Assembly (NCBI GenBank): GCA_028695015.1
Contig: JAQVJR010000001.1
Coordinates: forward strand, 33,645-97,644
Origin: Minisyncoccota bacterium
GTDB taxonomy: Bacteria > Patescibacteriota > Minisyncoccia > UBA6257
DNA length: 64,000 bases
Direction: 5' to 3'
Shown: positions 1 to 64,000 of the stretch, in pieces
Layout of the letters: every line of letters begins with the position of its first letter
Position numbering within the stretch: position 1 is the stretch's first letter
The notes under the pieces: model-generated
Databases searched by the model: none
What the model was told of the DNA's origin: nothing
The model's input: only the letters and a program-made list of their open reading frames with translations
Made by a program: the position numbers and the translations under genes

Positions 1-268
1 CTTCGTCTTCTAATTCTTTTATCTTGCCTTTCACCCTCCAATGCCAGTCATTATAGATTAAAAGCTTTGCAATAAAACTATATGTTAGTAGTAAAAATAA
101 CGTCCAACCAATCCAAAACAAAGATGATGCTAAAGATGGTCCTAGATGCATAGCCACATAATTAAAAACTGTTGTTTGATATAGCCCATGGACAAATTTT
201 GTCACAATACCAACTACAATAAGAATCAAGCCCCAAACTAATAAGAATTCCTTCATTTCATCTGTCAT
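1..268 (-). CDS. small multi-pass membrane protein, partial (runs off window start)
   Basis: Minus-strand ATG at 268 preceded by GGAGGTG SD (276-282). Translation MTDEMKEFLLVWGLILIVVGIV… has 3 hydrophobic helices. No stop before the window edge. Confidence 0.4.
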   Translation of the reverse strand, partial: MTDEMKEFLLVWGLILIVVGIVTKFVHGLYQTTVFNYVAMHLGPSLASSLFWIGWTLFLLLTYSFIAKLLIYNDWHWRVKGKIKELEDE

Positions 269-367
269 TTCTCTCCACCTCCTTTCTTTTTTTTAATTTA
301 ATTTTCAAAGTACAAAATCTCTTGTTTTAATAATATCTCTTTATTGTCTTTTTGTCAAGAATGAAAA

Positions 368-470
368 TGATAAAAAATGCTGCCGTCCTTGGCAAGCCAA
401 AAACGACAGCATTAGCAGTATAGCAAATCCAAAAATCTTGTCAAGTCTATTGTGGATAACTTAAAAGATA
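368..470 (-). promoter_or_regulatory. conserved intergenic module copy 1: -35 TTGACA (439-444), -10 TATACT (417-422), two-tier hairpin 376-413 + U-run
   Basis: Read directly from sequence. A second promoter (TTGACA 353-358 … TATTAT) lies downstream of the hairpin, ahead of the gene at 268. Confidence 0.6.
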
Positions 471-483
471 AAAAAACAGGGTC

Positions 484-1041
484 TTAAGGCCCTGTTAATT
501 CTTTGATTTTAAAATCTTTATAATCAAAATCTATTTTTTCCACCTTTTCTGTTAATAATCTTCCTTTTGTGTTTTCTAATGCTAGAAGGATTTCTCCATA
601 ATACAAACTAAACACAGGATTAGACACCCAAATTTCTATGATACCTCCTTTAGAAAACTCCGCGGTGCATCTAAATGATGGAATTGCCCTAAAGCCTGAC
701 GTGTATATTTTTAAATATCCACGTCTAAACCATTCTCGCAAAATGGCTTCATGGACTATCCCTTCCCCTTCAGTTTTAGGATATAATATCTTAAAACTAG
801 CAATCCTCAACTCGGTAAGCTCTATCAATTCTCCCTTGGAAATTTTTCCAAGGTCAAAGCTCGAACTTACTCTGACATAATTTTCTCTAGCTGTATAAGG
901 AACATCTAGTTTTATCACTTGCCATCTAGATGCTTTTTTCCAATTTACATAATCAATACATATTACAATAACTACCACTATCAATATAATTAATAGAATT
1001 TTCTTTTTCTTACTTTTCATTTTTTTCTCCTTTTTTTTCAA
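484..1041 (-). CDS. hypothetical signal-anchored protein (paralog of 1288..1845)
   Basis: 185 aa with Lys-rich N-terminus, one TM helix and a DYVNWKASRW motif shared with the neighbour. Stop codon sits inside the terminator hairpin at 477-496. Confidence 0.6.
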   Translation of the reverse strand: MKKKEKKMKSKKKKILLIILIVVVIVICIDYVNWKKASRWQVIKLDVPYTARENYVRVSSSFDLGKISKGELIELTELRIASFKILYPKTEGEGIVHEAILREWFRRGYLKIYTSGFRAIPSFRCTAEFSKGGIIEIWVSNPVFSLYYGEILLALENTKGRLLTEKVEKIDFDYKDFKIKELTGP

Positions 1042-1167
1042 AGAACTAATTTATACTATTATAATTATACCATTTTTAGAGATTAAAGTCAATATAAACT
1101 CAAATTACCTATAATCAATTAACTATTAAAAAAAGGGATGATAAATCATCCCTTTTATCAAAATTAT

Positions 1168-1275
1168 AAAAAAATGCTGTCATTCATTGAAGCAAGCTTC
1201 TCTAAATGACAGCACTATTAGTATAGCAAATATTAAAACCTTGTCAAGTCTTTTGGGGATAACTTAAAAGATAAT
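1168..1275 (-). promoter_or_regulatory. conserved intergenic module copy 2 (hairpin 1175-1214 with variant stem/loop; -10 1220-1225; -35 1242-1247)
   Basis: Outer stem TGCTGTCATT/AATGACAGCA and inner stem GAAGC/GCTTC replace TTGGC/GCCAA, so both tiers co-vary. Confidence 0.6.
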
Positions 1276-1287
1276 AAAAACAGGGTT

Positions 1288-1845
1288 TTAAAACCCTGTT
1301 ATTTTTTCTATTTCACTTACTTTTATTGGTCCATTATCTACATTAATCTTTATTTCCTTTTCTGCTAACAATCTTCCTCCATTATTGAAAAGTTGTAACT
1401 TTATATACCCCTTATAAACATATAGTTTATTAGGGGTTAAAATTTCTACATTTTTGTCTACAAAGCGCACTGTAATTTCAATATTTGGCACTTGTTCAAA
1501 TCCCCTATATGTTACTCTAATATTCTTTGTTTTATATAATCGATCTAGTATCCAATGATGCACATACCCTCCTCCTTGGTTCTTAGGATAATGAATTTTA
1601 AATCCCCCTAATCTAAGATATGAGTATTCAAATCTTTGTGCTGGTGAATGAATCGGATCTTCAATATCAAAACTCGGACCCACACACACAACATTATCAA
1701 AGGATATAACTGGAAGATTAGCATCTACAACTTTCCACCTTAATGAAGCTTTCCATGTTACATAATCTATAGCTAAGAATAATATTACTATAAAACCAAT
1801 AATTAATATGATTTTCTTTCTTCTGTCTTTTTGATTTCCTTTCAT
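1288..1845 (-). CDS. hypothetical signal-anchored protein (paralog of 484..1041)
   Basis: 185 aa, same length and architecture as 484..1041, with conserved DYVTWKASLRW and HYPK…G.VH motifs. Confidence 0.6.
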   Translation of the reverse strand: MKGNQKDRRKKIILIIGFIVILFLAIDYVTWKASLRWKVVDANLPVISFDNVVCVGPSFDIEDPIHSPAQRFEYSYLRLGGFKIHYPKNQGGGYVHHWILDRLYKTKNIRVTYRGFEQVPNIEITVRFVDKNVEILTPNKLYVYKGYIKLQLFNNGGRLLAEKEIKINVDNGPIKVSEIEKITGF

Positions 1846-1944
1846 TTCATTCCTCTCCTTTTAAATTTTAAAAGAACTAAAACTTAATCTATCATATTAT
1901 AATAATACCATATTAAAGCATTAAAGTCAATGTAAAATAAGTAT

Positions 1945-2015
1945 AAAAAGGCCACTTGGTCAATCGACTCAAGCGGCCACTTTTAGTATAACAAGGTCAA
2001 AAACCTTGTCAAGAA
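1945..2015 (-). promoter_or_regulatory. conserved intergenic module copy 3a (divergent hairpin GGCCACTTG…CAAGCGGCC 1950-1978; -10 1985-1990; -35 2007-2012)
   Basis: Same promoter spacing (16). Different GC-rich hairpin with a CUUG/CAAG-type inner loop. Confidence 0.5.
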
Positions 2016-2037
2016 CTTAATCTATTTTTTAAAATAA

Positions 2038-2132
2038 AAAAAATGCTGTCATTTATTGAAGCAAGCTTCTCTAAATGACAGCACTATTAGTATAGCAAAT
2101 ATTAAAACCTTGTCAAGTCTTTTGTGGATAAC
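2038..2132 (-). promoter_or_regulatory. conserved intergenic module copy 3b (hairpin 2044-2083; -10 2089-2094; -35 2111-2116)
   Basis: Near-identical to copy 2. Sits in tandem with copy 3a upstream of 1288..1845. Confidence 0.6.
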
Positions 2133-3395
2133 TTAAAAATCCAATAATTTCTTAATTTTATCCTTCTGAACCTTATTTGTATTTTTTCCAATAATAATTA
2201 CATTTACTTTCTCTTTCTTAAAGATATTATTAGCTTCAACTTTTAAAGATTGAGTGGTGATTTTATCTATAATCTTCAGATCTTCTTTAATTGGTGTTAC
2301 TTTTCCATAATAAATTAAATCATAATTAATCCAATTAATTCTATCTAAATTATCTTCAAAAGCGTTTTTATCTGATTCTTTAACCTGTTTCTTTAATTCA
2401 TCTAATTTCTTTTTTGAGATTTCTTTGTTTTTTAATTCTTTTATAGCTTGATTAAATAATTCTAGCAAAGGTAATATTTTCTCATCTGGAATAAAAGAAT
2501 AGAAATATATCATTCCCATATTTCTCCAAACCAACTTTGTATAATCTAAATCATAAATTCCCAAAACTCTTAAATCCTTTAATAAACCATCAAGGGTATT
2601 AGATAATAAATGCCCTAATATTCTTAAAGATGTTCTTTGAGCTGGTTTTATTTTAGTATTATAAATAGGAAAACTTATACCTAGGCTATTAAGTTTACTA
2701 TGATTATTACTTTTTATAAGCTTGATTTTAAATTTAGAATATTTACATTTACCAAGACCATATTTTACTGGTTTCGCAGTTAATCTACATTTTTTAATAC
2801 AAGATAAGATTTCTTGAATAACTTGTGGCTTTAATTGATAAGCACTAAAAGTAAAAACAATATTTCCCTTGGTAAAGAATTTTTGATGATATTTTTCTAA
2901 ATCTTCAAGTTTAATTTTTTTAATATTTCTAATTTGATCTTCTCTAGTTCTTGTATAATGGCATTGCTTATCAACTCTTTCAGTTAAAACAGCTTGTTCT
3001 AAAAGATTTTCTAAATCCCCTATCTTAATATACAATTCATTAATTAAAACCTCTTTTTCTGATTGAAAAGCTTGTTTATCTGTAAATTCTGGTTTTAAAA
3101 TTGTATTAATAAAATCTTGTCCTTGTTCTGTTATCTCAGCTAAGGAAGAATATAAAGAAAACCTCATATCTTCCTTACCTATAGAACCTTCTACTTTTAA
3201 CCTTTTAGGTTTTTCTATATTTCTGAGCATTCTAATAAGATAATGCTCTAATAAATGACCCATCCCAAATTCCTTATCAGTTTCTTCAACATAACCACTT
3301 TTTACTAAAATATCTAAATAAACCTTATCTGTTTTATTAGGTAATTTAATAAAATACAAATTATCTTTTAAACTTATTTCCTTAATATAATTCAT
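2133..3395 (-). CDS. putative M16 (insulinase/pitrilysin-like) zinc peptidase
   Basis: 420 aa. N-terminal GMGHLLEH matches the inverted HxxEH zinc motif of M16 peptidases, and the length fits that family. Confidence 0.45.
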   Translation of the reverse strand: MNYIKEISLKDNLYFIKLPNKTDKVYLDILVKSGYVEETDKEFGMGHLLEHYLIRMLRNIEKPKRLKVEGSIGKEDMRFSLYSSLAEITEQGQDFINTILKPEFTDKQAFQSEKEVLINELYIKIGDLENLLEQAVLTERVDKQCHYTRTREDQIRNIKKIKLEDLEKYHQKFFTKGNIVFTFSAYQLKPQVIQEILSCIKKCRLTAKPVKYGLGKCKYSKFKIKLIKSNNHSKLNSLGISFPIYNTKIKPAQRTSLRILGHLLSNTLDGLLKDLRVLGIYDLDYTKLVWRNMGMIYFYSFIPDEKILPLLELFNQAIKELKNKEISKKKLDELKKQVKESDKNAFEDNLDRINWINYDLIYYGKVTPIKEDLKIIDKITTQSLKVEANNIFKKEKVNVIIIGKNTNKVQKDKIKKLLDF

Positions 3396-3440
3396 AAAAA
3401 CCTTTATTCTTATTATACAGAAAAAAGAGTTTAATTAAAA

Positions 3441-3540
3441 TAAAAAAAATGCTGCCGCTTCTGGCAAGCCAAAAACGACAGCATTATTAGTATAGCAAAT
3501 CTTAAAACCTTGTCAAGTCTTTTGTGGATAACTTAAGAAA
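3441..3540 (-). promoter_or_regulatory. conserved intergenic module copy 4 (hairpin 3449-3485; -10 3489-3494; -35 3511-3516; upstream-gene terminator 3546-3568)
   Basis: Read directly from sequence. Confidence 0.6.
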
Positions 3541-3586
3541 TACAAAACAGGGCTAAAAAGCCCTGTTTTTATCCAATTTCTAATCT

Positions 3587-5824
3587 TTAAACTCTTTTTC
3601 CTCTAAAGATAAAATAAGCTAAGCCACCTAAGGCTAAAACAGCTAATAAAGCTATTATGGCTCCTTTATTAGTTGCTGCTTCTTCTTCGGTTTCTTCTAG
3701 TTCTATTGTTTCTATATCTTCAGTTTCTAAAATTTCCATTACTTCTTCTTCCTCTTCTGGTTCTTGCTCAGAACTAACAGGAGTATCTAAAACATCTCCT
3801 TCTGGCACTGAACCATCATCAGCTAAGGCAATAGATTCTCCTAAAACCAATCCTTCACCTAAGCCAAAACATGTTTCATCAGAAATATCTGGTTTCATTT
3901 CAGGACAAAAGATATTATTAATTGCCCATCTGGTAGTTCTATAAACATAACCAGTAGCCATTTCTTCTGAAGACAAACATCCATTAGCAACCCAAGGAGC
4001 TAAAATATCATCCTTGAGCATGGTTTGGAATGTTTTTACTGCATTAAATGTATCTAAATCATAAATTCCATTAACATCTAAATTCAATCCCAAATATCCA
4101 TTTAAGAAGATTTGGAGTTTTCTAACTTCAAATGGATCATTATTAGCTCCATATTGAATGTATTCATGTAGATAAGGAACACAAGCAACACCAGCTACAA
4201 TACCCTCATCTCTTATGGTAGATTCACCTGCTATAGTACCTGATGAAAAACCTCCGCCTCCACCTCCGCCACCACCAGTAGGAGTTCCTCCAGATTCTTC
4301 GGTTTCTGTGTTAGATTGCTCTTCAGGTGGCTCAACACAACGATATACTTTAAGGTCTAAACTTCCTGTATTATCATCCATAGCTCCTTGGTCTTGATAA
4401 GAATTATACCAAGAATTGTACCAATCAGAAATGACAAAACTAACATTTACTTCTTCTTCTCCACTAATATGATAAGCTTTTTGGTATATATGTTCTGAAT
4501 TATAATCCCCCCAAGTAACTACCCCCATTTTGCCGGTTCCCATATCAGAAAGAAGTGATAACACTCCACGATATGGATTTCCTTTAATGCCTACGTCATC
4601 TCTTGGTATTGTTTTCCAACTATCTTTAGTGCCATAGCCTGCATCTGCTTTTTTATTCTCCTCTTTGCCACTATATTTATACACTCCAGAAACCTCAAAA
4701 AGATAATCGCCTGGATTTAAATCTATATTTTGTCCAATGCTATCTTGAGAATCAATATTTATTTCTTTAAACGGCTCTTCTTCTCTCTTGGTCCCTGACG
4801 GACAATCATGGTTTCCATTATACACAGGAACTAACTTGCACGTTTCCGTACAAAAATTACTTCCATCTTCAGCAACTCCTTCAAGCCCATCACATTCTTC
4901 ATCTCCTTCTTTTTTTCCATTACCACATTCTCCTGCTGCTTCTTCTGGCACTTCTAATACATTATAAGCTATACAATAAACATTTTCAGGCCATTGTGAA
5001 GTGTCGTTTCCTAATTGTATAAATTCTTTATTATCACCATTAACTGCATCCTTATAACAACGAAGAGCTGCAAATTTAGTTGCTCCTTCCATTGCTGGGC
5101 TATTATTTAAATCTTCACTAACCCATAATTGACCACCTTCAGTTAGTTGGTTTTGTTGTTCTGGTTTTAGTTCAGAAAAAGAAATGGGTTCATTAGAATT
5201 TACAGTGCTAACATTTGTTTCTTGTTCTTCATCTGTAGAAATTATAAATTGCCAGCCTCTTGCTAAATAGCAAACTCCAGGAATCTCATCTGGATCAACT
5301 GGCTTACCATTATTGTATGAACTGGGAAAACTATTTTCTTGATAATTAGCAAACTCTGTATATTTTTCCCCAGTAGCATCTAAGTGCTCTGCATTAGCAT
5401 TTCCATTAATATCTCCCCAAGATGGACATATCACTTTTATAAAATGAAAACTGGAGTTTATTGTTTCAGACGATCCATTGTCTCCTCCTGAACTTTCGCC
5501 ACAATACCCATGCTCGTGACAATGATTATGTTCTTGTCCTTGTCCTTGTCCTTGTCCTTGCCCTTGTCCTTGCCCTTGTCCTTGTCCTTGTCCTTGTCCT
5601 TGTCCTTGTCCTTGCCCTTGTCCTTGCCCTTGTCCTTGCCCTTGTCCTTGTCCTTGCCCTTGTCCTTGCCCTTGTCCTTGCCCTTGTCCTTGTCCTTGTC
5701 CTTGCTTATTCCCTGCTTCTATTATCCCTGGCTTCAACATCAATCCATTAGTAATTAACAAACTTAATACTATTACAATTGCAAATGTTTTTGTAAGAAA
5801 TTTTTTGTTCATATTTTTTTTCAA
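3587..5824 (-). CDS. large secreted surface protein: (GQ)32 repeat, Myxococcus-type Cys-rich repeat, peptidoglycan-binding domain, poly-Gly, acidic tail, C-terminal TM anchor
   Basis: 745 aa with signal peptide. A 32x Gly-Gln run comes from the CCTTGY hexanucleotide array. CGNGKKEGDEECDG…C…C resembles the Myxococcus Cys-rich repeat. LQIFLNGYLGLNLDVNGIYDLDTFNAVKTFQ resembles PG_binding_1. There is a GGGGGGGGG run, an EEEEE-rich tail and a C-terminal hydrophobic helix ending RGKRV. Confidence 0.7.
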   Translation of the reverse strand: MKKNMNKKFLTKTFAIVIVLSLLITNGLMLKPGIIEAGNKQGQGQGQGQGQGQGQGQGQGQGQGQGQGQGQGQGQGQGQGQGQGQGQGQGQGQGQGQEHNHCHEHGYCGESSGGDNGSSETINSSFHFIKVICPSWGDINGNANAEHLDATGEKYTEFANYQENSFPSSYNNGKPVDPDEIPGVCYLARGWQFIISTDEEQETNVSTVNSNEPISFSELKPEQQNQLTEGGQLWVSEDLNNSPAMEGATKFAALRCYKDAVNGDNKEFIQLGNDTSQWPENVYCIAYNVLEVPEEAAGECGNGKKEGDEECDGLEGVAEDGSNFCTETCKLVPVYNGNHDCPSGTKREEEPFKEINIDSQDSIGQNIDLNPGDYLFEVSGVYKYSGKEENKKADAGYGTKDSWKTIPRDDVGIKGNPYRGVLSLLSDMGTGKMGVVTWGDYNSEHIYQKAYHISGEEEVNVSFVISDWYNSWYNSYQDQGAMDDNTGSLDLKVYRCVEPPEEQSNTETEESGGTPTGGGGGGGGGFSSGTIAGESTIRDEGIVAGVACVPYLHEYIQYGANNDPFEVRKLQIFLNGYLGLNLDVNGIYDLDTFNAVKTFQTMLKDDILAPWVANGCLSSEEMATGYVYRTTRWAINNIFCPEMKPDISDETCFGLGEGLVLGESIALADDGSVPEGDVLDTPVSSEQEPEEEEEVMEILETEDIETIELEETEEEAATNKGAIIALLAVLALGGLAYFIFRGKRV
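5531..5706. repeat. hexanucleotide microsatellite (CCTTGY)n, ~30 units, encoding (GQ)32 on the minus strand
   Basis: Perfect or near-perfect tandem array. Confidence 0.9.
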
Positions 5825-5850
5825 TTTATTAGTTTTCGACCTTTAGTTTT

Positions 5851-6330
5851 TTATTTTTTAAATTTATAGACAAATAAATAAGATATAGCACCTATGCCTA
5901 TTATCCACCACCAAGTAGAAATACCAATGTTTTCTTTATATGCCTGTGCCATTAATTTTTCAGAAGCTGAAAATTCTAGTTCTTCCTCCATTTCTGGGTT
6001 TTTTTCTTGAATTTCTGTTTCTAATACAGTAGTGGGCGTTATGTCAATTATTGTTGTAGTTGTAGGCTTAGTAGTCGTTGTAGTAGGCTCAAGCGTAGTT
6101 GGGGAAGGAATAGGAACAGGGTTTATAACCCCGCAAGTGCAAGAAGGACTATAGGTGCCATCATTACAAACATATCTCCCAACTGATGAGTCACAATGAG
6201 ATACTCCGCCATGCCAAGAACAACAACCTCTTTTAGCATCAACATCATTTATTAAAAATAACAAAGAACAAATTATTATTACTAAAAGTGATAATAATTG
6301 TAAAAATTTTCTATGTTTAATCAAATTCAT
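5851..6330 (-). CDS. small Cys-rich secreted protein with Thr/Pro linker and C-terminal TM anchor
   Basis: 159 aa with signal peptide, a CCSWHGGVSHCD…C…C.C head, a PTTTTTKPTTTT linker, an acidic stretch and a WWWIIGIGAISYLFVYKFKK anchor. Lies 26 nt upstream of 3587..5824, so they are probably co-transcribed. Confidence 0.6.
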   Translation of the reverse strand: MNLIKHRKFLQLLSLLVIIICSLLFLINDVDAKRGCCSWHGGVSHCDSSVGRYVCNDGTYSPSCTCGVINPVPIPSPTTLEPTTTTTKPTTTTIIDITPTTVLETEIQEKNPEMEEELEFSASEKLMAQAYKENIGISTWWWIIGIGAISYLFVYKFKK

Positions 6331-6540
6331 TATATTTACTAAAATCTGAAATAATTAAATGCATAGAAAGCAGAACAGTCTTTTAATTAATCATTAAGGA
6401 AATTAAAATCACTTTTAATAGATCTATTATCCCATCATGAACTATTAGGAGGATTTCTGATATGAGAAAAAACACAAACACTAATCTTCCTGCAATATTC
6501 TTTTTTTAATCCCTAATAGTTGATCAAGTAGTTAATTAAA

Positions 6541-6692
6541 AAAATTGACGAATAACGTCAATTTAACTAATCTGCCTTAAGAGCAGATAAACTTTTGTAT
6601 TTGTTTAAAAGAGAGCATCCCACCATTTTATTGTTTATCTACTTAGTAGTCTCCCCTGGGCCTTTGCAGGCCCAGAGGAGAACCCCACCGTG
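6541..6692 (-). ncRNA. candidate small RNA 2 (promoter TTGACA 6721-6726 / TATCAT 6699-6704; terminator hairpin 6545-6561 + U-run)
   Basis: About 150-nt minus-strand unit containing a 13-bp GC-rich stem (6648-6683, UCUCCUCUGGGCC/GGCCCAGGGGAGA) in an AT-rich gene desert. No match to SRP, tmRNA or 6S motifs that I can recognise. Confidence 0.4.
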
Positions 6693-6946
6693 CTTACATG
6701 ATACTCTATTATTTTTTGTTTGTCAAGTCCTTGTCAAGTTTTTAAATAAAAAACAAATTTGTCAAATTTAAGGAAATTTTTAAAAATTTAATTTTAAATT
6801 TAAAAAATAATTCTTTAAAGTTATTTTAAAGATCCTTATCGGAAAATTTTATTATTCAATGCTTAATAATTCAATTTATAAATCTTAATTATTATATTAT
6901 CAATCAATAACAAGATTTTCTTTAAAACAATCAAGGAATTAGGTTT

Positions 6947-7039
6947 AAAAAAATGGCGTTTTTCAACGCCACTTTAAAACCTCCAAAATTTTGGAAAATA
7001 GGTTTTATATAAGCTCTTCCGGAAAAGCTTACCCCACTA
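6947..7039 (-). ncRNA. candidate small RNA 1 (promoter TTGACA 7068-7073 / TATACT 7046-7051; terminator GGCGTT-GAAAA-ACGCC 6955-6970 + U7)
   Basis: About 95-nt unit with internal palindromes AAGCUUUUCCGGAAGAGCUU and UCCAAAAUUUUGGA. Its promoter is a partial copy of the conserved module promoter. Confidence 0.4.
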
Positions 7040-7111
7040 CAAGATAGTATATATGATAAATAAAAATTGTCAAGTCTTTTATCCACAATCTCATAATTTC
7101 ACAAACTATGG

Positions 7112-7212
7112 AATAAAAAATGCTGTCGCCCTTGGCAAGCCAAAAACGACAGCATTATTAGTATATCAAATCCAAAACCCTTGTCAAGTCTATTGGGGAT
7201 AACTTTTAAAAT
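7112..7212 (-). promoter_or_regulatory. conserved intergenic module copy 5 (hairpin 7119-7156; -10 7160-7165; -35 7182-7187; terminator 7216-7242)
   Basis: Read directly from sequence. What follows downstream is another promoter and a candidate sRNA, not a protein gene. Confidence 0.6.
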
Positions 7213-7247
7213 GAAAAAGGGACTATATTATATAGTCCCTTTTGATT

Positions 7248-7922
7248 TTAATAGTACTCAATACTTTGTGCTGTTACATAGACCACCCTCTTAGTTGGAG
7301 AGAGTTTAATCTTCACTTGTTTAGCTTTCTTTTCTCCAGCTAATCCTTCCTTCAAGTCTACACATTTGACCACTTGTGAATCATCTTCAAAGGTTATCAT
7401 AAAGCAAACCTTTTCCACTGTCACTTTTTCTCCCTTGAAGTTTTGCATTTCAAAATCTACAAATACATCACCCCAGGTCAAATAGCAACAACAGGGTCCA
7501 GAAGGAGGACAAATTGGACAAACACACTCTGGGCATTCATCACAAATACACTCTGGACATTCATCACATATACACTCTGGGCAATCTTCACAAACAGGAC
7601 AATCTGGGCAACAAGAATCACAAGCAGGGCAAGTTGGACAACAAGAATCACAAGCGGGGCAATTACATGGTGGACATGTAGGTGGTGGACAAGGAGGATA
7701 GCAATAACCACATCTTGTCATCAAATCCCTAGGTAAATCACCATTAGCAACTCTTGTTATGCCTTTTGAAGAGTCACAAGAAACCTCTTGCTCAAAGCCA
7801 GTTACCCAAACTTCTACATCTTCTGTTATTGAAGGAATGATTGATCCACTCTTACATCCAGTTAAGAACAATACCATTAAAACCATTGCTAAGATTAACA
7901 ATCTTTTTCTCATTTTTTTCAC
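7248..7922 (-). CDS. lipoprotein with extreme Cys/Pro-rich tandem-repeat core (CPxC / ICDECPEC units)
   Basis: 224 aa with lipobox LFLTGC. A 75-aa stretch contains about 40 Cys (CYPPCPPPTCPPCNCPACDSCCP…CDECPECICDECPECICDECPECVCPICPP…CCC). Consensus promoter and AGGAGGTG SD lie upstream. Confidence 0.65.
   Translation of the reverse strand: MKKMRKRLLILAMVLMVLFLTGCKSGSIIPSITEDVEVWVTGFEQEVSCDSSKGITRVANGDLPRDLMTRCGYCYPPCPPPTCPPCNCPACDSCCPTCPACDSCCPDCPVCEDCPECICDECPECICDECPECVCPICPPSGPCCCYLTWGDVFVDFEMQNFKGEKVTVEKVCFMITFEDDSQVVKCVDLKEGLAGEKKAKQVKIKLSPTKRVVYVTAQSIEYY
7523..7670. repeat. tandem 24-nt repeats (x3) plus ~33-nt repeats (x2) encoding ICDECPEC / CDSCCPxCPAC units
   Basis: acactctgggcattcatcacaaat, acactctggacattcatcacatat and acactctgggcaatcttcacaaac in tandem. 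Confidence 0.8.
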
Positions 7923-7969
7923 CTCCTTTCATTTTTTAATTTTCAAGTTACTAGTTCAAATATGTCTAA

Positions 7970-7998
7970 ATTATATATCATTTATACAATTTTGTCAA
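7970..7998 (-). promoter_or_regulatory. consensus sigma70 promoter of lipoprotein gene (TTGACA-N17-TATAAT) followed by AGGAGGTG SD
   Basis: Plus-strand tgtcaa at 7993-7998 and attata at 7970-7975. Confidence 0.6.
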
Positions 7999-8046
7999 TA
8001 TATAAGGTTTAAATTAAAAAGGGAAGACTTATCTTCCCCTTATTTG

Positions 8047-9213
8047 TTATTTAGTAAAATTATCCTGAATTACTTGTAAAACTGGTTTATCCCAGATAGC
8101 CCAACTCCGATCATTTTCTTCAGATTTAGCTGTTGGCCAATAAAACCAGAACGCTCCTGCCCACCAACTTTCTTTCTCAAACACGTTAAATAATGCTTGA
8201 GTCGCTAAAATTTGTTCTTCTGGACTATAAACCTCTCTGCCTTTTTCTCCCCTTGGAACTTTATCCTCACTATTCCAAGGCTCCATACTGGTGCCTTCTG
8301 TACTTCGATATCCAATTTCAGAAAATATCATCTTTTGGTTAAAGGTTTTTGCTATTGTTTCTAATTGCTTTACTATATTTTGATTACCATGCCTGCTTTC
8401 AAACCAAGCCCTTTCTATATCTTCTAAACTTGGATTAAGCTTTTTAGTCAAATCAAAATAAGGAGCCATAGAGATAATATCTAGATCTTTTAACCAGTCT
8501 AAAGTTAATGTTCTTTTAAAAGTTATCTCTTGCCACCAACAATTAAGCTTAGCGGTTATTAATCCCTGATATTGTTCTTTTATCTTGTAGATAAGATGCC
8601 TCCATCTCTGATCTTCTGGCCAAAGAGAATGAAATTCATTGCCTATGCAAAAAAGTTCCACCCCACAAGCCTCTGCTAAACCAGCATAATAAATTAAGGC
8701 ATTACCATAAGAAATAAACCATTGATTAATATCTTTTGGCTCTAAGCTAGCAACATAATCCCTATCCTCTCCTACGATAAGATCTGGTAATAAAGAAACT
8801 TTTTTTCCAGCTTGATGAATCATCGTAATCATGCTTTCTAAAGTTAAATCTTGAGTTTGGTCATATATTACTTGATTAGAGTCTAAAGTCTTTTGATACA
8901 AAAAAAACCTTAATTGAACATAGTTAATTTCTTGAATTTTCAAAAGGTTTTCTAAAGCATTAAAGGCTTCTAAGCTAGAATATGGATGAGGATCTGGATA
9001 AAAATCTATTCCCCTAAATTCTAAATCATTTTCCTTTATCAACCCGGTTTCTTTAGCCAATGACTCTATTACAAATTCTTCAGTGTAAATATAGTAATCT
9101 TTTTCATCTCTTAATTTAAGAAAAAAAGAAAATGTGTTCTTGATTTCTATTAAAGAAATAACCAAACAAATTAAGATTACCATAGTTATCACTATTCTTT
9201 TTTTAACATCCAT
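8047..9213 (-). CDS. membrane-anchored clan GH-A glycoside hydrolase (GH5/GH113-like)
   Basis: 388 aa with N-terminal TM. CIGNEFH (acid/base NE) and FSEIGY (nucleophile E) are spaced as in (beta/alpha)8 GH-A enzymes, and it has an aromatic-rich C-terminus. Confidence 0.55.
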   Translation of the reverse strand: MDVKKRIVITMVILICLVISLIEIKNTFSFFLKLRDEKDYYIYTEEFVIESLAKETGLIKENDLEFRGIDFYPDPHPYSSLEAFNALENLLKIQEINYVQLRFFLYQKTLDSNQVIYDQTQDLTLESMITMIHQAGKKVSLLPDLIVGEDRDYVASLEPKDINQWFISYGNALIYYAGLAEACGVELFCIGNEFHSLWPEDQRWRHLIYKIKEQYQGLITAKLNCWWQEITFKRTLTLDWLKDLDIISMAPYFDLTKKLNPSLEDIERAWFESRHGNQNIVKQLETIAKTFNQKMIFSEIGYRSTEGTSMEPWNSEDKVPRGEKGREVYSPEEQILATQALFNVFEKESWWAGAFWFYWPTAKSEENDRSWAIWDKPVLQVIQDNFTK

Positions 9214-10610
9214 TATTGATCACCTCCTTGCTCTAATTGTCGCAGAAGATTAATGTCATAAACCGTTCTCGGACGAGATATGTTTTGATCGCCATAATGA
9301 ACTGTTTTAGTTTCTTGCCATGATTTTACTCCTAAGCTATACAAACTGCACCAAAGCCAATGAAATCCAAAAATCCAATACACTGGTAAAAACAAAGCTC
9401 TTTTCCAGCCTCTTTTTTTAATACTATTGTAAAAAAGAAAACCAAAAAAAGTACTTGTCCAAATTAACCAAATCCAACCAGTAATATTAAAAATGGACAC
9501 TTGATTGGTTAAATAGTAAAACCAATAAAGAAAATTACTTGCCCACCAAGCAAACACTGATAAAGGGCTTAAACGATAAGCATAATCTAACCAATTGCCA
9601 AATCTATGCAAATTATCCCAAGTCACTCTTAAATGCCCTTTAATCCATCGGGACCTTTGTTTCATAACTCCACTCCAAGAAGGCGGTTTTTCATCATAAA
9701 CCACAAGATTATCTGCAAAGATAATTTTCTTATTTTCTAGAGTTAATCTAGTAAATAATTCAAAATCTTCTACTAAAGAATTAGTCCATCCTTCTGCTTC
9801 TTGTAAGACTCTAGTTCGGATAAATATTCCTGTGCCTGCTAAAAAACAAGGCAATTTAAAAACATCTCTTCCTCGCCATGAAATAGAAGAAAAAGTATCA
9901 TATTCCACTTCTTGAAGAAATGTCAAAATTGAAGAATACATATTGCTTGTTGAAAGCTCTGCCTGAATTGCATCAATTTCTTCATTTTTGAAATAAGCCA
10001 TTGCCCGGTTAAACAATTTTTTATCCTTTATCCTATTATCAGTATCAAATTGAGCAATAATCTTCCCTTTTGCCGCTTTTAATCCTTCATTTAAAGCTAA
10101 GGCTTTGCCTGATTTACGAGTTTGAATATCTAATACCTTAATCCTTTCATCACTTACAGATTTTGCATTCCTAATAGTATTATCAGTACAATTATGGGCC
10201 AAAACCAGAATTTCCAAGTTTTTGTATTCTTGACAAATTAAATCATTCAGAATGTTTCTTATGACTTTCTCCTCATTATGAGCCGGAATCATTACTGAAA
10301 TCAAAACTGAATCATCTTCTTCTATCTTATCTTCTTTTTTATTATAAAAGATACTGGCCACTCCCATTAAGACCCAAATAAACATACTGAGATACATTAA
10401 GACTACACATAGCAACAAGAAAAAAGGAAACTGAATATCCAAGGAAAAAAAAGCAAAACGATTACTTAAAACCAACCCTTTGCCTACCCCAAATACTTGT
10501 AAGACAGTCATCAGTAAAATAGAGATAACATATGCTGACAGAACAGTTGTAGCACAAGCATAAACAAAATCTTCTAAAGAAAAAATCCCTAATTTTCTAA
10601 GAATTTTCAC
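9213..10610 (-). CDS. processive family-2 glycosyltransferase (membrane polysaccharide synthase; D,D,D,QxxRW type)
   Basis: 465 aa with multiple TM helices, a PAHNEE…FDTDN (DxD) motif and a QRSRW motif typical of cellulose/chitin/PNAG-synthase-like GT2 enzymes. Confidence 0.75.
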   Translation of the reverse strand: MKILRKLGIFSLEDFVYACATTVLSAYVISILLMTVLQVFGVGKGLVLSNRFAFFSLDIQFPFFLLLCVVLMYLSMFIWVLMGVASIFYNKKEDKIEEDDSVLISVMIPAHNEEKVIRNILNDLICQEYKNLEILVLAHNCTDNTIRNAKSVSDERIKVLDIQTRKSGKALALNEGLKAAKGKIIAQFDTDNRIKDKKLFNRAMAYFKNEEIDAIQAELSTSNMYSSILTFLQEVEYDTFSSISWRGRDVFKLPCFLAGTGIFIRTRVLQEAEGWTNSLVEDFELFTRLTLENKKIIFADNLVVYDEKPPSWSGVMKQRSRWIKGHLRVTWDNLHRFGNWLDYAYRLSPLSVFAWWASNFLYWFYYLTNQVSIFNITGWIWLIWTSTFFGFLFYNSIKKRGWKRALFLPVYWIFGFHWLWCSLYSLGVKSWQETKTVHYGDQNISRPRTVYDINLLRQLEQGGDQ

Positions 10611-11310
10611 TTATATCTTCCTCCTTTATTAATTTAACTTTACCAAAATAAGCATTATCAACAAAAACTTGACCTATTCCTTTAAATTCTAAGACTGGAT
10701 CCCCTTTCCAAGCATCTGATGGAGAATAAACTAATAAGCCAATATATTTCCAATCTCCATAACTGCTGCCAGAAATCCAAGGGCCATAAGAAGCATATCT
10801 AGGATACCTGCCATCACCTATTCGAAAAAACTGATGAGCTAATCTAAATCCCCCTTCCTGAATTTCATACTTTACCCAAAATGACACATAGTATAATTCT
10901 TCTATTTCTACATTGGGTTTAAAAAATATATCAGGCACTGCAATAGCCCCATGATCCATTTTACTAAACCCTTGAATCATAAAAGATCGTCTTCCCATAT
11001 AACTATCCTTAGAGCATACAAAAGACACATCTCCAAAGAATATTTCTCCACCCCAAGGATAAGGCCTAAACCCATTAATGTCTGAAAAAACATCTAAAGA
11101 TTTGGGCACAAATTCAAAAGAATTGTTTTCAAACATGGCTTCACTTGAATGACTAGGTCTTGGCAAAATACAATAACCTTCAGGCAACTTAACACTATCT
11201 AGTAAAATCGGGGCATTAGCTCTTAGTTCTGCTGCTCCATAATTTAAAACAGGAATAAAGCTTAAAAACACCAATAGCAAAAAAGACAACAATACTAAAA
11301 ATCTTTTCAT
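10597..11310 (-). CDS. secreted hypothetical protein, first gene of the GT2/GH module
   Basis: 237 aa with signal peptide. Overlaps the GT2 start by 14 nt, consistent with an operon. Confidence 0.5.
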   Translation of the reverse strand: MKRFLVLLSFLLLVFLSFIPVLNYGAAELRANAPILLDSVKLPEGYCILPRPSHSSEAMFENNSFEFVPKSLDVFSDINGFRPYPWGGEIFFGDVSFVCSKDSYMGRRSFMIQGFSKMDHGAIAVPDIFFKPNVEIEELYYVSFWVKYEIQEGGFRLAHQFFRIGDGRYPRYASYGPWISGSSYGDWKYIGLLVYSPSDAWKGDPVLEFKGIGQVFVDNAYFGKVKLIKEEDISENS

Positions 11311-11425
11311 TTCTTTCTCTCCTTTCTTTTTTATTTAATTTTCAAAGTTCTTAATTGAGTTATAATATATCTTTATTATAAGTTTGTCAAGGATTAAAGA
11401 TATAAAACTTCCTAAATAATATAAG

Positions 11426-11525
11426 GTAAAAAAATGCTGCCGCTTCTGGCAAGCCAAAAACGACAGCATTATTAGTATATCAAATCTTAAAACCTTGTCA
11501 AGTCTATTGTGGATAACTTAAAACC
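11426..11525 (-). promoter_or_regulatory. conserved intergenic module copy 6 (hairpin 11433-11470; -10 11474-11479; -35 11496-11501; terminator 11521-11542)
   Basis: Read directly from sequence. Confidence 0.6.
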
Positions 11526-11547
11526 AATCTAATATTGGTTTTAATAG

Positions 11548-11970
11548 TTAATTATCCAACAATTCTTGCTCTCTCTGTATTATCCTTTCAGTAAGCTCCA
11601 TATAATGCTCCATATCTTCCATTAACAAATCAGTATAGGCGCTAAAGTTATCCTCAGTTACTCCATATTTGCGATACAAATCTTCATGATGTGATAATAA
11701 ATTCAGAGGATCTGTCTGCATATAATAAGAGAGTTGGGCTACTATTTCAACATAAACATCATCTGTCATAGCGCCTATGCCTCCACTAGATGCTTCAGAA
11801 GAAGCACCTGAATCTTCATGAGATGTTTCAGAAGGCATTTCAGATGATTCACTAATGCCAGGGATCTCTGTACCAACTCTATCTTTTGTTGATTGCCAAA
11901 CAACAATCCCTATCACTATTATTAAAATAATTGCAACAATTAACCAAATCTGTTTTGAATTAATTTTCAT
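11548..11970 (-). CDS. signal-anchored protein with Ser/Glu-rich low-complexity region
   Basis: 140 aa with N-terminal TM. Flanked by module copy 6 and a terminator hairpin. Confidence 0.5.
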   Translation of the reverse strand: MKINSKQIWLIVAIILIIVIGIVVWQSTKDRVGTEIPGISESSEMPSETSHEDSGASSEASSGGIGAMTDDVYVEIVAQLSYYMQTDPLNLLSHHEDLYRKYGVTEDNFSAYTDLLMEDMEHYMELTERIIQREQELLDN

Positions 11971-12140
11971 TTTAAAATTGTATTTAAAAGAATCTTAATA
12001 TTTTTACTTATTTCGACCTTTCTCACTCCTTTTAGTATATCAATAATTATTTAATATACCAAGATTTAAATAAATTACCTTAATTCAATTAAAAAAGCCT
12101 TTGTTTTTACACAAAGGCTTTTAAAATGCAAGAAAATGTT

Positions 12141-12365
12141 TTACTCTTCAACAACTTCTTCCACTTCTTCTACCTCTTCTTCAGGAACAGGTAAAACTGT
12201 TTCTTCTTCTATTTCAGGCATTGGCTCTTCTTCTATTTCCTCTTCAGGAATGATAGGAAGAGGTTCTTCAGTTTCTTCTATGGTTTCTGAAGAGCGAATA
12301 ATCATGAAAATGACAATCACTAAAACGATAACAATGCCAATAATTAACCAAGTTTTATTCTTCAT
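12141..12365 (-). CDS. small membrane protein with acidic (E-rich) tail
   Basis: 74 aa with one TM helix then EEPLPIIPEEEIEEE…. Chosen over the overlapping plus-strand Ser-rich ORF because of gene polarity and the TM pattern. A bidirectional terminator hairpin at 12093-12122 lies downstream. Confidence 0.4.
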   Translation of the reverse strand: MKNKTWLIIGIVIVLVIVIFMIIRSSETIEETEEPLPIIPEEEIEEEPMPEIEEETVLPVPEEEVEEVEEVVEE

Positions 12366-12507
12366 AAGTTTAAAGAATTTTTATTTTTAATACCCAAATC
12401 TTAAAGTAAAAGACTTAAGGATTTTATAAACTAAATTCGACCTTTTATGAGTTTTTATCTTCTTTATATATTCTAAAGAATATATCAATAAGAGTCAAGG
12501 AAATCCG

Positions 12508-12581
12508 TGGGTGATGCTGGATTTGAACCAGCGGCCTCGTCGATGTGAACGACGCGCTCTAAACCACTGAGCTAATCACCC
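12508..12581 (-). tRNA. tRNA-Val (anticodon CAC)
   Basis: Manual cloverleaf: acceptor GGGTGAT/ATCACCC, D-arm GCTC…GAGC, anticodon stem CGTCG/CGACG, loop TTCACAT, T-arm GCTGG-TTCAAAT-CCAGC. No encoded CCA. Confidence 0.8.
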
Positions 12582-12605
12582 ACTGAGCTGATTCTTCTAA
12601 TAAAT

Positions 12606-13046
12606 CTATTTAATTTCTAAAGTTGCTCCTGCTGCTTCAAGTTTTTGCTTAATCTCTTCTGCTTCTTTTACAGGAATATCTGTTTTTAATTCTTTTGGTG
12701 CTGCATCAACCAAATCCTTAGCTTCTTTTAAGCCAAGGCCTAAAATATCCTTAACCTCTTTAATAATCTGTACTTTTGCTTGACCAGCATCTTTTAAGAT
12801 TAAGGTAACGCTTTCTTTCTTTTCTCCTGCACCTGCTTCTTCTGCTCCTGCACTAGCGCCTCCAACTCCAGCTACCATTTGTGGAGCTGCAGAAACACCA
12901 AATTTATCTTCTAAGGCCTTAACTAAATCAACAAGCTCCATTACGCTTAACTCTTCTATTTTCTTCATTAAGTCTTGAAGTTTTTCTGAAACTTGTTTTT
13001 GTTCTTTTTCTTCTGCAACTTTTTTTTGTTCTTTTTCTTCTGCCAT
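12606..13046 (-). CDS. rplL: ribosomal protein L7/L12
   Basis: 146 aa with conserved CTD ending …EAAGATLEIK. N-terminus carries a duplicated AEEKEQK segment. Confidence 0.9.
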   Translation of the reverse strand: MAEEKEQKKVAEEKEQKQVSEKLQDLMKKIEELSVMELVDLVKALEDKFGVSAAPQMVAGVGGASAGAEEAGAGEKKESVTLILKDAGQAKVQIIKEVKDILGLGLKEAKDLVDAAPKELKTDIPVKEAEEIKQKLEAAGATLEIK

Positions 13047-13065
13047 ATTAATTAATTTTTAAAAA

Positions 13066-13584
13066 TTATTTTGTCGCTTTAATGCCTTCTAAAACAATAA
13101 CCAATTTCTGAATTGTATTATTCAAATCAGATACTAATCGTTGCATTGGAGAAGACATTGAGCCAACTAATCGACCTAAAAGCGATTCTTGGGATGAAAT
13201 TTTTGCTAATTGTTGTATTTCTTTTTTACTCAAAAACCTTCCTTCAGCCGCTCCGCCTAATATCTGAATATTTTCATTTTTTTTAGAAAATCCTAAAAGG
13301 GTTTTTGCTGTTTTAAAACAATCATCAAAAGCAATCCCTAACATCAAAGAACCTTCTTTTTCAATGGGAATGGCTTCTTGATATCCAGCTTGGGAAAAAA
13401 CAACCTGAGCCAAATTCTTTTTTATTACCTGGGCTGCAGATTGTTCTTCTCTTAATTGTTTTCTTAATTCTTCCAAATCAGATACTTTAATGCCAGAAAA
13501 ATTAAGAAAATAAACAGCCTTAGCTTTTTTTATCTCTTCTAGTAAATCTTTAACTATTTGTGTTTTTTTCTCTTTGGAAATCAT
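13066..13584 (-). CDS. rplJ: ribosomal protein L10
   Basis: L10-like sequence. Start placed at the internal ATG (MISKEKK…). The longer ORF to 13620 begins inside a leader hairpin (tctgtgg-gaaa-ccacaga + T-run) and is probably leader, not coding. Confidence 0.8.
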   Translation of the reverse strand: MISKEKKTQIVKDLLEEIKKAKAVYFLNFSGIKVSDLEELRKQLREEQSAAQVIKKNLAQVVFSQAGYQEAIPIEKEGSLMLGIAFDDCFKTAKTLLGFSKKNENIQILGGAAEGRFLSKKEIQQLAKISSQESLLGRLVGSMSSPMQRLVSDLNNTIQKLVIVLEGIKATK

Positions 13585-13690
13585 TTTTTTAATTAAAAAT
13601 CTGTGGTTTCCCACAGACAATATATAAAAAGGAGTTATTCCTGATCAGGTCTTATGCTCTGGCTGCCTGATGTCTTGGGAAACTAGATAC

Positions 13691-13718
13691 AGTATATAGG
13701 AATTAAATTTTTTGTCAA
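13691..13718 (-). promoter_or_regulatory. rplJ-rplL promoter (TTGACA-N16-TATACT) plus structured L10 leader (13585-13690)
   Basis: Plus-strand tgtcaa at 13713-13718 and agtata at 13691-13696. Leader hairpins include the terminator-like stem at 13590-13615. Confidence 0.55.
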
Positions 13719-13753
13719 GAAAATAGAGCGGCAATAGCAGGAAGAATTTTAGC

Positions 13754-14110
13754 TTATGCCGCATAATAGGTAACCTCCTTTAATCTTTCTTCAACTTTAT
13801 TGATTAATCTTTCAGCTGCATTCTTTCCAGAATGGAATATATGGAGACAAAACATTCTAATTTTTTCAATAGTTAAGCCCTTTTTGATTGCCTGCTCTAC
13901 CAGAGTTTTAATATTAGAAATATAATGTTCATCTCCTTTTGCTTTTAATTTAGCCACAGATAAGATAAATCTTAACTGTCTTTTATTTTTACCTTTTAAA
14001 GCGCTTTCAAGCACTAATTGAGCCTGTTTAAGCTCTTGAGTGTCGCTTAAGGGTTCTTTTTTAGGCCTAAAAGATTTAAAGGTTGTTGTTTTTTTATTAT
14101 TAAAGAACAT
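13754..14110 (-). CDS. hypothetical basic protein
   Basis: 118 aa, Lys-rich. Sits where rplK/rplA are normally found but matches neither L11 nor L1. Confidence 0.35.
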   Translation of the reverse strand: MFFNNKKTTTFKSFRPKKEPLSDTQELKQAQLVLESALKGKNKRQLRFILSVAKLKAKGDEHYISNIKTLVEQAIKKGLTIEKIRMFCLHIFHSGKNAAERLINKVEERLKEVTYYAA

Positions 14111-14183
14111 TTTTTACACCTCCTTCTAGTCTTCCTGCTATTGTCCAAGAGAAAATTATACCCAAGTATAATATTAAGTCAAG

Positions 14184-14255
14184 AGCCCATGGCCGGACTT
14201 GAACCGACAACCTACTGTTTACGAAACAGTTGCTCTGCCATTGAGCTACATGGGC
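14184..14255 (-). tRNA. tRNA-Thr (anticodon CGT)
   Basis: Acceptor GCCCATG/CATGGGC, D-arm GCTC-AATGGCA-GAGC, anticodon stem ACTGT/ACAGT, loop TTCGTAA, T-arm GTCGG-TTCAAGT-CCGGC. Confidence 0.8.
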
Positions 14256-14348
14256 CTGTTTTAATATAAAATACCAGAATTCAAGTAAATTGTAAATCAG
14301 AATATCCTATGATAGAATAAATAAACTTAATTGTATTAATTTTAATCT

Positions 14349-15512
14349 ATGGCTAAAACAAAACAAGTCTATCTGGATTATGCCGCCACCACTCCTGTAG
14401 ATCCTCAGGTTTTAAAAACAATGATGCCTTATCTTAAGGAAAAATTTGGCAACTCAGTTTCTTTGTATAAATTAGGTCAAGAATCTAAAAAAGCCTTAGA
14501 AAAAGCTCGTTTAATAATTACTCAAGCTATTAATGCGAAAAACAAGGAAGAAATAATTTTTACCAGCTCAGCAACAGAAAGTAATAATTTAGCCTTAAAA
14601 GGAATAGCTTTTGCTAATCAAAAAAAATCACATATTATTATCTCTGCGATTGAGCATGATTGTGTTTTAAACAGTACCTCTTGGCTTCAAAAACAAGGTT
14701 TTCAAATCACCCAAATCAAACCTGACAAATATGGATTAATAAACCCAAAGGATATAGAAAAAGCCATTAAAAAAAACACTATCTTAATTTCCATTATCCA
14801 TGGCAATAATGAAATTGGCACTATCCAACCCATAGAACAAATCGGAAATATCTGTGAAAAAAAGAAAATATATTTTCATACTGATGCGGTTCAAACCTTT
14901 GGCAAAATTCCCATTGATGTTCAGAAAATGAAAATTGATTTATTAACTGCCTCTTCTCATAAGATTTATGGACCTAAAGGCGCTGGCTTATTATATATCA
15001 AAAAAGACATAAGAATAGATCCTTTGCTCCATGGTGGCAATCAAGAATTTGGTCTTCGTTCTTCCACTGTTAATGTTCCTGCCATTATTGGTTTTGGCAA
15101 AGCAACAGAAATATGTTTAAAAAAAATGAAATCTGAATCAAAAAGATTAACTCAATTAAGAGATTATTTAATTCAAGGAATTTTAAAAAAAATACCCCAA
15201 GCGCATCTTAATGGTCATCCAATAAAACGATTGCCTAATAATGCTAATTTTTGGTTTGCTTTTATTGAAGGCGAATCAATTGTGACCAGCCTTGATCAAT
15301 ATGGCATTGCCGCCTCAACTGGCTCTGCTTGTTCTTCAGAAAAATTAGAGCCTAGCCATACACTTTTAGCTTGTGGATTATTGCCAGAATGCGCTCATGG
15401 TTCTTTAAGATTAACTCTTGGTCGATGGACAACAAAAAAAGACATTGATTATGTTTTAAATACCTTACCTAAAATCATTAAAAATTTAAGAAAAATATCA
15501 CCTTTCAAATAA
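14349..15512 (+). CDS. iscS: cysteine desulfurase (class V aminotransferase, IscS/NifS-like)
   Basis: 387 aa with an SSHKIYGPKGAGLLY PLP-lysine region and a C-terminal GSAC…-type active-site Cys region. Confidence 0.85.
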   Translation: MAKTKQVYLDYAATTPVDPQVLKTMMPYLKEKFGNSVSLYKLGQESKKALEKARLIITQAINAKNKEEIIFTSSATESNNLALKGIAFANQKKSHIIISAIEHDCVLNSTSWLQKQGFQITQIKPDKYGLINPKDIEKAIKKNTILISIIHGNNEIGTIQPIEQIGNICEKKKIYFHTDAVQTFGKIPIDVQKMKIDLLTASSHKIYGPKGAGLLYIKKDIRIDPLLHGGNQEFGLRSSTVNVPAIIGFGKATEICLKKMKSESKRLTQLRDYLIQGILKKIPQAHLNGHPIKRLPNNANFWFAFIEGESIVTSLDQYGIAASTGSACSSEKLEPSHTLLACGLLPECAHGSLRLTLGRWTTKKDIDYVLNTLPKIIKNLRKISPFK

Positions 15513-15997
15513 TGTATAATAAAAAAGTATTACAACATTTTAAAAGCCCCCATAACTTTGGCAAGATACAAAATGCTGATGGCCAAGGCCAAGTGGGCAA
15601 TGTGGTTTGCGGAGATGTAATGAATCTCTATCTTAAGATAGGGAAAAATAAAAAAGGCGAAGAAATTATTGAAGATGTTAAATTTGAAACTTATGGTTGT
15701 GTGGCCGCAATAGCCACTAGCAGCATTATCACTGATTTAGCTAAAGGAAAAACCATTAAACAAGCTATTGGATTAAATAAGGATAGCATTATTGACACTC
15801 TAGAAGAATTACCAGCAATTAAAATCCATTGTTCTGTCCTAGCTATCGATGCCTTAAATGAAGCCATATATAATTATCTTCATAAAAACAAAAGAGACAT
15901 TCCAAAAGAATTACAAAAACGTCATCAAAGAATAGAAAAAGAAAAGCAAATCATTGAGAAAAAATACGCTGATTGGATCAATTCAAGCAAAGATTAA
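15512..15997 (+). CDS. iscU: Fe-S cluster scaffold (IscU/NifU N-terminal domain)
   Basis: 161 aa with VCGDVM and YGCVAAIATS motifs. Start overlaps the iscS stop. Confidence 0.8.
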   Translation: MYNKKVLQHFKSPHNFGKIQNADGQGQVGNVVCGDVMNLYLKIGKNKKGEEIIEDVKFETYGCVAAIATSSIITDLAKGKTIKQAIGLNKDSIIDTLEELPAIKIHCSVLAIDALNEAIYNYLHKNKRDIPKELQKRHQRIEKEKQIIEKKYADWINSSKD

Positions 15998-16004
15998 AAC
16001 AATA

Positions 16005-17087
16005 ATGAAAGATTTACAAAATAAGAAAATAGTTGTCGGCTTATCAGGTGGCATTGATTCTGCTATTGCTTTAATTTTATTAAAACAACAAGGGTGGCAA
16101 CCTATTGGTGTTTTTTTAAAATTACCTCTTTGGCAAAACAATACTAATGCTTTTTCAAAAAACATTTATCAATCAGAACAATCTTTAAAAACAGCCATTG
16201 ATATTTGTAAAAAACTAGATGTTCCTTTTTATACTATTGATGCTAAAAAAGAATTTGAAAAAGAAGTTGTTGAATACTTTGTAAAAGAGTGGAAAAGCCT
16301 AAGAACGCCTAATCCTTGTGTTGTTTGTAATCCTAATTTTAAATTCAAACAATTAATCAATTGGGCTAAAAAACATAAAATTCAATACATTGCCACTGGC
16401 CATTATGCTAAATTAAAATTAAACCCCAAAACCAAATTATATGAATTATTTAGAGCCAAAGACAAAACCAAAGACCAAACCTATGATCTTTGTCTCTTGC
16501 CTCAAAAATGGCTTAAGCAAATCATTTTCCCTTTAGGAGATTATACTAAACAACAAGTTTATCAAATAGCTAAAAAACAAGGATTAAAAACCTTTTCTCA
16601 AAAAAAAGAAAGCCAGGATTTCTGTTTTATTGCTGGACAATCTCTTTGTCCCTTTTTAAAAGAAAAAATAGGAGAAAAACAAGGATTAATTACTGATTTA
16701 GAAAACAATGTTTTATCTAAACATCAAGGATTGCATTTTTATACCTTAGGCCAAAGAAAAGGTATTAAACTTGCTAATGGACCATATTTTGTCTTTGGTT
16801 TTGATAAAAAAAGAAATACCCTTTTAGTAACTAAAAATAAAAAAGACCTCTTTAAAAAAGAAATCTTAATTCATCCTTATCAATTAATTTCTGGACAAAA
16901 GATTCAAAAACCTATCAAAGCCCAAGTTCAAATCCGTTATCAACAAAAACCTTGTTCAGCCAAATTAATCCCTCAAAAAAACAAATTAAAAATAATGTTC
17001 TCAAAACCTATTCTTGCTCCTTGCCCAGGCCAATTTGCTGTTTTCTATGAAAAAAACAAATGCCTTGGTGGTGGTAGAATAATTTGA
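16005..17087 (+). CDS. mnmA: tRNA-specific 2-thiouridylase
   Basis: PP-loop motif VVGLSGGIDSAIA. Start taken at MKDLQNKK (internal ATG) to avoid overlapping iscU; the ORF track starts at 15954. Confidence 0.85.
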   Translation: MKDLQNKKIVVGLSGGIDSAIALILLKQQGWQPIGVFLKLPLWQNNTNAFSKNIYQSEQSLKTAIDICKKLDVPFYTIDAKKEFEKEVVEYFVKEWKSLRTPNPCVVCNPNFKFKQLINWAKKHKIQYIATGHYAKLKLNPKTKLYELFRAKDKTKDQTYDLCLLPQKWLKQIIFPLGDYTKQQVYQIAKKQGLKTFSQKKESQDFCFIAGQSLCPFLKEKIGEKQGLITDLENNVLSKHQGLHFYTLGQRKGIKLANGPYFVFGFDKKRNTLLVTKNKKDLFKKEILIHPYQLISGQKIQKPIKAQVQIRYQQKPCSAKLIPQKNKLKIMFSKPILAPCPGQFAVFYEKNKCLGGGRII

Positions 17088-17157
17088 GCGGGATACGAGA
17101 ATCGAACTCGCGCCTTAACCTTGGGAAGGTTACATACTACCATTATACGAATCCCGC
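17087..17157 (-). tRNA. tRNA-Gly (anticodon CCC)
   Basis: Acceptor GCGGGAT/ATCCCGC, anticodon stem TAACC/GGTTA, loop TTCCCAA, T-arm GCGAG-TTCGATT-CTCGT. Abuts the mnmA stop on the opposite strand. Confidence 0.75.
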
Positions 17158-17160
17158 TAT

Positions 17161-17553
17161 TTATTTCTTTATTTTCTCTATTAAATTATGCCAAAATTGA
17201 GAGAATTTTGAAATTACATTATCACCTAATCTTATAGAAGCTGATAATCCTTCTTCACTAGTTGTGGCTATTTCTTCTGTGTTATTAGTTGAAGGAATAA
17301 CTAAAACTACTTGCTCTCCTTCTTTCTTATACCCTAGCATTAAGCGTGCCTCTCTTTCTAAAATCTCTTCTTGAGTTCCAGTTTCCAATACCTGTGCTAA
17401 TCTTTCTTCTTCTTCTAATAAACCTTGCTTTTTCATTTCTAAATTTTCCACCTCACTGGTTAATAAGCGATGTCTTTGCCATTCTTCAGGAATTCGTTTA
17501 GCAAGAAAAAAGATGACAAAAACACTAATTAAAATTAAAAAGAATTTTTTCAT
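17161..17553 (-). CDS. ftsB: septum formation initiator (FtsB/DivIC family)
   Basis: 130 aa with N-terminal TM, a coiled-coil, and C-terminal …EEILEREARLMLGYKKEGEQVV as in FtsB/DivIC. Confidence 0.6.
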   Translation of the reverse strand: MKKFFLILISVFVIFFLAKRIPEEWQRHRLLTSEVENLEMKKQGLLEEEERLAQVLETGTQEEILEREARLMLGYKKEGEQVVLVIPSTNNTEEIATTSEEGLSASIRLGDNVISKFSQFWHNLIEKIKK

Positions 17554-17564
17554 TGTTTTTTGTA

Positions 17565-19361
17565 TTAATCAGATGAAGGAAATATTTTGAAAAAGACCTC
17601 AGAAGGAATTTGTAAATCAGCTTGCTCTAATAACTTCTTTTTCCCTTTTTGCTGTTTTTTCCAAAGCTTCATCTTTCTTGTTCTATCACCCCCATAAAGA
17701 CTACCCGTAACGTCTTTTTTCAAAGCAGGAATTGTTTCTCTAGCAATAATCCTTCCCAAACCCCTAATCTGAATAGCTACAGGGTAATTCTGACGGGGTA
17801 AGAGTTTTTTTAATTTCAAGGCCAATCCCCTAGCTTCTTTTTCTATTTTATCCTTAAATACTATTCTCGACAAGCTTTCAAATGTTTTCCCTGCTAAATC
17901 AACTTCTAGTTTTTCTAATTCTGTTTGTTCATATCCAATAATTTCATAACTCATTGAAGCATAACCTGAAGAAACAGATTTTAAATTATCATAAAAATCT
18001 TTAATGGTCTCCTCTAAAGGAATTTCACATTTAATAATTAATCTCTCAGCAAAAGTAAGCGTCTCAATATTTTTCCCTCGAGAATCATTAACTAGCTTCA
18101 TCACTGCAGATAAATACTGAGGAATAATCATGATTTCTATTTTTACCCAAGGCTCTTCAAAACCAATAATTTCACTTGGATCAGGCCATTCACTAGGATT
18201 AGTAATCATCTTTTCTTTCTTGTTTCTTAACAAGATTTTATAAGGTACTGTGGGTTGAGTGATAATTAAATCCAAACCATATTCTTTTTTTAATCTCTCC
18301 TGGGTAATTTGCAAATGCAACATACCTAAAAATCCTAAACGATAACCCCGACCCAAGGCCTCAGAACTTTCTGGAGTAAAGGATAAAGCTGAATCATTTA
18401 ATTTTAATTGAGATAAAGAATAACGAAAATATTCAAAATCCTGCTCTCCTTTTCCCAAAGATAAATCTTTTTTCCCTTTAGCCATATAAAAACCAGCAAA
18501 AACCATTGGCTTTGGCTCTTGATATCCAGGCAAAGGTTCAGCTTTTGATTTAGCCACTGTTCCCCCAACCCTAACTAAATTTAAATCTTTTAATCCAGTT
18601 GCTATCCAACCAATTTCTCCTGATTGTAATTTTTCCTTTGATTCTAATTGAGGAGCAAAATATCCTAAATCCAATACTTCACCCTTAGCCTGGCTGGCTA
18701 TAAAATAAAGTTTATCATTTTTAGAAATCTCTCCTTCAACCACTCTTAAATAAGCAATAATCCCTTTATATGAATCATAATGAGAATCAAATACTAAAGC
18801 CCGAAAAGGTTTTTCATGTTTAATCTTTGGACTTGGAATTTCAGAAATTATCTTTTGAAGCAAAGACTCAACATTTTCCCCTGTTTTAGCTGATAATAAA
18901 ACAATTTCTTTTTCATCAATTTTTAATAAATCAGCCAATTCCTTTTTCTTCACATCTAAATCAAGGATATCCATATCAATTTTATTTATAGCGCCAATAA
19001 TTTTAAGTCCTTGTTGTTGAGCTAAGGCCAGATTAGAAAGTGTTTGTGCTTGAATGCCTTGAGTGCCATCTACTAAAAGAACAGCCCCTTCTACAGCAGC
19101 TAGAGCTCGAGAAACCTCATAAGTAAAATCCACATGCCCTGGAGTATCAATTAAATTCAAAATACAATTCTGGTATTCCATTTGTACTGGCTGCATTTTA
19201 ATAGTAATCCCGCGTTCTTTTTCTAAATCCATTCTATCTAAATACCGAGGGACTAATTTATGCTCAGAAACAGTTTTTGTTAATTCTAAAAACCTATCAG
19301 CTAAAGTAGATTTACCATGGTCAATATGAGCAATAATGACAAAATTACGAATATTATTCAT
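17565..19361 (-). CDS. lepA: elongation factor 4 (LepA)
   Basis: 598 aa translational GTPase (AHIDHGKST, DTPGHVDF) with a LepA C-terminal domain. Confidence 0.9.
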   Translation of the reverse strand: MNNIRNFVIIAHIDHGKSTLADRFLELTKTVSEHKLVPRYLDRMDLEKERGITIKMQPVQMEYQNCILNLIDTPGHVDFTYEVSRALAAVEGAVLLVDGTQGIQAQTLSNLALAQQQGLKIIGAINKIDMDILDLDVKKKELADLLKIDEKEIVLLSAKTGENVESLLQKIISEIPSPKIKHEKPFRALVFDSHYDSYKGIIAYLRVVEGEISKNDKLYFIASQAKGEVLDLGYFAPQLESKEKLQSGEIGWIATGLKDLNLVRVGGTVAKSKAEPLPGYQEPKPMVFAGFYMAKGKKDLSLGKGEQDFEYFRYSLSQLKLNDSALSFTPESSEALGRGYRLGFLGMLHLQITQERLKKEYGLDLIITQPTVPYKILLRNKKEKMITNPSEWPDPSEIIGFEEPWVKIEIMIIPQYLSAVMKLVNDSRGKNIETLTFAERLIIKCEIPLEETIKDFYDNLKSVSSGYASMSYEIIGYEQTELEKLEVDLAGKTFESLSRIVFKDKIEKEARGLALKLKKLLPRQNYPVAIQIRGLGRIIARETIPALKKDVTGSLYGGDRTRKMKLWKKQQKGKKKLLEQADLQIPSEVFFKIFPSSD

Positions 19362-20963
19362 CTATCTTCTATTTCTATTTAACACTTTTTGAACAAGAAT
19401 ATTTTTTACCTCAGTTATTTCTTTAATCTCTAATTTATAACAAAGAGAGAAAAAACAAACCAAAGAAACAATAAAAGCAATTCCAGCATTAATTACTAAA
19501 TTAGCAACTTTTTCCATAAGAAAATATTGCCCTAAGAAACTAAATAACAAAGAAGCCACTAAGCCACTAATTAAAGAAACAAGCAATATCTTTAATAAAG
19601 AAATGTAAAAATCTTTTAATAACTCTGAATTAAGCCCTGGTTTTAATAAAATTCCTAATATTAGAAAATACAAGAAATAGGTCAAAGTAACTGCCAAAGC
19701 TAATCCTTCAACTCCAAAAACTAAACCAAACTTATAACATAATAAAAACCCTAAGGCATATGAAATAATTGCTGCAATAAAAGGCTTAAAAGTATTTTTC
19801 TGAGCAAAAAAGATTCTTAATAATAAAGCATTAACCCCTTGAAAGATCATTCCAAAAGACAAGATTGAAAAAACTTTAATTGTCTGACTAGTAGAATACC
19901 AATCAAATTTTCCATAACCTAATAATAAACGAATAATTGGTTCCCGAAAAACTATAAACCAAATTGCAATTGGAATTAAAAAGAAAAATATCTGAGTTAA
20001 TGTTTCTAAAGAAACCTTAGTAAATTCTTTTTGTTTTTTCTCAATTTTCAATTTTGACAAAACAGGAAAAGCAGCCACAGCAAAAGATAAGGCAAATACA
20101 GTCTGAGGTAAATTCTGAATATCATTAGCAAAATTAAAAACTGATAAACTTCCTTCTCTTAACATTGTCGCCACAATAGTCACTCCTAAAAGAAAAACCT
20201 GATTAGCAATAATACTTAAAGAACGAGGAATCATTAAAAAAACCATATTCTTCAGACTGGACATCTTTTCTTTCAAAACTAGAAAATCAAACTTAATTTT
20301 ATACCCAGTCGTTAATAAAGCTGGGATTTGAATAGCCAAATGCAAACAAGAGCCTAAAACCACTCCATAAGCTAAACCTTTTAATCCCATTCTAGGACTT
20401 AAAACAAGAATACCAATAATAATTCCTGTATTATACAATAAAGGCGCTAAGGCACAAGATAAAAACAATTTAAATACTTTTAAAACACTAGAAACCACAG
20501 AAGAAATACCCATAAATATGGGTTGAATCATCATAATCCTAGTTAAGATAATAGCCAAATTCAATTGTTCAGCATTAAATCCAATTAAAAGCCGAGAAAG
20601 AAAAGGCCGAGCAAATATTGCTACTAATATAGCAATGATTCCAATAAAAACACCAATGCACATTACAATAGCATTAGCAAATTCCCAAGCCTCTTCTTTA
20701 TTCTTAGCCCAATATTCAGTAAAAAGAGGGATAAAAGCTACTGAAACAGCACCCATAATAAAAATATTATAAATCAAATCTGGCAATCTAAAAGAAGCAT
20801 AATAAATATCTAAATACCCAGAAGCACCAAAATAACTAGCTAAAAAAGCATTTCTTAAAAGACCTAAGAAACTGCCTAATAAAGTTAAGCCACTAGTTAA
20901 CATTGCTGCTCCAAAGATTGTTTCTGACTTATGATTTAATATTTTATGAAAACGGGCAATCAT
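19362..20963 (-). CDS. murJ: lipid II flippase MurJ
   Basis: 533 aa with about 14 TM helices. N-terminus resembles MurJ/MviN. Confidence 0.85.
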   Translation of the reverse strand: MIARFHKILNHKSETIFGAAMLTSGLTLLGSFLGLLRNAFLASYFGASGYLDIYYASFRLPDLIYNIFIMGAVSVAFIPLFTEYWAKNKEEAWEFANAIVMCIGVFIGIIAILVAIFARPFLSRLLIGFNAEQLNLAIILTRIMMIQPIFMGISSVVSSVLKVFKLFLSCALAPLLYNTGIIIGILVLSPRMGLKGLAYGVVLGSCLHLAIQIPALLTTGYKIKFDFLVLKEKMSSLKNMVFLMIPRSLSIIANQVFLLGVTIVATMLREGSLSVFNFANDIQNLPQTVFALSFAVAAFPVLSKLKIEKKQKEFTKVSLETLTQIFFFLIPIAIWFIVFREPIIRLLLGYGKFDWYSTSQTIKVFSILSFGMIFQGVNALLLRIFFAQKNTFKPFIAAIISYALGFLLCYKFGLVFGVEGLALAVTLTYFLYFLILGILLKPGLNSELLKDFYISLLKILLVSLISGLVASLLFSFLGQYFLMEKVANLVINAGIAFIVSLVCFFSLCYKLEIKEITEVKNILVQKVLNRNRR

Positions 20964-20980
20964 TGTATTAATTAACTTTT

Positions 20981-22717
20981 TTAAAATTCAAATTTAAAAT
21001 CCAAAACCAAATCAGTATCTAAAAGAATAAATTCATCAAAAGAAAAAAGAGATATGGGAATTCTTTCTTGTTCAGGCATGATCAAATCTAAAGAAAATTT
21101 AGTTTTCTGTCCACTTTGTTTTTGAACTACAATTTCCCAATCAGATAATTGTCCCCAATTCTTAGGCAATTTATAAACCAAAGAAAAAGGCTTTGAAGAT
21201 AATTGGACCCAAGAACTAATTACTGTCTTTCCTCCTTCTTCATATATCTCAATTCCATTCTTCTTATCCAAAATCTTGTTTTGCTCTATTAATAATAAAT
21301 CTTTATCTTTTTGATAATCTAATCTTGCATAAACATCATCTGATTTAGCCTTTTTTATTTCTTTTAAAAACCCACCCTTAGCTTCAATAATTTGTATTCC
21401 TTTAGGTAAATAAATCTTCAAATAATTTTCCAATAGTCTATCTGCTGGCAAAAAATCTGGAGCATCAATCAAAAGTGTATTTATTATCTCTTTATTAACA
21501 TTAAATTCTGTTTTCAATTCAATTCTTTTTTCTCTTTTATCTTCTGTAAAATCATTTTTTAAAAGACTAATATTCACTCCTAAATAATCATCCTTACCTT
21601 CTTTAACTTTCCCTGTCCAGTTATAAGCATCAAAAAAATACTCTAAATTATCATCAATTAAGTAAATCTGTATTTCCTTCTCTTTAAGATTCTTCTTTAA
21701 AATATCCAATACCTTAGCTGATGTTTCTAAAGAAGATTCTGCTAATTGCTCTTGTAGTTTTTCAAAAAACAATGGCAAAACATTCTTTTCCAAGCGTAAA
21801 GGAGCTGGTTTAGCTGCTTCTTGGATTTGTGTTTTATAAAAAGAAAGGAAGTTATCATCATCCAAATACAAACCATTAATTAATCCTAAAGGACCAATTG
21901 TTTCTAAAACAGATTTTATTGTTTGGATATTAACAACAATAACACCATCTAAATCAGGTTTTTTTCCTGTTTTAGAATAAAGAGAGAGGATTTTTTGACC
22001 AGTTAAAGGAAAATCAAAAAACCAATTAGTATCATGGAAAAACCACCGATCTTCAATATTTAAAAAAGGACCTGGGGGTATAATTTTATCTAAAAACACC
22101 TCTTCTAAAGAAAATATATCATCACCTAAAAGAGTTATCTTGCCATCATTAAATGTTAAATAAGCATAAGCACCAATAAAACCTCCAGCTGGTCTAGGAA
22201 TATCTGAATCTTGAAACAAAACCAGATAATTTTTTTCTTTTTGTTTACCTAAAAAAGATAACCAATTTTCTATTTCATATTTCTTTTCTGCAACTAAAGA
22301 TAAATCATACTTTTCTAATTTAAGAAAATAACTATCTAGATCATTTAATAAAGATAAAGCATTTTCTTTTTCATCAATCATTGCTTTAAAAAGCTCCCCT
22401 TCTTGTATTTTTTCCAAAGATCCTTTAATAGATATCAATTCTTGTTGTAATTGTATTTTCTCTTTTACAAAAGGAAAAAAAGAAAACTTTTCTATTAACT
22501 GATAATCCTTATTCTTTTGAGCTAAAGTTGTTGTTTCTATTAAATCATTTGCTTCTTGTAAATTTTCTTCCCTAATTAAAGAAAGAATTTGTTCATTTGT
22601 TTCTTGAATTTGAAAAGCCTTAAAAGCAATATAAAAGAACAAACTTATTAATAATAATATTAATCCCCCTAAGAGGATATTAATAAACAAAGAAAGATTT
22701 TTATTACATAATTTCAT
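20981..22717 (-). CDS. signal-anchored large extracytoplasmic protein, unknown function
   Basis: 578 aa with a single N-terminal TM and no recognised catalytic motif. Confidence 0.5.
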   Translation of the reverse strand: MKLCNKNLSLFINILLGGLILLLISLFFYIAFKAFQIQETNEQILSLIREENLQEANDLIETTTLAQKNKDYQLIEKFSFFPFVKEKIQLQQELISIKGSLEKIQEGELFKAMIDEKENALSLLNDLDSYFLKLEKYDLSLVAEKKYEIENWLSFLGKQKEKNYLVLFQDSDIPRPAGGFIGAYAYLTFNDGKITLLGDDIFSLEEVFLDKIIPPGPFLNIEDRWFFHDTNWFFDFPLTGQKILSLYSKTGKKPDLDGVIVVNIQTIKSVLETIGPLGLINGLYLDDDNFLSFYKTQIQEAAKPAPLRLEKNVLPLFFEKLQEQLAESSLETSAKVLDILKKNLKEKEIQIYLIDDNLEYFFDAYNWTGKVKEGKDDYLGVNISLLKNDFTEDKREKRIELKTEFNVNKEIINTLLIDAPDFLPADRLLENYLKIYLPKGIQIIEAKGGFLKEIKKAKSDDVYARLDYQKDKDLLLIEQNKILDKKNGIEIYEEGGKTVISSWVQLSSKPFSLVYKLPKNWGQLSDWEIVVQKQSGQKTKFSLDLIMPEQERIPISLFSFDEFILLDTDLVLDFKFEF

Positions 22718-22783
22718 CTTTATATTATTAAATTTTACTATAAAAACTTGAAATAATCAAAAAAAGAGGTTATAATATAAAAG

Positions 22784-23128
22784 ATTGAACTGGGCAGCTA
22801 CTGGGATATAATACCCAGAGGAAAGTCCGAACACCAACAATGACCTAATTGTTAAAAGGTAGCAGCTAACAGCTGTCGTTAAGCGTTTAACGCTTAATAG
22901 AGGTGCGAACAGAGACGTTGTGTTTTGAAAAAAATACAACCTCCTTATAGGAGGAGCCCTAAAAGCAATTTTAGGAGTGAAACGGCTAAATCCTTGCTGG
23001 GTGCAAGGTCCGGGCCAAGCCTTAAGCTTGGAGTGACCGCTTGACCTTAATGGCAACATTAAGGCTAGATAAATGGCTGCCGCCTAATCCTTAAAGATTA
23101 GGTACAGAATTCGGCTTATAGGTTCAAT
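22784..23128 (+). ncRNA. rnpB: RNase P RNA (bacterial type)
   Basis: Contains GAGGAAAGTCCG (P4 5' strand) and ACAGAATTCGGCTTATAG (P4 3' strand, consensus ACAGAAnCCGGCUUA). Terminal pairing TTGAACT/AGGTTCAA. Candidate promoter TTGAAA-N18-TATAAT at 22747-22776, and an intrinsic terminator at 23143-23166. Confidence 0.85.
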
Positions 23129-23142
23129 TAATAAATGATAAC

Positions 23143-23166
23143 TGCCTCGTTAAACGAGGCAGTTTT
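23143..23166 (+). terminator. intrinsic terminator after rnpB (AACTGCCTCG-TTAA-CGAGGCAGTTTT)
   Basis: Perfect 8-bp stem plus T-run. Confidence 0.7.
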
Positions 23167-23612
23167 CATATGTTTAAAGTATTTTGTTGCTTATTAATAG
23201 CCTGATTTACCAAATAATCAGCTCTTTGATTTTTTTCCCGACGAACATGCTTAAATTGTAGATTTGGAAAATCAAATCTTAAATTCCAAATCTCCAAAAA
23301 AAGAGGTTGTAAATCTTTTTCCAAGATCTTAAATTTTCCATTTAATTGATTTACTGCTAATTCTGAATCAGAATTAACAATCACTTCAGTATCTTTCAAT
23401 TTTGATTTTCCTAATAAATGTCTTGTTTTTTTTAAAGCAAAAATAATTGCCTTGTATTCAGCAACATTATTTGTAGTTTCCCCTATATATTCTCCATATT
23501 CTTTATCACCAATCACCACTCCAATACCAGCTGGACCAGGATTATTCCTAGCACCTCCATCAGTATATATTTCTAATTTTGTTTTCATTATTAATAAAAT
23601 TAAGTTTTCCAA
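23166..23612 (-). CDS. rnhA: ribonuclease HI
   Basis: 148 aa with the LEIYTDGGARNNPGPAGIGVVI motif. Confidence 0.85.
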   Translation of the reverse strand: MENLILLIMKTKLEIYTDGGARNNPGPAGIGVVIGDKEYGEYIGETTNNVAEYKAIIFALKKTRHLLGKSKLKDTEVIVNSDSELAVNQLNGKFKILEKDLQPLFLEIWNLRFDFPNLQFKHVRREKNQRADYLVNQAINKQQNTLNI

Positions 23613-24427
23613 GGTAAAGGTTTTTTATTCTTCACAGCAAACCCAGCTGCTCTTTTATGGCCACCACCCCCATATTTTTCTGCTATCTTAGCAACATCAA
23701 CCCTCCCATTAGATCTTAAAGAAACTCTTTTATCTTCACCTGCTTCAAACCAAACAATAGCCATTGGTGGCTTTTTTTTAATTAAAGCATGACCTAATTC
23801 AGATATTAAAACTGAAGAATTAACAGCTAAAGTCTTATGTTTTTCAAATTTCACTTCCTTAGCTTCTTGCATTATCTCTTTAATCATATTGTCTTGATAT
23901 TCAATAATTTTCTTACCAATTTGAACATATTTATTCCTTCCCTTTCTATCTTCTAATTCTTTAGCTATCTTATCCCATTTTTTAAAATCCATATCATTTA
24001 AATTAATTGTAGCTAAAACTTCTCGAGTATAAGGTATTTTGAATTTCCATAAATCCATATCTTCTACATAGAGCAATAGCTTTGGAATTCTTTTTTTTGG
24101 AAAAAAATACTGCCAAACCAAAACTGAAGCTGAGCGCCTCATATTAAGATTTATTTCCACATTTTCAAACTTCTTAAGATCTAATATGTTTTTAGCACTC
24201 TGATGATGATCAATGATAATAATCTTGTTATCTTTTTTAATCAAATCTTCTAAGATCTTTCTTTCTGGCACAATATCAACAAAATAAACTATATCTCTTT
24301 CTATTAAATGATGAAAAGGACTTTGATAATTCAAAGAAAAATATTGGGCTTTATTCTTGAATTTTTTCCAAACTGCCCAAGCACTACCAAACCCATCATG
24401 ACAATTTTGATGATAAAAAACAATCAT
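23600..24427 (-). CDS. DHH/DHHA1 phosphoesterase (NrnA-like nanoRNase/pAp phosphatase)
   Basis: 275 aa with a DHHQS (DHH) motif and a GGGGHKRAAG (DHHA1 GGGH) motif. Confidence 0.7.
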   Translation of the reverse strand: MIVFYHQNCHDGFGSAWAVWKKFKNKAQYFSLNYQSPFHHLIERDIVYFVDIVPERKILEDLIKKDNKIIIIDHHQSAKNILDLKKFENVEINLNMRRSASVLVWQYFFPKKRIPKLLLYVEDMDLWKFKIPYTREVLATINLNDMDFKKWDKIAKELEDRKGRNKYVQIGKKIIEYQDNMIKEIMQEAKEVKFEKHKTLAVNSSVLISELGHALIKKKPPMAIVWFEAGEDKRVSLRSNGRVDVAKIAEKYGGGGHKRAAGFAVKNKKPLPWKT

Positions 24428-25608
24428 TATTTATTATTACTTAAAGCTTTTAATCCAGGTAATGATTTTCCAGCTAGATATTCTAAACTAGCCCCACCTC
24501 CAGTAGAAAAGAATATTTGCGATGTTGTTTCTAGGGTTTTAAGATTTGGCTCAACTTCTTTAAAGCTAGCAATTGTTTCTCCACCTCCAATTACTGAAAA
24601 AGCATTTTTGTTTTTAATTATAGCTTTTACTATCTCATTGGTTCCATCTTTAAATCTTTTATCTTCAAATTTACCCATCGGACCATTCCAAAAAATAGTT
24701 TTTGCCTTAGAAATAATCTTACCAAAGGTATGACTAGCAATAGGCCCAATATCTAAAATCATATCTTTTTCCAATACCTTTCCTAACTCTCTTACTTGTT
24801 TTTTCCCAGCCTTATCTAAAACTACAAAATCACCAGGTAAAATTAATTCTGCTCCTTCAAATCCTGATAAGTTTATTCCTTGTGAAATTTCCTCAAACAA
24901 AGACTGACCAATAGAAAAATCAAGGCTTTTCACTATTGTATTAGCCATCACTCCTCCTAAGAGAATATAATCTGCTTTAGTTAAAAACTTTTCAATCAAC
25001 GGTAATTTATCTTTAATTTTAGCTCCACCTAAAATTACTACTAAAGGCTTAGCTGGGTTTTTACTAACCTTATCTAAATTAGATATTTCCTTTTCTAATA
25101 ATTTACCAGGATAAAAAGGTAAAAATTCAGTAATCGCACATAAAGAAGCTACTTGGCGATGAGAAACAGAAAAAGCTTCATTAATAAAACAATCTGCCAT
25201 TTTAGCTAAATCTTTAGCAAAATTCTTATCATTTTCTTGCTCTTCTTTATAAAAACGAATATTTTCCAAAAGAATAACAGAACCCAAAGGTAATTTATCT
25301 ATTTCTTTTAAAAGTTCATTGCCAATAGGTAATGTTAAGAAATAAACTTTTTCCTTAATAGTTTTTTCTAAATAATCAGCTACTGGTTTTAAACTGTATT
25401 TTAAATCTTTACCATTAGGTTGACCAAGATGAGAAACTAAAATGATTTTAGCTGCCTTTTCTTCCTTTAACCATTTAATTGTTGGCAAAACATTAAGAAT
25501 ACGAAAATCATCTAAGACTTTATCCTTAGTAAAAGGAACATTAAAATCCACTCTTAATAAAACTTTTTTCTGATCTATTTTAGCAGAATCTAAAGACCTT
25601 AAAAACAT
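24427..25608 (-). CDS. pgk: phosphoglycerate kinase
   Basis: 393 aa with PGK signatures (RVDFNVP, GGGAS). Confidence 0.9.
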   Translation of the reverse strand: MFLRSLDSAKIDQKKVLLRVDFNVPFTKDKVLDDFRILNVLPTIKWLKEEKAAKIILVSHLGQPNGKDLKYSLKPVADYLEKTIKEKVYFLTLPIGNELLKEIDKLPLGSVILLENIRFYKEEQENDKNFAKDLAKMADCFINEAFSVSHRQVASLCAITEFLPFYPGKLLEKEISNLDKVSKNPAKPLVVILGGAKIKDKLPLIEKFLTKADYILLGGVMANTIVKSLDFSIGQSLFEEISQGINLSGFEGAELILPGDFVVLDKAGKKQVRELGKVLEKDMILDIGPIASHTFGKIISKAKTIFWNGPMGKFEDKRFKDGTNEIVKAIIKNKNAFSVIGGGETIASFKEVEPNLKTLETTSQIFFSTGGGASLEYLAGKSLPGLKALSNNK

Positions 25609-25620
25609 AAAGGCTATTTT

Positions 25621-26406
25621 TTACTTTATTTCGTAAGTGACATTTAAATTAATAACCACTTCTTCAGTTCCCATTTCTATTGGTGCTCCCATCTCTATGC
25701 TTTCTTCCATTACTCCACCCATGGCTTTCATATCTAAGCTAAAAGCAGGATATATAGATTGTCCTTCTACAATATTAACGATTTTACCTAAGCGAAGATT
25801 AGTTTTTTCACTTAAAACCTTAGCTCTTTCTTCTATCTTGTTTAAAGCTTGAATCCTTGCTTCGTTTTTATAAGCTTCAGGCTCATCAATTTCAAAACTA
25901 ACATTTGAAATTCTATTAACTCCTTTTTCTGTTAAGCCACCAATAATTGTATTTATCTTATCAAAATCTCTGATTTTAGTGCTAATGCTTTGGTTTAATT
26001 CATAACCTACTATTTTTGGTGGACAAGAATAAGAAATCAATGGATTATCCCGACGACACCAATCATAATCATATTGAGGAGTTAAATTATAACTAGAGGT
26101 TTGAATATCTTCTGAAACAATTCCCTGCTCTTTGATAAAAGCAATAGCCTCAGTCATTTTCTTATTGTTTTCCTCTTGAACAGTTTCTGCTTTTGTTCCT
26201 TGAGTAATAACGCTAATCACTATCTTAGCAATATCTGGTTTAGCTAAAACCTTACCCTCAGCAGAAAATGAAATAGTTCTCTCAGGATTAATAATATTCT
26301 GAGCCAAGCGATAATTATAATAACCCCAGATCAAAACACTTAAACTAAGAATTATTGTAAAAACTGTTAAAACAGTTATTAATTGTTCGTACTTTTTTGA
26401 TTCCAT
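25621..26406 (-). CDS. SIMPL/DUF541-family periplasmic protein
   Basis: 261 aa, signal-anchored, with BP26/SIMPL-like sequence. Confidence 0.6.
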   Translation of the reverse strand: MESKKYEQLITVLTVFTIILSLSVLIWGYYNYRLAQNIINPERTISFSAEGKVLAKPDIAKIVISVITQGTKAETVQEENNKKMTEAIAFIKEQGIVSEDIQTSSYNLTPQYDYDWCRRDNPLISYSCPPKIVGYELNQSISTKIRDFDKINTIIGGLTEKGVNRISNVSFEIDEPEAYKNEARIQALNKIEERAKVLSEKTNLRLGKIVNIVEGQSIYPAFSLDMKAMGGVMEESIEMGAPIEMGTEEVVINLNVTYEIK

Positions 26407-26410
26407 ATTG

Positions 26411-27178
26411 TTATTTTATTAATTTATTAAGAATTTTTGTTAATTCATTTTTTCTAGTACTGGCGCCACCGACCAAAACTCCAGCGCTTTCTTTTAATTT
26501 CAAAAAAGAAACAATATTCTGAGCATTAACTGAACCTCCATAAATAATTGGTAGTTTTTTCGCTATATCCTCAGAAAACCGACGTGCTAACCAAAAACGA
26601 ATTAACTCAATTATCTTTTGAACCTCTATCAAATCTTGTTGTTTTCCTGTACCAATAGCCCAAACAGGCTCATAAGCAATAACCAAATCAGAAGATTTTT
26701 TAACTTGAATTCCCTGGAAAATATTATTTAATTGTTCAAAGAGAATTTTTTTAACAGAAAATGATGCTGCTGAATCATTATCTTTCCTCTCCTTCTCCCC
26801 AATACAAACTATGGGTTTTAAACTATCTTGTAAACAAGCTTTTACCTTAGCATTAATCATTTCTTCTGTTTCTTTTAAATGTTCCCGACGTTCAGAATGA
26901 CCTAAAATCACATATTGTGATTTTAATGATTTTAACATCTTTGGCGAAACCTCTCCAGTAATTGCATAACGATTAAACCAAAAAACATCTTGAGCACCTA
27001 AATAACATTTAGGGCCAATTTTCTCCTTAGCTTCAGCTAAATAGATATAGGGTGGGGCTATTATTAATTTAATATTTTTTATTTTCTTTGAATATTTATT
27101 AAAAATATTAAATAATTCCTTAGCTTCAATAACTGAAGCTGGTGCCATTTTAAAATTAAAAACAATTAATTTAGCCAT
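26411..27178 (-). CDS. tpiA: triosephosphate isomerase
   Basis: AYEPVWAIGTGK active-site signature. Confidence 0.9.
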   Translation of the reverse strand: MAKLIVFNFKMAPASVIEAKELFNIFNKYSKKIKNIKLIIAPPYIYLAEAKEKIGPKCYLGAQDVFWFNRYAITGEVSPKMLKSLKSQYVILGHSERREHLKETEEMINAKVKACLQDSLKPIVCIGEKERKDNDSAASFSVKKILFEQLNNIFQGIQVKKSSDLVIAYEPVWAIGTGKQQDLIEVQKIIELIRFWLARRFSEDIAKKLPIIYGGSVNAQNIVSFLKLKESAGVLVGGASTRKNELTKILNKLIK

Positions 27179-27186
27179 ATTGAAAT

Positions 27187-27645
27187 TTAAACTAAAAAGT
27201 TAATACCTAATGAAGTTAATGTTGTCACTATTATTCCTGCTAAAACAGCACCTAGGCTAATCAAACAAAAAGCCTGCTTGTATTCTATTCCAAAAAGAAA
27301 TGCTGCTGCTGAGCCAGTCCAAACCCCAGTAAAAGGCAAAGGAATAGCCACAAAGATAATCAAAGCCCATTTACCCCAACGATTAAAACTATTAGTTGTT
27401 TTTTCCCTAGTTCTTGTAAACAACCAAGTAAAGAATTTATTAAAAAAAACAAATCGTTCACTTAAATAACCTGATAACTTATCTAAAAACCATAATAAAG
27501 GAATAATAGGTAAAAGATTACCAATTAAACTTAAAAACAATGCTTTTGACCAAGAAAAATTAAAAATTCCCATTGCCATAGGAATAGCTCCTCTTAATTC
27601 TATTATTGGAGAAGCAGCAATAATAATGGTCCAAAGTTCATTCAT
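27187..27645 (-). CDS. small multi-pass membrane protein (COG2426 small-multidrug-export-like?)
   Basis: 152 aa with 4 TM helices and N-terminal …ELRGAIPMAMG. Confidence 0.35.
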   Translation of the reverse strand: MNELWTIIIAASPIIELRGAIPMAMGIFNFSWSKALFLSLIGNLLPIIPLLWFLDKLSGYLSERFVFFNKFFTWLFTRTREKTTNSFNRWGKWALIIFVAIPLPFTGVWTGSAAAFLFGIEYKQAFCLISLGAVLAGIIVTTLTSLGINFLV

Positions 27646-27714
27646 TATTCATTATTATACCAAAAATCTAATCAAATAAAAAACCCTAACAACTATTGTT
27701 AGGGTTTTATTGAG

Positions 27715-28023
27715 TTAAAACTCCTCTGTTAATATATCCTCTTTGCTCCGCTCTTCTTCGCTTATCTTATCTTCACTGCCACTACTTAAGATCCAAAGAA
27801 TCATTATGATGATCAATACTAATATGGCAATTCCATAAAATATGTTTCCTTCAATAAGGCTAAGTAAATAATTTATAGCCTTGCCATAATACAGATATAA
27901 TAAATTAAATACCTTATACCAAGTTTTTGTTAAAACTGGAAAGAAAAATAAAATAATAACTGCTACTGAAGATGCTTTCATAAATGTCCTTTTAATCATT
28001 ATACCTATCTCCTTTCTGATCAT
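27715..28023 (-). CDS. hypothetical membrane protein
   Basis: 102 aa with 2-3 TM helices. Confidence 0.4.
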   Translation of the reverse strand: MIRKEIGIMIKRTFMKASSVAVIILFFFPVLTKTWYKVFNLLYLYYGKAINYLLSLIEGNIFYGIAILVLIIIMILWILSSGSEDKISEEERSKEDILTEEF

Positions 28024-28265
28024 TTATTATTTAATAAATACAAACTAATTTTAATTTCCTTTTTATCACCATCGCACACAGATTGAAAGCCTATTTTTTT
28101 AGCTAATCTTTGTGCTTCTCTTAAAGAAATATTTCCATATTTTGTTCTTTTATAAATTATTTCTTTAATTTCTTGCCTTTCTTTATCTATCATTTCTTTT
28201 ATCTCCTTTTTAAAATTTTCAAAGTTCAATACATATATACTACCACTTTCTAAGTAAAAAGTCAA
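28020..28265 (-). CDS. hypothetical small protein (occupies the usual infA slot after map; not IF-1-like)
   Basis: 81 aa with no IF-1 S1-fold signature. Confidence 0.35.
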   Translation of the reverse strand: MTFYLESGSIYVLNFENFKKEIKEMIDKERQEIKEIIYKRTKYGNISLREAQRLAKKIGFQSVCDGDKKEIKISLYLLNNK

Positions 28266-28268
28266 TGA

Positions 28269-29021
28269 TTATTGTGTAATCACCAATGGTCCTTTTTTAG
28301 TAATGGCTATTGTATGTTCAAAATGACAAGCTATTTCTCCATTAGCAGTTACAAAACTACCATCTTTTAATTCTCTTATTTCTCCACTTTTAAAAGTCAC
28401 CATTGGCTCTAAAGCAATAACTAAACCTTGCTCTAGTTTAAAACCCTGTCCTGGATAACCAAAATTAAAAACAGGTGGATCTTCATGAGGTAAATACCCT
28501 ACCCCATGGCCAACCAAATTTTTAATAACTGCCAAGCCATTTTTTTCAATATGTGATTGGATTGCATAACCAATATCACCTAAGGTATTACCTAATTTTG
28601 CTGCTTTAATACCTTTATCTAAAGATTCTTTGGTTACCTGTATAAGTTTACGATATTGAGGCTCTATCTTGCCTATGCCTATGGTTATTGCCATATCAGT
28701 AAACAATCCCTTGTATTCCATGCCCAAATCAAGAGAAACAATATCTCCTTGTTTAAATACTACATCTTCAGTTGGAATACCATGAACAATAGTTTCATTA
28801 ACAGAAACACATAAGCTACTGGGAAAAGGCTCTTCAGCAAATTCTGGCTGATAATTTAAAAAAGAGGGCTTGCCCCCTATCTTTGTAATAGAATCATATG
28901 CTATTTTATCCAATTCTTTTGCGCTTACACCTTTCTTAGCTGCCTTAGCCACTTTATTCAAGATAATAGATAACTTCTTTCCTCCTTCACGCAAAATCTT
29001 TATCTCTGAATCACTTTTCAT
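28269..29021 (-). CDS. map: methionine aminopeptidase type I
   Basis: 250 aa with metal ligands in D…D…H…E…E arrangement. Confidence 0.9.
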   Translation of the reverse strand: MKSDSEIKILREGGKKLSIILNKVAKAAKKGVSAKELDKIAYDSITKIGGKPSFLNYQPEFAEEPFPSSLCVSVNETIVHGIPTEDVVFKQGDIVSLDLGMEYKGLFTDMAITIGIGKIEPQYRKLIQVTKESLDKGIKAAKLGNTLGDIGYAIQSHIEKNGLAVIKNLVGHGVGYLPHEDPPVFNFGYPGQGFKLEQGLVIALEPMVTFKSGEIRELKDGSFVTANGEIACHFEHTIAITKKGPLVITQ

Positions 29022-29674
29022 TTTAAATACTTTTTTATCTTAGAAAGGATTTCCTCATGAATATCTTCTATTAATCCTTCTCCTTCAACTTCAATTAACA
29101 TATTCTTTTTTTTAAAATAGTTGATAACTGGAATAATACTTTTTTTGAAAAAATCCATTCTATTTTTTATTGCTTGAGGATAATCATCACGACGACGAAT
29201 TAATTTAGCGCCACAATGAGAACATTTTTTTAAACCAGGATTTAAAATTAAAGAGAATTCCCGATGACACTGAGAGCAAATTCTTCTATTTAATAATCTT
29301 GTTGATACTTCTTTTTCAGAGGTTCTTAAATAGACAACTAATAATTTCCGTTTACTAAACCAAGACAAGGTCTCTTCTAGTATTTTAGCTTCTTCTAAAA
29401 CCCGGGGACTACCTTCAAAGATAACTCCTTTGTCTGGAGGTAAACTTAACATCTTATCTAGCCAACAATAGGTTACTAACCAAAGAGGAACTAAATTCCC
29501 TTTTGAAATTGTCTTAGAAATATTTTCTCCAAATAAATCTTTTCTTTTAGCTAAGGCCCTAAGAATATCACCTGTATCAATATTAATTAAAGAATATTTT
29601 TCTTGCAATAACTCTGCTTGAGTGCCTTTACCACAACCTGAACGTCCTAATAAGATAATATTAAGAGATTTCAT
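29018..29674 (-). CDS. adk: adenylate kinase (zinc-lid type)
   Basis: GRSGCGKGTQ P-loop. Lid has CSQC…CSHC. Confidence 0.9.
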   Translation of the reverse strand: MKSLNIILLGRSGCGKGTQAELLQEKYSLINIDTGDILRALAKRKDLFGENISKTISKGNLVPLWLVTYCWLDKMLSLPPDKGVIFEGSPRVLEEAKILEETLSWFSKRKLLVVYLRTSEKEVSTRLLNRRICSQCHREFSLILNPGLKKCSHCGAKLIRRRDDYPQAIKNRMDFFKKSIIPVINYFKKKNMLIEVEGEGLIEDIHEEILSKIKKYLK

Positions 29675-30932
29675 ATTCTCTCATTATTAATTGTGCTTCC
29701 ATTGTGTCCATAGTTTCCATAGCCACAGATACCAAAATCAAAAGTGAAGTCCCACCTATAGCAAATGTAGTAATTCCAGTAAATTGTTGCATTAATATTG
29801 GTAAAATAGCAATAATCCCTAGGAAAACAGCACCAAACAAGGTAATTTTATTACTTGTATTCATTAAAAATTGGGTTGTGGTTTTTCCAGGGCGATAACC
29901 AGGAACAAAACCCCCTCTTTTTTGAAGATTTTCTGCTATAGATTCTGGATTAAAAGAAACCATTGTATAGAAAAAAGTAAAGAGAAAAACTAATCCAAAG
30001 TAAAACAATAAATATATCCAAGATCCTTGATTAAAATTCTTAAAAAGCAAAGCTATTTTTAACAACCAAGGATTTTGAGAGCCTGATAGAAATTGACTTA
30101 TCATTTGAGGAAACATCAATATAGAAAGAGCAAAAATAATTGGAATCACTCCAGCCTGATTAATTTTCAAAGGGAGATAGGTAGAAGCCCCACCATATAT
30201 CTTTGTGCCCCTCACTTGTTTAGCATAACTCACTGGAATCCTTCTTTCACCACCAGAAATAAAAACAACACCAATAATAATCATTAAGGCCACAGCAAAG
30301 AAAGCAATCATATTTGGCATTCGAGAAGGATCAACAGTCACAATCGTTTGCAAAATCTCTCTAGGAAAATCTATCACAATTCCAGAAAAGATTATTAAAG
30401 AAATACCATTGCCTAATTTTTGTTCAGTTATCAATTCTCCAATCCACATCAAAAACACTGAAGCGGTAATGATAATAACCAAACTCCTTATTAAATCCAA
30501 AGGACTAGCAATAATAATAACCCCTTGTCGATTTAATAAATTTAAAAACCCAAATCCTTGAACAGCTGCTAAAGGAATGGTTAATAAACGAGAATATTGC
30601 ATATATTTAGCCCTTTCTTTTTCTGTGCCTTCATAAAACAATTCCTTTAAACTTGGAAAAATCATTGTTAATAATTGCATGATAATTGAAGCAGTAATAA
30701 AAGGACTAATACCTAATAAAGCTATGGAAATATTTTTAAAAGCACCTCCAGTAAAAACATTAAAAAGACCAAATATTTGATTTGAACTTAAGAAAAGTTG
30801 TAATTGATTAACATCTACATTAGGCAAAGGAATTGTTGCCATAATCCTAAAAACCACTAGTAAAAGAAAAATATTTAATATTTTTTTTCTTAAATCAGGG
30901 GAACGTAGTAAAGATAAGAATAATTTAAACAT
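29661..30932 (-). CDS. secY: preprotein translocase SecY
   Basis: 423 aa with 10 TM helices, sitting between rplO and adk. Confidence 0.9.
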   Translation of the reverse strand: MFKLFLSLLRSPDLRKKILNIFLLLVVFRIMATIPLPNVDVNQLQLFLSSNQIFGLFNVFTGGAFKNISIALLGISPFITASIIMQLLTMIFPSLKELFYEGTEKERAKYMQYSRLLTIPLAAVQGFGFLNLLNRQGVIIIASPLDLIRSLVIIITASVFLMWIGELITEQKLGNGISLIIFSGIVIDFPREILQTIVTVDPSRMPNMIAFFAVALMIIIGVVFISGGERRIPVSYAKQVRGTKIYGGASTYLPLKINQAGVIPIIFALSILMFPQMISQFLSGSQNPWLLKIALLFKNFNQGSWIYLLFYFGLVFLFTFFYTMVSFNPESIAENLQKRGGFVPGYRPGKTTTQFLMNTSNKITLFGAVFLGIIAILPILMQQFTGITTFAIGGTSLLILVSVAMETMDTMEAQLIMREYEIS

Positions 30933-30937
30933 TGTAT

Positions 30938-31381
30938 TTATTTTTGAATTTTCCCTCCTGCCTTTTCTATTGCTTCTTTGGCTTTTTGGGAAACTAAAAG
31001 ATTTTTAATTGTATAACTCTGAGTTAAAGGCATACTGCCTAATATTTTAACCAATTGTCGCTTGCTTTTCATTCTTGAAAGCAAACCTGCCTTTTCTAAT
31101 TTTGCCGGGGTGATTATCCCTCCTTGAGGAAAATGAGTCACAATATTCTCTAATTTTACAACAACTGAAGGTTCTTTTAAAGGATTAAAATGAACCCCTC
31201 TTTTTTTAGGAAACCTTAATACCATCTCTCTTATTTGAGGCTTTATCTTAGCTCCGGCTCGAGATTTTTGTCCTTTTTGTCCTTTACCTGAATAACCACC
31301 TCTTTTACCACCACGGCCTACTCTTCTTTTCTTTTTCTGAGAAGATTTAATATTTGCTTTATTAAGCTGGTGTATTTGCAT
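30938..31381 (-). CDS. rplO: ribosomal protein L15
   Basis: Gly/Arg-rich N-terminus. Directly follows rpsE, with no rpmD in between. Confidence 0.9.
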   Translation of the reverse strand: MQIHQLNKANIKSSQKKKRRVGRGGKRGGYSGKGQKGQKSRAGAKIKPQIREMVLRFPKKRGVHFNPLKEPSVVVKLENIVTHFPQGGIITPAKLEKAGLLSRMKSKRQLVKILGSMPLTQSYTIKNLLVSQKAKEAIEKAGGKIQK

Positions 31382-31886
31382 GATCTTTATCTGATTTTAC
31401 TATTGGTTTTTCTTGTTTCTTAAAGTTTTTTAATTTAGATAAGGCTAAAATCGTTGCCCGAGAATTATTAATTGGATTACTAGTATTACCTAGGATCTTA
31501 GCAATTGCATTAGGCACATTAGCTAATTTTAATACTGTTCTTGCTGCTCCACCAGCAATAATCCCCTTTCCCTCTCTAGCTGGCTTAATAATTACCTTAG
31601 CTGCTTTGTATTTAGCTGTAATCTCATGAGGAATGGTTCCATTAACAACTGGTACTGTGATTAAGTTTTTTTTAGCTTTAGTGCTTGCTTTTTGTATTGC
31701 TTGAGCAACATCCTTGCCTTTATCAACGCCAACACCAACTTGGTTTTTTTCTTTATCACCAACAACAACTGTGGCTCGAAAACTTAATCGTTTACCTCCA
31801 GCCACAACTCGAGTAACCCGAGCAATATCTAAAACAACCTCTTCCATCTTGTTTTTATCAAATTGTCTTTTTTTTACAAATGCCAT
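31362..31886 (-). CDS. rpsE: ribosomal protein S5
   Basis: S5 dsRBD plus C-terminal domain. Confidence 0.9.
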   Translation of the reverse strand: MAFVKKRQFDKNKMEEVVLDIARVTRVVAGGKRLSFRATVVVGDKEKNQVGVGVDKGKDVAQAIQKASTKAKKNLITVPVVNGTIPHEITAKYKAAKVIIKPAREGKGIIAGGAARTVLKLANVPNAIAKILGNTSNPINNSRATILALSKLKNFKKQEKPIVKSDKDHANTPA

Positions 31887-31896
31887 AATGTGTAAT

Positions 31897-32253
31897 TTAA
31901 AATATTAAACCTCCTTTTCTAGCCTTTTCTGCTAAAGCCTTTACCCTGCCTTGATATTTATACCCTGCCCTATCAAAAACAACTTTTTGTATTTTTTTTG
32001 CCTTAGCTTTTTCTGCTATCAATTCACCTAACTTTTCTGCTATTTCTGTTTTTTTACTCTTATCTTTAATTTTAATTTCAGAATCAATAGCAGAAACAAG
32101 AGTTTGTCTTGCTTCATCATCAATGATTTGTGCTGAGATATGTCTATTTGATTTAAAAACACAAAGACGAGGTCTTTCTTTTGTCCCCTTTATCTTAGCT
32201 CTAACTTTTTTATGTCTTTGCTGTCTTTGTTTTTGTTTAATCTTTGTTGTCAT
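31897..32253 (-). CDS. rplR: ribosomal protein L18
   Basis: Position between rplF and rpsE, with a basic N-terminus. Confidence 0.85.
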   Translation of the reverse strand: MTTKIKQKQRQQRHKKVRAKIKGTKERPRLCVFKSNRHISAQIIDDEARQTLVSAIDSEIKIKDKSKKTEIAEKLGELIAEKAKAKKIQKVVFDRAGYKYQGRVKALAEKARKGGLIF

Positions 32254-32267
32254 TTTATTTTAAAAAA

Positions 32268-32813
32268 TTATTCTCCAGAACCAACAACTTTTTTACCAGC
32301 CTTTCTTAAAATTCTCTCTCCAACATAATGAATACCTTTACCTTTATATGGCTCTACTGGTCTTTTGGATTTAATCAAAGCTGCTAATTGACCCACTCTT
32401 TCTTTAGATATTCCACTAACAATGATAATATTTTTTTCCACTTTAACTTCTAAATCTTCGGGTAAAGGAATAATAATTGGATGACTATAACCTAATTTTA
32501 AATTTAAGTCCTTGCCTTCAATATTTGCTTGATAACCAACACCATTAATTTCTAATTGCTTGGTAAACCCTTCTTCTACTCCTGTAATTAAATTATCAAT
32601 CCTTGATCTTAAAGTACCCCATCTTATAGCAGTATCTTTTTGCTGCTTAATTGGGGTGATATAAACCATATTCTCTTTTATTTCTGTATTAAAATCACCA
32701 TTGAGGCTTATTGAATCCTCACCTTTTGGTCCCTTAGCTCTTATTTCATTGTTTTCCAAATTTAGAGAAACAGTTTCTGGAACAATTATTGGTTTTTTAC
32801 CTATTCTAGACAT
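32268..32813 (-). CDS. rplF: ribosomal protein L6
   Basis: MSRIGKKPI… start. Confidence 0.9.
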   Translation of the reverse strand: MSRIGKKPIIVPETVSLNLENNEIRAKGPKGEDSISLNGDFNTEIKENMVYITPIKQQKDTAIRWGTLRSRIDNLITGVEEGFTKQLEINGVGYQANIEGKDLNLKLGYSHPIIIPLPEDLEVKVEKNIIIVSGISKERVGQLAALIKSKRPVEPYKGKGIHYVGERILRKAGKKVVGSGE

Positions 32814-32835
32814 TGTTGTTTAAAATTCAATTAAA

Positions 32836-33252
32836 TTACCATATTTCTAATAAAACTTCGCCTCCCATTTTTAGCTTCTTTGCTTCCAAATCAGCTAAAA
32901 CTCCTTTTGAGGTTGATAAAATCCTAATCCCTAATCCCTTTTTAAAAGGCCAGATTTCTTTTGATTTCAAATATACTCTTCTAGAAGGCTTGGAAATTCT
33001 TTTTATTTCAGAGATTTTAGGCTGCCCGTCTTTATCATACTTGATTTTAATTTCAATAAATTTCTTAACCATTCCTGATTGAGAATTTTTTGTTTTCTTC
33101 TTTACTTGTTCAATCCCTTCAATATATCCATATTTTAATAAAGCTTTTAGAATCTCCATCTTTATCTCTGAATAAGGAACCAGAACGGTTGTTTTTTTAA
33201 CCGCTTGGGCATTGCGAATCCTTGTTAACATATCAGCTATTGGATCTGTCAT
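32836..33252 (-). CDS. rpsH: ribosomal protein S8
   Basis: MTDPIADMLTRIRNA start. Confidence 0.9.
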   Translation of the reverse strand: MTDPIADMLTRIRNAQAVKKTTVLVPYSEIKMEILKALLKYGYIEGIEQVKKKTKNSQSGMVKKFIEIKIKYDKDGQPKISEIKRISKPSRRVYLKSKEIWPFKKGLGIRILSTSKGVLADLEAKKLKMGGEVLLEIW

Positions 33253-33284
33253 ATATATTAATGAATTAAGATATTAAAATAAAT

Positions 33285-33470
33285 TTACCAACTAGATTTT
33301 TTAACCCCAGGAATCTTTCCTTGAGTAGCTAATTCTCTAAAACAAATGCGACAAAGACCAAAATCTCTCATATAAGCTCTGGTCCTTCCACAACGCCAAC
33401 ATCGTCTCACTTTGCGTGAAGAATATTTGGGTTTTTTTCTTGATCTTGCGATTACTGATTTTTTGGCCAT
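33285..33470 (-). CDS. rpsN: ribosomal protein S14 (Zn-ribbon type Z)
   Basis: 61 aa with CWRCGR…CRIC. Confidence 0.9.
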
Positions 33471-34018
33471 AATAAAGGAAATCCTAATAATTTATATAAT
33501 TCCATTGCTTGCTCTTTATTTTTTGCATTAGTGACAAAAGTCACTTCCAAACCAAACATTGGAACATTTTGTATTTGCCCTGTTTCTGGGAAAACGCTAA
33601 ATTCTCTAATACCATAACTTAAATTCCCTTGTTCATCAATGTTTTTTAAAGGAATACCCCAGAAATCTCTTGTTCTTGGTAGAACCAAATTAATAAACCT
33701 GAGAATAAAATCTTCCATTCTTTGTCCTCTTAAAGTAACTTTTAAACCTACAGGCATACCTTCTCTAAGCTTAAAACTAGCAATTGATTTTCTAGCTGGT
33801 CTTACAGATGGTTTTTGTCCAGTAATCATTGCTAATACTCCTGAGATTTTTTCAATTAAACCTTTATTGTCTTTAGAGGCAATTGTTAAACGACCAATAC
33901 CAACATTAACAATAACCTTGGTAATCTTAGGCACAGCTAAATCATTAGCCAGATTAAACTTCTTTTTCATTTCTGGCACTACTGTTTTATTAAATTGGTT
34001 TTTATAATCAAGTTTCAT
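33452..34018 (-). CDS. rplE: ribosomal protein L5
   Basis: L5 family sequence in its conserved operon position. Confidence 0.9.
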
Positions 34019-34023
34019 AAAAT

Positions 34024-34332
34024 TTATGCTATTTTAGAATTGCATTTTTTACAAATCCTATACTTGTCTTTTCCATCTTTTAGAAAATTAATCCTGGTTG
34101 GTTTTTTGCAATGAGGGCAAACCAACATCACATTAGCTCGGGCAATCGGACGAGGCACAGATATAATTTCACCTTTTTCTCCTGTTTTTTTTGCCCTTTG
34201 GATTTTTTTTACCAAATTTAAAGATTCAATAACAACTTTATCTTCAGAAGGCAAAGTTTTTATAATCTTTCCTGTTTTTCCTCTATCTTTACCTTTTTTT
34301 ATTATTACTAAATCTCCTTTTTTAATATTCAT
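34024..34332 (-). CDS. rplX: ribosomal protein L24 with C-terminal CxxC…CxxC zinc-ribbon extension
   Basis: KOW motif GDLVIIKKGKDRGKTGKI. Tail has CPHCKK…CKKC. Confidence 0.85.
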   Translation of the reverse strand: MNIKKGDLVIIKKGKDRGKTGKIIKTLPSEDKVVIESLNLVKKIQRAKKTGEKGEIISVPRPIARANVMLVCPHCKKPTRINFLKDGKDKYRICKKCNSKIA

Positions 34333-34351
34333 ATTAATAGATCTTTATTTT

Positions 34352-34720
34352 CTATACTAATTCTGGGGCTAAAGCCGCTACTTTAGTAAATCCTTTTTCT
34401 CTTATTTCTCTTGGAATTGGTCCAAAAATACGATTACCTACTGGTTCTTTCTTGTCATTAAGAATAACAGCTGCGTTTTCATCAAAACGGATATAGCTTC
34501 CATCTTTTCTGCGAAAAGCTTTTTTTTGTCGTACAATTAAAGCCTTAACCACTGCTTTTTTCTTTATCTCTTTTCGAGGCTCAGCAACTCGAACTGAAGC
34601 CACTACAATATCACCTATTTGAGCATATCTTCTTCTGCTCCCTCCTAAAACTTTAAAACAGCGAACTATCTTAGCGCCACTATTGTCAATAATTTTTAAA
34701 ATTGTCTGTGGTTGAATCAT
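34352..34720 (-). CDS. rplN: ribosomal protein L14
   Basis: MIQPQT…DNSGAK start. Confidence 0.9.
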
Positions 34721-34727
34721 TTTGACT

Positions 34728-34988
34728 TTATAAAATATTGATAACTTTCCATCTTTTATCTTTAGAGATCGGCCTTGTTTCTTCTATAACTACCTTATCA
34801 CCTATTTGACATTGTTTTTTCTCATCATGAGCTTTAAAATTCTTAAACACCTGAAAATGCTTTTTATATTTAGGATGCAATTTCAATCTTGAAACTTTAA
34901 CCACTACTGTCTTATCCATTTTATTTGAAACAACCTCTCCTTTTAGAGTTCTCTTCTTGCTTTTAGGTTTGTTTGTATTTTTCTCCAT
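34728..34988 (-). CDS. rpsQ: ribosomal protein S17
   Basis: 86 aa in the conserved operon slot. Confidence 0.85.
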
Positions 34989-34992
34989 AAAA

Positions 34993-35193
34993 TTAATCTA
35001 TAATTTGAGATTTTTCATTTAGAATAGTTAAAATACGAGCAATGTCTTTTTTCAAAGCACGTACTGAGCGGACATTCTTTACCTTACCGCTAGCTAAATT
35101 AAATCTCAACTCTCTTAATTTCTTTTGAGATTCAGAGAGTAATTGATTTAACTCTTCATTTGATTTCTGACGTAAGTCTTTAGTTTTAACCAT
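34993..35193 (-). CDS. rpmC: ribosomal protein L29
   Basis: 66 aa in the conserved operon slot. Confidence 0.85.
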
Positions 35194-35211
35194 TGTTTGT
35201 TTTTAAATTCA

Positions 35212-35622
35212 TTACTTCTTAACTACTGATGTTCTTATAGGCAACTTAGAATTAGCTAAACGGAAAGCTTCTTTAGCTTTAGCAAAAGAAACTCCATCTA
35301 TTTCAAAAAGAATTCTTCCTGGTTTTACTGGACAAACATAAAACTCCACTGCTCCTTTACCTCCACCCATAGGCACTTCAGGAGATTTTCTAGTTATTGG
35401 CTTATCTGGAAACACTCTCATCCAAACCTTACCTTCTTTTTGCAAAGATCTAGCAATTGCCCTTCGCGCTGCTTCTATTTGTCGCGCTGAAAGCCAAGTT
35501 TCTTCTAAAGCTTTTAAACCATAACTACCAAAGGTGATATGAATCCCTCGAGTATCTCTTTGACGGAATCTACCTCGTCCTTTATGTGTCTTTCGATGTT
35601 TTACTTTTTTTGGCATTAACAT
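35212..35622 (-). CDS. rplP: ribosomal protein L16
   Basis: [11 protein letters not shown] start. Confidence 0.9.
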
Positions 35623-35635
35623 AGCATTTCAATAA

Positions 35636-36292
35636 TTAAATCTTATTATCTTCTGATTGAGAAAATTTTTCTCCTTTATTAATCCAAACTTTAATCCCAA
35701 TCGTCCCATAAGTACAATGAGCTTCAGCTTTTCCATAATCAATATCTGCTCTTAAAGTAGAGAGAGGTAATGTGCCTTGTTGCAACCATTCATTACGAGC
35801 TATCTCTATTCCATCTAATCTACCAGAAACCATAATCTTAGCTCCAAAAACTTTTTTATGCTGCATTATCTTACTTAACTGCTGTTTTAATACTCGCCGA
35901 TAAGGCATTCTTTTTTCTAAATCTTCAGCAATGCTTTGAGCCACTATTCGAGCTGAAATTTCTGGATGCCTTACCTCTTCTACAGAAATATTAATATTCA
36001 AATCAGTTTTTAAAATCTTTTTAAGGCCTTTTTGCAAAGCATCAATGCCTTGCCCTTGACGACCTATTAAAAGACCTGGACGAGCAGTAGTAATAATAAT
36101 CTTAATATCTTTGGTTTTTCTTTCTATAACAATAGATTCAATTCGACTAGCCTTTGCTTTTTTAAAAATAAATTCTCTGATTTTATGATCTTCTTCTAAT
36201 AACTTAGCTCTATCTTTCAAATTAAACCATCGGGATTCCCATCCTTTATTTAAGCCTAACCTATAAAATCTTGGATTAATTTTCTTTCCCAT
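35636..36292 (-). CDS. rpsC: ribosomal protein S3
   Basis: KH domain plus S3 C-terminal domain. Confidence 0.9.
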   Translation of the reverse strand: MGKKINPRFYRLGLNKGWESRWFNLKDRAKLLEEDHKIREFIFKKAKASRIESIVIERKTKDIKIIITTARPGLLIGRQGQGIDALQKGLKKILKTDLNINISVEEVRHPEISARIVAQSIAEDLEKRMPYRRVLKQQLSKIMQHKKVFGAKIMVSGRLDGIEIARNEWLQQGTLPLSTLRADIDYGKAEAHCTYGTIGIKVWINKGEKFSQSEDNKI

Positions 36293-36313
36293 AACTAAAT
36301 ATTAAATTCTTTT

Positions 36314-36856
36314 TTAAATTGCTTTACGACGAAAAACTTGTTTCTTTGCTATTGCCCCTTCAGATGTTTTTTTCTCTATTCTTTTTTCTGCTTTCTTAAA
36401 CTGAGATTTTTTAATCTTGGATTCTTTAACTTCTTTTTTTCCTTTTATTTCTTGTTCTTGACCCTTAATAGCTTTTTTATCTTTTTCTACTTTATCTATT
36501 CCTTTCTTTATTACTGTCTTGCCTTTAATTTCATCTAAGACAATATGGATATGAGAGGTTCTTTTTTTAATTGTATAAGCTGCGCCTCGAGCTCGAGGAC
36601 GCCATCTTTTTAAAGACGGACCTTCATCCACTCTGGCTATCTTTACATAAAGATCATCTTTATTCAACTGAAAATTATTTTCTGCATTAGCAATTGCTGA
36701 TTTTAACAATTCTAAAACAGGTTGACTACTTCTTTTAGGAAGATGAATCAACTGTTGCTCAGCATCTTTGACTGACAATCCTTTTATTAACTCAGTGACT
36801 AAACGAGTTTTCCTAGGACTAATTCTCAAATATTTTAAAGAAGCTTTTACTTCCAT
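36314..36856 (-). CDS. rplV: ribosomal protein L22 with long Lys-rich C-terminal extension
   Basis: 180 aa versus about 110 typical. The tail is K/E-rich. Confidence 0.85.
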   Translation of the reverse strand: MEVKASLKYLRISPRKTRLVTELIKGLSVKDAEQQLIHLPKRSSQPVLELLKSAIANAENNFQLNKDDLYVKIARVDEGPSLKRWRPRARGAAYTIKKRTSHIHIVLDEIKGKTVIKKGIDKVEKDKKAIKGQEQEIKGKKEVKESKIKKSQFKKAEKRIEKKTSEGAIAKKQVFRRKAI

Positions 36857-36881
36857 GTCTTTTTATTTTTAAAAAGTTTTA

Positions 36882-37214
36882 TCATTTTTTATCTGTCTTA
36901 GCTTTATCTGCTGTGGCTCCAGTTTGAGTTCTAGCTTTCATCTCTAATTCTTTCTGCATTCTGCCACCATGTCGAACAAACTTACGAGTTGGAGCAAATT
37001 CTCCTAAGCGATGGCCAACCATTTCTTCTCTGGCTTCAACATCAATAAAAATCTTTCCATTGTGAACTTGAAAAACAAAACCTACCATTTCTGGAGTAAT
37101 CATTGAATCTCTAGACCAAGTTTTAATTGGAGTTTTATCTCCAGATTTCATCTTGGATAATTTTTTTAATAATTTTGGATGAACAAAAGGACCTTTTTTT
37201 AATGAACGTGCCAT
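36882..37214 (-). CDS. rpsS: ribosomal protein S19
   Basis: 110 aa with a basic C-terminal tail. Confidence 0.9.
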
Positions 37215-37229
37215 AATATTAAAAATTTA

Positions 37230-38057
37230 TTATTTTTTCTTTCTTCGACTTACTATAAATTTATCAGAATATCTTTTCTTTTTCCTTGTTTTTCTCCCTC
37301 CAGTTACTTTACCATAAATATTCTTTGGTCTCTTAGTACCCCTTTGAGTTCTTCCTTCTCCACCACCATAAGGATGATCAACTGGATTCATAGCTGTGCC
37401 TCTAACTTTAGGCCTCCTGCCTAAATGACGAGAACGCCCAGCCTTACCAAGGCTTACCATCTTACGCTCAACATTAGAAAGTTGACCTAAGGAAGCATAA
37501 TATTGATTAGGAATTTTCCTTATCTCTGAAGAAGGCATTTTAAAATGCGTATGAACACCATCTTGAGCCACCACTTGAGCAAAAGAACCAGCAGATCTAG
37601 CTAATTTACCACCAGCACCTGATTTAGTTTCTATATTATGCACAAAGGCACCAACAGGAATATTTTTTAACATCATTCGATTACCTTTTTTCAAAGGAGT
37701 TTTTTCATCACAAATAATCTTGCTGCCTTCTTTTAATCCCTGAGGAGATAAGATATAACCCCAAGCCCCATCAGCATATGAAATCAATGAAATAAAAGCA
37801 GAACGATTAGGATCATACTCTATACTCTTTACTGTACCTGGAATTCCTTTTTTTTCTTGTCCAAAAAAAATATCGCGGTAAAGCTTTTTACTTCCGCCTC
37901 CTTTATGGCGCACTGTTATCTGCCCTTTAGATCTACCAACGTTTTTCTTTAAAGATTTAGCTAATTTCTTAAAAGGCTTATCTGTTGTTAACACAGAATA
38001 ATCACTAACTGAATAATGGCGCCTACCTGGTGTTTTTGGTTTATGTTTTTTAATCAT
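37230..38057 (-). CDS. rplB: ribosomal protein L2
   Basis: 275 aa with Gly-rich C-terminal motifs. Confidence 0.9.
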   Translation of the reverse strand: MIKKHKPKTPGRRHYSVSDYSVLTTDKPFKKLAKSLKKNVGRSKGQITVRHKGGGSKKLYRDIFFGQEKKGIPGTVKSIEYDPNRSAFISLISYADGAWGYILSPQGLKEGSKIICDEKTPLKKGNRMMLKNIPVGAFVHNIETKSGAGGKLARSAGSFAQVVAQDGVHTHFKMPSSEIRKIPNQYYASLGQLSNVERKMVSLGKAGRSRHLGRRPKVRGTAMNPVDHPYGGGEGRTQRGTKRPKNIYGKVTGGRKTRKKKRYSDKFIVSRRKKK

Positions 38058-38470
38058 ATTCCTAATTCTATTTTTTGCCCCTCTTGTAAGGTCACAATCA
38101 TCTTTTTATTACCTTTTTTAATGCTTTTCTGAGCTCTCCATCTTTTTGTTTTCTGAGGTGCTCTTAATGTATTTACTTTCAAAACTTTCACTTTATAAAT
38201 ACTTTCTACTGACTTTTTAACTTCATTCTTAGTTGCCTTTTCTTTAACTTCAAAAACATATTTATTCTCTTCTTGACCTAATAAGGTAAACTTTTCACTA
38301 AAATGAGGTTTAATTAAAATCTTATGCTCTTTTGAATAACCTTTTGAAACCACAGGAGGGCTTGTTTCTTTTTTAATATCAGAAACTTTTGGAGATTCTT
38401 TTTTCTCCTGTTTTGGTTTTTTAGAAACCTTTTTTCTTGGTTTTTTTGAAAAAAAATCTAGAATAGCCAT
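38054..38470 (-). CDS. rplW: ribosomal protein L23 with N-terminal basic extension
   Basis: 138 aa. The C-terminal about 95 aa is L23-like. Assignment rests partly on operon position. Confidence 0.75.
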   Translation of the reverse strand: MAILDFFSKKPRKKVSKKPKQEKKESPKVSDIKKETSPPVVSKGYSKEHKILIKPHFSEKFTLLGQEENKYVFEVKEKATKNEVKKSVESIYKVKVLKVNTLRAPQKTKRWRAQKSIKKGNKKMIVTLQEGQKIELGI

Positions 38471-38472
38471 TT

Positions 38473-39117
38473 TTAATATTGTTTTTCTAAGACCATTAAT
38501 CCTTTTGTTGAAAATAACAGATATTTATGATTTAAAATATCTATCAAGTTTATATTTTCTATATTTATCACCTTTAGATAAGGCAAGTTTTGCGCTGATC
38601 TAAATAAATCTTTTTCCTGTGAATGAATTATAAATAAAGTGCTAGGCATTTTCTTTTTTTCTCCAATAATATCCTTACAAAGACTATCTATCATTTTAGT
38701 CTGTGGTTTTTCTATTTCTGCGCTCTTTATAACCTTAATCTCTTTATCTTTTAATTTTTGAGATAAAGCCATTTTCAATGCTTTTTCTTTAACTTTCTTA
38801 TTAATCTTCTTTTTACCCCTTTCTTCTTTAGTTCTAGGCCCAAAAGTAACTCCCCCTCCTTTCCAAAGAGGTGAGCGAATAGAACCATGACGAGCCCTAC
38901 CAGTTCCTTTTTGAACCCAAGGCTTTCTACCACCGCCTCTAATTTCTGAACGGTTTTTTGCAAAAGCTAAAGGCTCTCTTTGATTACTAACTAAATCTTT
39001 ATACACTTGTAAAACAAGAGGTTTGTTAAGTTGTTCATTAAAAATCTTTGAAGACAATTCTACTTCTTCCTTGGTCTCTCCTTTTAAATTATAAACTGGT
39101 GCTTTCATTTTAACCAC
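38473..39117 (-). CDS. rplD: ribosomal protein L4
   Basis: 214 aa. Confidence 0.9.
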
Positions 39118-39694
39118 TAATTTTTAATAATGAATTTCTCCTACCAGGAATAGCTCCTTTTAAATAAAGAAGATTCTTTTCTGGAATAACTTTTATCACC
39201 TTAACTCCTTTTAAAGTTATCTGTTCAAAACCCATTCTGCCTGGCATTTTCTTACCTTTCATCACTCGTTGAATTCCAGTTTGCCCAATTGAACCTGGTG
39301 CTCTTAATTGATCTTTTGTTCCATGACTAGCTGGAGCCCCTTTAAAACCATGTCTTTTCACCACTCCTTGAAAACCTTTTCCTTTACTTTTCCCTGTTAC
39401 TCTAACCTTATCGCCTTCTTCAAAAACATCAACTTTAATTTCATCACCTATCTTTAGATTATTCATTTCCGTTTCATTTAGTTTATTCTTTTCTAAATTA
39501 AATTCTTCAAACCATTGAAATTTGTTATTTTTCTTACCAAAACCTACTTGAATAGCTTGATATCCATCTTTTTCTTTGGTTTTTAATTGAGTAATTACAA
39601 CTGGACCCGCTTGAATAATTGTTACCGGAACAACATTGCCCTGCTCATTAAAAACCTGGGACATTTCTAATTTTTTAGCTAAAGTAATCTTCAT
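39110..39694 (-). CDS. rplC: ribosomal protein L3
   Basis: 194 aa. Confidence 0.9.
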
Positions 39695-39728
39695 CTTCTT
39701 TTATTAATTTAAATTCTTCATAGAAAAA

Positions 39729-39752
39729 CTGGGCCCTAGCCCAGTTTTCTTT
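39729..39752 (-). terminator. hairpin + U-run between rpsJ and rplC (ACTGGGC-TAG-GGCCCAGTTTTTC on the minus strand)
   Basis: GC-rich 7-bp stem inside the S10 operon. Could be an attenuator or a partial terminator. Confidence 0.4.
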
Positions 39753-39781
39753 GACTTCATTCCAGACTAGATATTCCGGGC

Positions 39782-40108
39782 TTACATCTTAATCTCTATA
39801 TCTATTCCCGCTGGCAAATCTAAATTAGTAAGTGCTTCTATTGTTCTTTGATTTGCATTAGGAATTTCTATCAATCTTTTATGAATCCTTATCTCAAACT
39901 GTTCTCGTGCATCTTTTTTAACAAAAGTCGCTTTATTGACCGTATAGCGATGAATTTCTGTGGGCAAAGGAATAGGTCCGACAACCTCATTACCATATCT
40001 CATTACTGTTTCAATTATCTGCTTGCAAGAATTATCCAGTATTCGATAATCATAACCTTTAATTTTTATCCTAATCCTTTGTTGAATTTCTGTTTTCGTA
40101 GTGGCCAC
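39782..40108 (-). CDS. rpsJ: ribosomal protein S10
   Basis: 108 aa, 9 nt downstream of tuf. Confidence 0.9.
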   Translation of the reverse strand: MATTKTEIQQRIRIKIKGYDYRILDNSCKQIIETVMRYGNEVVGPIPLPTEIHRYTVNKATFVKKDAREQFEIRIHKRLIEIPNANQRTIEALTNLDLPAGIDIEIKM

Positions 40109-40117
40109 AATAAATAA

Positions 40118-41320
40118 TTACTTTTGAATGAATTTTGTTACTATACCTGCGCCAACTGTTTTTCCTCCTTCTCGAATAGCAAATCGAGAACCTTCATCTA
40201 AGGCTACGGGAACAATTAATTTCACATTGAATTTTACATTATCACCTGGCATAACCATCTCTACTCCTTCAGGTAAAGTAACTTCTCCTGTCACATCTGC
40301 TGTTCTAATAAAGAATTGAGGCTTATAACCAGTAAAGAATGGTGTATGTCTACCTCCTTCTTCTTTAGCTAAGATATAAACTTCAGCTTCAAACTCTGTA
40401 TGAGGAGTAATTGAACCTGGCTTAGCCAATACCTGGCCTCTTCTAATTTCTTCTTTCTTTAATCCTCTTAATAAAATACCAACATTATCCCCAGCCTGGC
40501 TTTCTTCTAAAGACTTATTAAACATCTCTAAACCAGTAACTGTTGTTTTAGTTGTTGGTAAATAACCAATAATTTCTAATTCTTCATTTAGTTTTACTAC
40601 ACCTCTTTCCACTCTTCCAGTGGCTACAGTACCCCTGCCTTCAATAGAGAAAATATCTTCTATTGGCATTAAGAAAGGCTTATCAATATCTCTCTTAGGC
40701 TCTGGGAAATATGTATCAATAGCATCTAAAAGATCAAAAATTGGTTTGTTTGCTGGATCATCAGCAGTGTTAGATTCTAGGGCTTTTAAAGCTGACCCTC
40801 TGATAATTGGGACATCTTTTCCATTAAATTCATGTTTGGTTAATAATTCTCTAATTTCTGTTTCAACCAAATCTATTAATTCTTCATCTTGAACCATATC
40901 CACTTTATTTAAGAAAACAACCATTGCTGGCACCCCAACCTGACGGGCTAAAAGAATGTGCTCAAATGTCTGAGGCATGGGTCCATCAGGAGCAGAAACT
41001 ACTAAAATAGCTCCATCCATCTGCGCAGAACCAGTAATCATATTCTTAATATAGTCAATATGGCCTGGACAATCAATATGCGCATAATGTCTTTTATCTG
41101 TTTCATATTCAGAGTGATGAACATTAATGGTAATCCCTCTGGCTTTTTCTTCTGGTGCCTTGTCTATTTCAGACACATCACCGTCTTTTTTTGCAGTGCC
41201 TTTTAAGTGAAGAGCATGCAAAATAGCAGCGGTTAAAGTGGTTTTTCCATGATCAATATGACCAATGGTTCCCACATTCATGTGAGTTTTACCACGAACA
41301 AATTTTTCTTTTTCTGCCAT
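40118..41320 (-). CDS. tuf: elongation factor Tu
   Basis: 400 aa with [14 protein letters not shown] and NKVD motifs. Confidence 0.95.
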
Positions 41321-41457
41321 AATTTTTATTTATTATTTATTTTATTTATTTTGACCTATTTTATATTTTTTTATTTTGACCCTTAAAGCTCTGATTTATC
41401 CCTAAGCCTTTAAGTATCTATCATATTAAGGCATAACCTTTTTAATGTCAACCCTAA

Positions 41458-43566
41458 TTAGGCAACTTCTTTACCAATTATTTCCTGAGTGATATTATCT
41501 GGCACTTCTTGATAATGATCAAATTCCATGGTGAAAACTCCTCTGCCTTCAGTTAATGAACGTAGCTTTGTAGCAAAGCCAAACATTTCTGCTAAAGGCA
41601 CTTTAGCTAGAATAATTTTCATCATGGTTCGCTCACCAATGCTTTCAATCATTCCTCTTTTAGAACTGATATCACCAGTAACATCACCTAGGTTTTGTTC
41701 TGGAATAACAACTTCTAATTTCATTATTGGCTCTAAGAGAACTGGACTAGCTCTTTTGGCTCCATCTTGAAAAGCCATTGAGCCAGCTATCTTAAAAGCA
41801 AAATCTGAAGAATCCACTTCATGAAAAGATCCATCATAAAGAGTCACTCTAATATCAGAAATTGGATAGCCAGCTAAAATTCCTTTATCCAAAGCTTCCT
41901 TAATTCCTTTTTCTACAGCTGGAATATATTCTTTAGGGATAACACCACCTTTAATAGTATCAACAAATTCAAATCCTTTGCCTCTTTCCAAAGGTTCTAA
42001 TTTTAGTAAAACATGACCATATTGCCCCCTACCTCCTGACTGCCTAATATATTTTCCTTCAGTTTCTACTGTTTTTCTAATAGTTTCTTTATAAGCAACC
42101 TGAGGTCTTCCTGTTTTCACATTTAAATTAAATTCCCTTTTCATTCGATCCACTAATATTTCCAAATGAAATTCACCCATGCCTGAAATAATAGTTTCTG
42201 AAGTTTCTTGGTCGCTTTTTGCTGTAAAAGTAGGATCTTCTTCAGAAAGCTTTTTTAAAACTAAAGACATTTTTTCTTGGTCAGCTTTTGTTTGCGGCTC
42301 TACTTTAATTGAAATCACTGGCTCTGGAAACTCTATCTTTTCCAGAATTACTGGATGATTAGGATCACATAAAGTATCACCAGTATTTGTATTTTTCAAG
42401 CCAACTGTTGCTGCAATATCCCCAGCTCTAATTTCTTCTAATTCTTCTCTTTTATTAGAATGCATTTGTAATAACCTGCCAATTCTTTCCTGGCTGGATT
42501 TACTTGCATTTAAAAGATAATTTCCTTTTTTAAAAACACCTGAATAAACTCTAAAATAGTTTAAAGTCCCCACATAAGGATCATTAGCCACCTTAAATAC
42601 CAAAGCAGCAAAAGGTGCCTTATCATCTGGAGGGCAAACTATTGCTTCTCCTGTTTTTGGGTGAATACCCTGAACTGGAGGCAAATCTAATGGTGAAGGC
42701 ATATATTCTACAATCCCATCTAATAATGGCTGAATGCCTTTGTTTTTAAATGAACTACCACAAAATACTGGAATTATTATTCCAGCTATTGTTGCCTTAC
42801 GTAATATTTCTCGAACTTTATCTTCAGAAGGTTCAATTTCTTTTTCTAAATAATCTGTTAAAACCTCTACATCTTGTTCTGCTATTTTCTCAATGAAAAC
42901 TTTTCTGTATTCCTTAGCCTTATCCATTAAGTCAGCAGGAATTTCTTTTACACTTATTATTTCTCCCTGCTCTCCTTCAAAGTAAATTGCTTTCATTGTC
43001 ACCAAGTCTATCACCCCTTCAAATTTGCTTTCAGCCCCTATAGGGATATTAACTGCTAGAGCATTAGGAGTTAATCTTTCTAAAATAGATTTAAATGCTT
43101 TTTCATAATCAACACCTAAACGATCCATTTTATTAATAAAACACATTCGAGGAACTTTGTATTTATCAGCCTGACGCCAAACTGTTTCTGATTGAGATTC
43201 AACACCAGCGACTCCATCAAAAATTACCACCGCTCCATCTAAAACTCTTAATGATCTCTGGACCTCTGCGGTAAAATCAATATGTCCAGGCGTATCAATA
43301 ATGTTAATTCGATATTCATTTTGAGGATCTTTTTCCCTATGTGTTGGTGCCCAAAAACAAGTAGTGGCTGCAGAAGTAATTGTTACTCCCCTTTCTCTTT
43401 CTTGAGCCATCCAATCCATAATTGTTGTTCCCTCATCAATAATACCTATCTTGTGAGTAATACCAGTGTAAAATAAAACTCGCTCAGTCGTGGTTGTTTT
43501 TCCAGCGTCTATATGAGCAATAAAACCAATGTCCCTTATTTTTTCAATAGGATATATTTTTTCCAT
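41458..43566 (-). CDS. fusA: elongation factor G
   Basis: 702 aa with AHIDAGKTT and DTPGHIDF motifs. Confidence 0.95.
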
Positions 43567-43575
43567 AATATTAAT

Positions 43576-44043
43576 TTAAAAACTAAAATGAGCAAAAGCC
43601 CTATTTGCTTCTGCAATACGATGAGTGTCTAATTTCTTTTTCATTGCTGCCCCTTCGTTTTTAGAAGCTAGGATTAATTCTTCAGCTAACCTTTCTGCCA
43701 TTGACTTGCCTTTTTTAGCCCGAGAAGCATTAATTAACCAACGAGAAGCTAAAGTGGTTTTTCGATATTCAGGTACTACTTGAGGTACTTGATAATTAGC
43801 CCCTCCAATTCTTCTTGTTTTTACTTCTAATTCAGGAGATACATTTTTAACTGCCAAATTAAAAACTGCTATTGGTTCTTGCTTGGCTGTTTTTTCAATA
43901 ATATCCATTGTGTTATAAAAAACTCTCTGAGCTGTAGATTTCTTTCCATCTTTCATTAAATAGTTAATAAAGCGTGTAACTAAAGCGCTTTTGTATTTTA
44001 AATCTGGCTCGTATTGTTTTTCTTTTTGGTGTTCTCCTCTCAT
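43576..44043 (-). CDS. rpsG: ribosomal protein S7
   Basis: 155 aa. Confidence 0.9.
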
Positions 44044-44456
44044 GATTTTTTCTCTTTTTTAGTTCCGTATTTACTTCTTTTTTGTTTTCTTCCTTCAACT
44101 CCCATTGTATCATATTTACCTCGCACTATATGATATCTTACTCCAGGTAAATCTTTAACCCTACCTCCACGCACTAAAACAATTGAGTGTTCTTGTAAAT
44201 TATGACCTTCTCCTGGGATATAAGCCGTCACTTCCATTCCATTACTTAACTTAACCCGAGCTACTTTCCTTAAAGCTGAGTTTGGTTTCTTAGGCGTAGT
44301 TGTAAAAACTTTCAAACAAACTCCTTTTTTAAGAGGTGAAAAATGATGAGTTGGCTTATTCTTAATAGCATTAAAAGAAAAAGACAGAGCAACTGATTTG
44401 CTCTTTTTAGCTATTGGCTTTCTCCCTTTTCTAATTAGTTGACCTAGGGTTGGCAT
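44040..44456 (-). CDS. rpsL: ribosomal protein S12
   Basis: [13 protein letters not shown] start. Confidence 0.95.
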
Positions 44457-44545
44457 AATTAAAATAAAATAAATTTGCTTTTAAAGCAATCGGCATTAAG
44501 TTTATCAAAGAATAAGGTTTCCGTCAACTCTATTTATAGGTTTCT

Positions 44546-45166
44546 TTAACCCAAAGCAATACCTGTAAATAAAGAAAAAAACATAGAAACCAATGACAAA
44601 ATTATATCACTAGCGAAAAGAATAAAAAAGAAAAAAACAATCAATCCATACTGAGAAAGAAACATTTCTAATTTAGAAGAAGGGAAAAAATAAAACAATA
44701 TTTTTGAACCATCTAAGGGCGGAATCGGCATTAAATTAAACACCCCTAAAATTAAATTAACTTGAACAATAATCACTAAAAAAGGCAATAAAGAAACAAA
44801 AGACGAAGTTATCATTATTGCTCTAATAATTAATCCAAAAATCAAGGCCACACTAAAATTAGCTAAAGGTCCAGCAAAAGCTAATAAAGCAGTATCTCGA
44901 CGAGGATTTTTAAGTTTTAATGGATTATAAGGCACTGGCTTAGCCCAACCAAAAACAAACCCTGATTTCATTAAAATCAACAACAAAGGCAAAGCCACTG
45001 AACCAATTGGGTCTAAATGCCTTAAAGGATTTAAACTCAAACGCCCTAGTCTTTCTGCTGTATCATCTCCACAACGCAAAGCTGCCAAACCATGAGAAAC
45101 TTCATGGATAACCACAGAAAACAGCAAAACTAAGATTTGAAAAACTAATAATAACTCAGCACTCAT
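44546..45166 (-). CDS. M50-family (site-2-protease-like) membrane metalloprotease
   Basis: 206 aa with HEVSH (HExxH) in a TM helix and a downstream LDG motif. Confidence 0.65.
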   Translation of the reverse strand: MSAELLLVFQILVLLFSVVIHEVSHGLAALRCGDDTAERLGRLSLNPLRHLDPIGSVALPLLLILMKSGFVFGWAKPVPYNPLKLKNPRRDTALLAFAGPLANFSVALIFGLIIRAIMITSSFVSLLPFLVIIVQVNLILGVFNLMPIPPLDGSKILFYFFPSSKLEMFLSQYGLIVFFFFILFASDIILSLVSMFFSLFTGIALG

Positions 45167-45274
45167 AAATAATTTTATTCTTGTTTTAACTTTAAATATT
45201 ATTATAGCATTTTAAAAAAATATTAAAAACAGCGCAATCTATCTACGCTGTTTTTAACAAAACTCATCTTAAAT

Positions 45275-45643
45275 CTAAAGCAAAATCTGATAAAGATAAT
45301 AAACCAATAAAAGTACTAAAACCCCATAAACTCTATAAAAAAGATCTGACATTCTTAATAAAGAGTTTTGCATTTTCTCAGCTGTGCTTTTAGGCATAAT
45401 AATAAGAGCCAATCCTTTAATAACCGCAAACGCTGCCAAAACTTGCATTACCCAAGGAACACTAACTAAACTTACAGATTGCCAAAACAAATAACCTATT
45501 ATCAATCCTAGTATTCCCCAAAGCCAATAAGGACATGCTGAGGTAAATTTCAACATAAACTCCTTAAATGTTTTTGGTACTAAAAGAGATAAAACCCCAC
45601 AAATGCCCCAAACAACAATGAAAAAATAAATTACCCAAATCAT
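45275..45643 (-). CDS. hypothetical 4-TM membrane protein
   Basis: 122 aa, hydrophobic. Confidence 0.4.
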   Translation of the reverse strand: MIWVIYFFIVVWGICGVLSLLVPKTFKEFMLKFTSACPYWLWGILGLIIGYLFWQSVSLVSVPWVMQVLAAFAVIKGLALIIMPKSTAEKMQNSLLRMSDLFYRVYGVLVLLLVYYLYQILL

Positions 45644-45704
45644 ATTTTTATTTTTTTAAATTAACCCGACCTGCTATTAATATTATACCATTAATAATGT
45701 CAAA

Positions 45705-47225
45705 TTACTTAATAAAGTATAAATCTAATTTTTTTAAAGCATGCTTAGCTAAGGTTAATCTTTGAGGGCTATTCGTATACAAAGAACACAATGCCTCATT
45801 CTTTTTGACTTTTTCTCCTAAAGTTTTATGTAGATAAATTCCAGCTTCTTTAGTTGTTGGTGCTCCTAATAATCTACAAATCTTGTTAATATTTTTATTA
45901 TGAATTTTTTTAATAACTCCAGACTTAGATGATTTCAATTCCCATGAAACCTTTCCAATATTAATCTTTTCAGAATCAATATTAGAATCTCCTCCTTGAG
46001 CTTGTATTATTTCCTGCATTTTTTTAAAAGCTCTACCTGATTGTAAAGATTCTAAAGCCATTTTTTGACCTTGTCCTTTTTTAGCTTTTCCTACTAGTTC
46101 TAATAAATTACCCGCAAACAAAACTGATTTTTTTTCTAAATCCATTGGCCGCTCTGATTTTTGCTGCAAGACCCTCATTACATCTCTTGCTTCTAAGCTA
46201 GGTCCAATACCATAACCAATCGGCCCTAAAGTTTCAGTAATAATAATTTTAGTCTTAATTTTAAAACGTTTTGATAAATAAAGAAATAGGTTCTTAACAA
46301 AAAGAATATCTTTTTCATCATGGAGTTTTGCTGTTGGTCCTATTGGCATATCAATCACTAAATGAGTCACTCCAGTTGCTACTTGCTTAGACATAATACT
46401 CACTACCATTTTTGAATAAGGCTCTCTGCCCAGACAACGAGTAATTTCAATAAACCGATCATCTGCTGGTGCTAATCTTAAGGCACCACCCCAAATCAAA
46501 CAAGCATTTGTTTTTTGTACAATTTTTTTTATCTCTTTTGAAGCAAATCCAACTGGAGCTAAAACTTCCATTGTATCAGCTGTACCTGAAGCTGAAGTTA
46601 CTGCCCGAGAAGAAGTTTTTGGAATCACCACTTCATTACTAGCTACAATTGCCACAATTATTGGTGTAATCCTATTTCCAGGGATTCCACCAATTGAATG
46701 CTTATCAGCAACTACTTTTCCAAATTTAAGCATCTCTCCAGTTTCACTAATTGCCTTAGTAAGATAATAAATTTCTTCTTTCGAAAAATTCTTTTTATCA
46801 AAAGCTGAAGCAATAAAAAAAGCTAATTCTAAATCATTAATCCTATACTTAACAATATCTGTAACCAAATCATAAATTTCTTGATTAGATATCTTTTGAC
46901 CTTCTAATTTTTTATGAATAGTTTTCAAAGAAATTGGTTGTCCTGCTAGCTTTAACTCTAGCTTCTCTCCTTTTTTAATCTTATACCTATTAGTAATATC
47001 ACTAAATAAACCTACTTCTCCTGGCTTGACTAAGCTTTTAGTAGTATCTACTGCAATTTCAGTTTTTTTCTCTTGCCATTTTAAAACTAATTTATCCCCA
47101 GCTCTAATACCAAAACTTTCTCCATCTTTTTCATGGATAATAGCAATCCAAGGATAACCAGTTTTAATATCTAAATACTTTACTTTTAAGAAAAATGTAT
47201 GATTTGTTTTTGAGTTTTTTTTCAT
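45705..47225 (-). CDS. AMP/thymidine phosphorylase family enzyme with N-terminal extension (archaeal-type AMP phosphorylase-like)
   Basis: 506 aa with a DKHSIGG motif (glycosyltransferase family 3) and an extra roughly 80-aa N-terminal domain as in archaeal AMP phosphorylases. Confidence 0.65.
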   Translation of the reverse strand: MKKNSKTNHTFFLKVKYLDIKTGYPWIAIIHEKDGESFGIRAGDKLVLKWQEKKTEIAVDTTKSLVKPGEVGLFSDITNRYKIKKGEKLELKLAGQPISLKTIHKKLEGQKISNQEIYDLVTDIVKYRINDLELAFFIASAFDKKNFSKEEIYYLTKAISETGEMLKFGKVVADKHSIGGIPGNRITPIIVAIVASNEVVIPKTSSRAVTSASGTADTMEVLAPVGFASKEIKKIVQKTNACLIWGGALRLAPADDRFIEITRCLGREPYSKMVVSIMSKQVATGVTHLVIDMPIGPTAKLHDEKDILFVKNLFLYLSKRFKIKTKIIITETLGPIGYGIGPSLEARDVMRVLQQKSERPMDLEKKSVLFAGNLLELVGKAKKGQGQKMALESLQSGRAFKKMQEIIQAQGGDSNIDSEKINIGKVSWELKSSKSGVIKKIHNKNINKICRLLGAPTTKEAGIYLHKTLGEKVKKNEALCSLYTNSPQRLTLAKHALKKLDLYFIK

Positions 47226-47246
47226 TCTGATTGTTGTTTAATTGAT

Positions 47247-48140
47247 TTAAATAATTTTCTTTTCTAAAAGATTTCTCGCTATTGGTTTAACTATATCAAC
47301 TGCATAATGAGAATTTTCTAAAGTATTAGTAAAAACAATTTTTTTAGGATTAACAACTGCTAACTGATCCACAATCACATCACCAAAAATAGAATGAACA
47401 ATGGCAAAGCTGATTGTCTTTGGCTCAAATTCTTTTATTGCTCGAGCTGTTTCTAAAATAGTATTACCTGTAGAAATAATATCATCAACAATAATAACAT
47501 CTTTTCCTTTTAATCTCTCTGCCATATTTTCTGGATAAATAAAACTTACCTTTCCTGTTTTAAAATCCCTGTTTTTCCTAATTACTATTTTAGTAGCTAG
47601 AAAATCTGCACAAAAATCATCAACAAATAATTTAGCTTCTTCATCAGGGCCTATAACTACAGAATCTATTGGCGAATAATCTTTAAATTTTTCAGCTAAG
47701 TCTTTAAAAACAAAAAAATTATGAGCTGGGATTTTAAACAAATCACCTATTTTCTTTCTATGTTCATGCATATTACAAGTAATAAATATATCAGCATTTT
47801 TCTCTATTAGTTCAGCCACATATAAAGAAGAAAGAGGCTCACCTTCTTGAAACACATCATCCTGCCTGGCATAAGGAAAATAAGGCATAATAGCAATTGT
47901 TTGTTCTGATAAATCCTTAATCTTTCTTAATAACAACAAATACTTAATTAAATAAGCATTAATATCTTCTTTTTGTTTTTTCTGGATAATTAAAATTGCT
48001 TGAGCAAACTTACCTTCTTTTTCTAAACGAGGCTGAAGTTCTCCATCAGCAAACACCCTATCAACCACAGATATGAATGGTAAATTAAGTTCTTGGCTTA
48101 AAGCCTTTCCTAAATCATCTCCAATAATTACTTTGTCCAT
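47247..48140 (-). CDS. prs: ribose-phosphate pyrophosphokinase
   Basis: VIIVDDIISTGNT PRPP-binding motif. Confidence 0.8.
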   Translation of the reverse strand: MDKVIIGDDLGKALSQELNLPFISVVDRVFADGELQPRLEKEGKFAQAILIIQKKQKEDINAYLIKYLLLLRKIKDLSEQTIAIMPYFPYARQDDVFQEGEPLSSLYVAELIEKNADIFITCNMHEHRKKIGDLFKIPAHNFFVFKDLAEKFKDYSPIDSVVIGPDEEAKLFVDDFCADFLATKIVIRKNRDFKTGKVSFIYPENMAERLKGKDVIIVDDIISTGNTILETARAIKEFEPKTISFAIVHSIFGDVIVDQLAVVNPKKIVFTNTLENSHYAVDIVKPIARNLLEKKII

Positions 48141-48144
48141 AATA

Positions 48145-48840
48145 TTATTTTTTAATATAAATTACTATTGTAAATTCTCCTTTTATTTTATCATTTTTTA
48201 TCTTTTCTATCACCCCTTTTATTGTTCCTCGATAAATTGTTTCAAATTTCTTAGTCAATTCACGACAAACCACAATTTCATAATCTAAACCTTCTGCTTT
48301 GTTATAAATATCTTCTAAGGTTTTAATAATCCGATGAGAAGATTCATAAAAAACCACTGGGTGTTTAAAATTCTGTAATTGATAAAATAATTCTTTAAAA
48401 AACTGATTTCTTTTATTCTTACTTGGTGGAAACCCCAAAAAAACAAATTTATCCATTGGAAAACCAGAAATACTAGCCGCCGTTATCAAAGCTGAACAAC
48501 CAGGTATTGGTATAATCTCAAAGTCTTCAAGCTCATTAATTAAAAAACTTATCAATTTATTACCAGGATCTGATATGCCAGGAGTGCCAGCATCAGAAAC
48601 CAAAGCTAAATCCTTACCTTGCTCAAGCAAGGATTTTATCTGATTCATTTTTTTAATAGTCGAGTGCTGATGATAACTCAGAACTGAAGTTTTAATTTCA
48701 AAATGAGATAATAACTTCCTTGTTTTTCTTGTATCTTCACATAAAATCAAATCAACCTCTTGTAAAACTCGTTTTGCTCTTAAAGAAATATCTTCTAAAT
48801 TACCAATTGGTGTAGCTACAATAAATAATTTTCCTATCAT
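48145..48840 (-). CDS. rsmI: 16S rRNA (cytidine1402-2'-O)-methyltransferase
   Basis: Tetrapyrrole-methylase fold with VATPIGNLEDIS…CEDTR. Confidence 0.8.
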   Translation of the reverse strand: MIGKLFIVATPIGNLEDISLRAKRVLQEVDLILCEDTRKTRKLLSHFEIKTSVLSYHQHSTIKKMNQIKSLLEQGKDLALVSDAGTPGISDPGNKLISFLINELEDFEIIPIPGCSALITAASISGFPMDKFVFLGFPPSKNKRNQFFKELFYQLQNFKHPVVFYESSHRIIKTLEDIYNKAEGLDYEIVVCRELTKKFETIYRGTIKGVIEKIKNDKIKGEFTIVIYIKK

Positions 48841-48904
48841 TACAATATTCTTAAATTAATATTTTATACCCTTAACATCATATCAAAAAGAACATAAATT
48901 AAAA

Positions 48905-48943
48905 AATGCTGTTGTCTTTAATAAAGCCAAAAACAACAGCATT
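48905..48943 (-). promoter_or_regulatory. variant module hairpin (GCTGTTG…CAACAGC) without the canonical promoter
   Basis: Stem has a compensatory C:G to T:A change relative to the other copies. Lies between the Cys-module gene and rsmI. Confidence 0.5.
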
Positions 48944-48971
48944 AATGATATTAATAAGGTTGGATTAATTG

Positions 48972-50534
48972 TTAGGAGATTAATCCCCTTAAGAATCCTT
49001 GGAGTTTATCAGGTAGAACAGGAATGATTTCTTGCCACCAAGGAAGGTTAACTGCTTGGACTTCTATGTAGTCTAATTCAGTACCAAGAGTATCTTCCCA
49101 AGTAACACAAGTATTTTCATTGTCTTTGTCATAACAGGCTTTTAATTGATATGTATAGACACCTGGTGTTGTGATATGGAAAGACTTTTCATGATCAATA
49201 GAGCCAACGGTCACATTACCACTAAGAGTTTCATTATCTCCACAATCTTTATCTCCTAATTTACAAGTGATTTCACCCCATTTACAATCACTATTGGTAG
49301 ACCACTTTGCTTCATAATCAACTCCTGTCCAGACATGATTGGGTAATTCAAATTTGTTAATGGAGCATGTGGGGGATGGGAGTGGTGGAGGTGATTTTTT
49401 GCAACTAGCTTGACAAGAACTTGATGAAGAATACTTTCCTGAAGCATCTGGATAGCATTGCCCAGTACTTGTATTGCAAGAATAACGAGTAGAAGGAGTT
49501 GGTTTTTTACAGTTGGCTTGACAAGAACTTAATGAGGTGTAGGGCCCAGAAGGATCTTTAGAGCATTGCCAAGTGGTAGTATTACAAGAATAACGAGTAG
49601 AAGGAGTTGGTTTTTTACAGTTGGTTTGGCAAGAGCTTAATGTAGAATATGACCCTGAGGAACTTTCAGTGCATTGCCAAGTGGTGGTATTGCAGGCATA
49701 ACGAATAGCAGGAGGTGGTAGCTCAGGGGTGGGTGTTCCATTTTCACAATCACTATCTTTTTGGCATTGATCGTCATTAATTGACCGACATGTTTTTGCA
49801 TTTTTTAAACAATGCCAATCTCCCCATAAACCAAGGTATTGCTTATTACAATAATTACAAAACGTACAATTTGCCAAACATGCTTCTTCGGTATAAAAAG
49901 TTGTTTTTAGTGTTTTTTTGTAAACACAGGTCCCATATTTTTGCCCTGAAGAATGTTCGCAATACCAACCAGATTCTTTTCCAAAAGGATCTTCTGTGGT
50001 TGGAACACTAGATCCTCCGCATTGCTCAGGCCCCGTACATTCATCTATGCAAGATCCGGGTGTCAACTCAGATGTAGCTTTGCATTGAGTCCCCAAACAT
50101 TTAAAACATTGCACACCTGAGCAATCACTCTGCCATTCACAAGAATTTGAACAAGGCGAATTAAAAGTTTTTGATTCACATTTACCAAATGAACAAGTCT
50201 TACAGGTATATTTTTCACAAGCTGAACAATTGGTAGTGCATGGTTCTTTTGAATCTATAGTCATGCATTCTCCTCCCATACATTTATGGCATATATAATA
50301 CCCCGATGGATCAACTGCACCTTGCTTTTTAGTAGTGGTTGTCGTAGATGCTGCAGAACATTTTCTTTGACATTCTTCTAAAGTTTTATAATCTCCATCA
50401 TCATAGGTATCCCTATAACATGTTCCGGTTTGCCAATTGCAAACATATGGCTTCTTCGCACCTAAAGCTACTGAATTAGTAAAAAGAATTAAAAAGAAAC
50501 TTATTAATAATATTGTATTTATTCTTTTATTCAT
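48972..50534 (-). CDS. secreted Cys-module protein (tandem ~36-aa TWQC…SSCQxNCKK modules + conserved 135-aa C-terminal domain), cassette copy 1
   Basis: 520 aa with signal peptide and more than 60 Cys. Three near-identical 108-nt DNA repeats. C-terminal 135 aa are about 90% identical to 51740..52951. Confidence 0.7.
   Translation of the reverse strand: MNKRINTILLISFFLILFTNSVALGAKKPYVCNWQTGTCYRDTYDDGDYKTLEECQRKCSAASTTTTTKKQGAVDPSGYYICHKCMGGECMTIDSKEPCTTNCSACEKYTCKTCSFGKCESKTFNSPCSNSCEWQSDCSGVQCFKCLGTQCKATSELTPGSCIDECTGPEQCGGSSVPTTEDPFGKESGWYCEHSSGQKYGTCVYKKTLKTTFYTEEACLANCTFCNYCNKQYLGLWGDWHCLKNAKTCRSINDDQCQKDSDCENGTPTPELPPPAIRYACNTTTWQCTESSSGSYSTLSSCQTNCKKPTPSTRYSCNTTTWQCSKDPSGPYTSLSSCQANCKKPTPSTRYSCNTSTGQCYPDASGKYSSSSSCQASCKKSPPPLPSPTCSINKFELPNHVWTGVDYEAKWSTNSDCKWGEITCKLGDKDCGDNETLSGNVTVGSIDHEKSFHITTPGVYTYQLKACYDKDNENTCVTWEDTLGTELDYIEVQAVNLPWWQEIIPVLPDKLQGFLRGLIS
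49392..49715. repeat. three tandem ~108-nt direct repeats (36-aa Cys modules)
   Basis: Units at 49392-49499, 49500-49607 and 49608-49715 are about 85-95% identical. Confidence 0.8.
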
Positions 50535-50554
50535 GATTTTAAAAAATATGTAAT

Positions 50555-51037
50555 TTATTTAATTAATAATTTACCATCTAAATCTAATAACACAAATTCA
50601 TCTAATTCATGAAAATTATTATCTGGAAAAACTGAAACTTTAATTAATTTAAAAATCTCTTTATCCAAGGGTGTTTCTAATTTACCTAAATTAATACCCA
50701 AAAAAGCAGAACCACTTCTTTCATTGCACACAACCCCTTCTTCATTTAAATCTGTGTAATAACAATAAACAAATGGATCATAAGGAATATCTAATTTTTG
50801 AAAGTTAACATTTATTGATACTAAACTATAAGCTTGAAAATATTCCTGATCAGACGCATCAACCCATTCTTCACCATTAAACAACCAGATTTCATATCCT
50901 TTATCTAAGGTAAAGGGCTCTGGATAAGACTGTTCTTCATCAAGGCTTATTCTTTCTTTATAATAAGTTATTCCTCCAACTGCTATTATTAACAAAAGCG
51001 CTAAAATACCTAAAACAACAATGTATTTTTTCTTCAT
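50555..51037 (-). CDS. signal-anchored small protein, cassette copy 1 partner
   Basis: 160 aa. N-terminus MKKKYIVVLGILALLLIIAVGGITYY is paralogous to that of 52976..53773. Lies 20 nt upstream of 48972..50534. Consensus promoter at 51070-51098. Confidence 0.6.
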   Translation of the reverse strand: MKKKYIVVLGILALLLIIAVGGITYYKERISLDEEQSYPEPFTLDKGYEIWLFNGEEWVDASDQEYFQAYSLVSINVNFQKLDIPYDPFVYCYYTDLNEEGVVCNERSGSAFLGINLGKLETPLDKEIFKLIKVSVFPDNNFHELDEFVLLDLDGKLLIK

Positions 51038-51069
51038 ATATTTAATTTTATTTAAAATCCTCTGTATTA

Positions 51070-51098
51070 ATTATATCTCTTTACTAAGTACTGTCAAG
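51070..51098 (-). promoter_or_regulatory. consensus promoter TTGACA-N17-TATAAT for cassette-1 operon (50555..51037 + 48972..50534)
   Basis: Plus-strand tgtcaa at 51093-51098 and attata at 51070-51075. Confidence 0.55.
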
Positions 51099-51155
51099 CT
51101 CATTAAAAAACAAATAATTAAAAAAGAGGCATTATTTTTATGCCTCTTTTAAGCT

Positions 51156-51533
51156 TCATTCTATGAACTCTACTATGATTTTTGGAACATCAAAAGGATC
51201 ATTTCTTGCCCCTGGGCCCCAAATAATCCTAATTGGGCCTTGAGGATTTATAATGTGTATTTCTGTTATAGTATATTCCTCTCCTTCTATTACTTCTGTA
51301 TATTCTACCATTGAATACCCTTCGTGTTCTGGAGCTATAACCCCCCAAATAAAACCTTCTGTAATCACTTCATTCTGTTTATTCTGCCTGTTCTCAATTT
51401 GATATTTTTCCTTTAAACGCTCTATGCCTTGATTAGACTCTTCTGAAAGAAAATCATAATGGGCATAAGCAAAGCAAGAAAAAACAATTAAAACTAGAAA
51501 CACTAATATTCCTAGAAATATTCCTTTCTTCAT
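51156..51533 (-). CDS. small secreted protein
   Basis: 125 aa with signal peptide, good SD, a promoter shared with 53970..54617, and its own terminator at 51120-51150. Confidence 0.55.
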   Translation of the reverse strand: MKKGIFLGILVFLVLIVFSCFAYAHYDFLSEESNQGIERLKEKYQIENRQNKQNEVITEGFIWGVIAPEHEGYSMVEYTEVIEGEEYTITEIHIINPQGPIRIIWGPGARNDPFDVPKIIVEFIE

Positions 51534-51552
51534 TTTCTTTCACCTCTCTTTT

Positions 51553-51612
51553 GATTTTAAAAGTACTAAAAACTATCTTCATTATACATCTTTAGGTTTA
51601 ATTTGTCAAGAA
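51553..51612 (-). promoter_or_regulatory. promoter + 5'UTR block (TTGACA-N17-TATAAT) shared with 54635-54695
   Basis: About 60 nt nearly identical at the two sites. -35 at 51604-51609, -10 at 51581-51586. Confidence 0.55.
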
Positions 51613-51672
51613 TCATATGTGCTATCTTTTCTTCACAAAACTATGTGTTATTAATTATATACACCAATAAAA

Positions 51673-51711
51673 AATGCTGTTGTCTTTAAATAAGCCAAAA
51701 ACAACAGCATT
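51673..51711 (-). promoter_or_regulatory. variant module hairpin (second copy, inside the duplicated cassette)
   Basis: Near-identical to 48905-48943. Confidence 0.5.
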
Positions 51712-51739
51712 AATGATATTAGTAAGATTGGATTAATTG

Positions 51740-52951
51740 TTAGGAGATTAATCCTCTTAAGAATCCTTGGAGTTTATCAGGCAGAACAGGAATGATTTCT
51801 TGCCACCAAGGAAGGTTAACTGCTTGGACTTCAATGTAGTCTAATCCAGTGCCTAGAGTATCTTCCCAGATATCACAAGTATCTTCATTGTTTTTATCAT
51901 AACAGGCTTTTAATTGATATGTATAGACACCTGGTGTTGTGATATGGAAAGACTTTTCATGATCAATAGAGCCAACTGTTACCTCACCACTAAGATTTTC
52001 GTTATCTCCACAATCTTCATCTCCTAATGTACAAGTAATTTCACCCCATCTACAATCATTACTGGTAGACCACTTTGCTTCATAATCAACTCCTGTCCAG
52101 ACATGATTAGGTAATTCAAACTTGTTAATGAAGCATGTGGGAGATAGGGGTGGTGGAGGTGGCGGTGGAGTACCCTTACAATCTTGGTTAGAACTACAAC
52201 GAGTATAATTAGTAATTCTTGAGCACGAAGAAAGATTAAATGATTTAGACTGACATTTTTCTCCAATACAAACATTGCATTGTATGGAAGAAGTGGGCGT
52301 GGTAGAGGTTTTACACTGACTATCAGAACTACATAAAGTATATCCTGTTACCTGAGAACATGAAGAAACATTAAATGATTTAGATTGGCATTTTTCTCCA
52401 ACGCAGACATTACAAGATATAGAAGAAGGGATAGAAACTGGTTTTCCACAATCACTATCTTTTTGACATTCATCAGTAGGCCTAGTTCCTGTCCAAGATG
52501 CCGGCTTGCAATATAATGTATCTCTATTCCCTGTTAACCATGCCCATGAACCTGGTAAAGGAGTCCTACATTTATTATAAGTTCCACGTGACTGGCACCT
52601 AGCTAAGCATTCAGCCTCTGTAGAATAGTCAACCCTCTTTTGATTTCTGACAAAAACACACCTTCCATCATCTAAACAATTCCATCCATCTTCTGTGTCA
52701 TCAGGAAATACTGATCCAGGGCCAGAATCAGGGCTAGTTCCTGGACCAAAACCGCTATTATCATCACAAGCTGCCTCTTCTATACAGTCTTTCCAACATT
52801 GCTGTTTCCCATTTATAATTTCACATATAGGAGGGCCATAAAGAGTACAATCACCACATGTTATTATTCCAAAAATATTTTCAGGAGAAATAATTAATAA
52901 AATTAAACAAATCAAAGCAAATATTGTTGTAAATATTATTTTTTGTTTCAT
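51740..52951 (-). CDS. secreted Cys-module protein with conserved C-terminal domain, cassette copy 2
   Basis: 403 aa. C-terminal domain is near-identical to copy 1. N-terminal modules differ (two ~45-aa SISCNVCVGEKCQSKSF…SSDSQCK repeats). Confidence 0.7.
   Translation of the reverse strand: MKQKIIFTTIFALICLILLIISPENIFGIITCGDCTLYGPPICEIINGKQQCWKDCIEEAACDDNSGFGPGTSPDSGPGSVFPDDTEDGWNCLDDGRCVFVRNQKRVDYSTEAECLARCQSRGTYNKCRTPLPGSWAWLTGNRDTLYCKPASWTGTRPTDECQKDSDCGKPVSIPSSISCNVCVGEKCQSKSFNVSSCSQVTGYTLCSSDSQCKTSTTPTSSIQCNVCIGEKCQSKSFNLSSCSRITNYTRCSSNQDCKGTPPPPPPPLSPTCFINKFELPNHVWTGVDYEAKWSTSNDCRWGEITCTLGDEDCGDNENLSGEVTVGSIDHEKSFHITTPGVYTYQLKACYDKNNEDTCDIWEDTLGTGLDYIEVQAVNLPWWQEIIPVLPDKLQGFLRGLIS
52190..52450. 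repeat. two tandem ~135-nt direct repeats (45-aa Cys modules)
   Basis: agattaaatgatttagactgacatttttctccaatacaaacattgca… repeated with substitutions. Confidence 0.7.
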
Positions 52952-52975
52952 GTTAATAATAGATTAAACTTATAT

Positions 52976-53773
52976 TTATATAATTGGTTTTCCCATTTGC
53001 CACAAAAGGAAATGAGAACTTAATATTTCTTCTATATCAGAAAATGATCTACTATTTAATATGTTGTTTTTTAGATCTTCGTTATCTGGTACTAAATAAA
53101 TTTTAAGATCAAATAAAGAATCTGTTTCAGGGCCAGGAACAAGCCCACTTAATACTAGGTTAGAACTCAACCAAGCTGAAGACTCTTTGCACATAATGTT
53201 TCCTTCAGGAAATGTAATATAAAAACCCAATGGATCCTTTTCTAGTAATTCTTTTCTAAAAGGATTGATCAACGATGGTGTTGTAGCTATACAAATACTA
53301 TATTTACTTTCTTCCGATTGAAGCAAATCTTTACTTTTTTTTAATAAATCGTCTTTGTTTACTGCCATGGCAACATATTCAGATTGCGATAAAGCTACTA
53401 AATTTTTCACAGAAATAACCACTGGGCGATGTTTATTTTCAATAGTAAAATCACTTTCTTCTTCTGGTGCAACTTTATGTAAACGACAACAATTAGCTAA
53501 AATATCTTCTTCTGTAAACTCATCAACTGAAGCCATAAAATGTGGCGTAGCTGTTCTAGCACAGAAATTTTCAAAAGATTGCACCTCAGAAATAGAAATA
53601 GGGTAATTTTCTATAAACCTAGGAACTGGAACAATCTTAACCTTATTATTAGATAAAATATTTGATTCTTGAACCCTCTCCTTATAATTCTCATTATAAT
53701 AAGTAGTTGTTCCAAAAATAACTATTAATAAAAGCGTTAAAATTCCTAAAATAATAATATATTTTTTATTCAT
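52976..53773 (-). CDS. signal-anchored protein, cassette copy 2 partner
   Basis: 265 aa with paralogous signal-anchor MNKKYIIILGILTLLLIVIFGTTTYY. Lies 24 nt upstream of 51740..52951. Confidence 0.6.
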   Translation of the reverse strand: MNKKYIIILGILTLLLIVIFGTTTYYNENYKERVQESNILSNNKVKIVPVPRFIENYPISISEVQSFENFCARTATPHFMASVDEFTEEDILANCCRLHKVAPEEESDFTIENKHRPVVISVKNLVALSQSEYVAMAVNKDDLLKKSKDLLQSEESKYSICIATTPSLINPFRKELLEKDPLGFYITFPEGNIMCKESSAWLSSNLVLSGLVPGPETDSLFDLKIYLVPDNEDLKNNILNSRSFSDIEEILSSHFLLWQMGKPII

Positions 53774-53969
53774 ATACTTAATTTATTTAAAATTCTTCAT
53801 ATTAATTCTACGCCAAGGATATAAAAAGTCAAATTAAAAAACTAACTTTATCTATATAGAAAACTAATAAATTTAAGACTTCCATTTAGAAAATTACAAA
53901 AACAATATAATTTTAACATTACAAAAAATGAAAAAGAGGCAAATTTTAAATTTTGCCTCTAACTTATTG

Positions 53970-54617
53970 CTACTTTTCATCTTCATCAGGAAAATACAAA
54001 TCACGAAATACCAATCTAGGAAACAAGTTAATTGTTTCGCCAGACACTAATATCCGTGGCAAAATTACAGTGAGATCTAAATCCTTTTTTTGCCTATAAA
54101 TTTTAGCTACCGACATAAACCATTCGCTAAAAACTTTACTAAATTTACTCTTTGAGGAAACAATATCTTGTTGCTCATCTTGCTTGAATTTAATTTTCCA
54201 ACTTTCAAAGCATTTAAATTTTCCTTCCATGTCTTTTTCATACACCCTAACGGAAACTTTATTTTTCTGAGGAGGAAAAACCGCTATTGCAAGGATGGAA
54301 TCGGAAATTTTCCAATCTTCGCGATCTTCTGAAGAATAAAATAATACTGAAATTTGTCCTTCAAAGGGACTAGTGCCTCCGTAATAAAAAGTCCCCGTTG
54401 TCACAAAAATAATTGTCTCTTCGTGCTCAGGAAAACGAAAATTAAATCTTTTTGCCTTTCCTGGAGTAGCCCAGTGCCATTGCCATTTTTCACTATTTAC
54501 CGGAGGTAATTCTTCATCCCATTTATCCCATCCTTCATACTCTTCCTTAGACATAACACTAAAACCTATACAAAACAAAATCAAAATTACCAAAACCACT
54601 TTTCTCATTTTCTTCAC
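53970..54617 (-). CDS. secreted hypothetical protein
   Basis: 215 aa with signal peptide. Shares its promoter/5'UTR with 51156..51533 and has a terminator at 53941-53968. Confidence 0.55.
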   Translation of the reverse strand: MKKMRKVVLVILILFCIGFSVMSKEEYEGWDKWDEELPPVNSEKWQWHWATPGKAKRFNFRFPEHEETIIFVTTGTFYYGGTSPFEGQISVLFYSSEDREDWKISDSILAIAVFPPQKNKVSVRVYEKDMEGKFKCFESWKIKFKQDEQQDIVSSKSKFSKVFSEWFMSVAKIYRQKKDLDLTVILPRILVSGETINLFPRLVFRDLYFPDEDEK

Positions 54618-54634
54618 TTCCTTTCCTAATTTTA

Positions 54635-54695
54635 AATTTTAAAAGTACTAAAAACTACCTTAATTATACATCTTTAGGTTTAATTTGTCAATATC
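54635..54695 (-). promoter_or_regulatory. second copy of shared promoter + 5'UTR block
   Basis: -35 at 54686-54691, -10 at 54663-54668. Confidence 0.55.
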
Positions 54696-54710
54696 ATAAA
54701 TATAGCTCTT

Positions 54711-55913
54711 TTACCTAATATATTTCCTATCTTTTAATTCTTTAGGCAAATATTCTTGTTTTTCTTTATAATCATGATCTGGGCTGTATTTATATCCTTT
54801 ACCATAACCTAATTTTTTCATTAATTTAGTTGAAGCATTACGAATATGCAAAGGCACTGGTAAATTACCATATTTCCTAACATCAATAACTGCTTGCTCA
54901 TAAGCTTGGTATAAATTATTAGATTTTTTACATTTAGACATATAAACCACTGCTTGAGCTAAAACAACATTACATTCTGGCATGCCAATAAAATGACAAG
55001 CTTGATAAGCAGCCACTGCTTGCTCTAAGGCCTGGGAATTAGCTAAACCAATATCTTCTGAAGCAAAACGTACCAAACGACGGGCTATGTATAATGGCTC
55101 TTCCCCTGCTTCTAACATTCTAGCTAACCAATATAAGGCAGCATTGGGATCAGAGCCACGCATTGATTTATGCAGAGCAGATATTATATTATAATGCTCT
55201 TCTCCATCTTTATCATAAAACAAATTTGATTTTTGAAATGCTTGCTTGACAATAGATTTATCTATATTTTTTGATAAAGAAGAAGCATATTCTAATATAT
55301 TAAGAGCAATCCGTGCATCACCATTACTCATTTCCGTTATTAACTCAATTGTCTTTTCATCTATTTTAATTTTCAATTTCCCTATTCCATTTTCTTTATC
55401 TTCAACAGCTCTTTTGATTATTTTTTTTAAATAAGGTTTTGATAATTGTTCTAAAACAAAAACCCGACAACGGGAAAGCAAAGGACCAACTATTTCAAAA
55501 CTGGGATTTTCTGTAGTCGCTCCAATTAAAACAATCACCCCCTTTTCTATATTAGGCAGCAAAGAATCCTGTTGAGATTTATTCCAACGATGAATCTCAT
55601 CTATAAAAAGAATAGTTTTTACCCCTAGTCTTTTATTAACCTCAGCTTGTTTGATAATTTCCCTTAAATCCTTTAAGCCACTAGAAACAGCACTTAATTC
55701 TTGAAAATCTGATTTGGTTTTTTGAGCAATGATATAAGCTAAAGTAGTCTTTCCACTTCCTGGTGGCCCCCAAAAAATCATTGAAGGAATATTATCTGCC
55801 TCAATCGCCTTTCTTAATAATTTCCCTTTGCCAACTAAATCATCCTGACCTAAAAAATCCTCTAAAGAATTAGGTCTCATCCTATCAGCCAAAGGTTTAT
55901 TGTATAAATTCAT
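54711..55913 (-). CDS. rarA: replication-associated recombination protein A (AAA+)
   Basis: GPPGSGKTT Walker A and an MgsA C-terminal helical domain. Confidence 0.85.
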   Translation of the reverse strand: MNLYNKPLADRMRPNSLEDFLGQDDLVGKGKLLRKAIEADNIPSMIFWGPPGSGKTTLAYIIAQKTKSDFQELSAVSSGLKDLREIIKQAEVNKRLGVKTILFIDEIHRWNKSQQDSLLPNIEKGVIVLIGATTENPSFEIVGPLLSRCRVFVLEQLSKPYLKKIIKRAVEDKENGIGKLKIKIDEKTIELITEMSNGDARIALNILEYASSLSKNIDKSIVKQAFQKSNLFYDKDGEEHYNIISALHKSMRGSDPNAALYWLARMLEAGEEPLYIARRLVRFASEDIGLANSQALEQAVAAYQACHFIGMPECNVVLAQAVVYMSKCKKSNNLYQAYEQAVIDVRKYGNLPVPLHIRNASTKLMKKLGYGKGYKYSPDHDYKEKQEYLPKELKDRKYIR

Positions 55914-55977
55914 ATGATTATTATATCATAAAAAACAATAACAAAAACGCCTTGTTTAGGCGTTTTTTAAATTCTCT

Positions 55978-56223
55978 TTACTCTTCTTTATCTATTATTT
56001 CTTTTTTCTTACTAAAAAGGAAAATATAAATTATTCCCAAAATCCCAATACTATTAACAATCAATAAAGCTATGTACCACCATTGGTCATTATTTCTTGC
56101 TGCCTTCCAGAGAGCAATGCCCCTCCAAACCATATCCCAAATCATAATCAAAATAATAACCCAAGGATTTATTTCTAATAAACCAACACTTAGTGCCATT
56201 GATTCTGTAAATATTTCTGCCAT
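55978..56223 (-). CDS. small 2-TM membrane protein (PLDc_N-like pattern)
   Basis: 81 aa with a W…D…R…K…W…G.LG..Y pattern. Confidence 0.4.
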   Translation of the reverse strand: MAEIFTESMALSVGLLEINPWVIILIMIWDMVWRGIALWKAARNNDQWWYIALLIVNSIGILGIIYIFLFSKKKEIIDKEE

Positions 56224-56236
56224 ATTTATTTTTATA

Positions 56237-56491
56237 TTATTTTACGACCTTATTTTTATTACTTTCTAAGCTCAAGGGCACAGAAAAAATCTTATTGGTT
56301 TGCCTGTGTCCTTTAATAATTTTTATCTGACGCTCTGGTATTTCAAAATATTGTGATAAAACTTCCTTGGCTTCTTTATTTGCTTCACCATGCAAAGGCC
56401 TAGCCTTAACTCTAATTTCATAACTATCTATAGCTTTTTTAACCACCCCCTGTTTACGGGCACGAGAAATAACTTTAACTTTTATTAACAT
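56237..56491 (-). CDS. DUF167/YggU-family protein
   Basis: 84 aa with …GEANKE… and …IIKGHRQTNKIF. Confidence 0.6.
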   Translation of the reverse strand: MLIKVKVISRARKQGVVKKAIDSYEIRVKARPLHGEANKEAKEVLSQYFEIPERQIKIIKGHRQTNKIFSVPLSLESNKNKVVK

Positions 56492-56518
56492 CTATAAATA
56501 AAAAGTTTTCCTAATTGT

Positions 56519-57436
56519 TTAAGGTTGAAACAATTCCTCTGGCTCAAACTCTACTTTTTTTATATCAGGAAATTGCTTAGCTGTTTCCTCAATTTGATAC
56601 CATAAAACACTAGCCCGACAAGAACCCCCAGAGGTTTTATTCAAAGAATCATTAAAAGTTAAAACCAAAGTACCATCAGCTCTTAAAACTGTTGATTCAA
56701 GAGTTAATCCCTCTAATGGAAATTCTGTTGTTATTCCTTGAGCTAATTGCTCTGAAGATAAATTTTCTTTACCTTTTAATAAAATATTTATAACTTCTGG
56801 AGTAGATGTTCGATTAACTGAAATTTCTTTTTCTATGGCCACTAAACCATCACGACTGCATTTAATATTACCTGATGCATCTTTATCTAATTCTGGATTA
56901 TAATAATAAAGTAAAATCTTTGTTTTAGGGCTTTCAAATTTAATAGGAATTTCATATATTTTCTGATTTTCAGGCAAGCCAGAAGGATTAGCACTTAGAA
57001 AACGTAACCATCCTGTATCTGAAGAAAATCCAGAAAATTCTAATTCTCCCTCAAAAGCCACAAAATCTTCAGTCATCCAATTATCCTTGGCTGTTAAAAT
57101 TGCTGTTCCTGCTAAATAGTCATATTCATCATATAATTCAGCACTGAATTGACCCTCAAAATACCAAGAACCTTTTGCTTGTCCTTCTATCTTAAAAGGA
57201 CTATTCATTGTTTCCTCTTTCTTCGGAGAAAAAACAAAAATTCCTTCTGCTTCTCCTGGGCATAAATCAAATTCACATTTAGGGGGTTTTCTACCAACAA
57301 AAGAACCATCAGGACATTCTTTAGCTTCTTGTGTGCAAACTATTTCCCCTTCATCTCTATTTAGAAAATAATAACCAGTTCCAAGTAAAATTAATCCTAA
57401 TAAAATTAAAATAATTGTTAAATATGTTTTATTCAT
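56519..57436 (-). CDS. secreted protein, possible Gmad2/GerMN-like domains
   Basis: 305 aa, signal-anchored. Domain call is weak. Confidence 0.45.
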   Translation of the reverse strand: MNKTYLTIILILLGLILLGTGYYFLNRDEGEIVCTQEAKECPDGSFVGRKPPKCEFDLCPGEAEGIFVFSPKKEETMNSPFKIEGQAKGSWYFEGQFSAELYDEYDYLAGTAILTAKDNWMTEDFVAFEGELEFSGFSSDTGWLRFLSANPSGLPENQKIYEIPIKFESPKTKILLYYYNPELDKDASGNIKCSRDGLVAIEKEISVNRTSTPEVINILLKGKENLSSEQLAQGITTEFPLEGLTLESTVLRADGTLVLTFNDSLNKTSGGSCRASVLWYQIEETAKQFPDIKKVEFEPEELFQP

Positions 57437-57448
57437 TTTTTTAAATAT

Positions 57449-58423
57449 TTATTCTTCTTTTAAAATTATATCAAAACCCTCTATAAACTTCAAAGGATCT
57501 ACACTCGCCTTATTTGCCTTAATAGAAAGATGTAAATGAGGCCCAGTTGACCAACCAGTATTTCCAGTCAAGCCTATTATTTCCCCTCTTTCAACCATTA
57601 ATCCTTTAGATGTTTTAAATTCAGAAAGATGAAGATAAAGAGAATATATCCCTAAACCATGATCAACAATAATAGTTTTCCCATAAACAGTTAATTCTCC
57701 TGCAAAAACCACTTGACCATCATTAATAACATAAATTGGAGTTCCTTCTTCTGCATCTAAATCAACTCCTAAATGCTGAATTGTTATTCCATTATCTTTT
57801 CTAATATTGCCAAAAGCACCAACATTAATTAATTCATCTAAAGGATAAACAAAGCTTTTATTAAAATATATTTCTGGATTGTATTTATTAACAATCTCAT
57901 AAACAATCACCCCATCATTTGTTGAAATGTTTTTTGATATATTATCTGCCGTTAATCCTTTTTCTTCTAATTCAGGAGTAATTACAATTTTAGTAATATA
58001 AAAATCACTTTTCTTCACTTCTATAATCTCTTCAAGCATTAATTCTCCAGAAAGAAAAATTGATACAACATATTCTCCAGGTGATTTCTTAGCATCAATG
58101 CCTACAAGAGAGAATAATTTATCTTTACCTTCAATTGAAAAAAATTCCAAATCCTGAGAATCAAATTCTCCCCTAACCACTGCTTGGTCTGAAACATTTT
58201 CAGCAATAACAACTAATGTATCTCCTTGATAAATTTCTAAGGCAGAAAAAGAAATTTTTGTTTCTAAAACTGTCTCTTCCTTTGTCGTGGTCGTCGTTTC
58301 TAAAGATATTTCTGAAGAAAGATCTTCTGTTTCTTTTTCAAAAGAATAAAAACGAGTTGAATAAACAATCCCTAATAATATTAAAGAAAACAGGAAAATA
58401 GATATTATTAAAACTCTTTTCAT
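57449..58423 (-). CDS. M23 (LytM) family peptidase
   Basis: HLGVDLDA (HxxxD), a GNTGWSTGPHLHLSI (HxH) motif and an N-terminal signal-anchor. Confidence 0.85.
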   Translation of the reverse strand: MKRVLIISIFLFSLILLGIVYSTRFYSFEKETEDLSSEISLETTTTTKEETVLETKISFSALEIYQGDTLVVIAENVSDQAVVRGEFDSQDLEFFSIEGKDKLFSLVGIDAKKSPGEYVVSIFLSGELMLEEIIEVKKSDFYITKIVITPELEEKGLTADNISKNISTNDGVIVYEIVNKYNPEIYFNKSFVYPLDELINVGAFGNIRKDNGITIQHLGVDLDAEEGTPIYVINDGQVVFAGELTVYGKTIIVDHGLGIYSLYLHLSEFKTSKGLMVERGEIIGLTGNTGWSTGPHLHLSIKANKASVDPLKFIEGFDIILKEE

Positions 58424-58430
58424 TTGTATT

Positions 58431-58838
58431 TTATTCAGTTTTTAAAATCTTTATTAAAACCTCTCTGGTTCTTGGTCTTTCATCAAAATCTATTAAAATG
58501 ATTTGTTGCCAAGTGCCTAAACATAGTTTTCCTTTTTCTAAAGGAATTAATATGTCTGGCTTTAAAAGAGCAGATTTAATATGAGCCGCACCATTATTAT
58601 CTATACCTGTTAAATGATGCTTATAATCTCCTTTTTCTGGTGCTATTTTTTCTAAAATATCTTTTAAGTCTGCAAAAACACCTGACTCATCTTCCATAAT
58701 TGTTATTGCTGCAGTTGTACCTAAAACAAAAATCAAAACTGCCCCATTTTCAATATTAGAGTTTTTTATCTGTTCTTTTACCTTTTCTGTAACATTAACA
58801 AAGTCACTATGTCCCTTTGTTTCTATAAAAAATTTCAT
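58431..58838 (-). CDS. YjbQ/UPF0047 secondary thiamine-phosphate synthase family
   Basis: LCLGTWQQIILIDFDERPRTREV motif. Start moved to MKFFIETKG because the longer ORF overlaps tRNA-Pro. Confidence 0.75.
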   Translation of the reverse strand: MKFFIETKGHSDFVNVTEKVKEQIKNSNIENGAVLIFVLGTTAAITIMEDESGVFADLKDILEKIAPEKGDYKHHLTGIDNNGAAHIKSALLKPDILIPLEKGKLCLGTWQQIILIDFDERPRTREVLIKILKTE

Positions 58839-58846
58839 GTATTCTG

Positions 58847-58920
58847 TCGGGGCACTGGGACTCGAACCCAGAGTCACACGCACCCCATGCGTGTATGTTA
58901 GCCAATTACACCATGCCCCG
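58847..58920 (-). tRNA. tRNA-Pro (anticodon GGG)
   Basis: Acceptor CGGGGCA/TGCCCCG (C1:G72, typical of tRNA-Pro), anticodon stem CACGC/GCGTG, loop ATGGGGT (G37), T-arm CTGGG-TTCGAGT-CCCAG. Confidence 0.8.
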
Positions 58921-58925
58921 AAAAT

Positions 58926-59528
58926 TTATTCTAAGATACCATCTAAATTAACATCATACAAAATAGATTCTCCAACTAATTTGTATTGAATTAATTCTTC
59001 TGGATTAAACCAAAGAGAGATTTCCTTTTGTGCTTCTGAATCAGTGCCTGAAGCATGCACTAAATTCCTAACAGCCCGATCATCAATATCAGCAATTGTA
59101 CTAGAGTCAAGTGTAAAATCTCCCCGAATAGTGCCTACATCAGAAACTAAAGGTTCAGTCTGACCAGTAATTTTTCTAACCACACCCACAGCATTCATTC
59201 CTTGCCAAACCATGGCCACTACTGGCCCACATGAAAGATAGCTCTTTAGTCTTTCTAATATTAATCCCCCAACTTTTTCTGCTTCACTATGTGGGGGTTT
59301 TAAATTTTTTTCTTTATAGGCTTGAATGGATTTCTTACCTACTTTAATTTTCCATTCAGGATCTACTAAATAATGTTTTTCTATTAGATCTTTTGTTGGT
59401 AAAACAAACTTTAAGCCAATTAATTTTAAACCAGTTTTCTCATATCGGGAAATAATTTCCCCAATTAAACTTCGCTGAATTCCATCAGGTTTAATTAAGA
59501 CAAGAGTTTGTTCATTTTTAAAAGACAT
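58926..59528 (-). CDS. ndk: nucleoside diphosphate kinase (with insertion and C-terminal extension)
   Basis: N-terminal NDK fold (LIKPDG) including the active-site HASG region. 200 aa versus about 140 typical. Confidence 0.75.
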   Translation of the reverse strand: MSFKNEQTLVLIKPDGIQRSLIGEIISRYEKTGLKLIGLKFVLPTKDLIEKHYLVDPEWKIKVGKKSIQAYKEKNLKPPHSEAEKVGGLILERLKSYLSCGPVVAMVWQGMNAVGVVRKITGQTEPLVSDVGTIRGDFTLDSSTIADIDDRAVRNLVHASGTDSEAQKEISLWFNPEELIQYKLVGESILYDVNLDGILE

Positions 59529-59545
59529 TTAATACAATCTTAATA

Positions 59546-59740
59546 TTATGAAGAAATATCTTTTACTAAGCGCTTACGACAACTTGTGCAAATCAACATT
59601 CTTTTCCCATCAGGCATTCTAAACCATTGTAGATTAGGATGTTGGCGATGACGAGCCACTGGATTAAAAACAGAACGTATTTTTCGATAACGCACTGCTT
59701 TCTGATATGTTTTTCCACAAATTCCACAAATTCGAGGCAT
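59546..59740 (-). CDS. rpmB: ribosomal protein L28
   Basis: 64 aa with …FNPVARHRQHPNLQ… and CxxC pairs. Confidence 0.8.
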   Translation of the reverse strand: MPRICGICGKTYQKAVRYRKIRSVFNPVARHRQHPNLQWFRMPDGKRMLICTSCRKRLVKDISS

Positions 59741-59922
59741 AATAATAAATTAAAGTTAAATAGAGGGCCTTGTCTGAACTTAAGGTCGAATCAGCCTAGT
59801 ATCAAGTGGGTGTTCGCGCCTTTATCCCGCAGGACAAAGAATACTGAACTCCCTTAAGATAATCCACGTCCTGATTCATTCCTTAATCTAACAAGACCCA
59901 GTGAATATTATAGCACAAAAAA

Positions 59923-61344
59923 TTAAGGATTTAAAGTTTTAAGATGAAGCTCTTTTAACTGTTTTTCATCTATGATTGAAGGCGCTTCCATCATTAAATC
60001 CCTACCATCACCTGTTTTTGGAAAAGCAATTACTTCCCGAATGCTAGGCTCATCCTGAAGCAACATTACAATTCTATCTAAGCCTAAGGCAATACCACCA
60101 TGCGGAGGCGTGCCATATCTAAAAGCTTTTAAAAGATGACCAAACTTCATAGAAATTTCTTCAGGTTGATGACCTAAGATTTGAAAAATTGCTTCTAATA
60201 ATTCAGGTTCTGAGATTCTAATTGAGCCACCACCTATTTCATTACCATTTAACACACAGTCATATTGATCAGCTAGAGGTAACTGAGGATCTTTTTTAAT
60301 TCTTTGAACAGCTTGCTCTATGGTTTCTCCTGGCTCTATCTTTGGCTTGGTAAATGGATGATGAACTGCCCCCCATCTTTTATCTTCTTTTTTCCATTCA
60401 AAAAGAGGGAAATTAACCACAAAAGCAAAAGCTAATTCATCAGGGTCTTTTTCTCCTTTAGAATTAGTTTCTCTTAAATCAGGCCTATCGCTCTGATATT
60501 TATCCATTGCCTCTTGATAAGTAATCCTAGGAAAAGGAAATTCTTTAATTTTCTTATTAGGATAAATTTTTGTAACCAATTCTTTAAAAAGTTGTTCAAT
60601 TAATTGAAGAATATCTTCTTGGGTAGGAAAATCCATTTCCAAGTCTAACTGAGTAAATTCTGGTTGCCGATCCCCTCGAGTATCTTCATCTCTAAAACAA
60701 CGAGCAATTTGAAAATATCTCTCAATCCCAGAAACCATTAATAGTTGCTTGTATTGTTGTGGACTTTGAGGCAAAGCATAGAATTTTCCTGGCTCTAAAC
60801 GAGAAGGAACCACATAATCCCGAGCGCCTTCTGGAGTTGATTTTGTTAAAATTGGTGTTTCTATTTCTATAAAATCCTTAGTTGAAAGAAAATCTCTAAT
60901 GAATTTTATTATCAAATGGCGATTAATCAAATTATCTCTTAAACGCTGAGAACGTAAATCCAAATACCTGTACTTTAACCGTGTTTCTTCATTTACAGTT
61001 TTAGCATCAGAAATTTCAAAAGGTAAGGCATCAGCTTCACTAACAACTTTTAATTCTTCTGCTTCAATTTCTATTTTCCCAGTTGCAATCTTAGGATTTT
61101 GCATATTCTCAGGCCGAGAATTAACCTTTCCCTTAATCTCAATAACCCATTCTGCTCTTAATTTTTCTGCTAGTTTATAGATTTCTTTTTTTTCTGGAGA
61201 AAAAACTACCTGTATTTTTCCTGTCTTGTCTCGCAAATCAATAAAAATAATCTGACCATGGTCACGACGAGAATCAACCCAACCATAAACTTGTATCTCT
61301 TCATTAAGATGCTTAGGAGTTTCTTTTATCCAAATTCTAGCCAT
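59923..61344 (-). CDS. aspS: aspartyl-tRNA synthetase (short form lacking GAD insertion)
   Basis: Class II motifs FRDED, GGGSIR and GLDR. QSPQQYKQLLM as in AspRS. Confidence 0.8.
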   Translation of the reverse strand: MARIWIKETPKHLNEEIQVYGWVDSRRDHGQIIFIDLRDKTGKIQVVFSPEKKEIYKLAEKLRAEWVIEIKGKVNSRPENMQNPKIATGKIEIEAEELKVVSEADALPFEISDAKTVNEETRLKYRYLDLRSQRLRDNLINRHLIIKFIRDFLSTKDFIEIETPILTKSTPEGARDYVVPSRLEPGKFYALPQSPQQYKQLLMVSGIERYFQIARCFRDEDTRGDRQPEFTQLDLEMDFPTQEDILQLIEQLFKELVTKIYPNKKIKEFPFPRITYQEAMDKYQSDRPDLRETNSKGEKDPDELAFAFVVNFPLFEWKKEDKRWGAVHHPFTKPKIEPGETIEQAVQRIKKDPQLPLADQYDCVLNGNEIGGGSIRISEPELLEAIFQILGHQPEEISMKFGHLLKAFRYGTPPHGGIALGLDRIVMLLQDEPSIREVIAFPKTGDGRDLMMEAPSIIDEKQLKELHLKTLNP

Positions 61345-61410
61345 ATTTTTAAATTAAGTTATTGATTTTATTTTTATTTTATAACAAATAGCCTAATAAA
61401 GCAACTCTTA

Positions 61411-62238
61411 TCATAGCCTATCTAATTTTAACCGAATAGTACCTTCTAAATCTGTTCGTAAAATCTTAGCCCCTATTTGCTCTAATCTTTCTAAAACTTC
61501 AGGATGAGGATGGCCATAACTATTCTTGCCAACTTCTATAATTGCATAATTTGGTTCAAAAGCCTGCAAGAACTCTCTAGAAGAAGAAAAACGAGAACCA
61601 TGATGAGCAACTTTTAACACTCTAATCCCTTGCTTATTCTTTTCAAGAAAAGGAATTAATTTTTGCTCTTGCTGACTACCAATATCTCCAGTAAACAAAA
61701 AACTGTTTTGATTCAAATTAAGATAAGCTACCAAACAAAAATCATTAGGATCTTGAGCTGAAGAAACCATTGTTTCTGGATAAATAATCTGTAAATAATT
61801 TTCACCCAAACTTACCTTTATGCCTTGAAAGCCCTGAATCACTAAAATATCCCTTTTATAAAACTCTTGGAGAAGTTTTTGATATTGTGAATTATTATGA
61901 AAAACATTATTCAACATTACTGCTCTCACTTTGTATCTATCTAATAATTCAAGCATGCCATAAAAATGATCCTTTTCAGGATGAGATAGAATAAATAAAT
62001 CTATTACTTGGTCAAAAAAAGGAAAAACCTCGCCCAAAGTAGTAACAATTTTAGAGCTTGGCCCTGCATCAATTAAAATATTACCTGCTAATGATTGAAT
62101 TAATTCTGCATCACCTTGACCTACATCAAGAAAACTCACTTTTTCCTCTTTTAAGTAAAAAATTTCACTAATAATCCAAAGATTAAATAAATTAACACTA
62201 ATTAGAATTATTAAAAAATATTTTATTAATTGATTCAT
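61411..62238 (-). CDS. ComEC/Rec2 C-terminal metallo-beta-lactamase domain protein (separate ORF with own signal-anchor)
   Basis: LDVGQGDAELIQ (compare ComEC LDVGQGDA) and HxHxDH-type motifs. Starts 4 nt after the upstream ORF's stop, in a different frame. Confidence 0.7.
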   Translation of the reverse strand: MNQLIKYFLIILISVNLFNLWIISEIFYLKEEKVSFLDVGQGDAELIQSLAGNILIDAGPSSKIVTTLGEVFPFFDQVIDLFILSHPEKDHFYGMLELLDRYKVRAVMLNNVFHNNSQYQKLLQEFYKRDILVIQGFQGIKVSLGENYLQIIYPETMVSSAQDPNDFCLVAYLNLNQNSFLFTGDIGSQQEQKLIPFLEKNKQGIRVLKVAHHGSRFSSSREFLQAFEPNYAIIEVGKNSYGHPHPEVLERLEQIGAKILRTDLEGTIRLKLDRL

Positions 62239-62242
62239 ATTT

Positions 62243-63670
62243 TTATTGATTTTTTTTACGATAATACAAAAATACTAAAAGATAATAAGGCAATATTAAC
62301 CAGCGTAAAATATAAGGGAGAGAAATTTCTGCCCAAGACAAATTAGCAAAATAAGCAATTACTTTTACAAAATAGACTAAAATAATATTAAGCCAAAACC
62401 CTAAAAATAATCCTACGGGATGAATTAACAAAGATAAAATAGCTGTTAACACACCTCCACCTAATACCAAAGGAGCTAAAGGAATAACTAAAACATTAAC
62501 TAAAGGAGCCACTAAAGAAACATTTTGTGTTTTAAAAATCAGCCAAGGAATAACTAAAAATGATGCTGCAAAACAAGAAAGAATTGTTTGCTTAAATATT
62601 TGTCCTGCTTGATTATTAAAAAAGCTCTTTTGCCAAAAACAACCTTGATCCCAGATTGGATAAAATAATAATATCCCTGCGGTAGCTAAAAAAGAAAGTT
62701 GAAACCCCAAATCATAAAACAAAAGAAAGGGTTTTAACCAAACCATTGTTAATCCTGCTAAAAGTAAAGCATTAAGGGAATTATAAATACGAAAACTAAA
62801 ATGAGATAAGGTTAATAAAAAAGCCATTATTGCTGCTCGAATAATTGAAGGCGTTAATCCAGCCATAAAGGCAAAGCTCAATAAAAATAAATTAGAGCAA
62901 ATAAAATTTAAAAAATTACCAAAACTAAAGGCATTTAATAAATCTGAAAGTATTTTAACAAAAATAGATAAATGCAAACCTGAGGTAACTATAAAATGAG
63001 ATAAACCAGTTTTTCGAATATCTTTTTCTAAAGAATCAGTTAAGCTTTGTTTGCTGCCAAAAATAATACCACTTAAAAGACCTGATTGCGGTTCTGGAAT
63101 AACTTTTTGCAAACATTGAATCAATTTGTTTTTAAAAGTAATTGCCAATCCCCTAAAAGACAATTTTCTTGAAGAAATTAACTCTATCTTTGGATAGCTT
63201 AATTTTCCAGAAACAATATTTGAGCTATAAGAAAAGAAATCTTCCAAAGGTTGAATTTTACCTTCAATACGAATAATATCCCCAAATTGAAAACGAGGAA
63301 TTTTTTCAGCATAAATAACTACATTAGGAATAATTATTCTTTGATATTCATCTTTTAAAACTGGTTCTGCAACAATCATAGCTTCTATCTCTATCTCCTG
63401 AGTGTTTTTAATAGCTGACTTGTTTAATTTATCTGAGAAACTACTTTCTCGCCAAAACCCCATAAGAAAACTTAAAAAGATAAAAAAACAAACCAATATC
63501 TTCTTTTTAAAACCAACTTGAGACAGTTTTTGATTATTTAAAACCAAAACACAAACAGATAACCAAAGAACAAAGCTTATCTCTAGAGACAAGCCTAAAT
63601 GAGATAAAACTATTCCCATTAAAAAAGACGCCCCACTTTCACGGAAAAGACTTGAAAGAGAGAGCGTCAT
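62243..63670 (-). CDS. comEC: ComEC/Rec2 competence channel (DUF4131 + competence TM domain)
   Basis: 475 aa, polytopic, with an IVTSGLHLSIF motif. Confidence 0.7.
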   Translation of the reverse strand: MTLSLSSLFRESGASFLMGIVLSHLGLSLEISFVLWLSVCVLVLNNQKLSQVGFKKKILVCFFIFLSFLMGFWRESSFSDKLNKSAIKNTQEIEIEAMIVAEPVLKDEYQRIIIPNVVIYAEKIPRFQFGDIIRIEGKIQPLEDFFSYSSNIVSGKLSYPKIELISSRKLSFRGLAITFKNKLIQCLQKVIPEPQSGLLSGIIFGSKQSLTDSLEKDIRKTGLSHFIVTSGLHLSIFVKILSDLLNAFSFGNFLNFICSNLFLLSFAFMAGLTPSIIRAAIMAFLLTLSHFSFRIYNSLNALLLAGLTMVWLKPFLLFYDLGFQLSFLATAGILLFYPIWDQGCFWQKSFFNNQAGQIFKQTILSCFAASFLVIPWLIFKTQNVSLVAPLVNVLVIPLAPLVLGGGVLTAILSLLIHPVGLFLGFWLNIILVYFVKVIAYFANLSWAEISLPYILRWLILPYYLLVFLYYRKKNQ

Positions 63671-63672
63671 TT

Positions 63673-64000
63673 TTACCGTAAATTACATTCAGAAAAAAAT
63701 GGTTTTATTTTTACAATTAAAGCCTCAGCTTGTTCTTGAGGCCAACTATGAAAATTTAAAAAATTATCATCTAAGGTTTTTTCATTTTTAAATTGTTGAA
63801 GATAATAACGATCAGCTGGCTTTATCCAATCAACAATACCTAGGATATCTTTCTCTGTTAAAATTTCTGGAGCCAAAGTTGTTCTAAATTCATAATCAAC
63901 TTTACTTTTCTTTATTATCTTTATACTTTGATCTATTATTTCAGCTTTGATTTGTCCTTGAGTAAAAAGCTCATACTTTTCCTTTGGAGCTTTAATATCC
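63673..64000 (-). CDS. hypothetical protein, partial (TTG start in ORF track is internal; frame stays open to the window end)
   Basis: Hand-translating the reverse strand upstream of 63876 gives …KVDYEFRTTLAPEIL… with no stop. Confidence 0.35.
   Translation of the reverse strand, partial: DIKAPKEKYELFTQGQIKAEIIDQSIKIIKKSKVDYEFRTTLAPEILTEKDILGIVDWIKPADRYYLQQFKNEKTLDDNFLNFHSWPQEQAEALIVKIKPFFSECNLR

Follow-up and report, generated by a model that had tools for sequence, protein, structure and literature searches.

Promoter–hairpin modules in Paceibacterota look like an undescribed multi-copy family of ~45-nt hairpin RNA genes

A compact module, in which a near-consensus promoter runs almost directly into a terminator hairpin, recurs between the genes of a Paceibacterota MAG and its relatives. 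Because the unit is conserved and its base pairs covary across the clade, it looks like an undescribed gene family for a hairpin RNA of ~45 nt. We put at about even the chance that the modules are minimal transcription units that work autonomously and together form a multi-copy gene for a trans-acting hairpin RNA of ~40–45 nt. The window analyzed is a 64,000-nt stretch of contig JAQVJR010000001.1 (assembly GCA_028695015.1), and all the features described in it lie on the minus strand.

Results

Modules in the window

The window holds six near-identical canonical modules and one variant that shares their promoter, all within 11.5 kb, and two decayed hairpin-only copies. The layout is an optional TTATCCACA box, the promoter AAAGAC-TTGACA-N16-(TGn)TATACT, 4 nt, a hairpin of 17–21 bp with a G[CUUG]C cap and a U-run of about U6–9. 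Module c1 (368–462) has its box TTATCCACA at 451–459, the promoter TTGACA-N16-TATACT at 417–444, a 17-bp hairpin with the G[CUUG]C cap at 376–413 (−24.5 kcal/mol; 57.1 bits with the covariance model) and a U-run at 368–375. The same parts make up c5 (3440–3534; box 3523–3531, promoter 3489–3516, hairpin 3448–3485, U-run 3440–3447; −24.9 kcal/mol, 68.7 bits), c6 (7112–7205; box variant TTATCCCCA 7194–7202, promoter 7160–7187, hairpin 7119–7156, U-run 7113–7118; −24.6 kcal/mol, 60.7 bits) and c7 (11426–11519; box 11508–11516, promoter 11474–11501, hairpin 11433–11470, U-run 11426–11432; −24.9 kcal/mol, 68.7 bits). Two modules carry a longer "type B" hairpin. In c2 (1166–1265; box variant TTATCCCCA 1254–1262, promoter 1220–1247) it consists of an outer stem, a 2×2 internal loop and GAAG[CUUG]CUUC (1173–1216; U-run 1166–1172; −22.9 kcal/mol, 60.3 bits). 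The box of c4 (2035–2134; box 2123–2131, promoter 2089–2116, hairpin 2042–2085, U-run 2035–2041; −22.8 kcal/mol, 61.4 bits) adjoins the stop codon of an M16-like gene.

A preliminary description of this DNA had counted seven full copies and two hairpin-only copies, and all are present. Six of the seven are the canonical modules above; the other, given as 1945–2015, has the same promoter but an unrelated hairpin (GGCCGCUUGAGUC...) and no upstream box. This variant unit, c3 (1945–2012), stands in tandem with c4 and consists of a homologous promoter (TTGACAAGGTTTTTGACCTTGTTATACT, 1985–2012), the hairpin GGCCGCUUGAGUCGAUUGACCAAGUGGCC (1950–1978; −20.2 kcal/mol) and a U5 run (1945–1949); it was not matched by the family covariance model R1. 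The hairpin-only copies are real terminator relatives that have neither the promoter nor the CUUG loop. The copy at 48905–48943 (−18.7 kcal/mol, 40.5 bits) directly follows the stop codon of a gene and keeps the outer stem AAUGCUGUUG...CAACAGCAUU and the U-run, and its loop is CUUUA, not CUUG. The copy at 51673–51711 (−18.8 kcal/mol, 42.1 bits) lies after a paralogous gene and is followed by a strong gene promoter at 51581–51609.

The 28-nt promoter pattern gave five matches at ≤3 mismatches versus 0 expected (100 shuffles), and a sixth, that of c6, was found by a regular expression. TTGACA-N16-TATACT (11/12) was called by a promoter scan in each copy, the canonical ones all having TG ahead of the −10, and a terminator scan called 17-bp stems followed by T-runs. 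A perfect DnaA-box-like 9-mer, TTATCC[A/C]CA, which the preliminary description had missed, lies 6 nt upstream of every canonical −35 (five exact matches versus 0.67 expected). We take TTATCCACA to be the canonical DnaA-box consensus. The same 9-mer occurs inverted at 7079–7087, downstream of c6, next to the AAGAC-TTGACA of the promoter (7046–7073) of the next small unit (7046–7087). Read directly, the module sequences are not coding, with frames that differ between variants and several early stops.

Pairing in the hairpin is conserved on the minus strand

Between the −10 and the helix lie a constant 4 nt. Minus-strand RNAs fold at −22.8 to −24.9 kcal/mol (z −5.6 to −7.3) and their plus-strand versions at only −12.8 to −17. 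Four window copies form one continuous 17-bp stem with three G·U pairs, so the two-tier hairpin first described as general is confined to the two long copies (1166–1265 and 2035–2134) with their 2×2 internal loop. The differences between copies do preserve base pairing, and the G·U pairs do form on the minus-strand transcript only. In an alignment of 74 distinct hairpins from related genomes, 95.7% of cells were paired, versus 38–71% for slid controls. Double-sided changes occurred at 7 pairs (94 cells), the observed values were reached by 0 of 500 shuffles, and RNAalifold independently predicted the same helix. The covariance model scored the sense strand at 55–69 bits and the antisense of the same loci at 20–35 bits, and each hairpin has on average three G·U pairs, which are C·A on the other strand. 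As far as sequence can test it, these results bear out the initial suggestion of selection on an RNA structure transcribed from the minus strand.

Within the hairpin, the 5′ arm (the initial transcribed sequence) varies less, with 16 distinct sequences against 34 for the 3′ arm, and stem length ranges from 16 to about 29 bp across the family. Of 90 promoter-linked copies, 89 have retained the CUUG loop (as GCUUGC), and of ~8 promoter-less or promoter-degenerate ones, none has. At orthologous loci, promoter and loop have decayed together (window 48.9 kb versus L040, L097 and L055). The loop is constrained only in the presence of the promoter.

Modules occur across related genomes

A metagenome scan recovered ~95 distinct modules on contigs that share 57–98% identity with the window in L10 and 70–99% in L7/L12, and those genomes show almost no variation in the −35, −10, helix base or loop. 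The family is neither confined to one strain nor made up of identical copies. In ~568 kb of related DNA there are 112 distinct AUGCUG-type hairpins that have a T-run, and 89 of them combine a promoter of ≥10/12 with the GCUUGC loop; essentially all family members have the promoter although the search did not require it. Copy counting, which the preliminary description had proposed along with the covariance-model search, gave at least nine modules in the species-representative genome STE_70 and up to five per 11-kb contig. Tandem units occur in the window (c4 to c3) and also at L006 and L072. Of 95 modules, 47 have the box at a fixed distance of 6–7 nt before the −35, and the other half are box-less with all else kept. 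Of 55 exact TTATCCACA sequences in the 568 kb, 49 lie directly upstream of a module −35, versus ~7 expected. The promoter spacer is conserved across modules, as is the upstream box. No Rfam 15 family matched the module at gathering score or at E up to 5, and no description of such a unit was found in the literature searched, in line with the first impression of an undescribed element.

Modules are independent of the downstream gene

Many modules are followed by a second promoter, P2. The P2 after c1 (330–358, TTGACA-N17-TATTAT) begins 13 nt after the U-run and is followed by a conserved A-rich 5′UTR. A TG-extended P2 for a 185-aa gene lies downstream of c2 (1064–1092, TTGACT-N17-TATAAT), with an extra terminator hairpin at ~1127–1153 in between. 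Downstream of c3, a 185-aa gene has a TG-extended promoter-like site (1902–1930, TTGACT-N17-TATTAT, 10/12), and the 237-aa gene downstream of c7 has a P2 at 11362–11390 (TTGACA-N17-TATTAT). The promoter scan placed strong second promoters after copies 1, 2, 3, 4, 6 and 7. Second promoters had been proposed after copies 1 and 5; the first holds, and copy 5 has only a weak −10. Across the family, 47 of 87 downstream contexts have a separate strong promoter within 160 nt (median 37 nt, range about 1–106 nt, no fixed spacing) and 20 have only a weak one. About a quarter of contexts are without a strong second promoter, with the next ORF 38–50 nt after the U-run, and in such contexts transcription may read through from the module into that ORF.

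Half of the 100 distinct modules classified are co-oriented with both neighbors. Twelve have a downstream neighbor on the opposite strand (open-frame calls), including argS and an MscS-like gene (both convergent), and three (L067, L052 and L068) have both neighbors on the opposite strand, which was confirmed by translation for L067. Modules that point at a convergent gene or sit antisense between two genes show that the unit is autonomous. The idea of a self-contained tiny transcription unit is upheld as far as sequence can test it, with the promoter in nearly all members and the separate P2 in 47 of 87 contexts as further support. The attenuator and insulator first offered as alternatives are weakened and are kept as rivals below.

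Modules cluster in islands of monocistronic surface-protein genes, where they flank paralogous and accessory genes. The suggested association with secreted proteins was found: genes with a hydrophobic N terminus lie downstream of 62–70% of modules versus 25–36% of background ORFs (OR 4–5, from crude ORF calls), an enrichment for secreted and membrane proteins.

Discussion

In the proposed mechanism, the very strong housekeeping-type promoter AAAGAC-TTGACA-N16-TGn-TATACT would drive the unit, and on about half of the copies the DnaA-box-like operator TTATCCACA would couple it to a DNA-binding regulator, possibly DnaA. Transcription is predicted to start within the first 1–3 nt of the helix because the helix begins a constant 4 nt after the −10. 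RNA polymerase would make only the 17–21 bp hairpin with its extra-stable G[CUUG]C tetraloop and terminate in the U-run. The predicted product is a "free terminator hairpin", an RNA of ~40–45 nt whose 5′-triphosphate sits at the base of the helix, whose single-stranded 5′ leader is essentially absent and which ends in a 3′ U tail. This RNA would be very stable, and probably abundant because at least nine copies per genome stand behind near-consensus promoters; start, stop and abundance are predictions from sequence. The hairpin would act in trans as a structured ligand or decoy for a protein that recognizes hairpin-plus-U-tail 3′ ends or the CUUG-capped helix. Because stems range from 16 to about 29 bp, a protein that measures the distance from base to loop is disfavored. 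Where a module adjoins a stop codon, its hairpin would also terminate the upstream gene.

The constant pairing of a near-consensus promoter with a terminator counts for a hairpin-RNA gene. Counting against a trans-acting RNA, a 40-nt hairpin that is paired throughout would offer no obvious seed or surface for binding. The long stem and its CUUG cap could serve only near-perfect termination behind a strong promoter, which would be a function in cis. The hydrophobic-N-terminus enrichment and the surface-gene islands are not predicted by a purely trans-acting RNA gene.

A credible though unlikely alternative is a cis antitermination or attenuation switch, in which the module promoter, P1, is constitutively active and termination at the hairpin is the default OFF state. 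A regulator would render RNA polymerase resistant to the terminator and let it transcribe on into the surface-protein gene or genes downstream; this regulator could load at the TTATCCACA box or at either of two conserved sequences, the promoter spacer and the initial transcribed sequence. Candidates would be a Q-like protein, a NusG paralogue like RfaH or LoaP, or a protein with affinity for the conserved 5′ arm. A strong promoter with an immediate terminator is the architecture of lambda/Stx PR′-tR′, which gives a short RNA as its by-product (PMC7547250); the module RNA would likewise be a by-product. The co-orientation of half of the modules with both neighbors, the enrichment of secreted and membrane proteins downstream, the contexts with a weak P2 or an ORF 38–50 nt after the U-run, the more conserved 5′ arm and the conserved spacer and box all fit such a switch. 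However, a helix that begins 4 nt past the −10 leaves no space for a sensor or an alternative antiterminator fold. Direct reading of the initial transcribed sequence ATGCUGUCGUUUUUGG shows no −10-like (TAnnnT) pause element, and no gene for a candidate antiterminator was identified. Most of the genes downstream come with a near-consensus promoter of their own, sometimes behind an extra terminator, and the opposite-strand neighbors leave such modules without a co-oriented gene to control.

It is decidedly less probable that the P1-terminator unit is an RNA polymerase relay or insulator, a cis device placed just upstream of P2. Polymerase captured at the very strong promoter would be released, possibly still with sigma, 13–106 nt from P2, and sliding or recycling after termination would raise local re-initiation; alternatively, P2 would be shielded from read-through and occlusion. 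The frequent strong P2 is as expected, the T-rich spacer between U-run and P2 can be aligned across loci, and promoter-less hairpin relatives also lie 5–60 nt upstream of strong promoters. That the CUUG loop goes with P1 would be explained if termination had to be near-perfect. Post-termination recycling (PMC11364550) and promoter-terminator coupling (bioRxiv 10.64898/2026.08.19.745784) are documented in other bacteria. Against a relay, the distance to P2 has no preferred value (1 to 106 nt), extra terminators sometimes intervene, convergent and antisense contexts have no promoter to feed, and the window has many equally strong P2 cassettes with no module (54691, 51097, 14182 and 7998). We know of no case in which activation by recycling from a dedicated upstream mini-unit was shown in vivo.

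There is little probability that the modules are a repeat maintained by recombination, the ~100-bp cassette being a homology anchor that flanks fast-evolving surface-protein genes for cassette exchange or gene conversion, or else a selfish promoter-terminator repeat whose promoter and terminator features are incidental or only locally useful. Beyond the position of modules beside paralogous and accessory genes, two observations favor this. Assemblies often break at modules, which form contig ends, and conversion between copies is implied because orthologous positions carry different hairpin types in sister species (type B in window c2, type A in its STE_70 counterpart, L012 about 763). An invariant loop with compensatory and strand-specific G·U pairs at 57% L10 identity is nevertheless unlike a neutral or selfish repeat. 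Sequence inspection of module ends found no terminal inverted repeats, target-site duplications or attC-type core sites, and copies that lose the promoter decay in place and are not excised. That the box-bearing modules are dispersed DnaA-binding sites (for titration or as replication-linked units), with promoter and hairpin secondary, is scarcely credible: the concentration of exact boxes at module −35s, their fixed position and the inverted box at the same place in a neighboring promoter agree with it, but half of the modules are box-less yet otherwise complete, each has one box and no cluster, DnaA binding is putative and the RNA-level covariation is left unexplained.

The hairpin-RNA gene that we favor resembles several known systems in part. 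At its tip, the type-B hairpin shares 12 nt (GAAGCUUGCUUC) exactly with the apex of Escherichia coli 16S rRNA helix 6, a motif resemblance only, to a thermodynamically favored cap, with no sign of homology or a common ligand. REP/BIME, Correia elements and integron attC sites are likewise multi-copy, co-oriented, hairpin-forming sequences between (accessory) genes, but lack the integral consensus promoter that the module has. REP and attC have core motifs and dedicated enzymes (RAYT and IntI) and Correia elements have inverted terminal repeats, none of which was seen in the module. The greA leader GraL (Rfam RF01769) also combines strong promoters with a leader terminator to give abundant RNAs of 40–60 nt (PMC2836576), but is the single leader of one gene with partial read-through, whereas the module family is multi-copy and context-independent; a weak GraL match at 3535–3661, upstream of c5, is sub-threshold (24.2 bits versus a gathering score of 60). 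Modules that abut stop codons are like 3′UTR-derived sRNAs with their own promoter (such as DapZ and MicL; PMC9438474), where the promoter lies between the upstream gene and a common terminator. Known 3′UTR sRNAs have a single-stranded seed and are 80–300 nt long; in the module the terminator hairpin alone would be transcribed.

Lambda/Stx PR′-tR′ (6S/StxS RNA) shares with the module a strong constitutive promoter closely followed by an intrinsic terminator, which gives a short default RNA, and the phage RNA can itself be functional (StxS; PMC7547250). The phage unit is single-copy, stands beside the Q gene with a Q-binding element and a sigma-dependent pause, and makes transcripts of ~60–200 nt with unpaired regions. 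In contrast, the module has many chromosomal copies, no pause element and no identified Q gene, its RNA would be the terminator hairpin only, and some copies lack any downstream target for antitermination. A tight physical coupling of termination and initiation signals is also seen in promoter-coupled terminators (Fletcher et al. 2026, 10.64898/2026.08.19.745784), which like the modules occur in tandem intergenic regions and have T-tracts ahead of the following promoter. In that arrangement gene A's terminator overlaps gene B's promoter and termination falls ~10 bp upstream of the point where transcription starts, whereas the module is a whole additional unit whose promoter lies ~45 nt ahead of its own terminator.

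Architecture of the module

The window carries six canonical modules, all on the minus strand, at 368-462, 1166-1265, 2035-2134, 3440-3534, 7112-7205 and 11426-11519 (copies c1, c2 and c4 to c7). Each reads 5' to 3' as AAG, TTATCC[A/C]CA, A[A/T]AGAC, TTGACA, N16 ending in TTTGM, TATACT, 4 nt, a hairpin and U6-8. The module promoter (P1) is of the sigma-70 type, with 11/12 hexamer matches and a TG before the -10 in all canonical copies, and the same hexamers and TG recur in ~95 relatives. The hairpin has the form of an intrinsic (Rho-independent) terminator, with 17-bp stems containing 7 G-C pairs followed by T6-8. The helix starts a constant 4 nt 3' of the -10, and a U-run of 6-9 is present in 74/74 aligned copies. 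Comparison of the copies shows a near-consensus promoter always paired with what reads as an idealised intrinsic terminator (A-rich lead-in, long stem, extra-stable tetraloop and U6-9).

The promoter pattern gave 5 matches in the window compared with 0 in shuffles, and the 9-mer box gave 5 exact matches compared with 0.67 expected. Counts this far over expectation exclude chance as the origin of the modules. Near-consensus sigma-70-type promoters are scarce in the 64 kb (~22 on the minus strand and 1 on the plus strand), which makes the matches at the modules informative. The only strong plus-strand promoter drives the RNase P RNA (22782-23134, plus strand; 106.7 bits, just over the gathering score of 100). 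Nearly all genes of the window are on the minus strand, and its G+C content is 31%. The GC skew is constant and very strong across the window, at -0.14 to -0.29 per 2 kb with two bins near -0.05.

In four canonical copies the helix runs unbroken for 17 bp, includes three G.U pairs and is closed by a CUUG loop (type A). Copies c2 and c4 carry a longer hairpin with a 2x2 internal loop and the apex GAAG[CUUG]CUUC (type B). Minus-strand folding energies are -22.8 to -24.9 kcal/mol (z about -6 to -7), whereas the plus-strand version reaches only -12.8 to -17 kcal/mol. These six copies bear out the preliminary description of a multi-copy minus-strand element made of promoter, hairpin and U-run. Of the seven full copies it counted, six are canonical, whereas the unit at 1945-2012 has the promoter in common with them but lacks the box and forms an unrelated hairpin. 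Its two-tier hairpin holds for c2 and c4 but not for the four copies with a continuous helix. The hairpin-only variants it listed at 48905-48943 and 51673-51711 are indeed promoter-less; each consists of a hairpin with a different loop and a U-run, directly 3' of a stop codon.

Selection on the hairpin as RNA

Standard pairs occupy 95.7% of cells in an alignment of 74 distinct hairpins (A2), compared with 38-71% when the partners are slid. Double-sided changes occur at seven pairs (94 cells), and 0/500 shuffles attain the observed pairing or covariation score. RNAalifold independently predicts the identical helix. The covariation is carried by pairs 12-39 (C-G, U-A, U.G), 13-38 (G-C, A-U, G.U), 17-34, 21-30 and 22-29, the last being A-U in 33 hairpins, G-C in 31 and G.U in 10. 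Each hairpin contains 1-5 G.U pairs (mean 3) with the U mostly in the 5' arm, and these become C.A mismatches if the other strand is read. A covariance model (R1) gave 55-69 bits for sense copies and 20-35 bits for their antisense strands. The G.U pairs and this gap in score identify the folded strand as the window minus strand, read from P1. The compensatory base changes are strand-specific, as in a structured RNA, and agree with the earlier claim of selection on a minus-strand RNA structure. The wobble pairs make the DNA palindrome imperfect, which should protect it from cruciform-associated instability.

The loop is linked to the promoter

A census of ~568 kb of related DNA counted 112 distinct hairpins of the AUGCUG type that have a T-run. 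In 89 of these, a strong promoter (at least 10/12) accompanies the loop G[CUUG]C, and one further hairpin has the promoter and a single loop change (GUUUGC). The remainder includes ~10 antisense readings of true modules and 4 hairpins from an unrelated repeat in contig L022. GCUUGC is absent from all ~8 genuine copies in which the promoter is missing or degenerate. One orthologous locus, 3' of the gene ending in '...LQGFLRGLI*' and 5' of rsmI, presents three states of the module. It is intact in two contigs (L040, L111), has a weakened promoter and an altered loop in three (L097, L055, L056), and has lost the promoter and altered the loop in the window.

The stem beneath the loop varies freely (GG/CC, GGG/CCC, GAG/CUC, AG/CU, GAAG/CUUC, GGAG/CUCC) and the loop stays fixed, which indicates purifying selection on the loop specifically in promoter-driven copies. 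The same link is also explained by a need for near-perfect termination behind a very strong promoter, so it is by itself no proof of a function in trans. The apex of c2 and c4 (about 1189-1200 and 2058-2069) contains 12 nt, GAAGCUUGCUUC, identical to the apex of helix 6 of Escherichia coli 16S rRNA (L113, rrsA). The identity probably reflects convergence on the stable G[CUUG]C cap, though it may offer a lead to a shared ligand.

The upstream box

The 9-mer TTATCCACA, with at most one mismatch, is present in 47/95 modules at a fixed 6-7 nt 5' of the -35, and nothing box-like is found in the other 48/95. The AAAAGAC directly 5' of the -35 is conserved with or without the box. Exact TTATCCACA 9-mers lie directly 5' of a TTGACA in 49 of 55 cases in the 568 kb, with ~7 expected from composition. 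The 9-mer is identical to the canonical DnaA-box consensus, which may not be this lineage's own, and is a candidate DnaA-binding site. Neither the window nor the fetched loci contain an oriC or dnaA region. The arrangement is not a DnaA-box cluster of the datA, DARS or Bacillus subtilis DBC type; those have several boxes per ~100-300 bp, whereas a module has one 9-mer, and only in 47/95.

Relatives and conservation

A box-plus-(-35) pattern was scanned over 185,579 species genomes. The element was found only in STE_70, a sister species-representative genome, where two contigs hold 7 matches, not all of them syntenic. Three further matches in other genomes (contigs L007, L008 and L010) were chance false positives. 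A metagenome scan with a pattern consisting only of TATACT, 6 nt at each helix end and the T-run returned 99 loci, from which ~16 were removed as false positives; L022 was also false. Nearly every remaining match has cTTGACA-N16 upstream, though this was not part of the pattern. Further copies were recovered with a relaxed -10. The search for relatives beyond the strain, as proposed earlier, thereby yielded ~95 distinct, non-identical modules across diverged genomes. Copy number is at least nine per genome, and is estimated at roughly ten or more.

Ribosomal proteins L10 and L7/L12 of the module-bearing contigs are 57-98% and 70-99% identical to those of the window, respectively. This divergence of the carriers means that the module family spans a genus-to-order-level clade. 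Conservation of the module's promoter, helix base and loop exceeds that of a ribosomal protein (L10). The STE_70 copy at ~763 of contig L012 is type A, and the orthologous intergenic position in the window, 1166-1265, holds type B. Differing hairpin types at orthologous positions suggest that module copies of one genome replace one another or undergo gene conversion.

Genomic context

Modules lie 5-100 nt 3' of a same-strand gene, often past that gene's terminator and sometimes abutting its stop codon. Downstream contexts were tallied for 87 distinct cases. A second near-consensus promoter, TTGACA-N17-TATAAT (P2), lies within 160 nt in 47/87, at a distance of 1-106 nt (median 37) with no preferred value, and is followed by a conserved A-rich 5'UTR and the next gene. 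By eye, some second promoters belong to another small RNA unit, and extra terminators can intervene between module and next promoter, as at c2. A weaker promoter match is all that precedes the next ORF in 20/87 contexts, 8/87 modules face the 3' end of a convergent ORF, and the remaining 12/87 are one tandem module and 11 unclear cases.

The ORFs on the convergent side are genuine genes, argS opposite the module in L052 and an MscS-like channel gene opposite that in L077. The L067 module is antisense between two plus-strand genes, and both neighbours are on the opposite strand in L052 and L068 as well (open-frame calls). Convergent and antisense contexts show the module to be independent of a co-directional downstream gene. 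The self-contained unit of the preliminary description is consistent with these contexts, with its own predicted promoter and terminator, and with the separate downstream promoter in 47/87.

Hydrophobic N-termini (signal peptides, lipoproteins and membrane anchors) are enriched downstream of modules in crude ORF calls, with 42/60 compared with 95/266 background ORFs. When an upstream gap of at least 150 nt is required, the crude calls give 32/52 compared with 16/65 ORFs. The association with secreted-protein genes, which had been put forward for checking, thus holds in these calls. Modules fill six of the ~8 intergenic gaps in an 11.5-kb island of the window whose genes encode hypothetical, glycosyl-transferase/hydrolase and M16-like proteins; the other 52 kb contain none except the two decayed copies.

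A second repeated cassette consists of TTGACA-N17-TATAAT and the conserved A-rich 5'UTR (..GYAGCTTGAAAATTTAAAAATTAGAAAGGAGG..ATG), with or without a module upstream, and precedes many signal-peptide and lipoprotein genes across the clade. It occurs on the minus strand at 330-358, 1064-1092, 7970-7998, 11362-11390, 51581-51609 and 54663-54691, and at many other loci. Two tandem paralogue pairs are also encoded on the minus strand. One comprises two 185-aa membrane-anchored proteins (484-1041 and 1288-1845) with no Pfam match; the other comprises larger proteins (48972-50534 and 51740-52951) with the common C-terminus '...LQGFLRGLIS'. Each paralogue is followed by a module or decayed hairpin, which indicates that local duplication carries the element along.

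Neighbouring RNA-like units

An L10 (rplJ) leader lies 5' of the L10 and L7/L12 genes at 13585-13718 on the minus strand (31.8 bits compared with an Rfam gathering score of 44, E 0.001). Its promoter (13691-13718) is TTGACA-N16-TATACT, the same type as in the modules, and homologous leader-promoter units are present in at least 11 related contigs. A further unannotated stretch, ~6540-6726 (minus strand), may encode a structured RNA of ~150 nt and lies within 900 nt devoid of genes. Its features are a promoter at 6698-6726, GGUGGGG...GGUGGG motifs, a GC-rich hairpin (GGGCCUGCAAAGGCCC) and a terminator at 6542-6564, and Rfam gave no match. Similar 'GGTGGGG' units follow TTGACA-N17-TATTGT promoters in L033, L037, L045, L090 and L110. 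A small unit of ~93 nt lies directly 3' of c6 (~6947-7087, minus strand), with a promoter at 7046-7073 and an inverted TTATCCACA box at 7079-7087. Its predicted transcript contains GGAGG and then a tiny GUG ORF overlapping its terminator (6953-6972), and the unit is conserved in STE_70 (L011) and L099. The false metagenome match L022 carries, at 3990-4800, four tandem ~210-bp repeats, each with a hairpin (AUGCUGGCUCUCACUC...GAGUGGGAGUCAGCAU) and a U-run, that are unrelated to the modules. These repeats are downstream of the apparent 3' end of a large rRNA, and the organism is a different, probably non-CPR one.

Known element classes

Rfam 15 at gathering score identified only tRNAs and RNase P in the whole window, and no module. 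Over 1-13000 at E up to 5, module overlaps were sub-threshold and at chance level (BTnc231, 25.9 compared with 80.4; L10_leader, 24 compared with 44; L20_leader, 20.9 compared with 58.7), and permissive scans of 1-13000, 6500-7110 and 13500-13760 gave nothing credible on the modules. No description of the element was found in the literature searched. The earlier statement that no described element has this architecture therefore stands as far as Rfam 15 and that literature reach.

Several identities were rejected. A riboswitch with a terminator-embedded aptamer (HMP-PP thiS type) does not fit downstream genes that are diverse and usually have their own promoter, and a helix starting 4 nt after the -10 leaves no upstream sequence for an alternative fold or sensor. 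Reading the loop TTGC as a downstream -35 coupled to the T-tract requires a spacing (18-20 nt) that fits only the shortest hairpins; the long types exceed 22 nt although their loop is just as invariant, and the reading fails. Most copies begin with AUG, but a small peptide or leaderless mRNA from this AUG is contradicted by 1-2-nt indels that shift the frame, and several hairpin variants stop after 4-11 codons. Pairing of the RNA with the neighbours' conserved 5'UTR was rejected on inspection, which found no convincing complementarity.

The hairpin ends AATGCTG...CAGCATT are not the R''/R' core sites (RYYYAAC ... GTTRRRY) of an integron attC, and no integrase is among the neighbouring proteins scanned. 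A MITE or Correia-like element is excluded by ends that are a box or AAAGAC at one side and a U-run at the other rather than inverted repeats, with unrelated flanks, and a REP element by the lack of terminal repeats or core motifs. A LexA-type CTGT...ACAG operator would need N8 spacing, not N22+. ATGCTGT was rejected as a DNA-uptake sequence; it occurs only 5-7 times in 64 kb, essentially always in hairpins. A phage or viral origin was rejected, since the only match in a scan of viral contigs was false and lay within a coding region. Logan contigs L004 and L005 were rejected as transcript evidence since their ends coincide with repeats and are assembly breaks.

Discussion

The genomes of candidate-phyla-radiation bacteria are tiny and contain few recognisable regulators, and to our knowledge almost nothing is known of non-coding RNAs in these bacteria. 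The module appears to be a bacterial small-RNA or short-transcript unit of unusual minimal architecture, outside Rfam 15. With roughly ten or more copies per genome behind near-consensus promoters, modules probably rank with the most highly transcribed sequences of these cells.

The reading we favour, to which we give about an even chance, is that the modules are copies of a small-RNA gene and that the RNA works in trans, as a structured ligand or decoy. In favour of it are that the unit is autonomous and deeply conserved, that its loop is constrained only where a promoter is present, and that redundant copies decay to plain terminators. The predicted start of transcription is the first purine 5-7 nt past the -10, within the opening base pairs of the helix, and the predicted end is in the U-tract. 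The product would be a 5'-triphosphate RNA of ~40-45 nt, a nearly fully paired hairpin with a U tail, predicted to be very stable and, given at least nine copies per genome, abundant. Candidate partners are binders of U-tailed terminator hairpins, double-stranded-RNA-binding or -cleaving enzymes and 3' exonucleases, and about half of the copies would be under a box-binding regulator.

Two readings place the function in cis. A Q/RfaH-like antitermination or attenuation switch is unlikely, and a relay of RNA polymerase to the neighbouring promoter, or an insulator for it, less likely still. Both are favoured by the association of modules with surface-protein genes and by the minority of contexts that have no second promoter. 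Both fit poorly with the convergent and antisense contexts, the variable spacing to the next promoter, the intervening terminators and the absence of a sensor or pause element. Features of the phage Q-type unit (PR'-qut-tR') in particular are lacking; the initial transcribed sequence ATGCTGTCGTTTTTGG has no TAnnnT hexamer, and no Q gene is among the neighbours (M16-like peptidase, GT2, GH113 and hypothetical proteins).

A small RNA or decoy acting in trans would be a new minimal class. A function in cis would make the module a naturally occurring promoter-terminator 'null unit' that controls adjacent promoters through relay, insulation or antitermination, a case relevant to synthetic biology and to the mechanism of transcription. 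The module signature is a ready clade marker and a target for metatranscriptome re-analysis.

More tentatively, and with rather less confidence than in the trans-acting RNA as such, we propose an undescribed minimal class of RNA gene, dispersed in multiple copies, whose whole product is a 5'-ppp CUUG-capped hairpin with a U tail. It would serve as an abundant ligand or decoy, or the unit would act as a polymerase relay. The class would extend over a clade of family or order rank within the episymbiotic Paceibacteria, be tied to expression of surface-protein islands and be partly DnaA-box-controlled, linking the cell cycle to surface remodelling.

Partial analogues are known, namely the phage PR'-tR' unit with its short RNA (PMC7547250), the greA leader and GraL (PMC2836576), promoter-bearing 3'UTR sRNAs (PMC9438474) and promoter-coupled terminators (bioRxiv 10.64898/2026.08.19.745784). 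None of them, as described in these sources, combines dispersed multiple copies and a hairpin-only transcript with an optional DnaA-box-like operator, the combination that sets the module apart.

Follow-up and report, generated by a model that had tools for sequence, protein, structure and literature searches.

A mosaic surface protein with a length-variable Gly-Gln tract and a small partner protein in a Candidatus Paceibacterota genome

Two adjoining genes in a metagenome-assembled genome of the Candidatus Paceibacterota lineage (CPR) appear to encode one surface-protein unit, in which a large modular adhesin carries a Gly-Gln tract of variable length and exchangeable heads and is accompanied by a small, constant partner. 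We analyzed a 64-kb stretch of this genome (the window, to which all coordinates refer) and compared it with other assembly contigs and loci (L numbers). Taken as a whole, the explanation developed here is one that we consider reasonably likely. CPR bacteria (Patescibacteria) are believed to live on the surface of other cells, and to our knowledge their attachment proteins are almost wholly uncharacterized. The locus provides a concrete candidate, with a putative wall-binding foot, modules resembling pilins and lectins for which Pfam has no family, head swaps at the strain level, and a repeat that varies five-fold in length between near-identical genomes.

Both open reading frames described in an earlier note on this DNA are present on the minus strand (Table 1). 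For the large gene, gene callers chose the in-frame ATG on sister contigs, including L007. The small gene, already noted as its neighbor, adjoins it in all three allele groups, across a gap of 26 nt in the window and 26 to 38 nt among the groups. No terminator-like hairpin was found in the 26-nt gap, and the only one of the gene pair follows the large gene. Given the short gap, the kept adjacency, and the position of that hairpin, the two genes are probably cotranscribed. Across all allele groups, the leader region upstream of the small gene shows 93.6 to 99.9% conservation. A promoter-like site (6726-6698) lies in it, as does a structured stretch (z = -5.7) that ends in a terminator-like hairpin (6564-6542); 6697-6535 is a candidate leader or sRNA. 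An Rfam scan placed the 917-nt leader in no family; matches to Histone3, DapZ, and mir-365 were below the gathering score and implausible. Compensatory covariation in the structured element was not seen among the available sequences because they are too similar.

Table 1. Positions of genes, protein segments, and noncoding elements of the locus in the window
Feature	Position	Strand	Description
Terminator-like hairpin with T-run	3544..3569	-	18 nt past the large-gene stop codon
Large gene	3587..5824	-	745 aa from TTG 5824, or 741 aa from ATG 5812 (ORF analysis)
Acidic stalk, TM helix, and basic tail RGKRV	3590..3886	-	Stalk aa 647-716 (net charge -27), TM aa 717-742
PG_binding_1-type helical module	3887..4186	-	aa ~547-646; family-specific C-terminal extension (PW...TGYVYxTT...IN...C)
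Gly9 linker	4250..4276	-	aa 517-525
Module B	4331..4831	-	aa 332-498; uncharacterized beta-sandwich family; predicted LecA/PllA lectin-like fold
Cys-rich acidic repeat CGNGKKEGDEECDG...C...C	4832..4930	-	aa 299-331; single copy, no array
Module A	4946..5461	-	aa 122-293; Patescibacteria-restricted family without a Pfam model; predicted CnaB/prealbumin (Gram-positive pilin-like) beta-sandwich fold
His/Cys-rich acidic segment EHNHCHEHGYCGESSGGDNGSSET	5462..5533	-	aa 98-121
Hexanucleotide array (GGRCAA)28 encoding (GQ)28	5534..5701	-	aa 42-97
Signal peptide	5714..5824	-	aa 1-37; Lys-rich n-region, hydrophobic core, IEA/G end (slash, cleavage site)
Small gene	5851..6330	-	159 aa (ORF analysis)
Noncoding leader region	6331..7247	-	917 nt, upstream of the small gene; conserved

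We propose that the large protein is a type I membrane-anchored, wall-associated modular adhesin. Outward from the membrane, it would consist of the basic tail, the TM helix, the 70-aa acidic stalk, the PG_binding_1 module, and the Gly9 hinge, followed by the LecA/PllA-like module, the Cys-rich repeat, the CnaB/pilin-like module, the His/Cys cluster, and the (GQ)n tail, which would be disordered and, after removal of the signal peptide, exposed. Its hydrophobic segments are an N-terminal one (aa 9-35) and the C-terminal TM anchor (aa 717-742) that the earlier note had recognized along with the Glu-rich tail and Gly9, both of which are confirmed; in the L001 allele, G8 takes the place of Gly9. 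The protein lacks an LPXTG motif. A match to PF14283 (CD1107-like) over the TM helix and acidic tail was below the cut-off and was treated as compositional.

Full-length Pfam and NCBIfam scans returned none of the expected domains (PF01471 was absent at E<=0.1), and the matches came from the modules alone. Scanned in this way, the helical module matched PG_binding_1 (PF01471) at 25.1 to 25.5 bits against a gathering cut-off of 23, over profile positions 4 to 39 of 57. All six members of the module's family matched PF01471 (best E, 2.2e-8), and its fold is the three-helix bundle of known PG_binding_1 domains. These results agree with the helix bundle of peptidoglycan-binding type proposed from the letters, and the module is a candidate wall-binding foot. 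When the segment alone was searched by sequence against the PDB, it gave spurious matches to DCN1, and the family profile was needed.

Two independent methods gave module B the fold of LecA, with a model of moderate quality (pLDDT, 39 to 96). It is like the lectins PA-IL/LecA, PllA, and EclA-N in fold, with insertions, but not at the sequence level: Pfam at E<=10 (including PF07828) gave no match, and a profile search of the PDB found no lectin. The module B family has an invariant D...DN.G motif (D471/D488/N489 of the full-length protein), which we take to resemble the D100/N107/N108 site of LecA. The large protein probably binds sugar. Module A has a prealbumin-like beta-sandwich and is alike in fold to the CnaB/SpaA pilin-adhesins; it differs from them in having no Pfam SpaA/CnaB match even at E<=10 and in belonging to a protein without LPXTG. 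The motif CGNG...EECD...C...C (aa 300-329) had been called a Myxococcus-type Cys repeat. That name may be apt: TIGR02232 matched the 41-aa segment in isolation (23.2 bits; cut-off, 20.8), PF13948 (DUF4215) scored 10.5 bits against 27 (E = 0.81), and the full-length scans matched neither. At the position of the His/Cys-rich segment, for which a metal-binding role is speculation, relatives have an N/Q/G-rich stretch and then an (I/V/L)CH...HGD module.

The mosaic character of the locus proved stronger than had been claimed, with three head alleles on the same foot. The head in the window is replaced in sister strains by two other, largely unrelated heads, and the small gene, the signal peptide, and the PG-binding/TM foot are common to all three. 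Between the window and L001, homology ends at 5736 and restarts at 4930. L019 and L020 match the window at every position between 7400 and 6200 (100% identity) and at 93% beyond that; from 5735 to 4208 they show no homology, after which identity is 84 to 92%. To judge by these alignments, diversification of the head is obvious, and we propose that homologous recombination in the conserved flanks swaps heads between co-occurring strains. The sister allele of L001 to L003 carries an in-frame TAA, and loss of the locus is therefore apparently not lethal.

The Gly-Gln tract is encoded by the only period-6 array that TRF detected in the 64-kb window (5529-5704; 29.3 copies; score, 289), in agreement with the 176-nt extent and CCTTGY unit reported before. 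It consists of 20 GGACAA and 8 GGGCAA units between the unique flanks GGGAATAAGCAA ... GAACATAATCAT and translates to exactly (GQ)28, the earlier (GQ)32 being a miscount. Chance cannot account for 28 tandem in-frame hexamers. A collagen-like reading was rejected, since a dipeptide repeat does not fit G-X-Y, and a match to NF033849 ("serine-rich") covering the tract was below the cut-off and was treated as compositional. Unit counts are 28 for the window, 55 for L007, and 11 for L008; L009, with a 100-N gap in the array, has at least 23. The flanks of these variants are 99.7 to 100% identical. Array length thus differs five-fold between assemblies, always by a multiple of 6 nt and with the reading frame kept, as expected of the frame-keeping slippage hotspot that the earlier note had suspected. 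At the assembly level, then, a tandem simple-sequence repeat (SSR) within a surface-protein coding region differs in copy number between near-identical genomes. We infer that, in the GQ-bearing allele, (GGRCAA)n is lengthened and shortened by replication slippage, or else by unequal recombination. Because units are gained and lost whole, the effect would be confined to the length of the distal tail.

Could the array have one fixed length in vivo, with the 11, 28, and 55 units arising from collapse or expansion in short-read metagenome assembly? Assemblers clearly struggle here, because five contigs (L010 to L014) break off in or at the array and a 100-N scaffold gap interrupts it in L009; the 168-nt array of the window is also longer than common read lengths. 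However, the arrays are not subpaths of one another, since the L008 path is compatible with L007 k-mers only up to k=36 and the last unit of the window differs from that of L007, L008, and L009. A graph loop cannot make the variant units private to L007 (GAGCAA and GGCCAA). The A/G pattern is interspersed, and all array k-mers are unique from k=60 in the window and from k=96 in L007, so ordinary assemblers are able to resolve these arrays. Single reads would cover the whole 66-nt array of L008, as would any k of about 70 or more. As a control, a 503-aa allele with its own (NGEG)n low-complexity tract was identical in four independent assemblies. Given these results, we regard a fixed length as unlikely. 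If the variation is real, it may still be without consequence, the tract being a microsatellite that expanded recently and is selectively neutral, within a disordered N-terminal region. Its absence from both sister alleles and from all 234 relatives examined, which have merely short N/Q/G-rich stretches directly after the signal peptide, is consistent with this, and its two synonymous units speak for a young amplification. Against it, although not decisively, the frame is kept over a five-fold length range in a background that is 99.7 to 100% identical, and the tract would form the outermost, most exposed part of a protein with an otherwise obviously diversifying head. Neutrality is a possibility that we take seriously while doubting it.

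The position of the tract also bears on the model of the earlier note, in which an uncleaved N-terminal anchor and the C-terminal TM helix hold the protein at both ends, (GQ)n is a tunable spacer, and the small protein completes a cell-wall-spanning complex. The large protein does have two hydrophobic segments, the small anchored protein is a conserved neighbor, and there is a precedent in the length-tuned Ser-Asp stalks of staphylococci. However, the N-terminal segment has the n-h-c organization of a classic signal peptide, and all three alleles have small residues at -3/-1; it is 85% conserved in the other two, where it ends VQA/V and AEA/K. By the -3/-1 rule, it is most likely cleaved. Because of this AXA-type cleavage motif, the GQ tract most likely forms the free distal N terminus, at the point farthest from the wall-binding foot. 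An array opposite the PG-binding foot cannot set the distance from the wall to a binding module, and a tract at a free end is probably not a spacer between two anchors. The wall-spanning complex, proposed from gene adjacency, is not supported. We therefore consider this model very improbable. Returning to the single-anchored adhesin, its role would most likely be attachment to carbohydrate on a partner cell or matrix. Head swaps and changes in tail length would then diversify an exposed, selected surface, for instance against phage, host, or predator. In its strongest form, the locus would be a true contingency locus in which hexanucleotide slippage continually resets the length of the Gly-Gln tail that tips a lectin-type adhesin and recombination swaps its whole head between coexisting strains, tuning or diversifying host attachment or phage escape. 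We put this forward tentatively, as a rather unlikely reading. If it is true, the locus would be the first case of SSR-driven surface variation to be described in the CPR radiation and a handle on partner recognition by these episymbionts; in our literature search, no paper tied CPR to SSR-driven variation or described a Gly-Gln surface repeat.

The small protein would be the constant partner, a disulfide knot held on a Pro/Thr stalk by a C-terminal anchor. It has a signal peptide (aa 1-32; VDA/K), a six-Cys head of Dis2/YdcA type (aa 33-66), and a Pro/Thr-rich linker (aa 67-104) followed by an acidic stretch. The Cys-rich head and PTTTT linker of the earlier description therefore stand. The C terminus (aa 136-159), an aromatic hydrophobic GISTWWWIIGIGAISYLFVY followed by KFKK, has a Kyte-Doolittle mean of about 1.4, below the threshold of 1.6, and the anchor claimed there is plausible but less certain. 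The head is homologous to Dis2 (PDB 7MUC_AN; phmmer E = 3.8e-16), with both lobes aligning and the Cys residues in register, and its family comprises 911 representative clusters at E<=1e-3. Against PRK10040 it scored 30.6 bits, short of the equivalog cut-off of 93; by these scores the head is a homologous domain and not an equivalog. Dis2 has two lobes pinned by five disulfides and no known function (PMC8486379). With Dis2 (Lpg0823 of the Legionella Dot/Icm system) and the YdcA-type periplasmic proteins of E. coli (PRK10040), the head shares the disulfide motif GCCSxxGGxxxCDSSxGRxVCNDGxxSxxCxC. Unlike Dis2, the small protein has a single lobe, continues into a Pro/Thr stalk and putative C-terminal anchor, and belongs to a CPR bacterium without a T4SS context. 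A mini-domain that has no known function even in the Legionella T4SS would thus occur in a new setting, that of a stalked, anchored surface protein.

Comparison with other bacteria places the large protein among known designs. The Vlp lipoproteins of Mycoplasma and streptococcal alpha-C/Rib are size-variable surface proteins with in-frame repeats. They share with it the exposed protein, whole-unit changes that keep the frame, and copy numbers that differ between close strains; here the unit is a hexanucleotide for pure Gly-Gln, it is distal and N-terminal in a CPR host, and the variation is known between assemblies. In the staphylococcal Clf/Sdr proteins, an SD repeat separates the binding domain from the LPXTG wall anchor and acts as a wall-spanning stalk. 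The likeness extends to a modular wall-associated adhesin, a long dipeptide repeat from short degenerate units, Ig/CnaB-type beta-sandwiches, and a C-terminal anchor. In contrast, the repeat here follows immediately on the signal peptide, at the far end of the protein from the anchor and not in a stalk position, and anchoring would be by the TM helix and PG_binding_1 without an LPXTG/sortase signal. The pneumococcal choline-binding proteins PspA/PspC and the CWB2 proteins of C. difficile combine a conserved wall-binding module with variable heads. They are similar in their conserved anchor module, recombining mosaic heads, and several alleles at one locus, and they differ in that the anchor here is PG_binding_1 plus a TM helix and the heads are CPR-specific modules without a Pfam family. 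Because variable repeats and mosaic heads are well known on surface proteins, the conceptual advance is modest. The large protein is a modestly interesting addition to the size-variable mosaic surface adhesins, with a trick familiar in bacteria and a lineage that is little studied. Size-variable surface proteins with in-frame coding repeats, like coding SSRs in general, are a known kind (PMC3315296).

Neither the 745-aa protein nor the 795-aa protein of L007 was on record by exact look-up. Locus searches gave no match with module A in JGI metagenome contigs or with aa 98-745 in GTDB representative genomes, and a look-up through the cluster of the M16 neighbor (P0079) led to an unrelated context in which the array is absent. 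Besides the source of the window, raw reads stand behind GCA_028718665.1, GCA_040364315.1, ERZ2647956, ERZ2648087, SRR8925753, SRR31357141, and SRR11702764. The locus does recur in anaerobic-digester and biogas metagenomes, so its length polymorphism can be checked on existing reads.

Different relatives matched different parts of the large protein in BLAST against 11 homologues, and it is therefore modular. Full-length scans with Pfam and NCBIfam gave no matches; the family matches that follow come from modules scanned alone. Residues 299 to 331 matched TIGR02232 (myxo_disulf_rpt; 23.2 bits, cut-off 20.8), with Pfam DUF4215 below significance there, and residues ~547 to 646 matched PF01471 (PG_binding_1; 25.1 bits, cut-off 23). 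PF01471 was matched by six of six members of the latter module's family, whose profile found PG_binding_1-bearing wall enzymes as its best PDB matches and which has a conserved family-specific extension, PW...TGYVYxTT...IN...C. The Cys motif, Gly9, Glu-rich tail and terminal hydrophobic segments of the earlier note were present as described. Module A (aa 122 to 293, a CnaB/pilin-like beta-sandwich) belongs to no Pfam family, and its profile found 31 further proteins, all from Parcubacteria/Patescibacteria. Module B (aa 332 to 498), also outside Pfam, found 29 further proteins. Foldseek matched it first to EclA's PllA/LecA-like lectin domain (E=5e-4, probability 1.0) and then to various CBMs. 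Because a profile search gave no sequence-level match to lectins in the PDB and the structural model is only moderately confident, we describe Module B as lectin-fold-like and rejected membership in the LecA family. Many relatives (P0002, P0019, P0021, P0027, P0028, P0048, P0051-P0056 and allele 3 of contig L016) have a ~50-aa module straight after the signal peptide, (K)(I/V)x(I/V)CH...(N)PW/Y..I.I...A...H..HGD...C, for which no Pfam match is recorded in these proteins; the acidic His/Cys cluster of the window protein may be its vestige.

In the N-terminal hydrophobic segment, a Lys-rich n region and a hydrophobic h region precede an IEA-G c region, and the corresponding segment in the two other alleles ends VQA-V and AEA-K. 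From the -3/-1 rule, not from software, we infer a cleavable signal peptide. Because the basic residues past the C-terminal helix also fit the positive-inside rule, a type-I topology is most likely for the large protein. Its PG-binding module would then lie beside the membrane anchor, with the lectin-like and pilin-like modules projecting outward and (GQ)n forming a free distal N-terminal tail. This topology contradicts the earlier reading of a protein anchored at both ends with the repeat as a tunable spacer.

Features of the locus and its surroundings (window positions in nt; protein positions in aa)
Feature	Position	Strand	Details
Small ORF	5851-6330	minus	159 aa
Large ORF	3587-5824	minus	745 aa from TTG
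Signal peptide, large protein	aa 1-37
Period-6 array (TRF)	5529-5704		29.3 copies, score 289
(GQ)28	5534-5701; aa 42-97
Acidic His/Cys cluster, large protein			EHNHCHEHGYCGE
Gly9 hinge, large protein
Acidic segment, large protein			70 aa, net charge -27
TM helix, large protein	aa 717-742		one only
Basic C-terminal tail, large protein			RGKRV
Promoter-like site	6726-6698	minus	within 917-nt gap 6331-7247
GC-rich structured stretch	6535-6697	minus	~160 nt; MFE -56.7 kcal/mol, z=-5.7
Terminator-like hairpin	6564-6542	minus	closes structured stretch
~100-nt intergenic element	1210-1248, 2030-2147, 3444-3547, 7115-7218, 11464-11502	minus	also in L001, L004, L016
Two paralogous ORFs	484-1041, 1288-1845	minus	185 aa; N-terminal TM segment each
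M16 peptidase gene	2133-3395		insulinase family; downstream of large gene
Putative lipoprotein ORF	7248-7922	minus	LTGC lipobox
GH113 and GT2 genes	8047-10610	minus	just upstream of surface-protein genes
Tandem repeat	49387-49719		108-nt period, 3.1 copies, 80% match; inside ORF 48972-50534

Closely related genomes carry one of three alleles at this locus, of which the window type is allele 1. Allele 2 (contigs L001 to L003) is homologous to the window up to 5736 and again from 4930, and in between it lacks the GQ tract and has a different Cys-containing N-terminus. Its Module A belongs to the same family as the window's but has diverged deeply, with only ~23% identity; its Module B is 61 to 76% identical (nucleotide) and its foot (PG-binding module, acidic segment and TM anchor) 96 to 98%. 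The allele 2 large gene would be one continuous frame but for one in-frame TAA, which follows codon 82 (L001 2109-2111). The TAA is also in L002 and L003, and gene calls are split in the same way in contigs from three or more samples; the gene is likely a pseudogene or an OFF variant of the locus. Allele 3 (L015 to L020, including GCA_028694995.1; 503 aa) resembles the window protein only in the signal peptide (85%) and in the PG-binding/acidic/TM foot (85% amino acid identity), and its central ~270 aa are unrelated. In L019 and L020, identity to the window is 100% from ~7400 to 6200 and 93% through the small gene's 3' half and the signal peptide; homology is absent from 5735 to 4208, and identity returns to 84 to 92% in the foot, a profile characteristic of recombination with breakpoints within the locus. 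The head, the modules in between, is thus a swappable cassette flanked by conserved recombination arms. The term mosaic in the earlier note holds more strongly than intended.

The array has the extent and unit described before, and the window holds no other array of period 6. It translates to exactly (GQ)28; the (GQ)32 reported before was a miscount. The units, 20 GGACAA and 8 GGGCAA, are synonymous and interspersed as aaagagagaagagagaaaaaagagaaaa. A (GQ) run of at least three units was found in 0 of the 234 related proteins compared. At the tract's position, relatives often have a short N/Q/G-rich stretch and then an (I/V/L)CH...HGD module; there, the related protein P0013 carries ~60 aa made up of N/Q/D/G/H, and allele 3 carries (NG)3. 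Polar, amide-rich N-terminal tails are thus a family trend, and the GQ tract of the window looks like a microsatellite amplification of such a tail.

The exact small protein was found on 13 public contigs, with flanks 99.7 to 100% identical to the window's and with differing arrays. Against 28 units in the window, L007 (GCA_028718665.1, 220.7-kb contig; 795-aa gene) has 55, including one GAGCAA (Glu-Gln) and one GGCCAA, and L008 (GCA_040364315.1; complete on both sides) has 11; L009 has 19 units, a 100-N gap and 4 units, and the L010 to L014 contigs stop at or inside the array. The frame is kept in all complete versions, which bears out, at the assembly level, the earlier proposal that length changes without breaking frame. 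These differences might be purely artefacts of assembly, and the broken contigs do show that assemblers struggle at the array. However, the L008 path could be constructed from L007 k-mers only up to k=36, and the window array is not a collapsed form of the L007, L008 or L009 arrays because its terminal unit differs from theirs. L007 also carries private variant units not creatable by a graph loop. The A and G units are mixed in irregular order, so that no k-mer occurs twice from k=60 in the window, k=96 in L007 and k=29 in L008, values that standard assemblers can reach. The 503-aa sister allele, with its own (NGEG)n tract, served as a control and was identical in four independent assemblies. 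Given the k-mer tests and this control, the length polymorphism is probably real and pure artefact quite improbable.

On balance, we favor an explanation in which the large protein would be a membrane-anchored, wall-associated adhesin that probably binds carbohydrate through one of its modules. Its exposed head would be diversified by cassette exchange via conserved flanks and, in the window allele, also by slippage or unequal recombination in the hexanucleotide array. The latter would alter only the length of the disordered distal Gly-Gln tail, which may matter for reach, shielding or self-association or else be neutral; neutrality strikes us as possible, if doubtful. The general principle of repeat-variable, mosaic surface proteins is already well known: some surface proteins vary in size through in-frame repeats, staphylococcal proteins have Ser-Asp dipeptide stalks, and other families join mosaic heads to a conserved wall-binding module. 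Unlike these, the large protein has its repeat at the distal rather than the wall-spanning end, is anchored by a TM helix and PG_binding_1 rather than LPXTG (absent from it), has two modules without a curated family and comes from a CPR lineage. A literature search found no report of SSR-linked surface variation in CPR.

In each of the three allele groups, the small gene immediately precedes the large gene (gaps of 26 to 38 nt; 26 nt in the window). Given this conserved adjacency, the lack of a terminator-like hairpin between the genes and a clear one 18 nt past the large gene's stop codon, co-transcription is likely. Gene callers on sister contigs start the large gene at an in-frame ATG (5812; 741 aa). 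The small protein begins with a signal peptide (VDA-K) and a six-Cys head, GCCSWHGGVSHCDSSVGRYVCNDGTYSPSCTC; a Pro/Thr stalk and an acidic stretch then lead to a C-terminus that is aromatic and hydrophobic and carries KFKK. Its head matched both lobes of PDB 7MUC chain AN (E=3.8e-16), which is Dis2 (Lpg0823) of the Legionella Dot/Icm outer-membrane cap. Dis2 has two similar lobes pinned by five disulfides and was described without structural relatives and with its function unknown (PMC8486379). NCBIfam PRK10040 models matched the small protein weakly, under cut-off, and its family comprises 911 representative clusters at E<=1e-3, several matching full length. Trp residues hold the Kyte-Doolittle mean of the C-terminal segment to ~1.4, below the usual threshold of 1.6, so a C-terminal anchor is plausible and less certain.

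The non-coding gap upstream of the small gene is 93.6 to 99.9% conserved in all allele groups. Its structured stretch had no Rfam match, and the only substitutions in the stems turn G-C into G-U, none of them compensatory; the stretch is a candidate for a small RNA or a leader preceding the gene pair. Additionally, at least five copies of a ~100-nt intergenic element occur in the window's first 12 kb, flanking the gene pair and the M16 gene. On the gene strand, a near-consensus promoter, TTGACA-16-TATACT (extended -10 TG at most copies), is followed immediately by a 17-bp hairpin and T-run; the element may act as a promoter/attenuator module, as a terminator-promoter unit or as a substrate for recombination. 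The M16 gene is missing from allele-3 genomes (L016/L019/L020), where 178/190-aa paralogues follow directly, and copies of the element border this indel. In L004, the M16 gene lies upstream, not downstream, of the homologous large gene. The 185-aa paralogues had no family match; in L016 to L020, their position is taken by homologues of 178 and 190 aa.

The window is bacterial chromosome (~31% GC) with genes almost all on one strand, and it contains RNase P RNA, four tRNAs and a probable ribosomal-protein cluster. Database look-up recorded the small protein and the adjoining M16 peptidase as Candidatus Pacebacteria/Paceibacterota MAG proteins, and related contigs came mainly from biogas and digester metagenomes. 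The GH113 glycoside hydrolase, the GT2 glycosyltransferase and the surface-protein genes may form a cell-envelope or exopolysaccharide neighbourhood. The putative lipoprotein has a Cys/Pro-rich core (CPxC-type motifs) coded by 24- and 30-nt tandem repeats, and its L016 orthologue is 38 aa shorter, making it a second repeat-variable surface gene beside the locus. Farther away, the ORF with the 108-nt repeat may encode another repeat-containing protein.

Follow-up and report, generated by a model that had tools for sequence, protein, structure and literature searches.

The question raised by this locus is what fills the largest gap in the window, by which we mean the whole 64-kb stretch of DNA that was analysed. 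The island at 6331-7247 is the longest of 74 inter-feature gaps, the median of which is 19.5 nt, and 61 of the 74 are shorter than 150 nt. As a first-pass annotation of the sequence had stated, it is free of genes, with no ORF of 60 aa or more inside it. Of a decayed or frameshifted gene, which that annotation had considered as another way to account for the region, no remnant was recognizable by tblastn with 895 open frames taken from the window and from all related loci; the matches were nucleotide-level module repeats only. What the island does carry, on the minus strand, is a series of strong promoters and terminators forming three tandem promoter-to-terminator units, here called units 0, 1 and 2 (Table 1). 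The best explanation is that it is a stack of elements from two RNA/DNA families, both specific to a clade of Candidatus Paceibacterota.

Table 1. Features of the island and its flanking genes, in window coordinates
Feature	Position	Strand	Basis and details
Upstream 224-aa gene	7248-7922	minus	
13-bp hairpin at the end of the 224-aa gene, a terminator in both directions	7215..7243	both	Two-strand terminator scan and direct sequence reading
Unit 0, copy of the repeated module	7113..7205	minus	Scan and fold, z = -6.3
Unit 0, DnaA-box-like TTATCCCCAA	7203-7194	minus	
Unit 0, -35 TTGACA	7187-7182	minus	
Unit 0, -10 TATACT	7165-7160	minus	
Unit 0, 17-bp hairpin with CUUG loop	7156-7119	minus	
Unit 0, U-run	7118-7113	minus	
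Unit 1 promoter (predicted)	7043..7088	minus	-35 7073-7068, -10 7051-7046; TTGACA-16-TATACT, 11/12
Unit 1 RNA, ~95 nt	6945..7042	minus	UAGUGGGG head, hairpins 7032-7009 and 7007-6975, terminator 6974-6951 with U7
AT-rich spacer	6741..6944		Composition, promoter scan, L144 comparison: windowed GC 11-20%, no ORF, no conservation, best promoter 9/12
Unit 2 promoter region (predicted)	6692..6740	minus	Tandem -35 hexamers 6737-6732 and 6726-6721; -10 TATCAT 6703-6698
Unit 2 5' domain	6629..6691	minus	ACGGUGGGG head, box 6689-6683; 14-bp stem-loop 6681-6650, GCAA loop
Unit 2 core and terminator	6535..6628	minus	AUGGUGGGA box 6625-6618, AUCUGC/GCAGAU hairpin, terminator 6564-6542, U-run to 6535
Inferred 5' UTR, unit 2 terminator to ATG of the 159-aa gene	6331..6534	minus	10-bp long-range helix, 6521-6512 with 6449-6440; best promoter 8/12
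159-aa Cys-rich signal-peptide protein gene	6330-5851	minus	ORF list
741/745-aa surface protein gene, (GQ)n repeat	5812/5824-3587	minus	ORF list

Between 5800 and 8100 there are 19 promoter-like sites, against 10.8 +/- 3.8 in shuffled sequence, and 8 terminator-like sites, against 1.0 +/- 1.0. Sigma-70-type promoters, with a -35 TTGACA and a TATAAT-like -10 separated by 16-18 nt, are predicted at 7187..7160, 7073..7046, 6737..6708 and 6726..6698, each matching at 11/12; intrinsic terminators, in which a G+C-containing hairpin runs directly into a U-run, lie at 7156..7119 and 6564..6542 by scan, and at 6974-6951 with U7 by folding. The first-pass annotation had recognized two such units, both of which are present, and missed the third, unit 0, with its promoter at 7187..7160, its 17-bp hairpin at 7156..7119 and its U-run. 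The hexamers it gave for the other two promoters hold, as does the N16 spacing of TTGACA-N16-TATACT in unit 1; there, however, its 7068 (of 7068-7046) is the end of the -35, which starts at 7073, and for unit 2 (TTGACA-N16-TATCAT, 6726-6699) the spacer proves to be 17 and the end 6698. Its terminator hairpins, 6955-6970 with U7 and 6545-6561 with a U-run, fall within those recovered here.

Unit 0, the most upstream of the three, is best explained as a copy of a general 'promoter plus CUUG-hairpin terminator' module of this lineage, which stands ahead of many genes here. The module is about 100 nt long and is present in at least six copies in 12 kb of the window, those at ~370-462, 1208-1265, 2077-2134, 3444-3534 and 11429-11519 being 86-91% identical, and in more than 25 copies in relatives; its pattern gave 0 matches in viral contigs. 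Compensatory change is seen in 5 of the hairpin's 17 pairs, and in strain L144, which is 94.7% identical, comes from a biogas-fermenter metagenome (ERZ925054, record SRR3184675) and serves here for all counts of divergence, unit 0 differs at one position in 93 nt. The transcript is predicted to be essentially the ~45-nt hairpin alone. It had been proposed that the unit 1 promoter partially duplicates the conserved-module promoter; a full module copy sits at unit 0, which is more than a source for that promoter.

The DnaA-box-like 9-mers of this module, a 200-nt stretch of 11-20% GC, the sheer size of the gap and a GC-rich stem in an AT-rich background might together bring to mind a replication origin, a protein gene in decay or one of the known housekeeping RNAs (6S, tmRNA, SRP, rRNA fragment). 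We find this scarcely credible. GC skew is negative across the 64 kb and the flanking genes both lie on the minus strand, which argues that there is no origin at the island, and the DnaA-like boxes belong to the dispersed module and form no local cluster. A decayed gene is opposed by the tblastn result, and a plus-strand 15-aa ORF at 6462-6509, preceded by a perfect Shine-Dalgarno sequence, is frame-broken in L144. The Rfam scan that had been recommended assigned the island to no known family: at gathering thresholds and at E <= 10, and at E <= 10 for a type-B relative, it returned noise only, including Histone3 (27.7 bits against 34), DapZ, sRNA162 and PyrR (16-19 bits against a threshold of 54). 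ARAGORN found no tmRNA. Between them these searches gave the island no match to tmRNA, SRP RNA, RNase P or an rRNA fragment, and RNase P sits elsewhere, at 22782-23134. The 6S-like RNA that had been offered as an option likewise has no Rfam match even at E <= 10, and the MFE and centroid folds of unit 2 consist of separate hairpins with unpaired ends, not of the 6S-type rod of about 180 nt, with its central bubble and its closure by 5'/3' pairing.

Units 1 (7042-6945) and 2 (6691-6535) belong as paralogs to a single RNA family that is new to the catalogues, with no match in Rfam, and a literature search turned up no description of these elements. At its 5' end the RNA reads (A)CGGUGGGG or AAUGGUGGGG, its core is GGGGAU...AUUUCU, and a UUGGCG...CGCCAA-U6 terminator closes it; the pattern TTGACA-N26-34-GTGGGG occurs in the 64 kb in these two units only, where 0.03 are expected. 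A covariance model, R1, was built from nine sequences, including both window units, and members were recognized by a full-length match to the core: a GUGGGG(A/U) box, an AUUUCU box, an A/U-rich middle and the UUGGCG...CGCCAA-U6 terminator. Both units match over their full length, unit 1 with 68.3 bits (E = 1.6e-8) and unit 2 with 76.3 bits (E = 8e-10), scores that are partly circular and no independent test, since both sequences are in the training alignment. Outside the training set, the model matches locus L069 (75 bits), fetched independently through a protein homolog, and both L144 orthologs of the window units (76 and 63 bits); in 613 kb of unrelated control DNA containing the box pattern it found nothing at E < 0.01. 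The family is thereby known from at least six related Paceibacterota species-level lineages and about 11 distinct loci, all in one clade. A metagenome scan for CTTGACAA-N26-28-CACGGTGGGG gave 47 matches, nearly all of them chance hits in high-GC contigs and only one, L053, from the same species, while the 71 matches to the box pattern in viral contigs are also due to chance, none passing R1.

The terminator helix is 97% paired in 13 members, with compensatory change in 4 of its 10 pairs and a covariation score reached by 0 of 500 shuffles, and its conservation and covariation suggest selection on the RNA. Even where GH113 proteins share only 57-76% identity, the lineages have kept the boxes and the terminator, with compensatory changes, and the strongest conservation of all is at the extreme 5' end. 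The core box always adjoins a complementary AUUUCU, the two being 97% pairable. The internal helices (GGGGA:UUUCU and an A/U-rich hairpin) are 88% compatible, with double-sided covariation absent among six sequences only. No antiterminator alternative conserved across the three types was found; the head of certain members is similar to the terminator's 5' arm (AAUGGUG against CGCCAUU in L060), but that of unit 2 or L064 is not, and the resemblance is not general. A leader peptide or leaderless ORF was considered, the core box reading AUGGUGGGG in type C, but AUG is absent elsewhere (ACGG, UAGU, AAAGG) and the open frames stop after 7, 21 or about 33 codons, from which we read the core box as non-coding. 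A G-quadruplex was discarded because four G-tracts are not present in every member, type C having just one, and a T-box-like pairing of UGGUGGGG with the tRNA 3' end CCCCACCA because the head is often ACGG rather than UGG.

The boxes themselves vary in number and spacing: there is one in type C and one in unit 1, and elsewhere they are 11, 24-26, 30, 46 or 65 nt apart (about 30 and 65 nt in unit 2), the 11-bp pair occurring only in L064. In L011 and in both window units the first box keeps a fixed distance from the -35, as CTTGACAA-N27-(C)A(C)GGTGGGG, the N27 between the -35 and CACGGTGGGG of unit 2 being equal to that of L011. MraZ binds direct repeats of a GTGGG-like box, and its operators have at least three direct repeats, phased at 10-11 bp, that overlap the promoter or the transcription start. 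The GTGGGG boxes might then be DNA operators resembling those of MraZ, bound by a repressor or activator just downstream of the -10, with the RNA incidental. Besides the fixed first box, this agrees with the two boxes 11 bp apart in L064 and with two chance matches to the promoter-plus-box pattern in metagenomes (L029 and L056) preceding what we read as MraZ-like ORFs, L056 having GTGGG repeats as well. It is nevertheless very unlikely: no set of at least three phased repeats accompanies the variable boxes, there is no mraZ gene near the island, and both the pairing of the core box with AUUUCU and the conserved, covarying terminator favour selection on RNA.

Of the two members in the window, unit 2 is much the more constrained. 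Compared with L144, its promoter and RNA show 3 events in 206 nt (1.5%), against 34 in 433 (7.9%) for linker, spacer and 5' UTR together (Fisher p = 8e-4); the spacer has 17 events in 204 nt and the inferred 5' UTR 14 in 204, which is neutral-like, while the 159-aa gene diverges by 3.5%. Unit 2 and the module are thus more conserved than the flanking non-coding DNA and also than neighbouring coding sequence (p = 8e-4 and 0.011). The promoter region has zero differences; its predicted site at 6726..6698 reads TTGACA-17-TATCAT (11/12) and is overlapped by a second at 6737..6708. The core and terminator differ at one position in 94 nt, and the RNA (6691-6535) folds at -54.8 kcal/mol (z = -5.65) as a series of separate hairpins. 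The GC-rich stem to which attention had been drawn as one of 13 bp is real, with 14 bp at 6681-6650, and by our placement on the fold its sole substitution in L144, 6676 U to C, turns the single G.U pair into G-C. It is not, however, a conserved feature of the family: in the homologs of the 5' domain (L064 6050-6105 and L061 4655-4722) the CU-rich UUCUCCUCU strand, which the stem of unit 2 sequesters, is retained, and its G-rich partner, downstream in the window, is upstream in L061 and largely missing in L064.

Unit 2 is also linked to genes. It lies 206 nt upstream of the 159-aa signal-peptide protein gene and is co-oriented with it, the best promoter match between them being 8/12. The same arrangement is found at all nine loci where a downstream gene is in view, unit 1 excepted: the unit points the same way as an ORF that lies 34-206 nt downstream and begins with a signal-peptide-like sequence. 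The gaps from terminator to ATG are 0-26% GC, those of L011 and L067 being pure A/T (58 and 34 nt), and in 8 of the 9 loci no promoter match exceeds 8/12, the exception, L064, having a single 10/12 match in an A/T-rich gap. The gene directly behind the type-A unit of L064 encodes 562 aa and shares 60% identity at its N-terminus with the 745-aa protein of the window; a 624-aa gene, 46% identical to that protein, follows. The downstream surface-protein genes lack Shine-Dalgarno sequences. Pfam gave no confident family for the downstream genes, and an exact-protein look-up of the 224-aa and 745-aa proteins returned no record; a 420-aa gene of L011, tried as an M16 peptidase ortholog, was shown by BLASTP to encode a different secreted protein.

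In locus L067 a c-di-GMP-II aptamer (RF01786) at 3791-3875 scores 61.8 bits (E = 1e-13), above the gathering score of 53.5. It is placed between the family's 5' head and its core and terminator, some 130 nt short of the latter, an unusually large distance for a simple expression platform. The embedding of such an aptamer indicates that the family scaffold is used as a cis-regulatory leader. The window itself has no c-di-GMP-II match between 6200 and 7400, even at E <= 10.

Our preferred reading, to which we assign a probability of about 0.55, is therefore that unit 2 is a functional 5' leader, a conditional terminator, of the operon with the 159-aa and 745-aa genes, with unit 1 an orphan and unit 0 the general module. 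Judged from the sequence, transcription would start about 7 nt after the -10 of unit 2, giving an RNA whose first bases are ACGGUGGGG; this leader would fold into hairpins and end at the conserved intrinsic terminator, and the downstream genes would be expressed only when RNA polymerase reads through. The argument for an attenuator is that no usable promoter is seen between the terminator and the start codon, so that expression would have to come by read-through, although the 206-nt gap may hold a weak, non-consensus promoter. Architecture, conservation and gene linkage are seen in the sequences themselves; beyond these, the most likely sensor of the presumed signal would be the AUUUCU box together with the one or more GUGGGG(A/U) boxes, either by forming a small G.U-rich hairpin or by binding a trans factor on which formation of the terminator depends. 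The earlier suggestion of a cis-leader for the Cys-rich surface-protein operon is thereby best supported for unit 2, through co-orientation, the promoter-free gaps at 8 of 9 loci, the L064 link and the L067 aptamer; it does not extend to unit 1, which has no gene.

Regulatory sRNAs had been suggested as well. Units 1 and 2 might be independent trans-acting sRNAs of about 95 and 155 nt, with the single-stranded GGUGGGG 5' end or the CU-rich, anti-Shine-Dalgarno-like UUCUCCUCU as seed, and their adjacency to genes a matter of cassette co-inheritance. The complete promoter-to-terminator architecture, the well-folded RNAs, the peak of conservation at the very 5' end that seed-bearing sRNAs also show, the lack of constraint on the 5' UTR that separates unit 2 from the 159-aa gene, and unit 1 standing alone would all suit such RNAs. 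We consider it unlikely, given that the units are directly upstream of co-oriented genes at 9 of 9 loci with context, 8 of them with no credible promoter between and two with just 34-58 nt of pure A/T, and that one member contains a riboswitch aptamer. As to the seeds, CCCCACC is essentially absent from the translation-start regions of the window, GGTGGGG and its complement are at chance level there (4 against 1.8 expected), and the CU-rich strand is buried in the 14-bp stem. The two readings are compatible, because terminated leaders can act in trans, and a free-standing sRNA is most plausible for unit 1, while for unit 2 the cis-leader is the better supported.

Unit 1 folds well (-31.4 kcal/mol, z = -4.14), but it has no gene behind it, only the 204-nt A/T spacer and then unit 2. 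Its RNA has 6 events in 98 nt relative to L144, which is neutral-like, and together with the promoter it diverges by 7.7%, against 7.9% for the non-coding flanks; ahead of the promoter stands TTGTGGATAA, the module's box in inverted copy, which three substitutions destroy in L144. Much of the island could on this evidence be non-functional debris of cassette shuffling, recombination at shared promoters having left orphan promoter-leader-terminator stubs that are transcribed as noise. The unconstrained spacer and 5' UTR are in keeping with this, as are the related loci: L060, L061 and L062 share an identical GH113 protein, the same 221-aa gene and the module but have different units after the next promoter, where the contigs break, and L011 goes straight from GH113 to a type-B unit and a different gene. 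The constraint on unit 2 and the module, greater than on flanking non-coding and neighbouring coding sequence, and the retention of boxes and terminator with compensatory changes across lineages speak against it. Even in unit 1, by our placement on the fold, at least 4 of the 6 changes fall in loops, in linkers or at unpaired ends, the remaining two (a UA deletion of repeat-ambiguous position and a change in a terminal pair) can spare the stems, and none is a clear disruption of a stem, the box or either promoter hexamer. For the island as a whole we regard debris as quite improbable; for unit 1 alone, and not for unit 2, it has nearly an even chance. Unit 1 is best read as an orphan paralog of the GUGGGG-box leader family that has lost its gene or never had one, and its RNA of about 95 nt may exist as a free RNA.

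To our knowledge, gene regulation in bacteria of the Candidate Phyla Radiation (CPR) is almost unexplored, because most of them are uncultured. The present family offers them a testable cis-element, a conserved leader RNA with a covariance model and about 11 loci, before the genes of variable secreted and surface proteins through which these bacteria presumably attach to their hosts, and the L067 member links it to c-di-GMP signalling. The loci appear to evolve by cassette swapping at the shared promoter. If unit 2 is indeed an attenuator, the factor recognizing the GUGGGG box would provide a handle on surface-protein switching in minimal-genome symbionts. A wider proposal, which is speculative and as a whole unlikely, is that the GUGGGG leaders and the CUUG module are cis-elements of a lineage-specific antitermination or RNA-binding system jointly gating hypervariable surface-protein cassettes in episymbiotic Paceibacterota, with the shared promoter and leader as the recombination joint for cassette exchange between strains and sensors such as c-di-GMP-II plugged in; if true, host-attachment variation in CPR bacteria would have a modular 'leader platform'.

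Several known systems resemble parts of this arrangement. The module represented by unit 0 recalls dispersed intergenic repeats of the Correia/NEMIS kind in being about 100 nt long and repeated, with a strong promoter and a terminator hairpin; it differs in having no visible terminal inverted repeats or target-site duplications, in the RNA-type covariation around its conserved CUUG loop, and in the lack of copies among the viral contigs. With 6S RNA, unit 2 has in common that it is non-coding and of roughly similar size, but its independent hairpins and terminator are unlike the closed rod with a central bubble. RybB- and OmrA-type sRNAs are also 90-160 nt long, with their own promoter and terminator and the strongest conservation at the 5' end, whereas the units described here, except unit 1, are co-oriented immediately upstream of a gene, with 8 of 9 gaps free of promoters, and no base-pairing targets for them came to light in the window. 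The conserved G-rich element at the transcript start, on the non-template strand and ahead of long surface-protein genes that lack a Shine-Dalgarno sequence, with a terminator to be overcome for expression, is reminiscent of RfaH with ops (JUMPStart) and of LoaP, which act through leaders in the processive antitermination of surface-structure operons. The island differs in that the ops 12-mer, GGCGGTAGNNTG, is absent from 6331-7247 even at up to 2 mismatches, the window total being 9 against 9.4 expected.

Two further likenesses are to attenuation leaders. As in protein-mediated attenuation (the TRAP/trp leader, PyrR sites, the RAT elements of BglG/LicT), one to three copies of a short single-stranded box stand here upstream of a terminator, and the sites of one common RNA-binding regulator would be expected to vary in copy number and spacing from gene to gene, as the boxes do; the box sequence is unlike any of these, the Rfam PyrR model reaching only the sub-threshold score given above. 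Riboswitch and attenuator leaders, in particular those with c-di-GMP-II (RF01786) before surface and adhesion genes, show the same succession of promoter, structured leader, Rho-independent terminator and gene, with no later promoter. The secreted and surface protein genes downstream are a further resemblance, and the L067 member holds an above-threshold aptamer of that class. The family differs in that its conserved elements are short boxes (GUGGGG, AUUUCU) in place of a complex covarying fold and that no conserved antiterminator was identified, and the window units have no recognizable aptamer of any Rfam class. Taken together, these features describe a candidate cis-regulatory RNA motif, one whose kind is familiar and which is confined to a single clade.

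The island at 6331-7247 is the largest of the 74 gaps in the window (median 19.5 nt, 61 of them under 150 nt), and its credible signals all lie on the minus strand. A first-pass annotation had described two sRNA-like units here; that picture holds in general, with small coordinate slips and with one unit left out, there being three in tandem, units 0, 1 and 2. The region from 5800 to 8100 contains 19 promoter-like and 8 terminator-like sites, as against 10.8 +/- 3.8 and 1.0 +/- 1.0 expected from shuffled sequence, and the folding of units 0, 1 and 2 stands at z = -6.3, -4.1 and -5.65 relative to shuffles. MAG GCA_028718665.1 and several short contigs carry the island at 100% identity.

Features of the island, the dispersed module and related loci. 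Positions are in the window unless a fetched homologous locus (L number) is named; events are differences from the 94.7%-identical strain (L144/L145).
Feature	Position	Strand	Detail	Events
224-aa gene	7248-7922	minus	Cys-rich signal-peptide protein; flanks island	14/253 (5.5%), 3' end
Terminator of 224-aa gene	7243-7215	minus		
Unit 0	promoter 7187..7160; hairpin 7156..7119	minus	promoter 11/12; 17-bp hairpin, U-run	1/93 (1.1%), module
Unit 1	promoter 7073..7046; U7 to ~6946	minus	promoter 11/12; three hairpins	11/143 (7.7%), promoter + RNA
Spacer, unit 1 to unit 2			204 nt; windowed GC 11-20%	
Unit 2	promoters 6737..6708 and 6726..6698; terminator 6564..6542	minus	overlapping promoters, both 11/12; RNA ~155 nt; U-run	3/206 (1.5%), promoter + RNA
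Unit 2 terminator to ATG	ATG at 6330	minus	206 nt	
159-aa gene	5851-6330	minus	Cys-rich signal-peptide protein; flanks island	17/480 (3.5%)
Linker, spacer + 5' UTR				34/433 (7.9%)
Module copies	~370-462, 1170-1265, 2039-2134, 3444-3534, 7113-7205 (unit 0), 11429-11519		~100 nt	
DnaA-box 9-mer, perfect	451-459, 2123-2131, 3523-3531, 11508-11516	minus		
DnaA-box 9-mer, one mismatch	1254, 7194			
Type A leader	L064 6005-6215; L061 4610-4793		unit 2 form; L061 cut by contig end	
Type B leader	L011, L065, L066, L067, L068			
Type C leader	L060, L064 3850-3995, L069		short form; unit 1 resembles it	
AGGTCGA(A/T)AAA	5841-5832, ~12437, ~12018	minus		
AGGTCGA(A/T)AAA, relatives	L060 ~5322; L064 ~4031/6237/6267; L069 ~4853; L070 ~150/205; L011 ~7255			

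Several other readings of the island were considered. No Rfam family reaches threshold (matches at E <= 10 are noise), which leaves the suggested 6S-like RNA unsupported, and ARAGORN finds four tRNAs only, all outside the island. A decayed or frameshifted gene is contradicted by tblastn, with no protein remnant in the island, and the plus-strand 15-aa ORF, despite its perfect Shine-Dalgarno, has its frame broken in the close strain L144. A replication origin, which the DnaA-box-like 9-mers might recall, is rejected: these 9-mers belong to a dispersed module, GC skew stays negative throughout, and the genes on either side run in one direction. Elsewhere in the window, class A RNase P RNA (22782-23134) scores 106.7 bits, barely above the Rfam gathering threshold of 100, and is overlapped on the opposite strand by a probably spurious 100-aa ORF (22757-23059).

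Unit 0 is a copy of that module, whose copies outside the island share 86-91% identity, with the match covering 1208-1265 and 2077-2134 in the second and third of them, and which occurs more than 25 times in the relatives. The sequence, (TTATCCACAA)-N4-ACTTGACAAG-N-TATACT-N5-UGCUGUCG...G(CUUG)C...CGGCAGCA-U7, is that of a near-consensus promoter followed directly by a hairpin, its G(CUUG)C loop conserved, and a U-run. The transcript predicted from it measures only ~45 nt, and many genes are preceded by such a strong promoter that fires immediately into a terminator. The base of the hairpin and its G-C-closed CUUG loop are kept while the mid-stem covaries, with compensatory change in 5 of 17 pairs, and the hairpin also serves alone, without the promoter, as an ordinary gene terminator at 48902-48941 and 51670-51709. 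Most module copies carry a perfect DnaA-box 9-mer (TTATCCACA, minus strand) 4 nt upstream of the -35, as found also in relatives L011, L060, L063 and L065, and this may be a transcription-factor site; an inverted copy of the module's 10-mer occupies the same position in the unit 1 promoter (7079-7087) and is destroyed in L144. Unit 0 would appear to be the lineage's generic promoter-proximal terminator module.

Units 1 and 2 are members of a single RNA family. Each has a GUGGGG box at the start of the RNA, at equal distance from the -35 (CTTGACAA-N27-CACGGTGGGG in unit 2 and relative L011, CTTGACAA-N27-TAGTGGGG in unit 1), an arrangement found nowhere else in the window, where 0.03 would be expected. 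Relatives were reached through the neighbouring GH113 gene, in lineages labelled Candidatus Paceibacterota whose GH113 protein is 57-76% identical to the window's, and homologs of the 745-aa surface protein encoded downstream led to additional loci. The homologous units found there fall into three types with a core alignable across all, AA..GUGGGGAU..AUUUCUA..A/U-rich..UUUGAGAUUGGCGUUUUUGCGCCAAUUUUUU. A covariance model built on this core detects 13 instances across the DNA searched, with units 2 and 1, both in its training alignment, at 76 and 68 bits; L069, fetched by a different anchor, is an independent match at 75 bits, and 613 kb of unrelated DNA carrying the box pattern gave none. Pairing in the terminator helix reaches 97%, and 4 of its 10 pairs show compensatory change. 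For the internal helices (GGGGA:UUUCU plus an A/U-rich hairpin) compatibility is 88% vs 26-59% in slid controls, and since six sequences contain no double-sided covariation we treat them as unproven. The GC-rich stem singled out by the first-pass annotation is not itself conserved. Its CU-rich strand, GGUGGGG(C/U)UCUCCUC(Y)RGGCC, is kept; the partner strand is found downstream of it in the window and upstream of it in L061, and is for the most part lacking in L064. The other large gaps between ORFs of >=100 aa and RNA genes (55914-56518, 34721-35211 and 59529-59922; 605, 491 and 394 nt) contain no match to the model.

Divergence from the 94.7% strain was measured with linker, spacer and 5' UTR as the neutral set. 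Both unit 2 (Fisher p = 8e-4) and the module (p = 0.011) are constrained, and the sole substitution that falls in the stem of unit 2 (6676 U to C) turns its only G.U pair into G-C as we place it on the predicted fold. Unit 1 is indistinguishable from neutral. By the same kind of placement at least four of the six changes in its RNA fall in loops, linkers or unpaired ends; the other two, a UA deletion whose place within a repeat is ambiguous and a change in a terminal pair, can leave the stems intact. In L144 unit 1 still scores 63 bits. Within the 5' UTR of the 159-aa gene, which overall diverges at the neutral rate, both arms of a perfect 10-bp long-range helix (6521-6512 with 6449-6440, AACUAUUAGG / CCUAAUAGUU), enclosing an anti-Shine-Dalgarno-like CCUCCU, are unaltered in L144.

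Several findings favour a cis-acting leader. Wherever a downstream gene can be seen, in nine loci, it runs the same way as the unit, starts 34-206 nt beyond it and is an ORF whose N-terminus resembles a signal peptide. From terminator to ATG the GC content is 0-26% (L011 and L067 have nothing but A/T there, over 58 and 34 nt), and in eight of the nine this stretch holds no promoter match above 8/12, so the genes would have to be transcribed through the terminator. In L064 the gene directly behind a type-A unit encodes a 562-aa protein that is 60% identical at its N-terminus to the 745-aa protein, and next comes a 624-aa gene 46% identical to the latter; the window differs in having the 159-aa gene between leader and 745-aa gene. 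In L067, a Paceibacterota surface-protein leader, the family's ACGGUGGGG head is separated from the core and terminator by a c-di-GMP-II aptamer (RF01786, 3791-3875; 61.8 bits vs a gathering score of 53.5), which lies ~130 nt upstream of the nearest terminator. At least once, therefore, the scaffold serves as a regulatory leader. A full-text literature search returned no paper mentioning both this riboswitch class and CPR bacteria. Of the options first offered, the cis-leader is favoured for unit 2, with an sRNA as a less likely alternative. We infer that unit 2 is an attenuator whose terminator would gate the 159-aa and 745-aa genes; for the sensing element we look to the GUGGGG and AUUUCU boxes, which would form it or be bound as such, and a putative trans factor or ligand would set the level of read-through.

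Some further observations concern the genes themselves. The motif AGGTCGA(A/T)AAA recurs 15-45 nt upstream of secreted-protein start codons that have no Shine-Dalgarno, and is a possible alternative signal for translation initiation or for processing. The 745-aa ORF (3587-5824), with its long (GQ)n repeat, probably starts at ATG 5812 (MNKKFLTK..., matching L064) rather than TTG 5824; gene calling splits its ortholog in L144 (1875-4124) into two, of 78 and 530 aa, which points to variation in repeat length or in frame.

The locus is also changeable between strains. L060 (4980-5450), L061 (4440-4793) and L062 (4020-4289) share the module and the 221-aa gene, their GH113 proteins are identical, and past the next promoter they diverge, with a type-C leader in L060 and type A in L061; two of the three contigs end at that very point. 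This suggests strain-level cassette exchange at a shared promoter. Between module and 221-aa gene these loci have a 35-aa Gly/Arg-rich ORF (MAKGKGSSGGHGRGRDGSGGQRGGPGPRSGGSRKK, L060 4172-4279) with a strong Shine-Dalgarno, and the window has no counterpart of this ORF. In L011 a type-B unit directly follows GH113, and together with the strain differences this suggests that the island lies where cassettes are swapped, which would account for the origin of an orphan unit. Unit 1 is best seen as such an orphan paralog, possibly still yielding a free RNA. Judged from sequence, the family of units 1 and 2 is a new, clade-restricted one of a familiar kind, the terminator-containing 5' leader.
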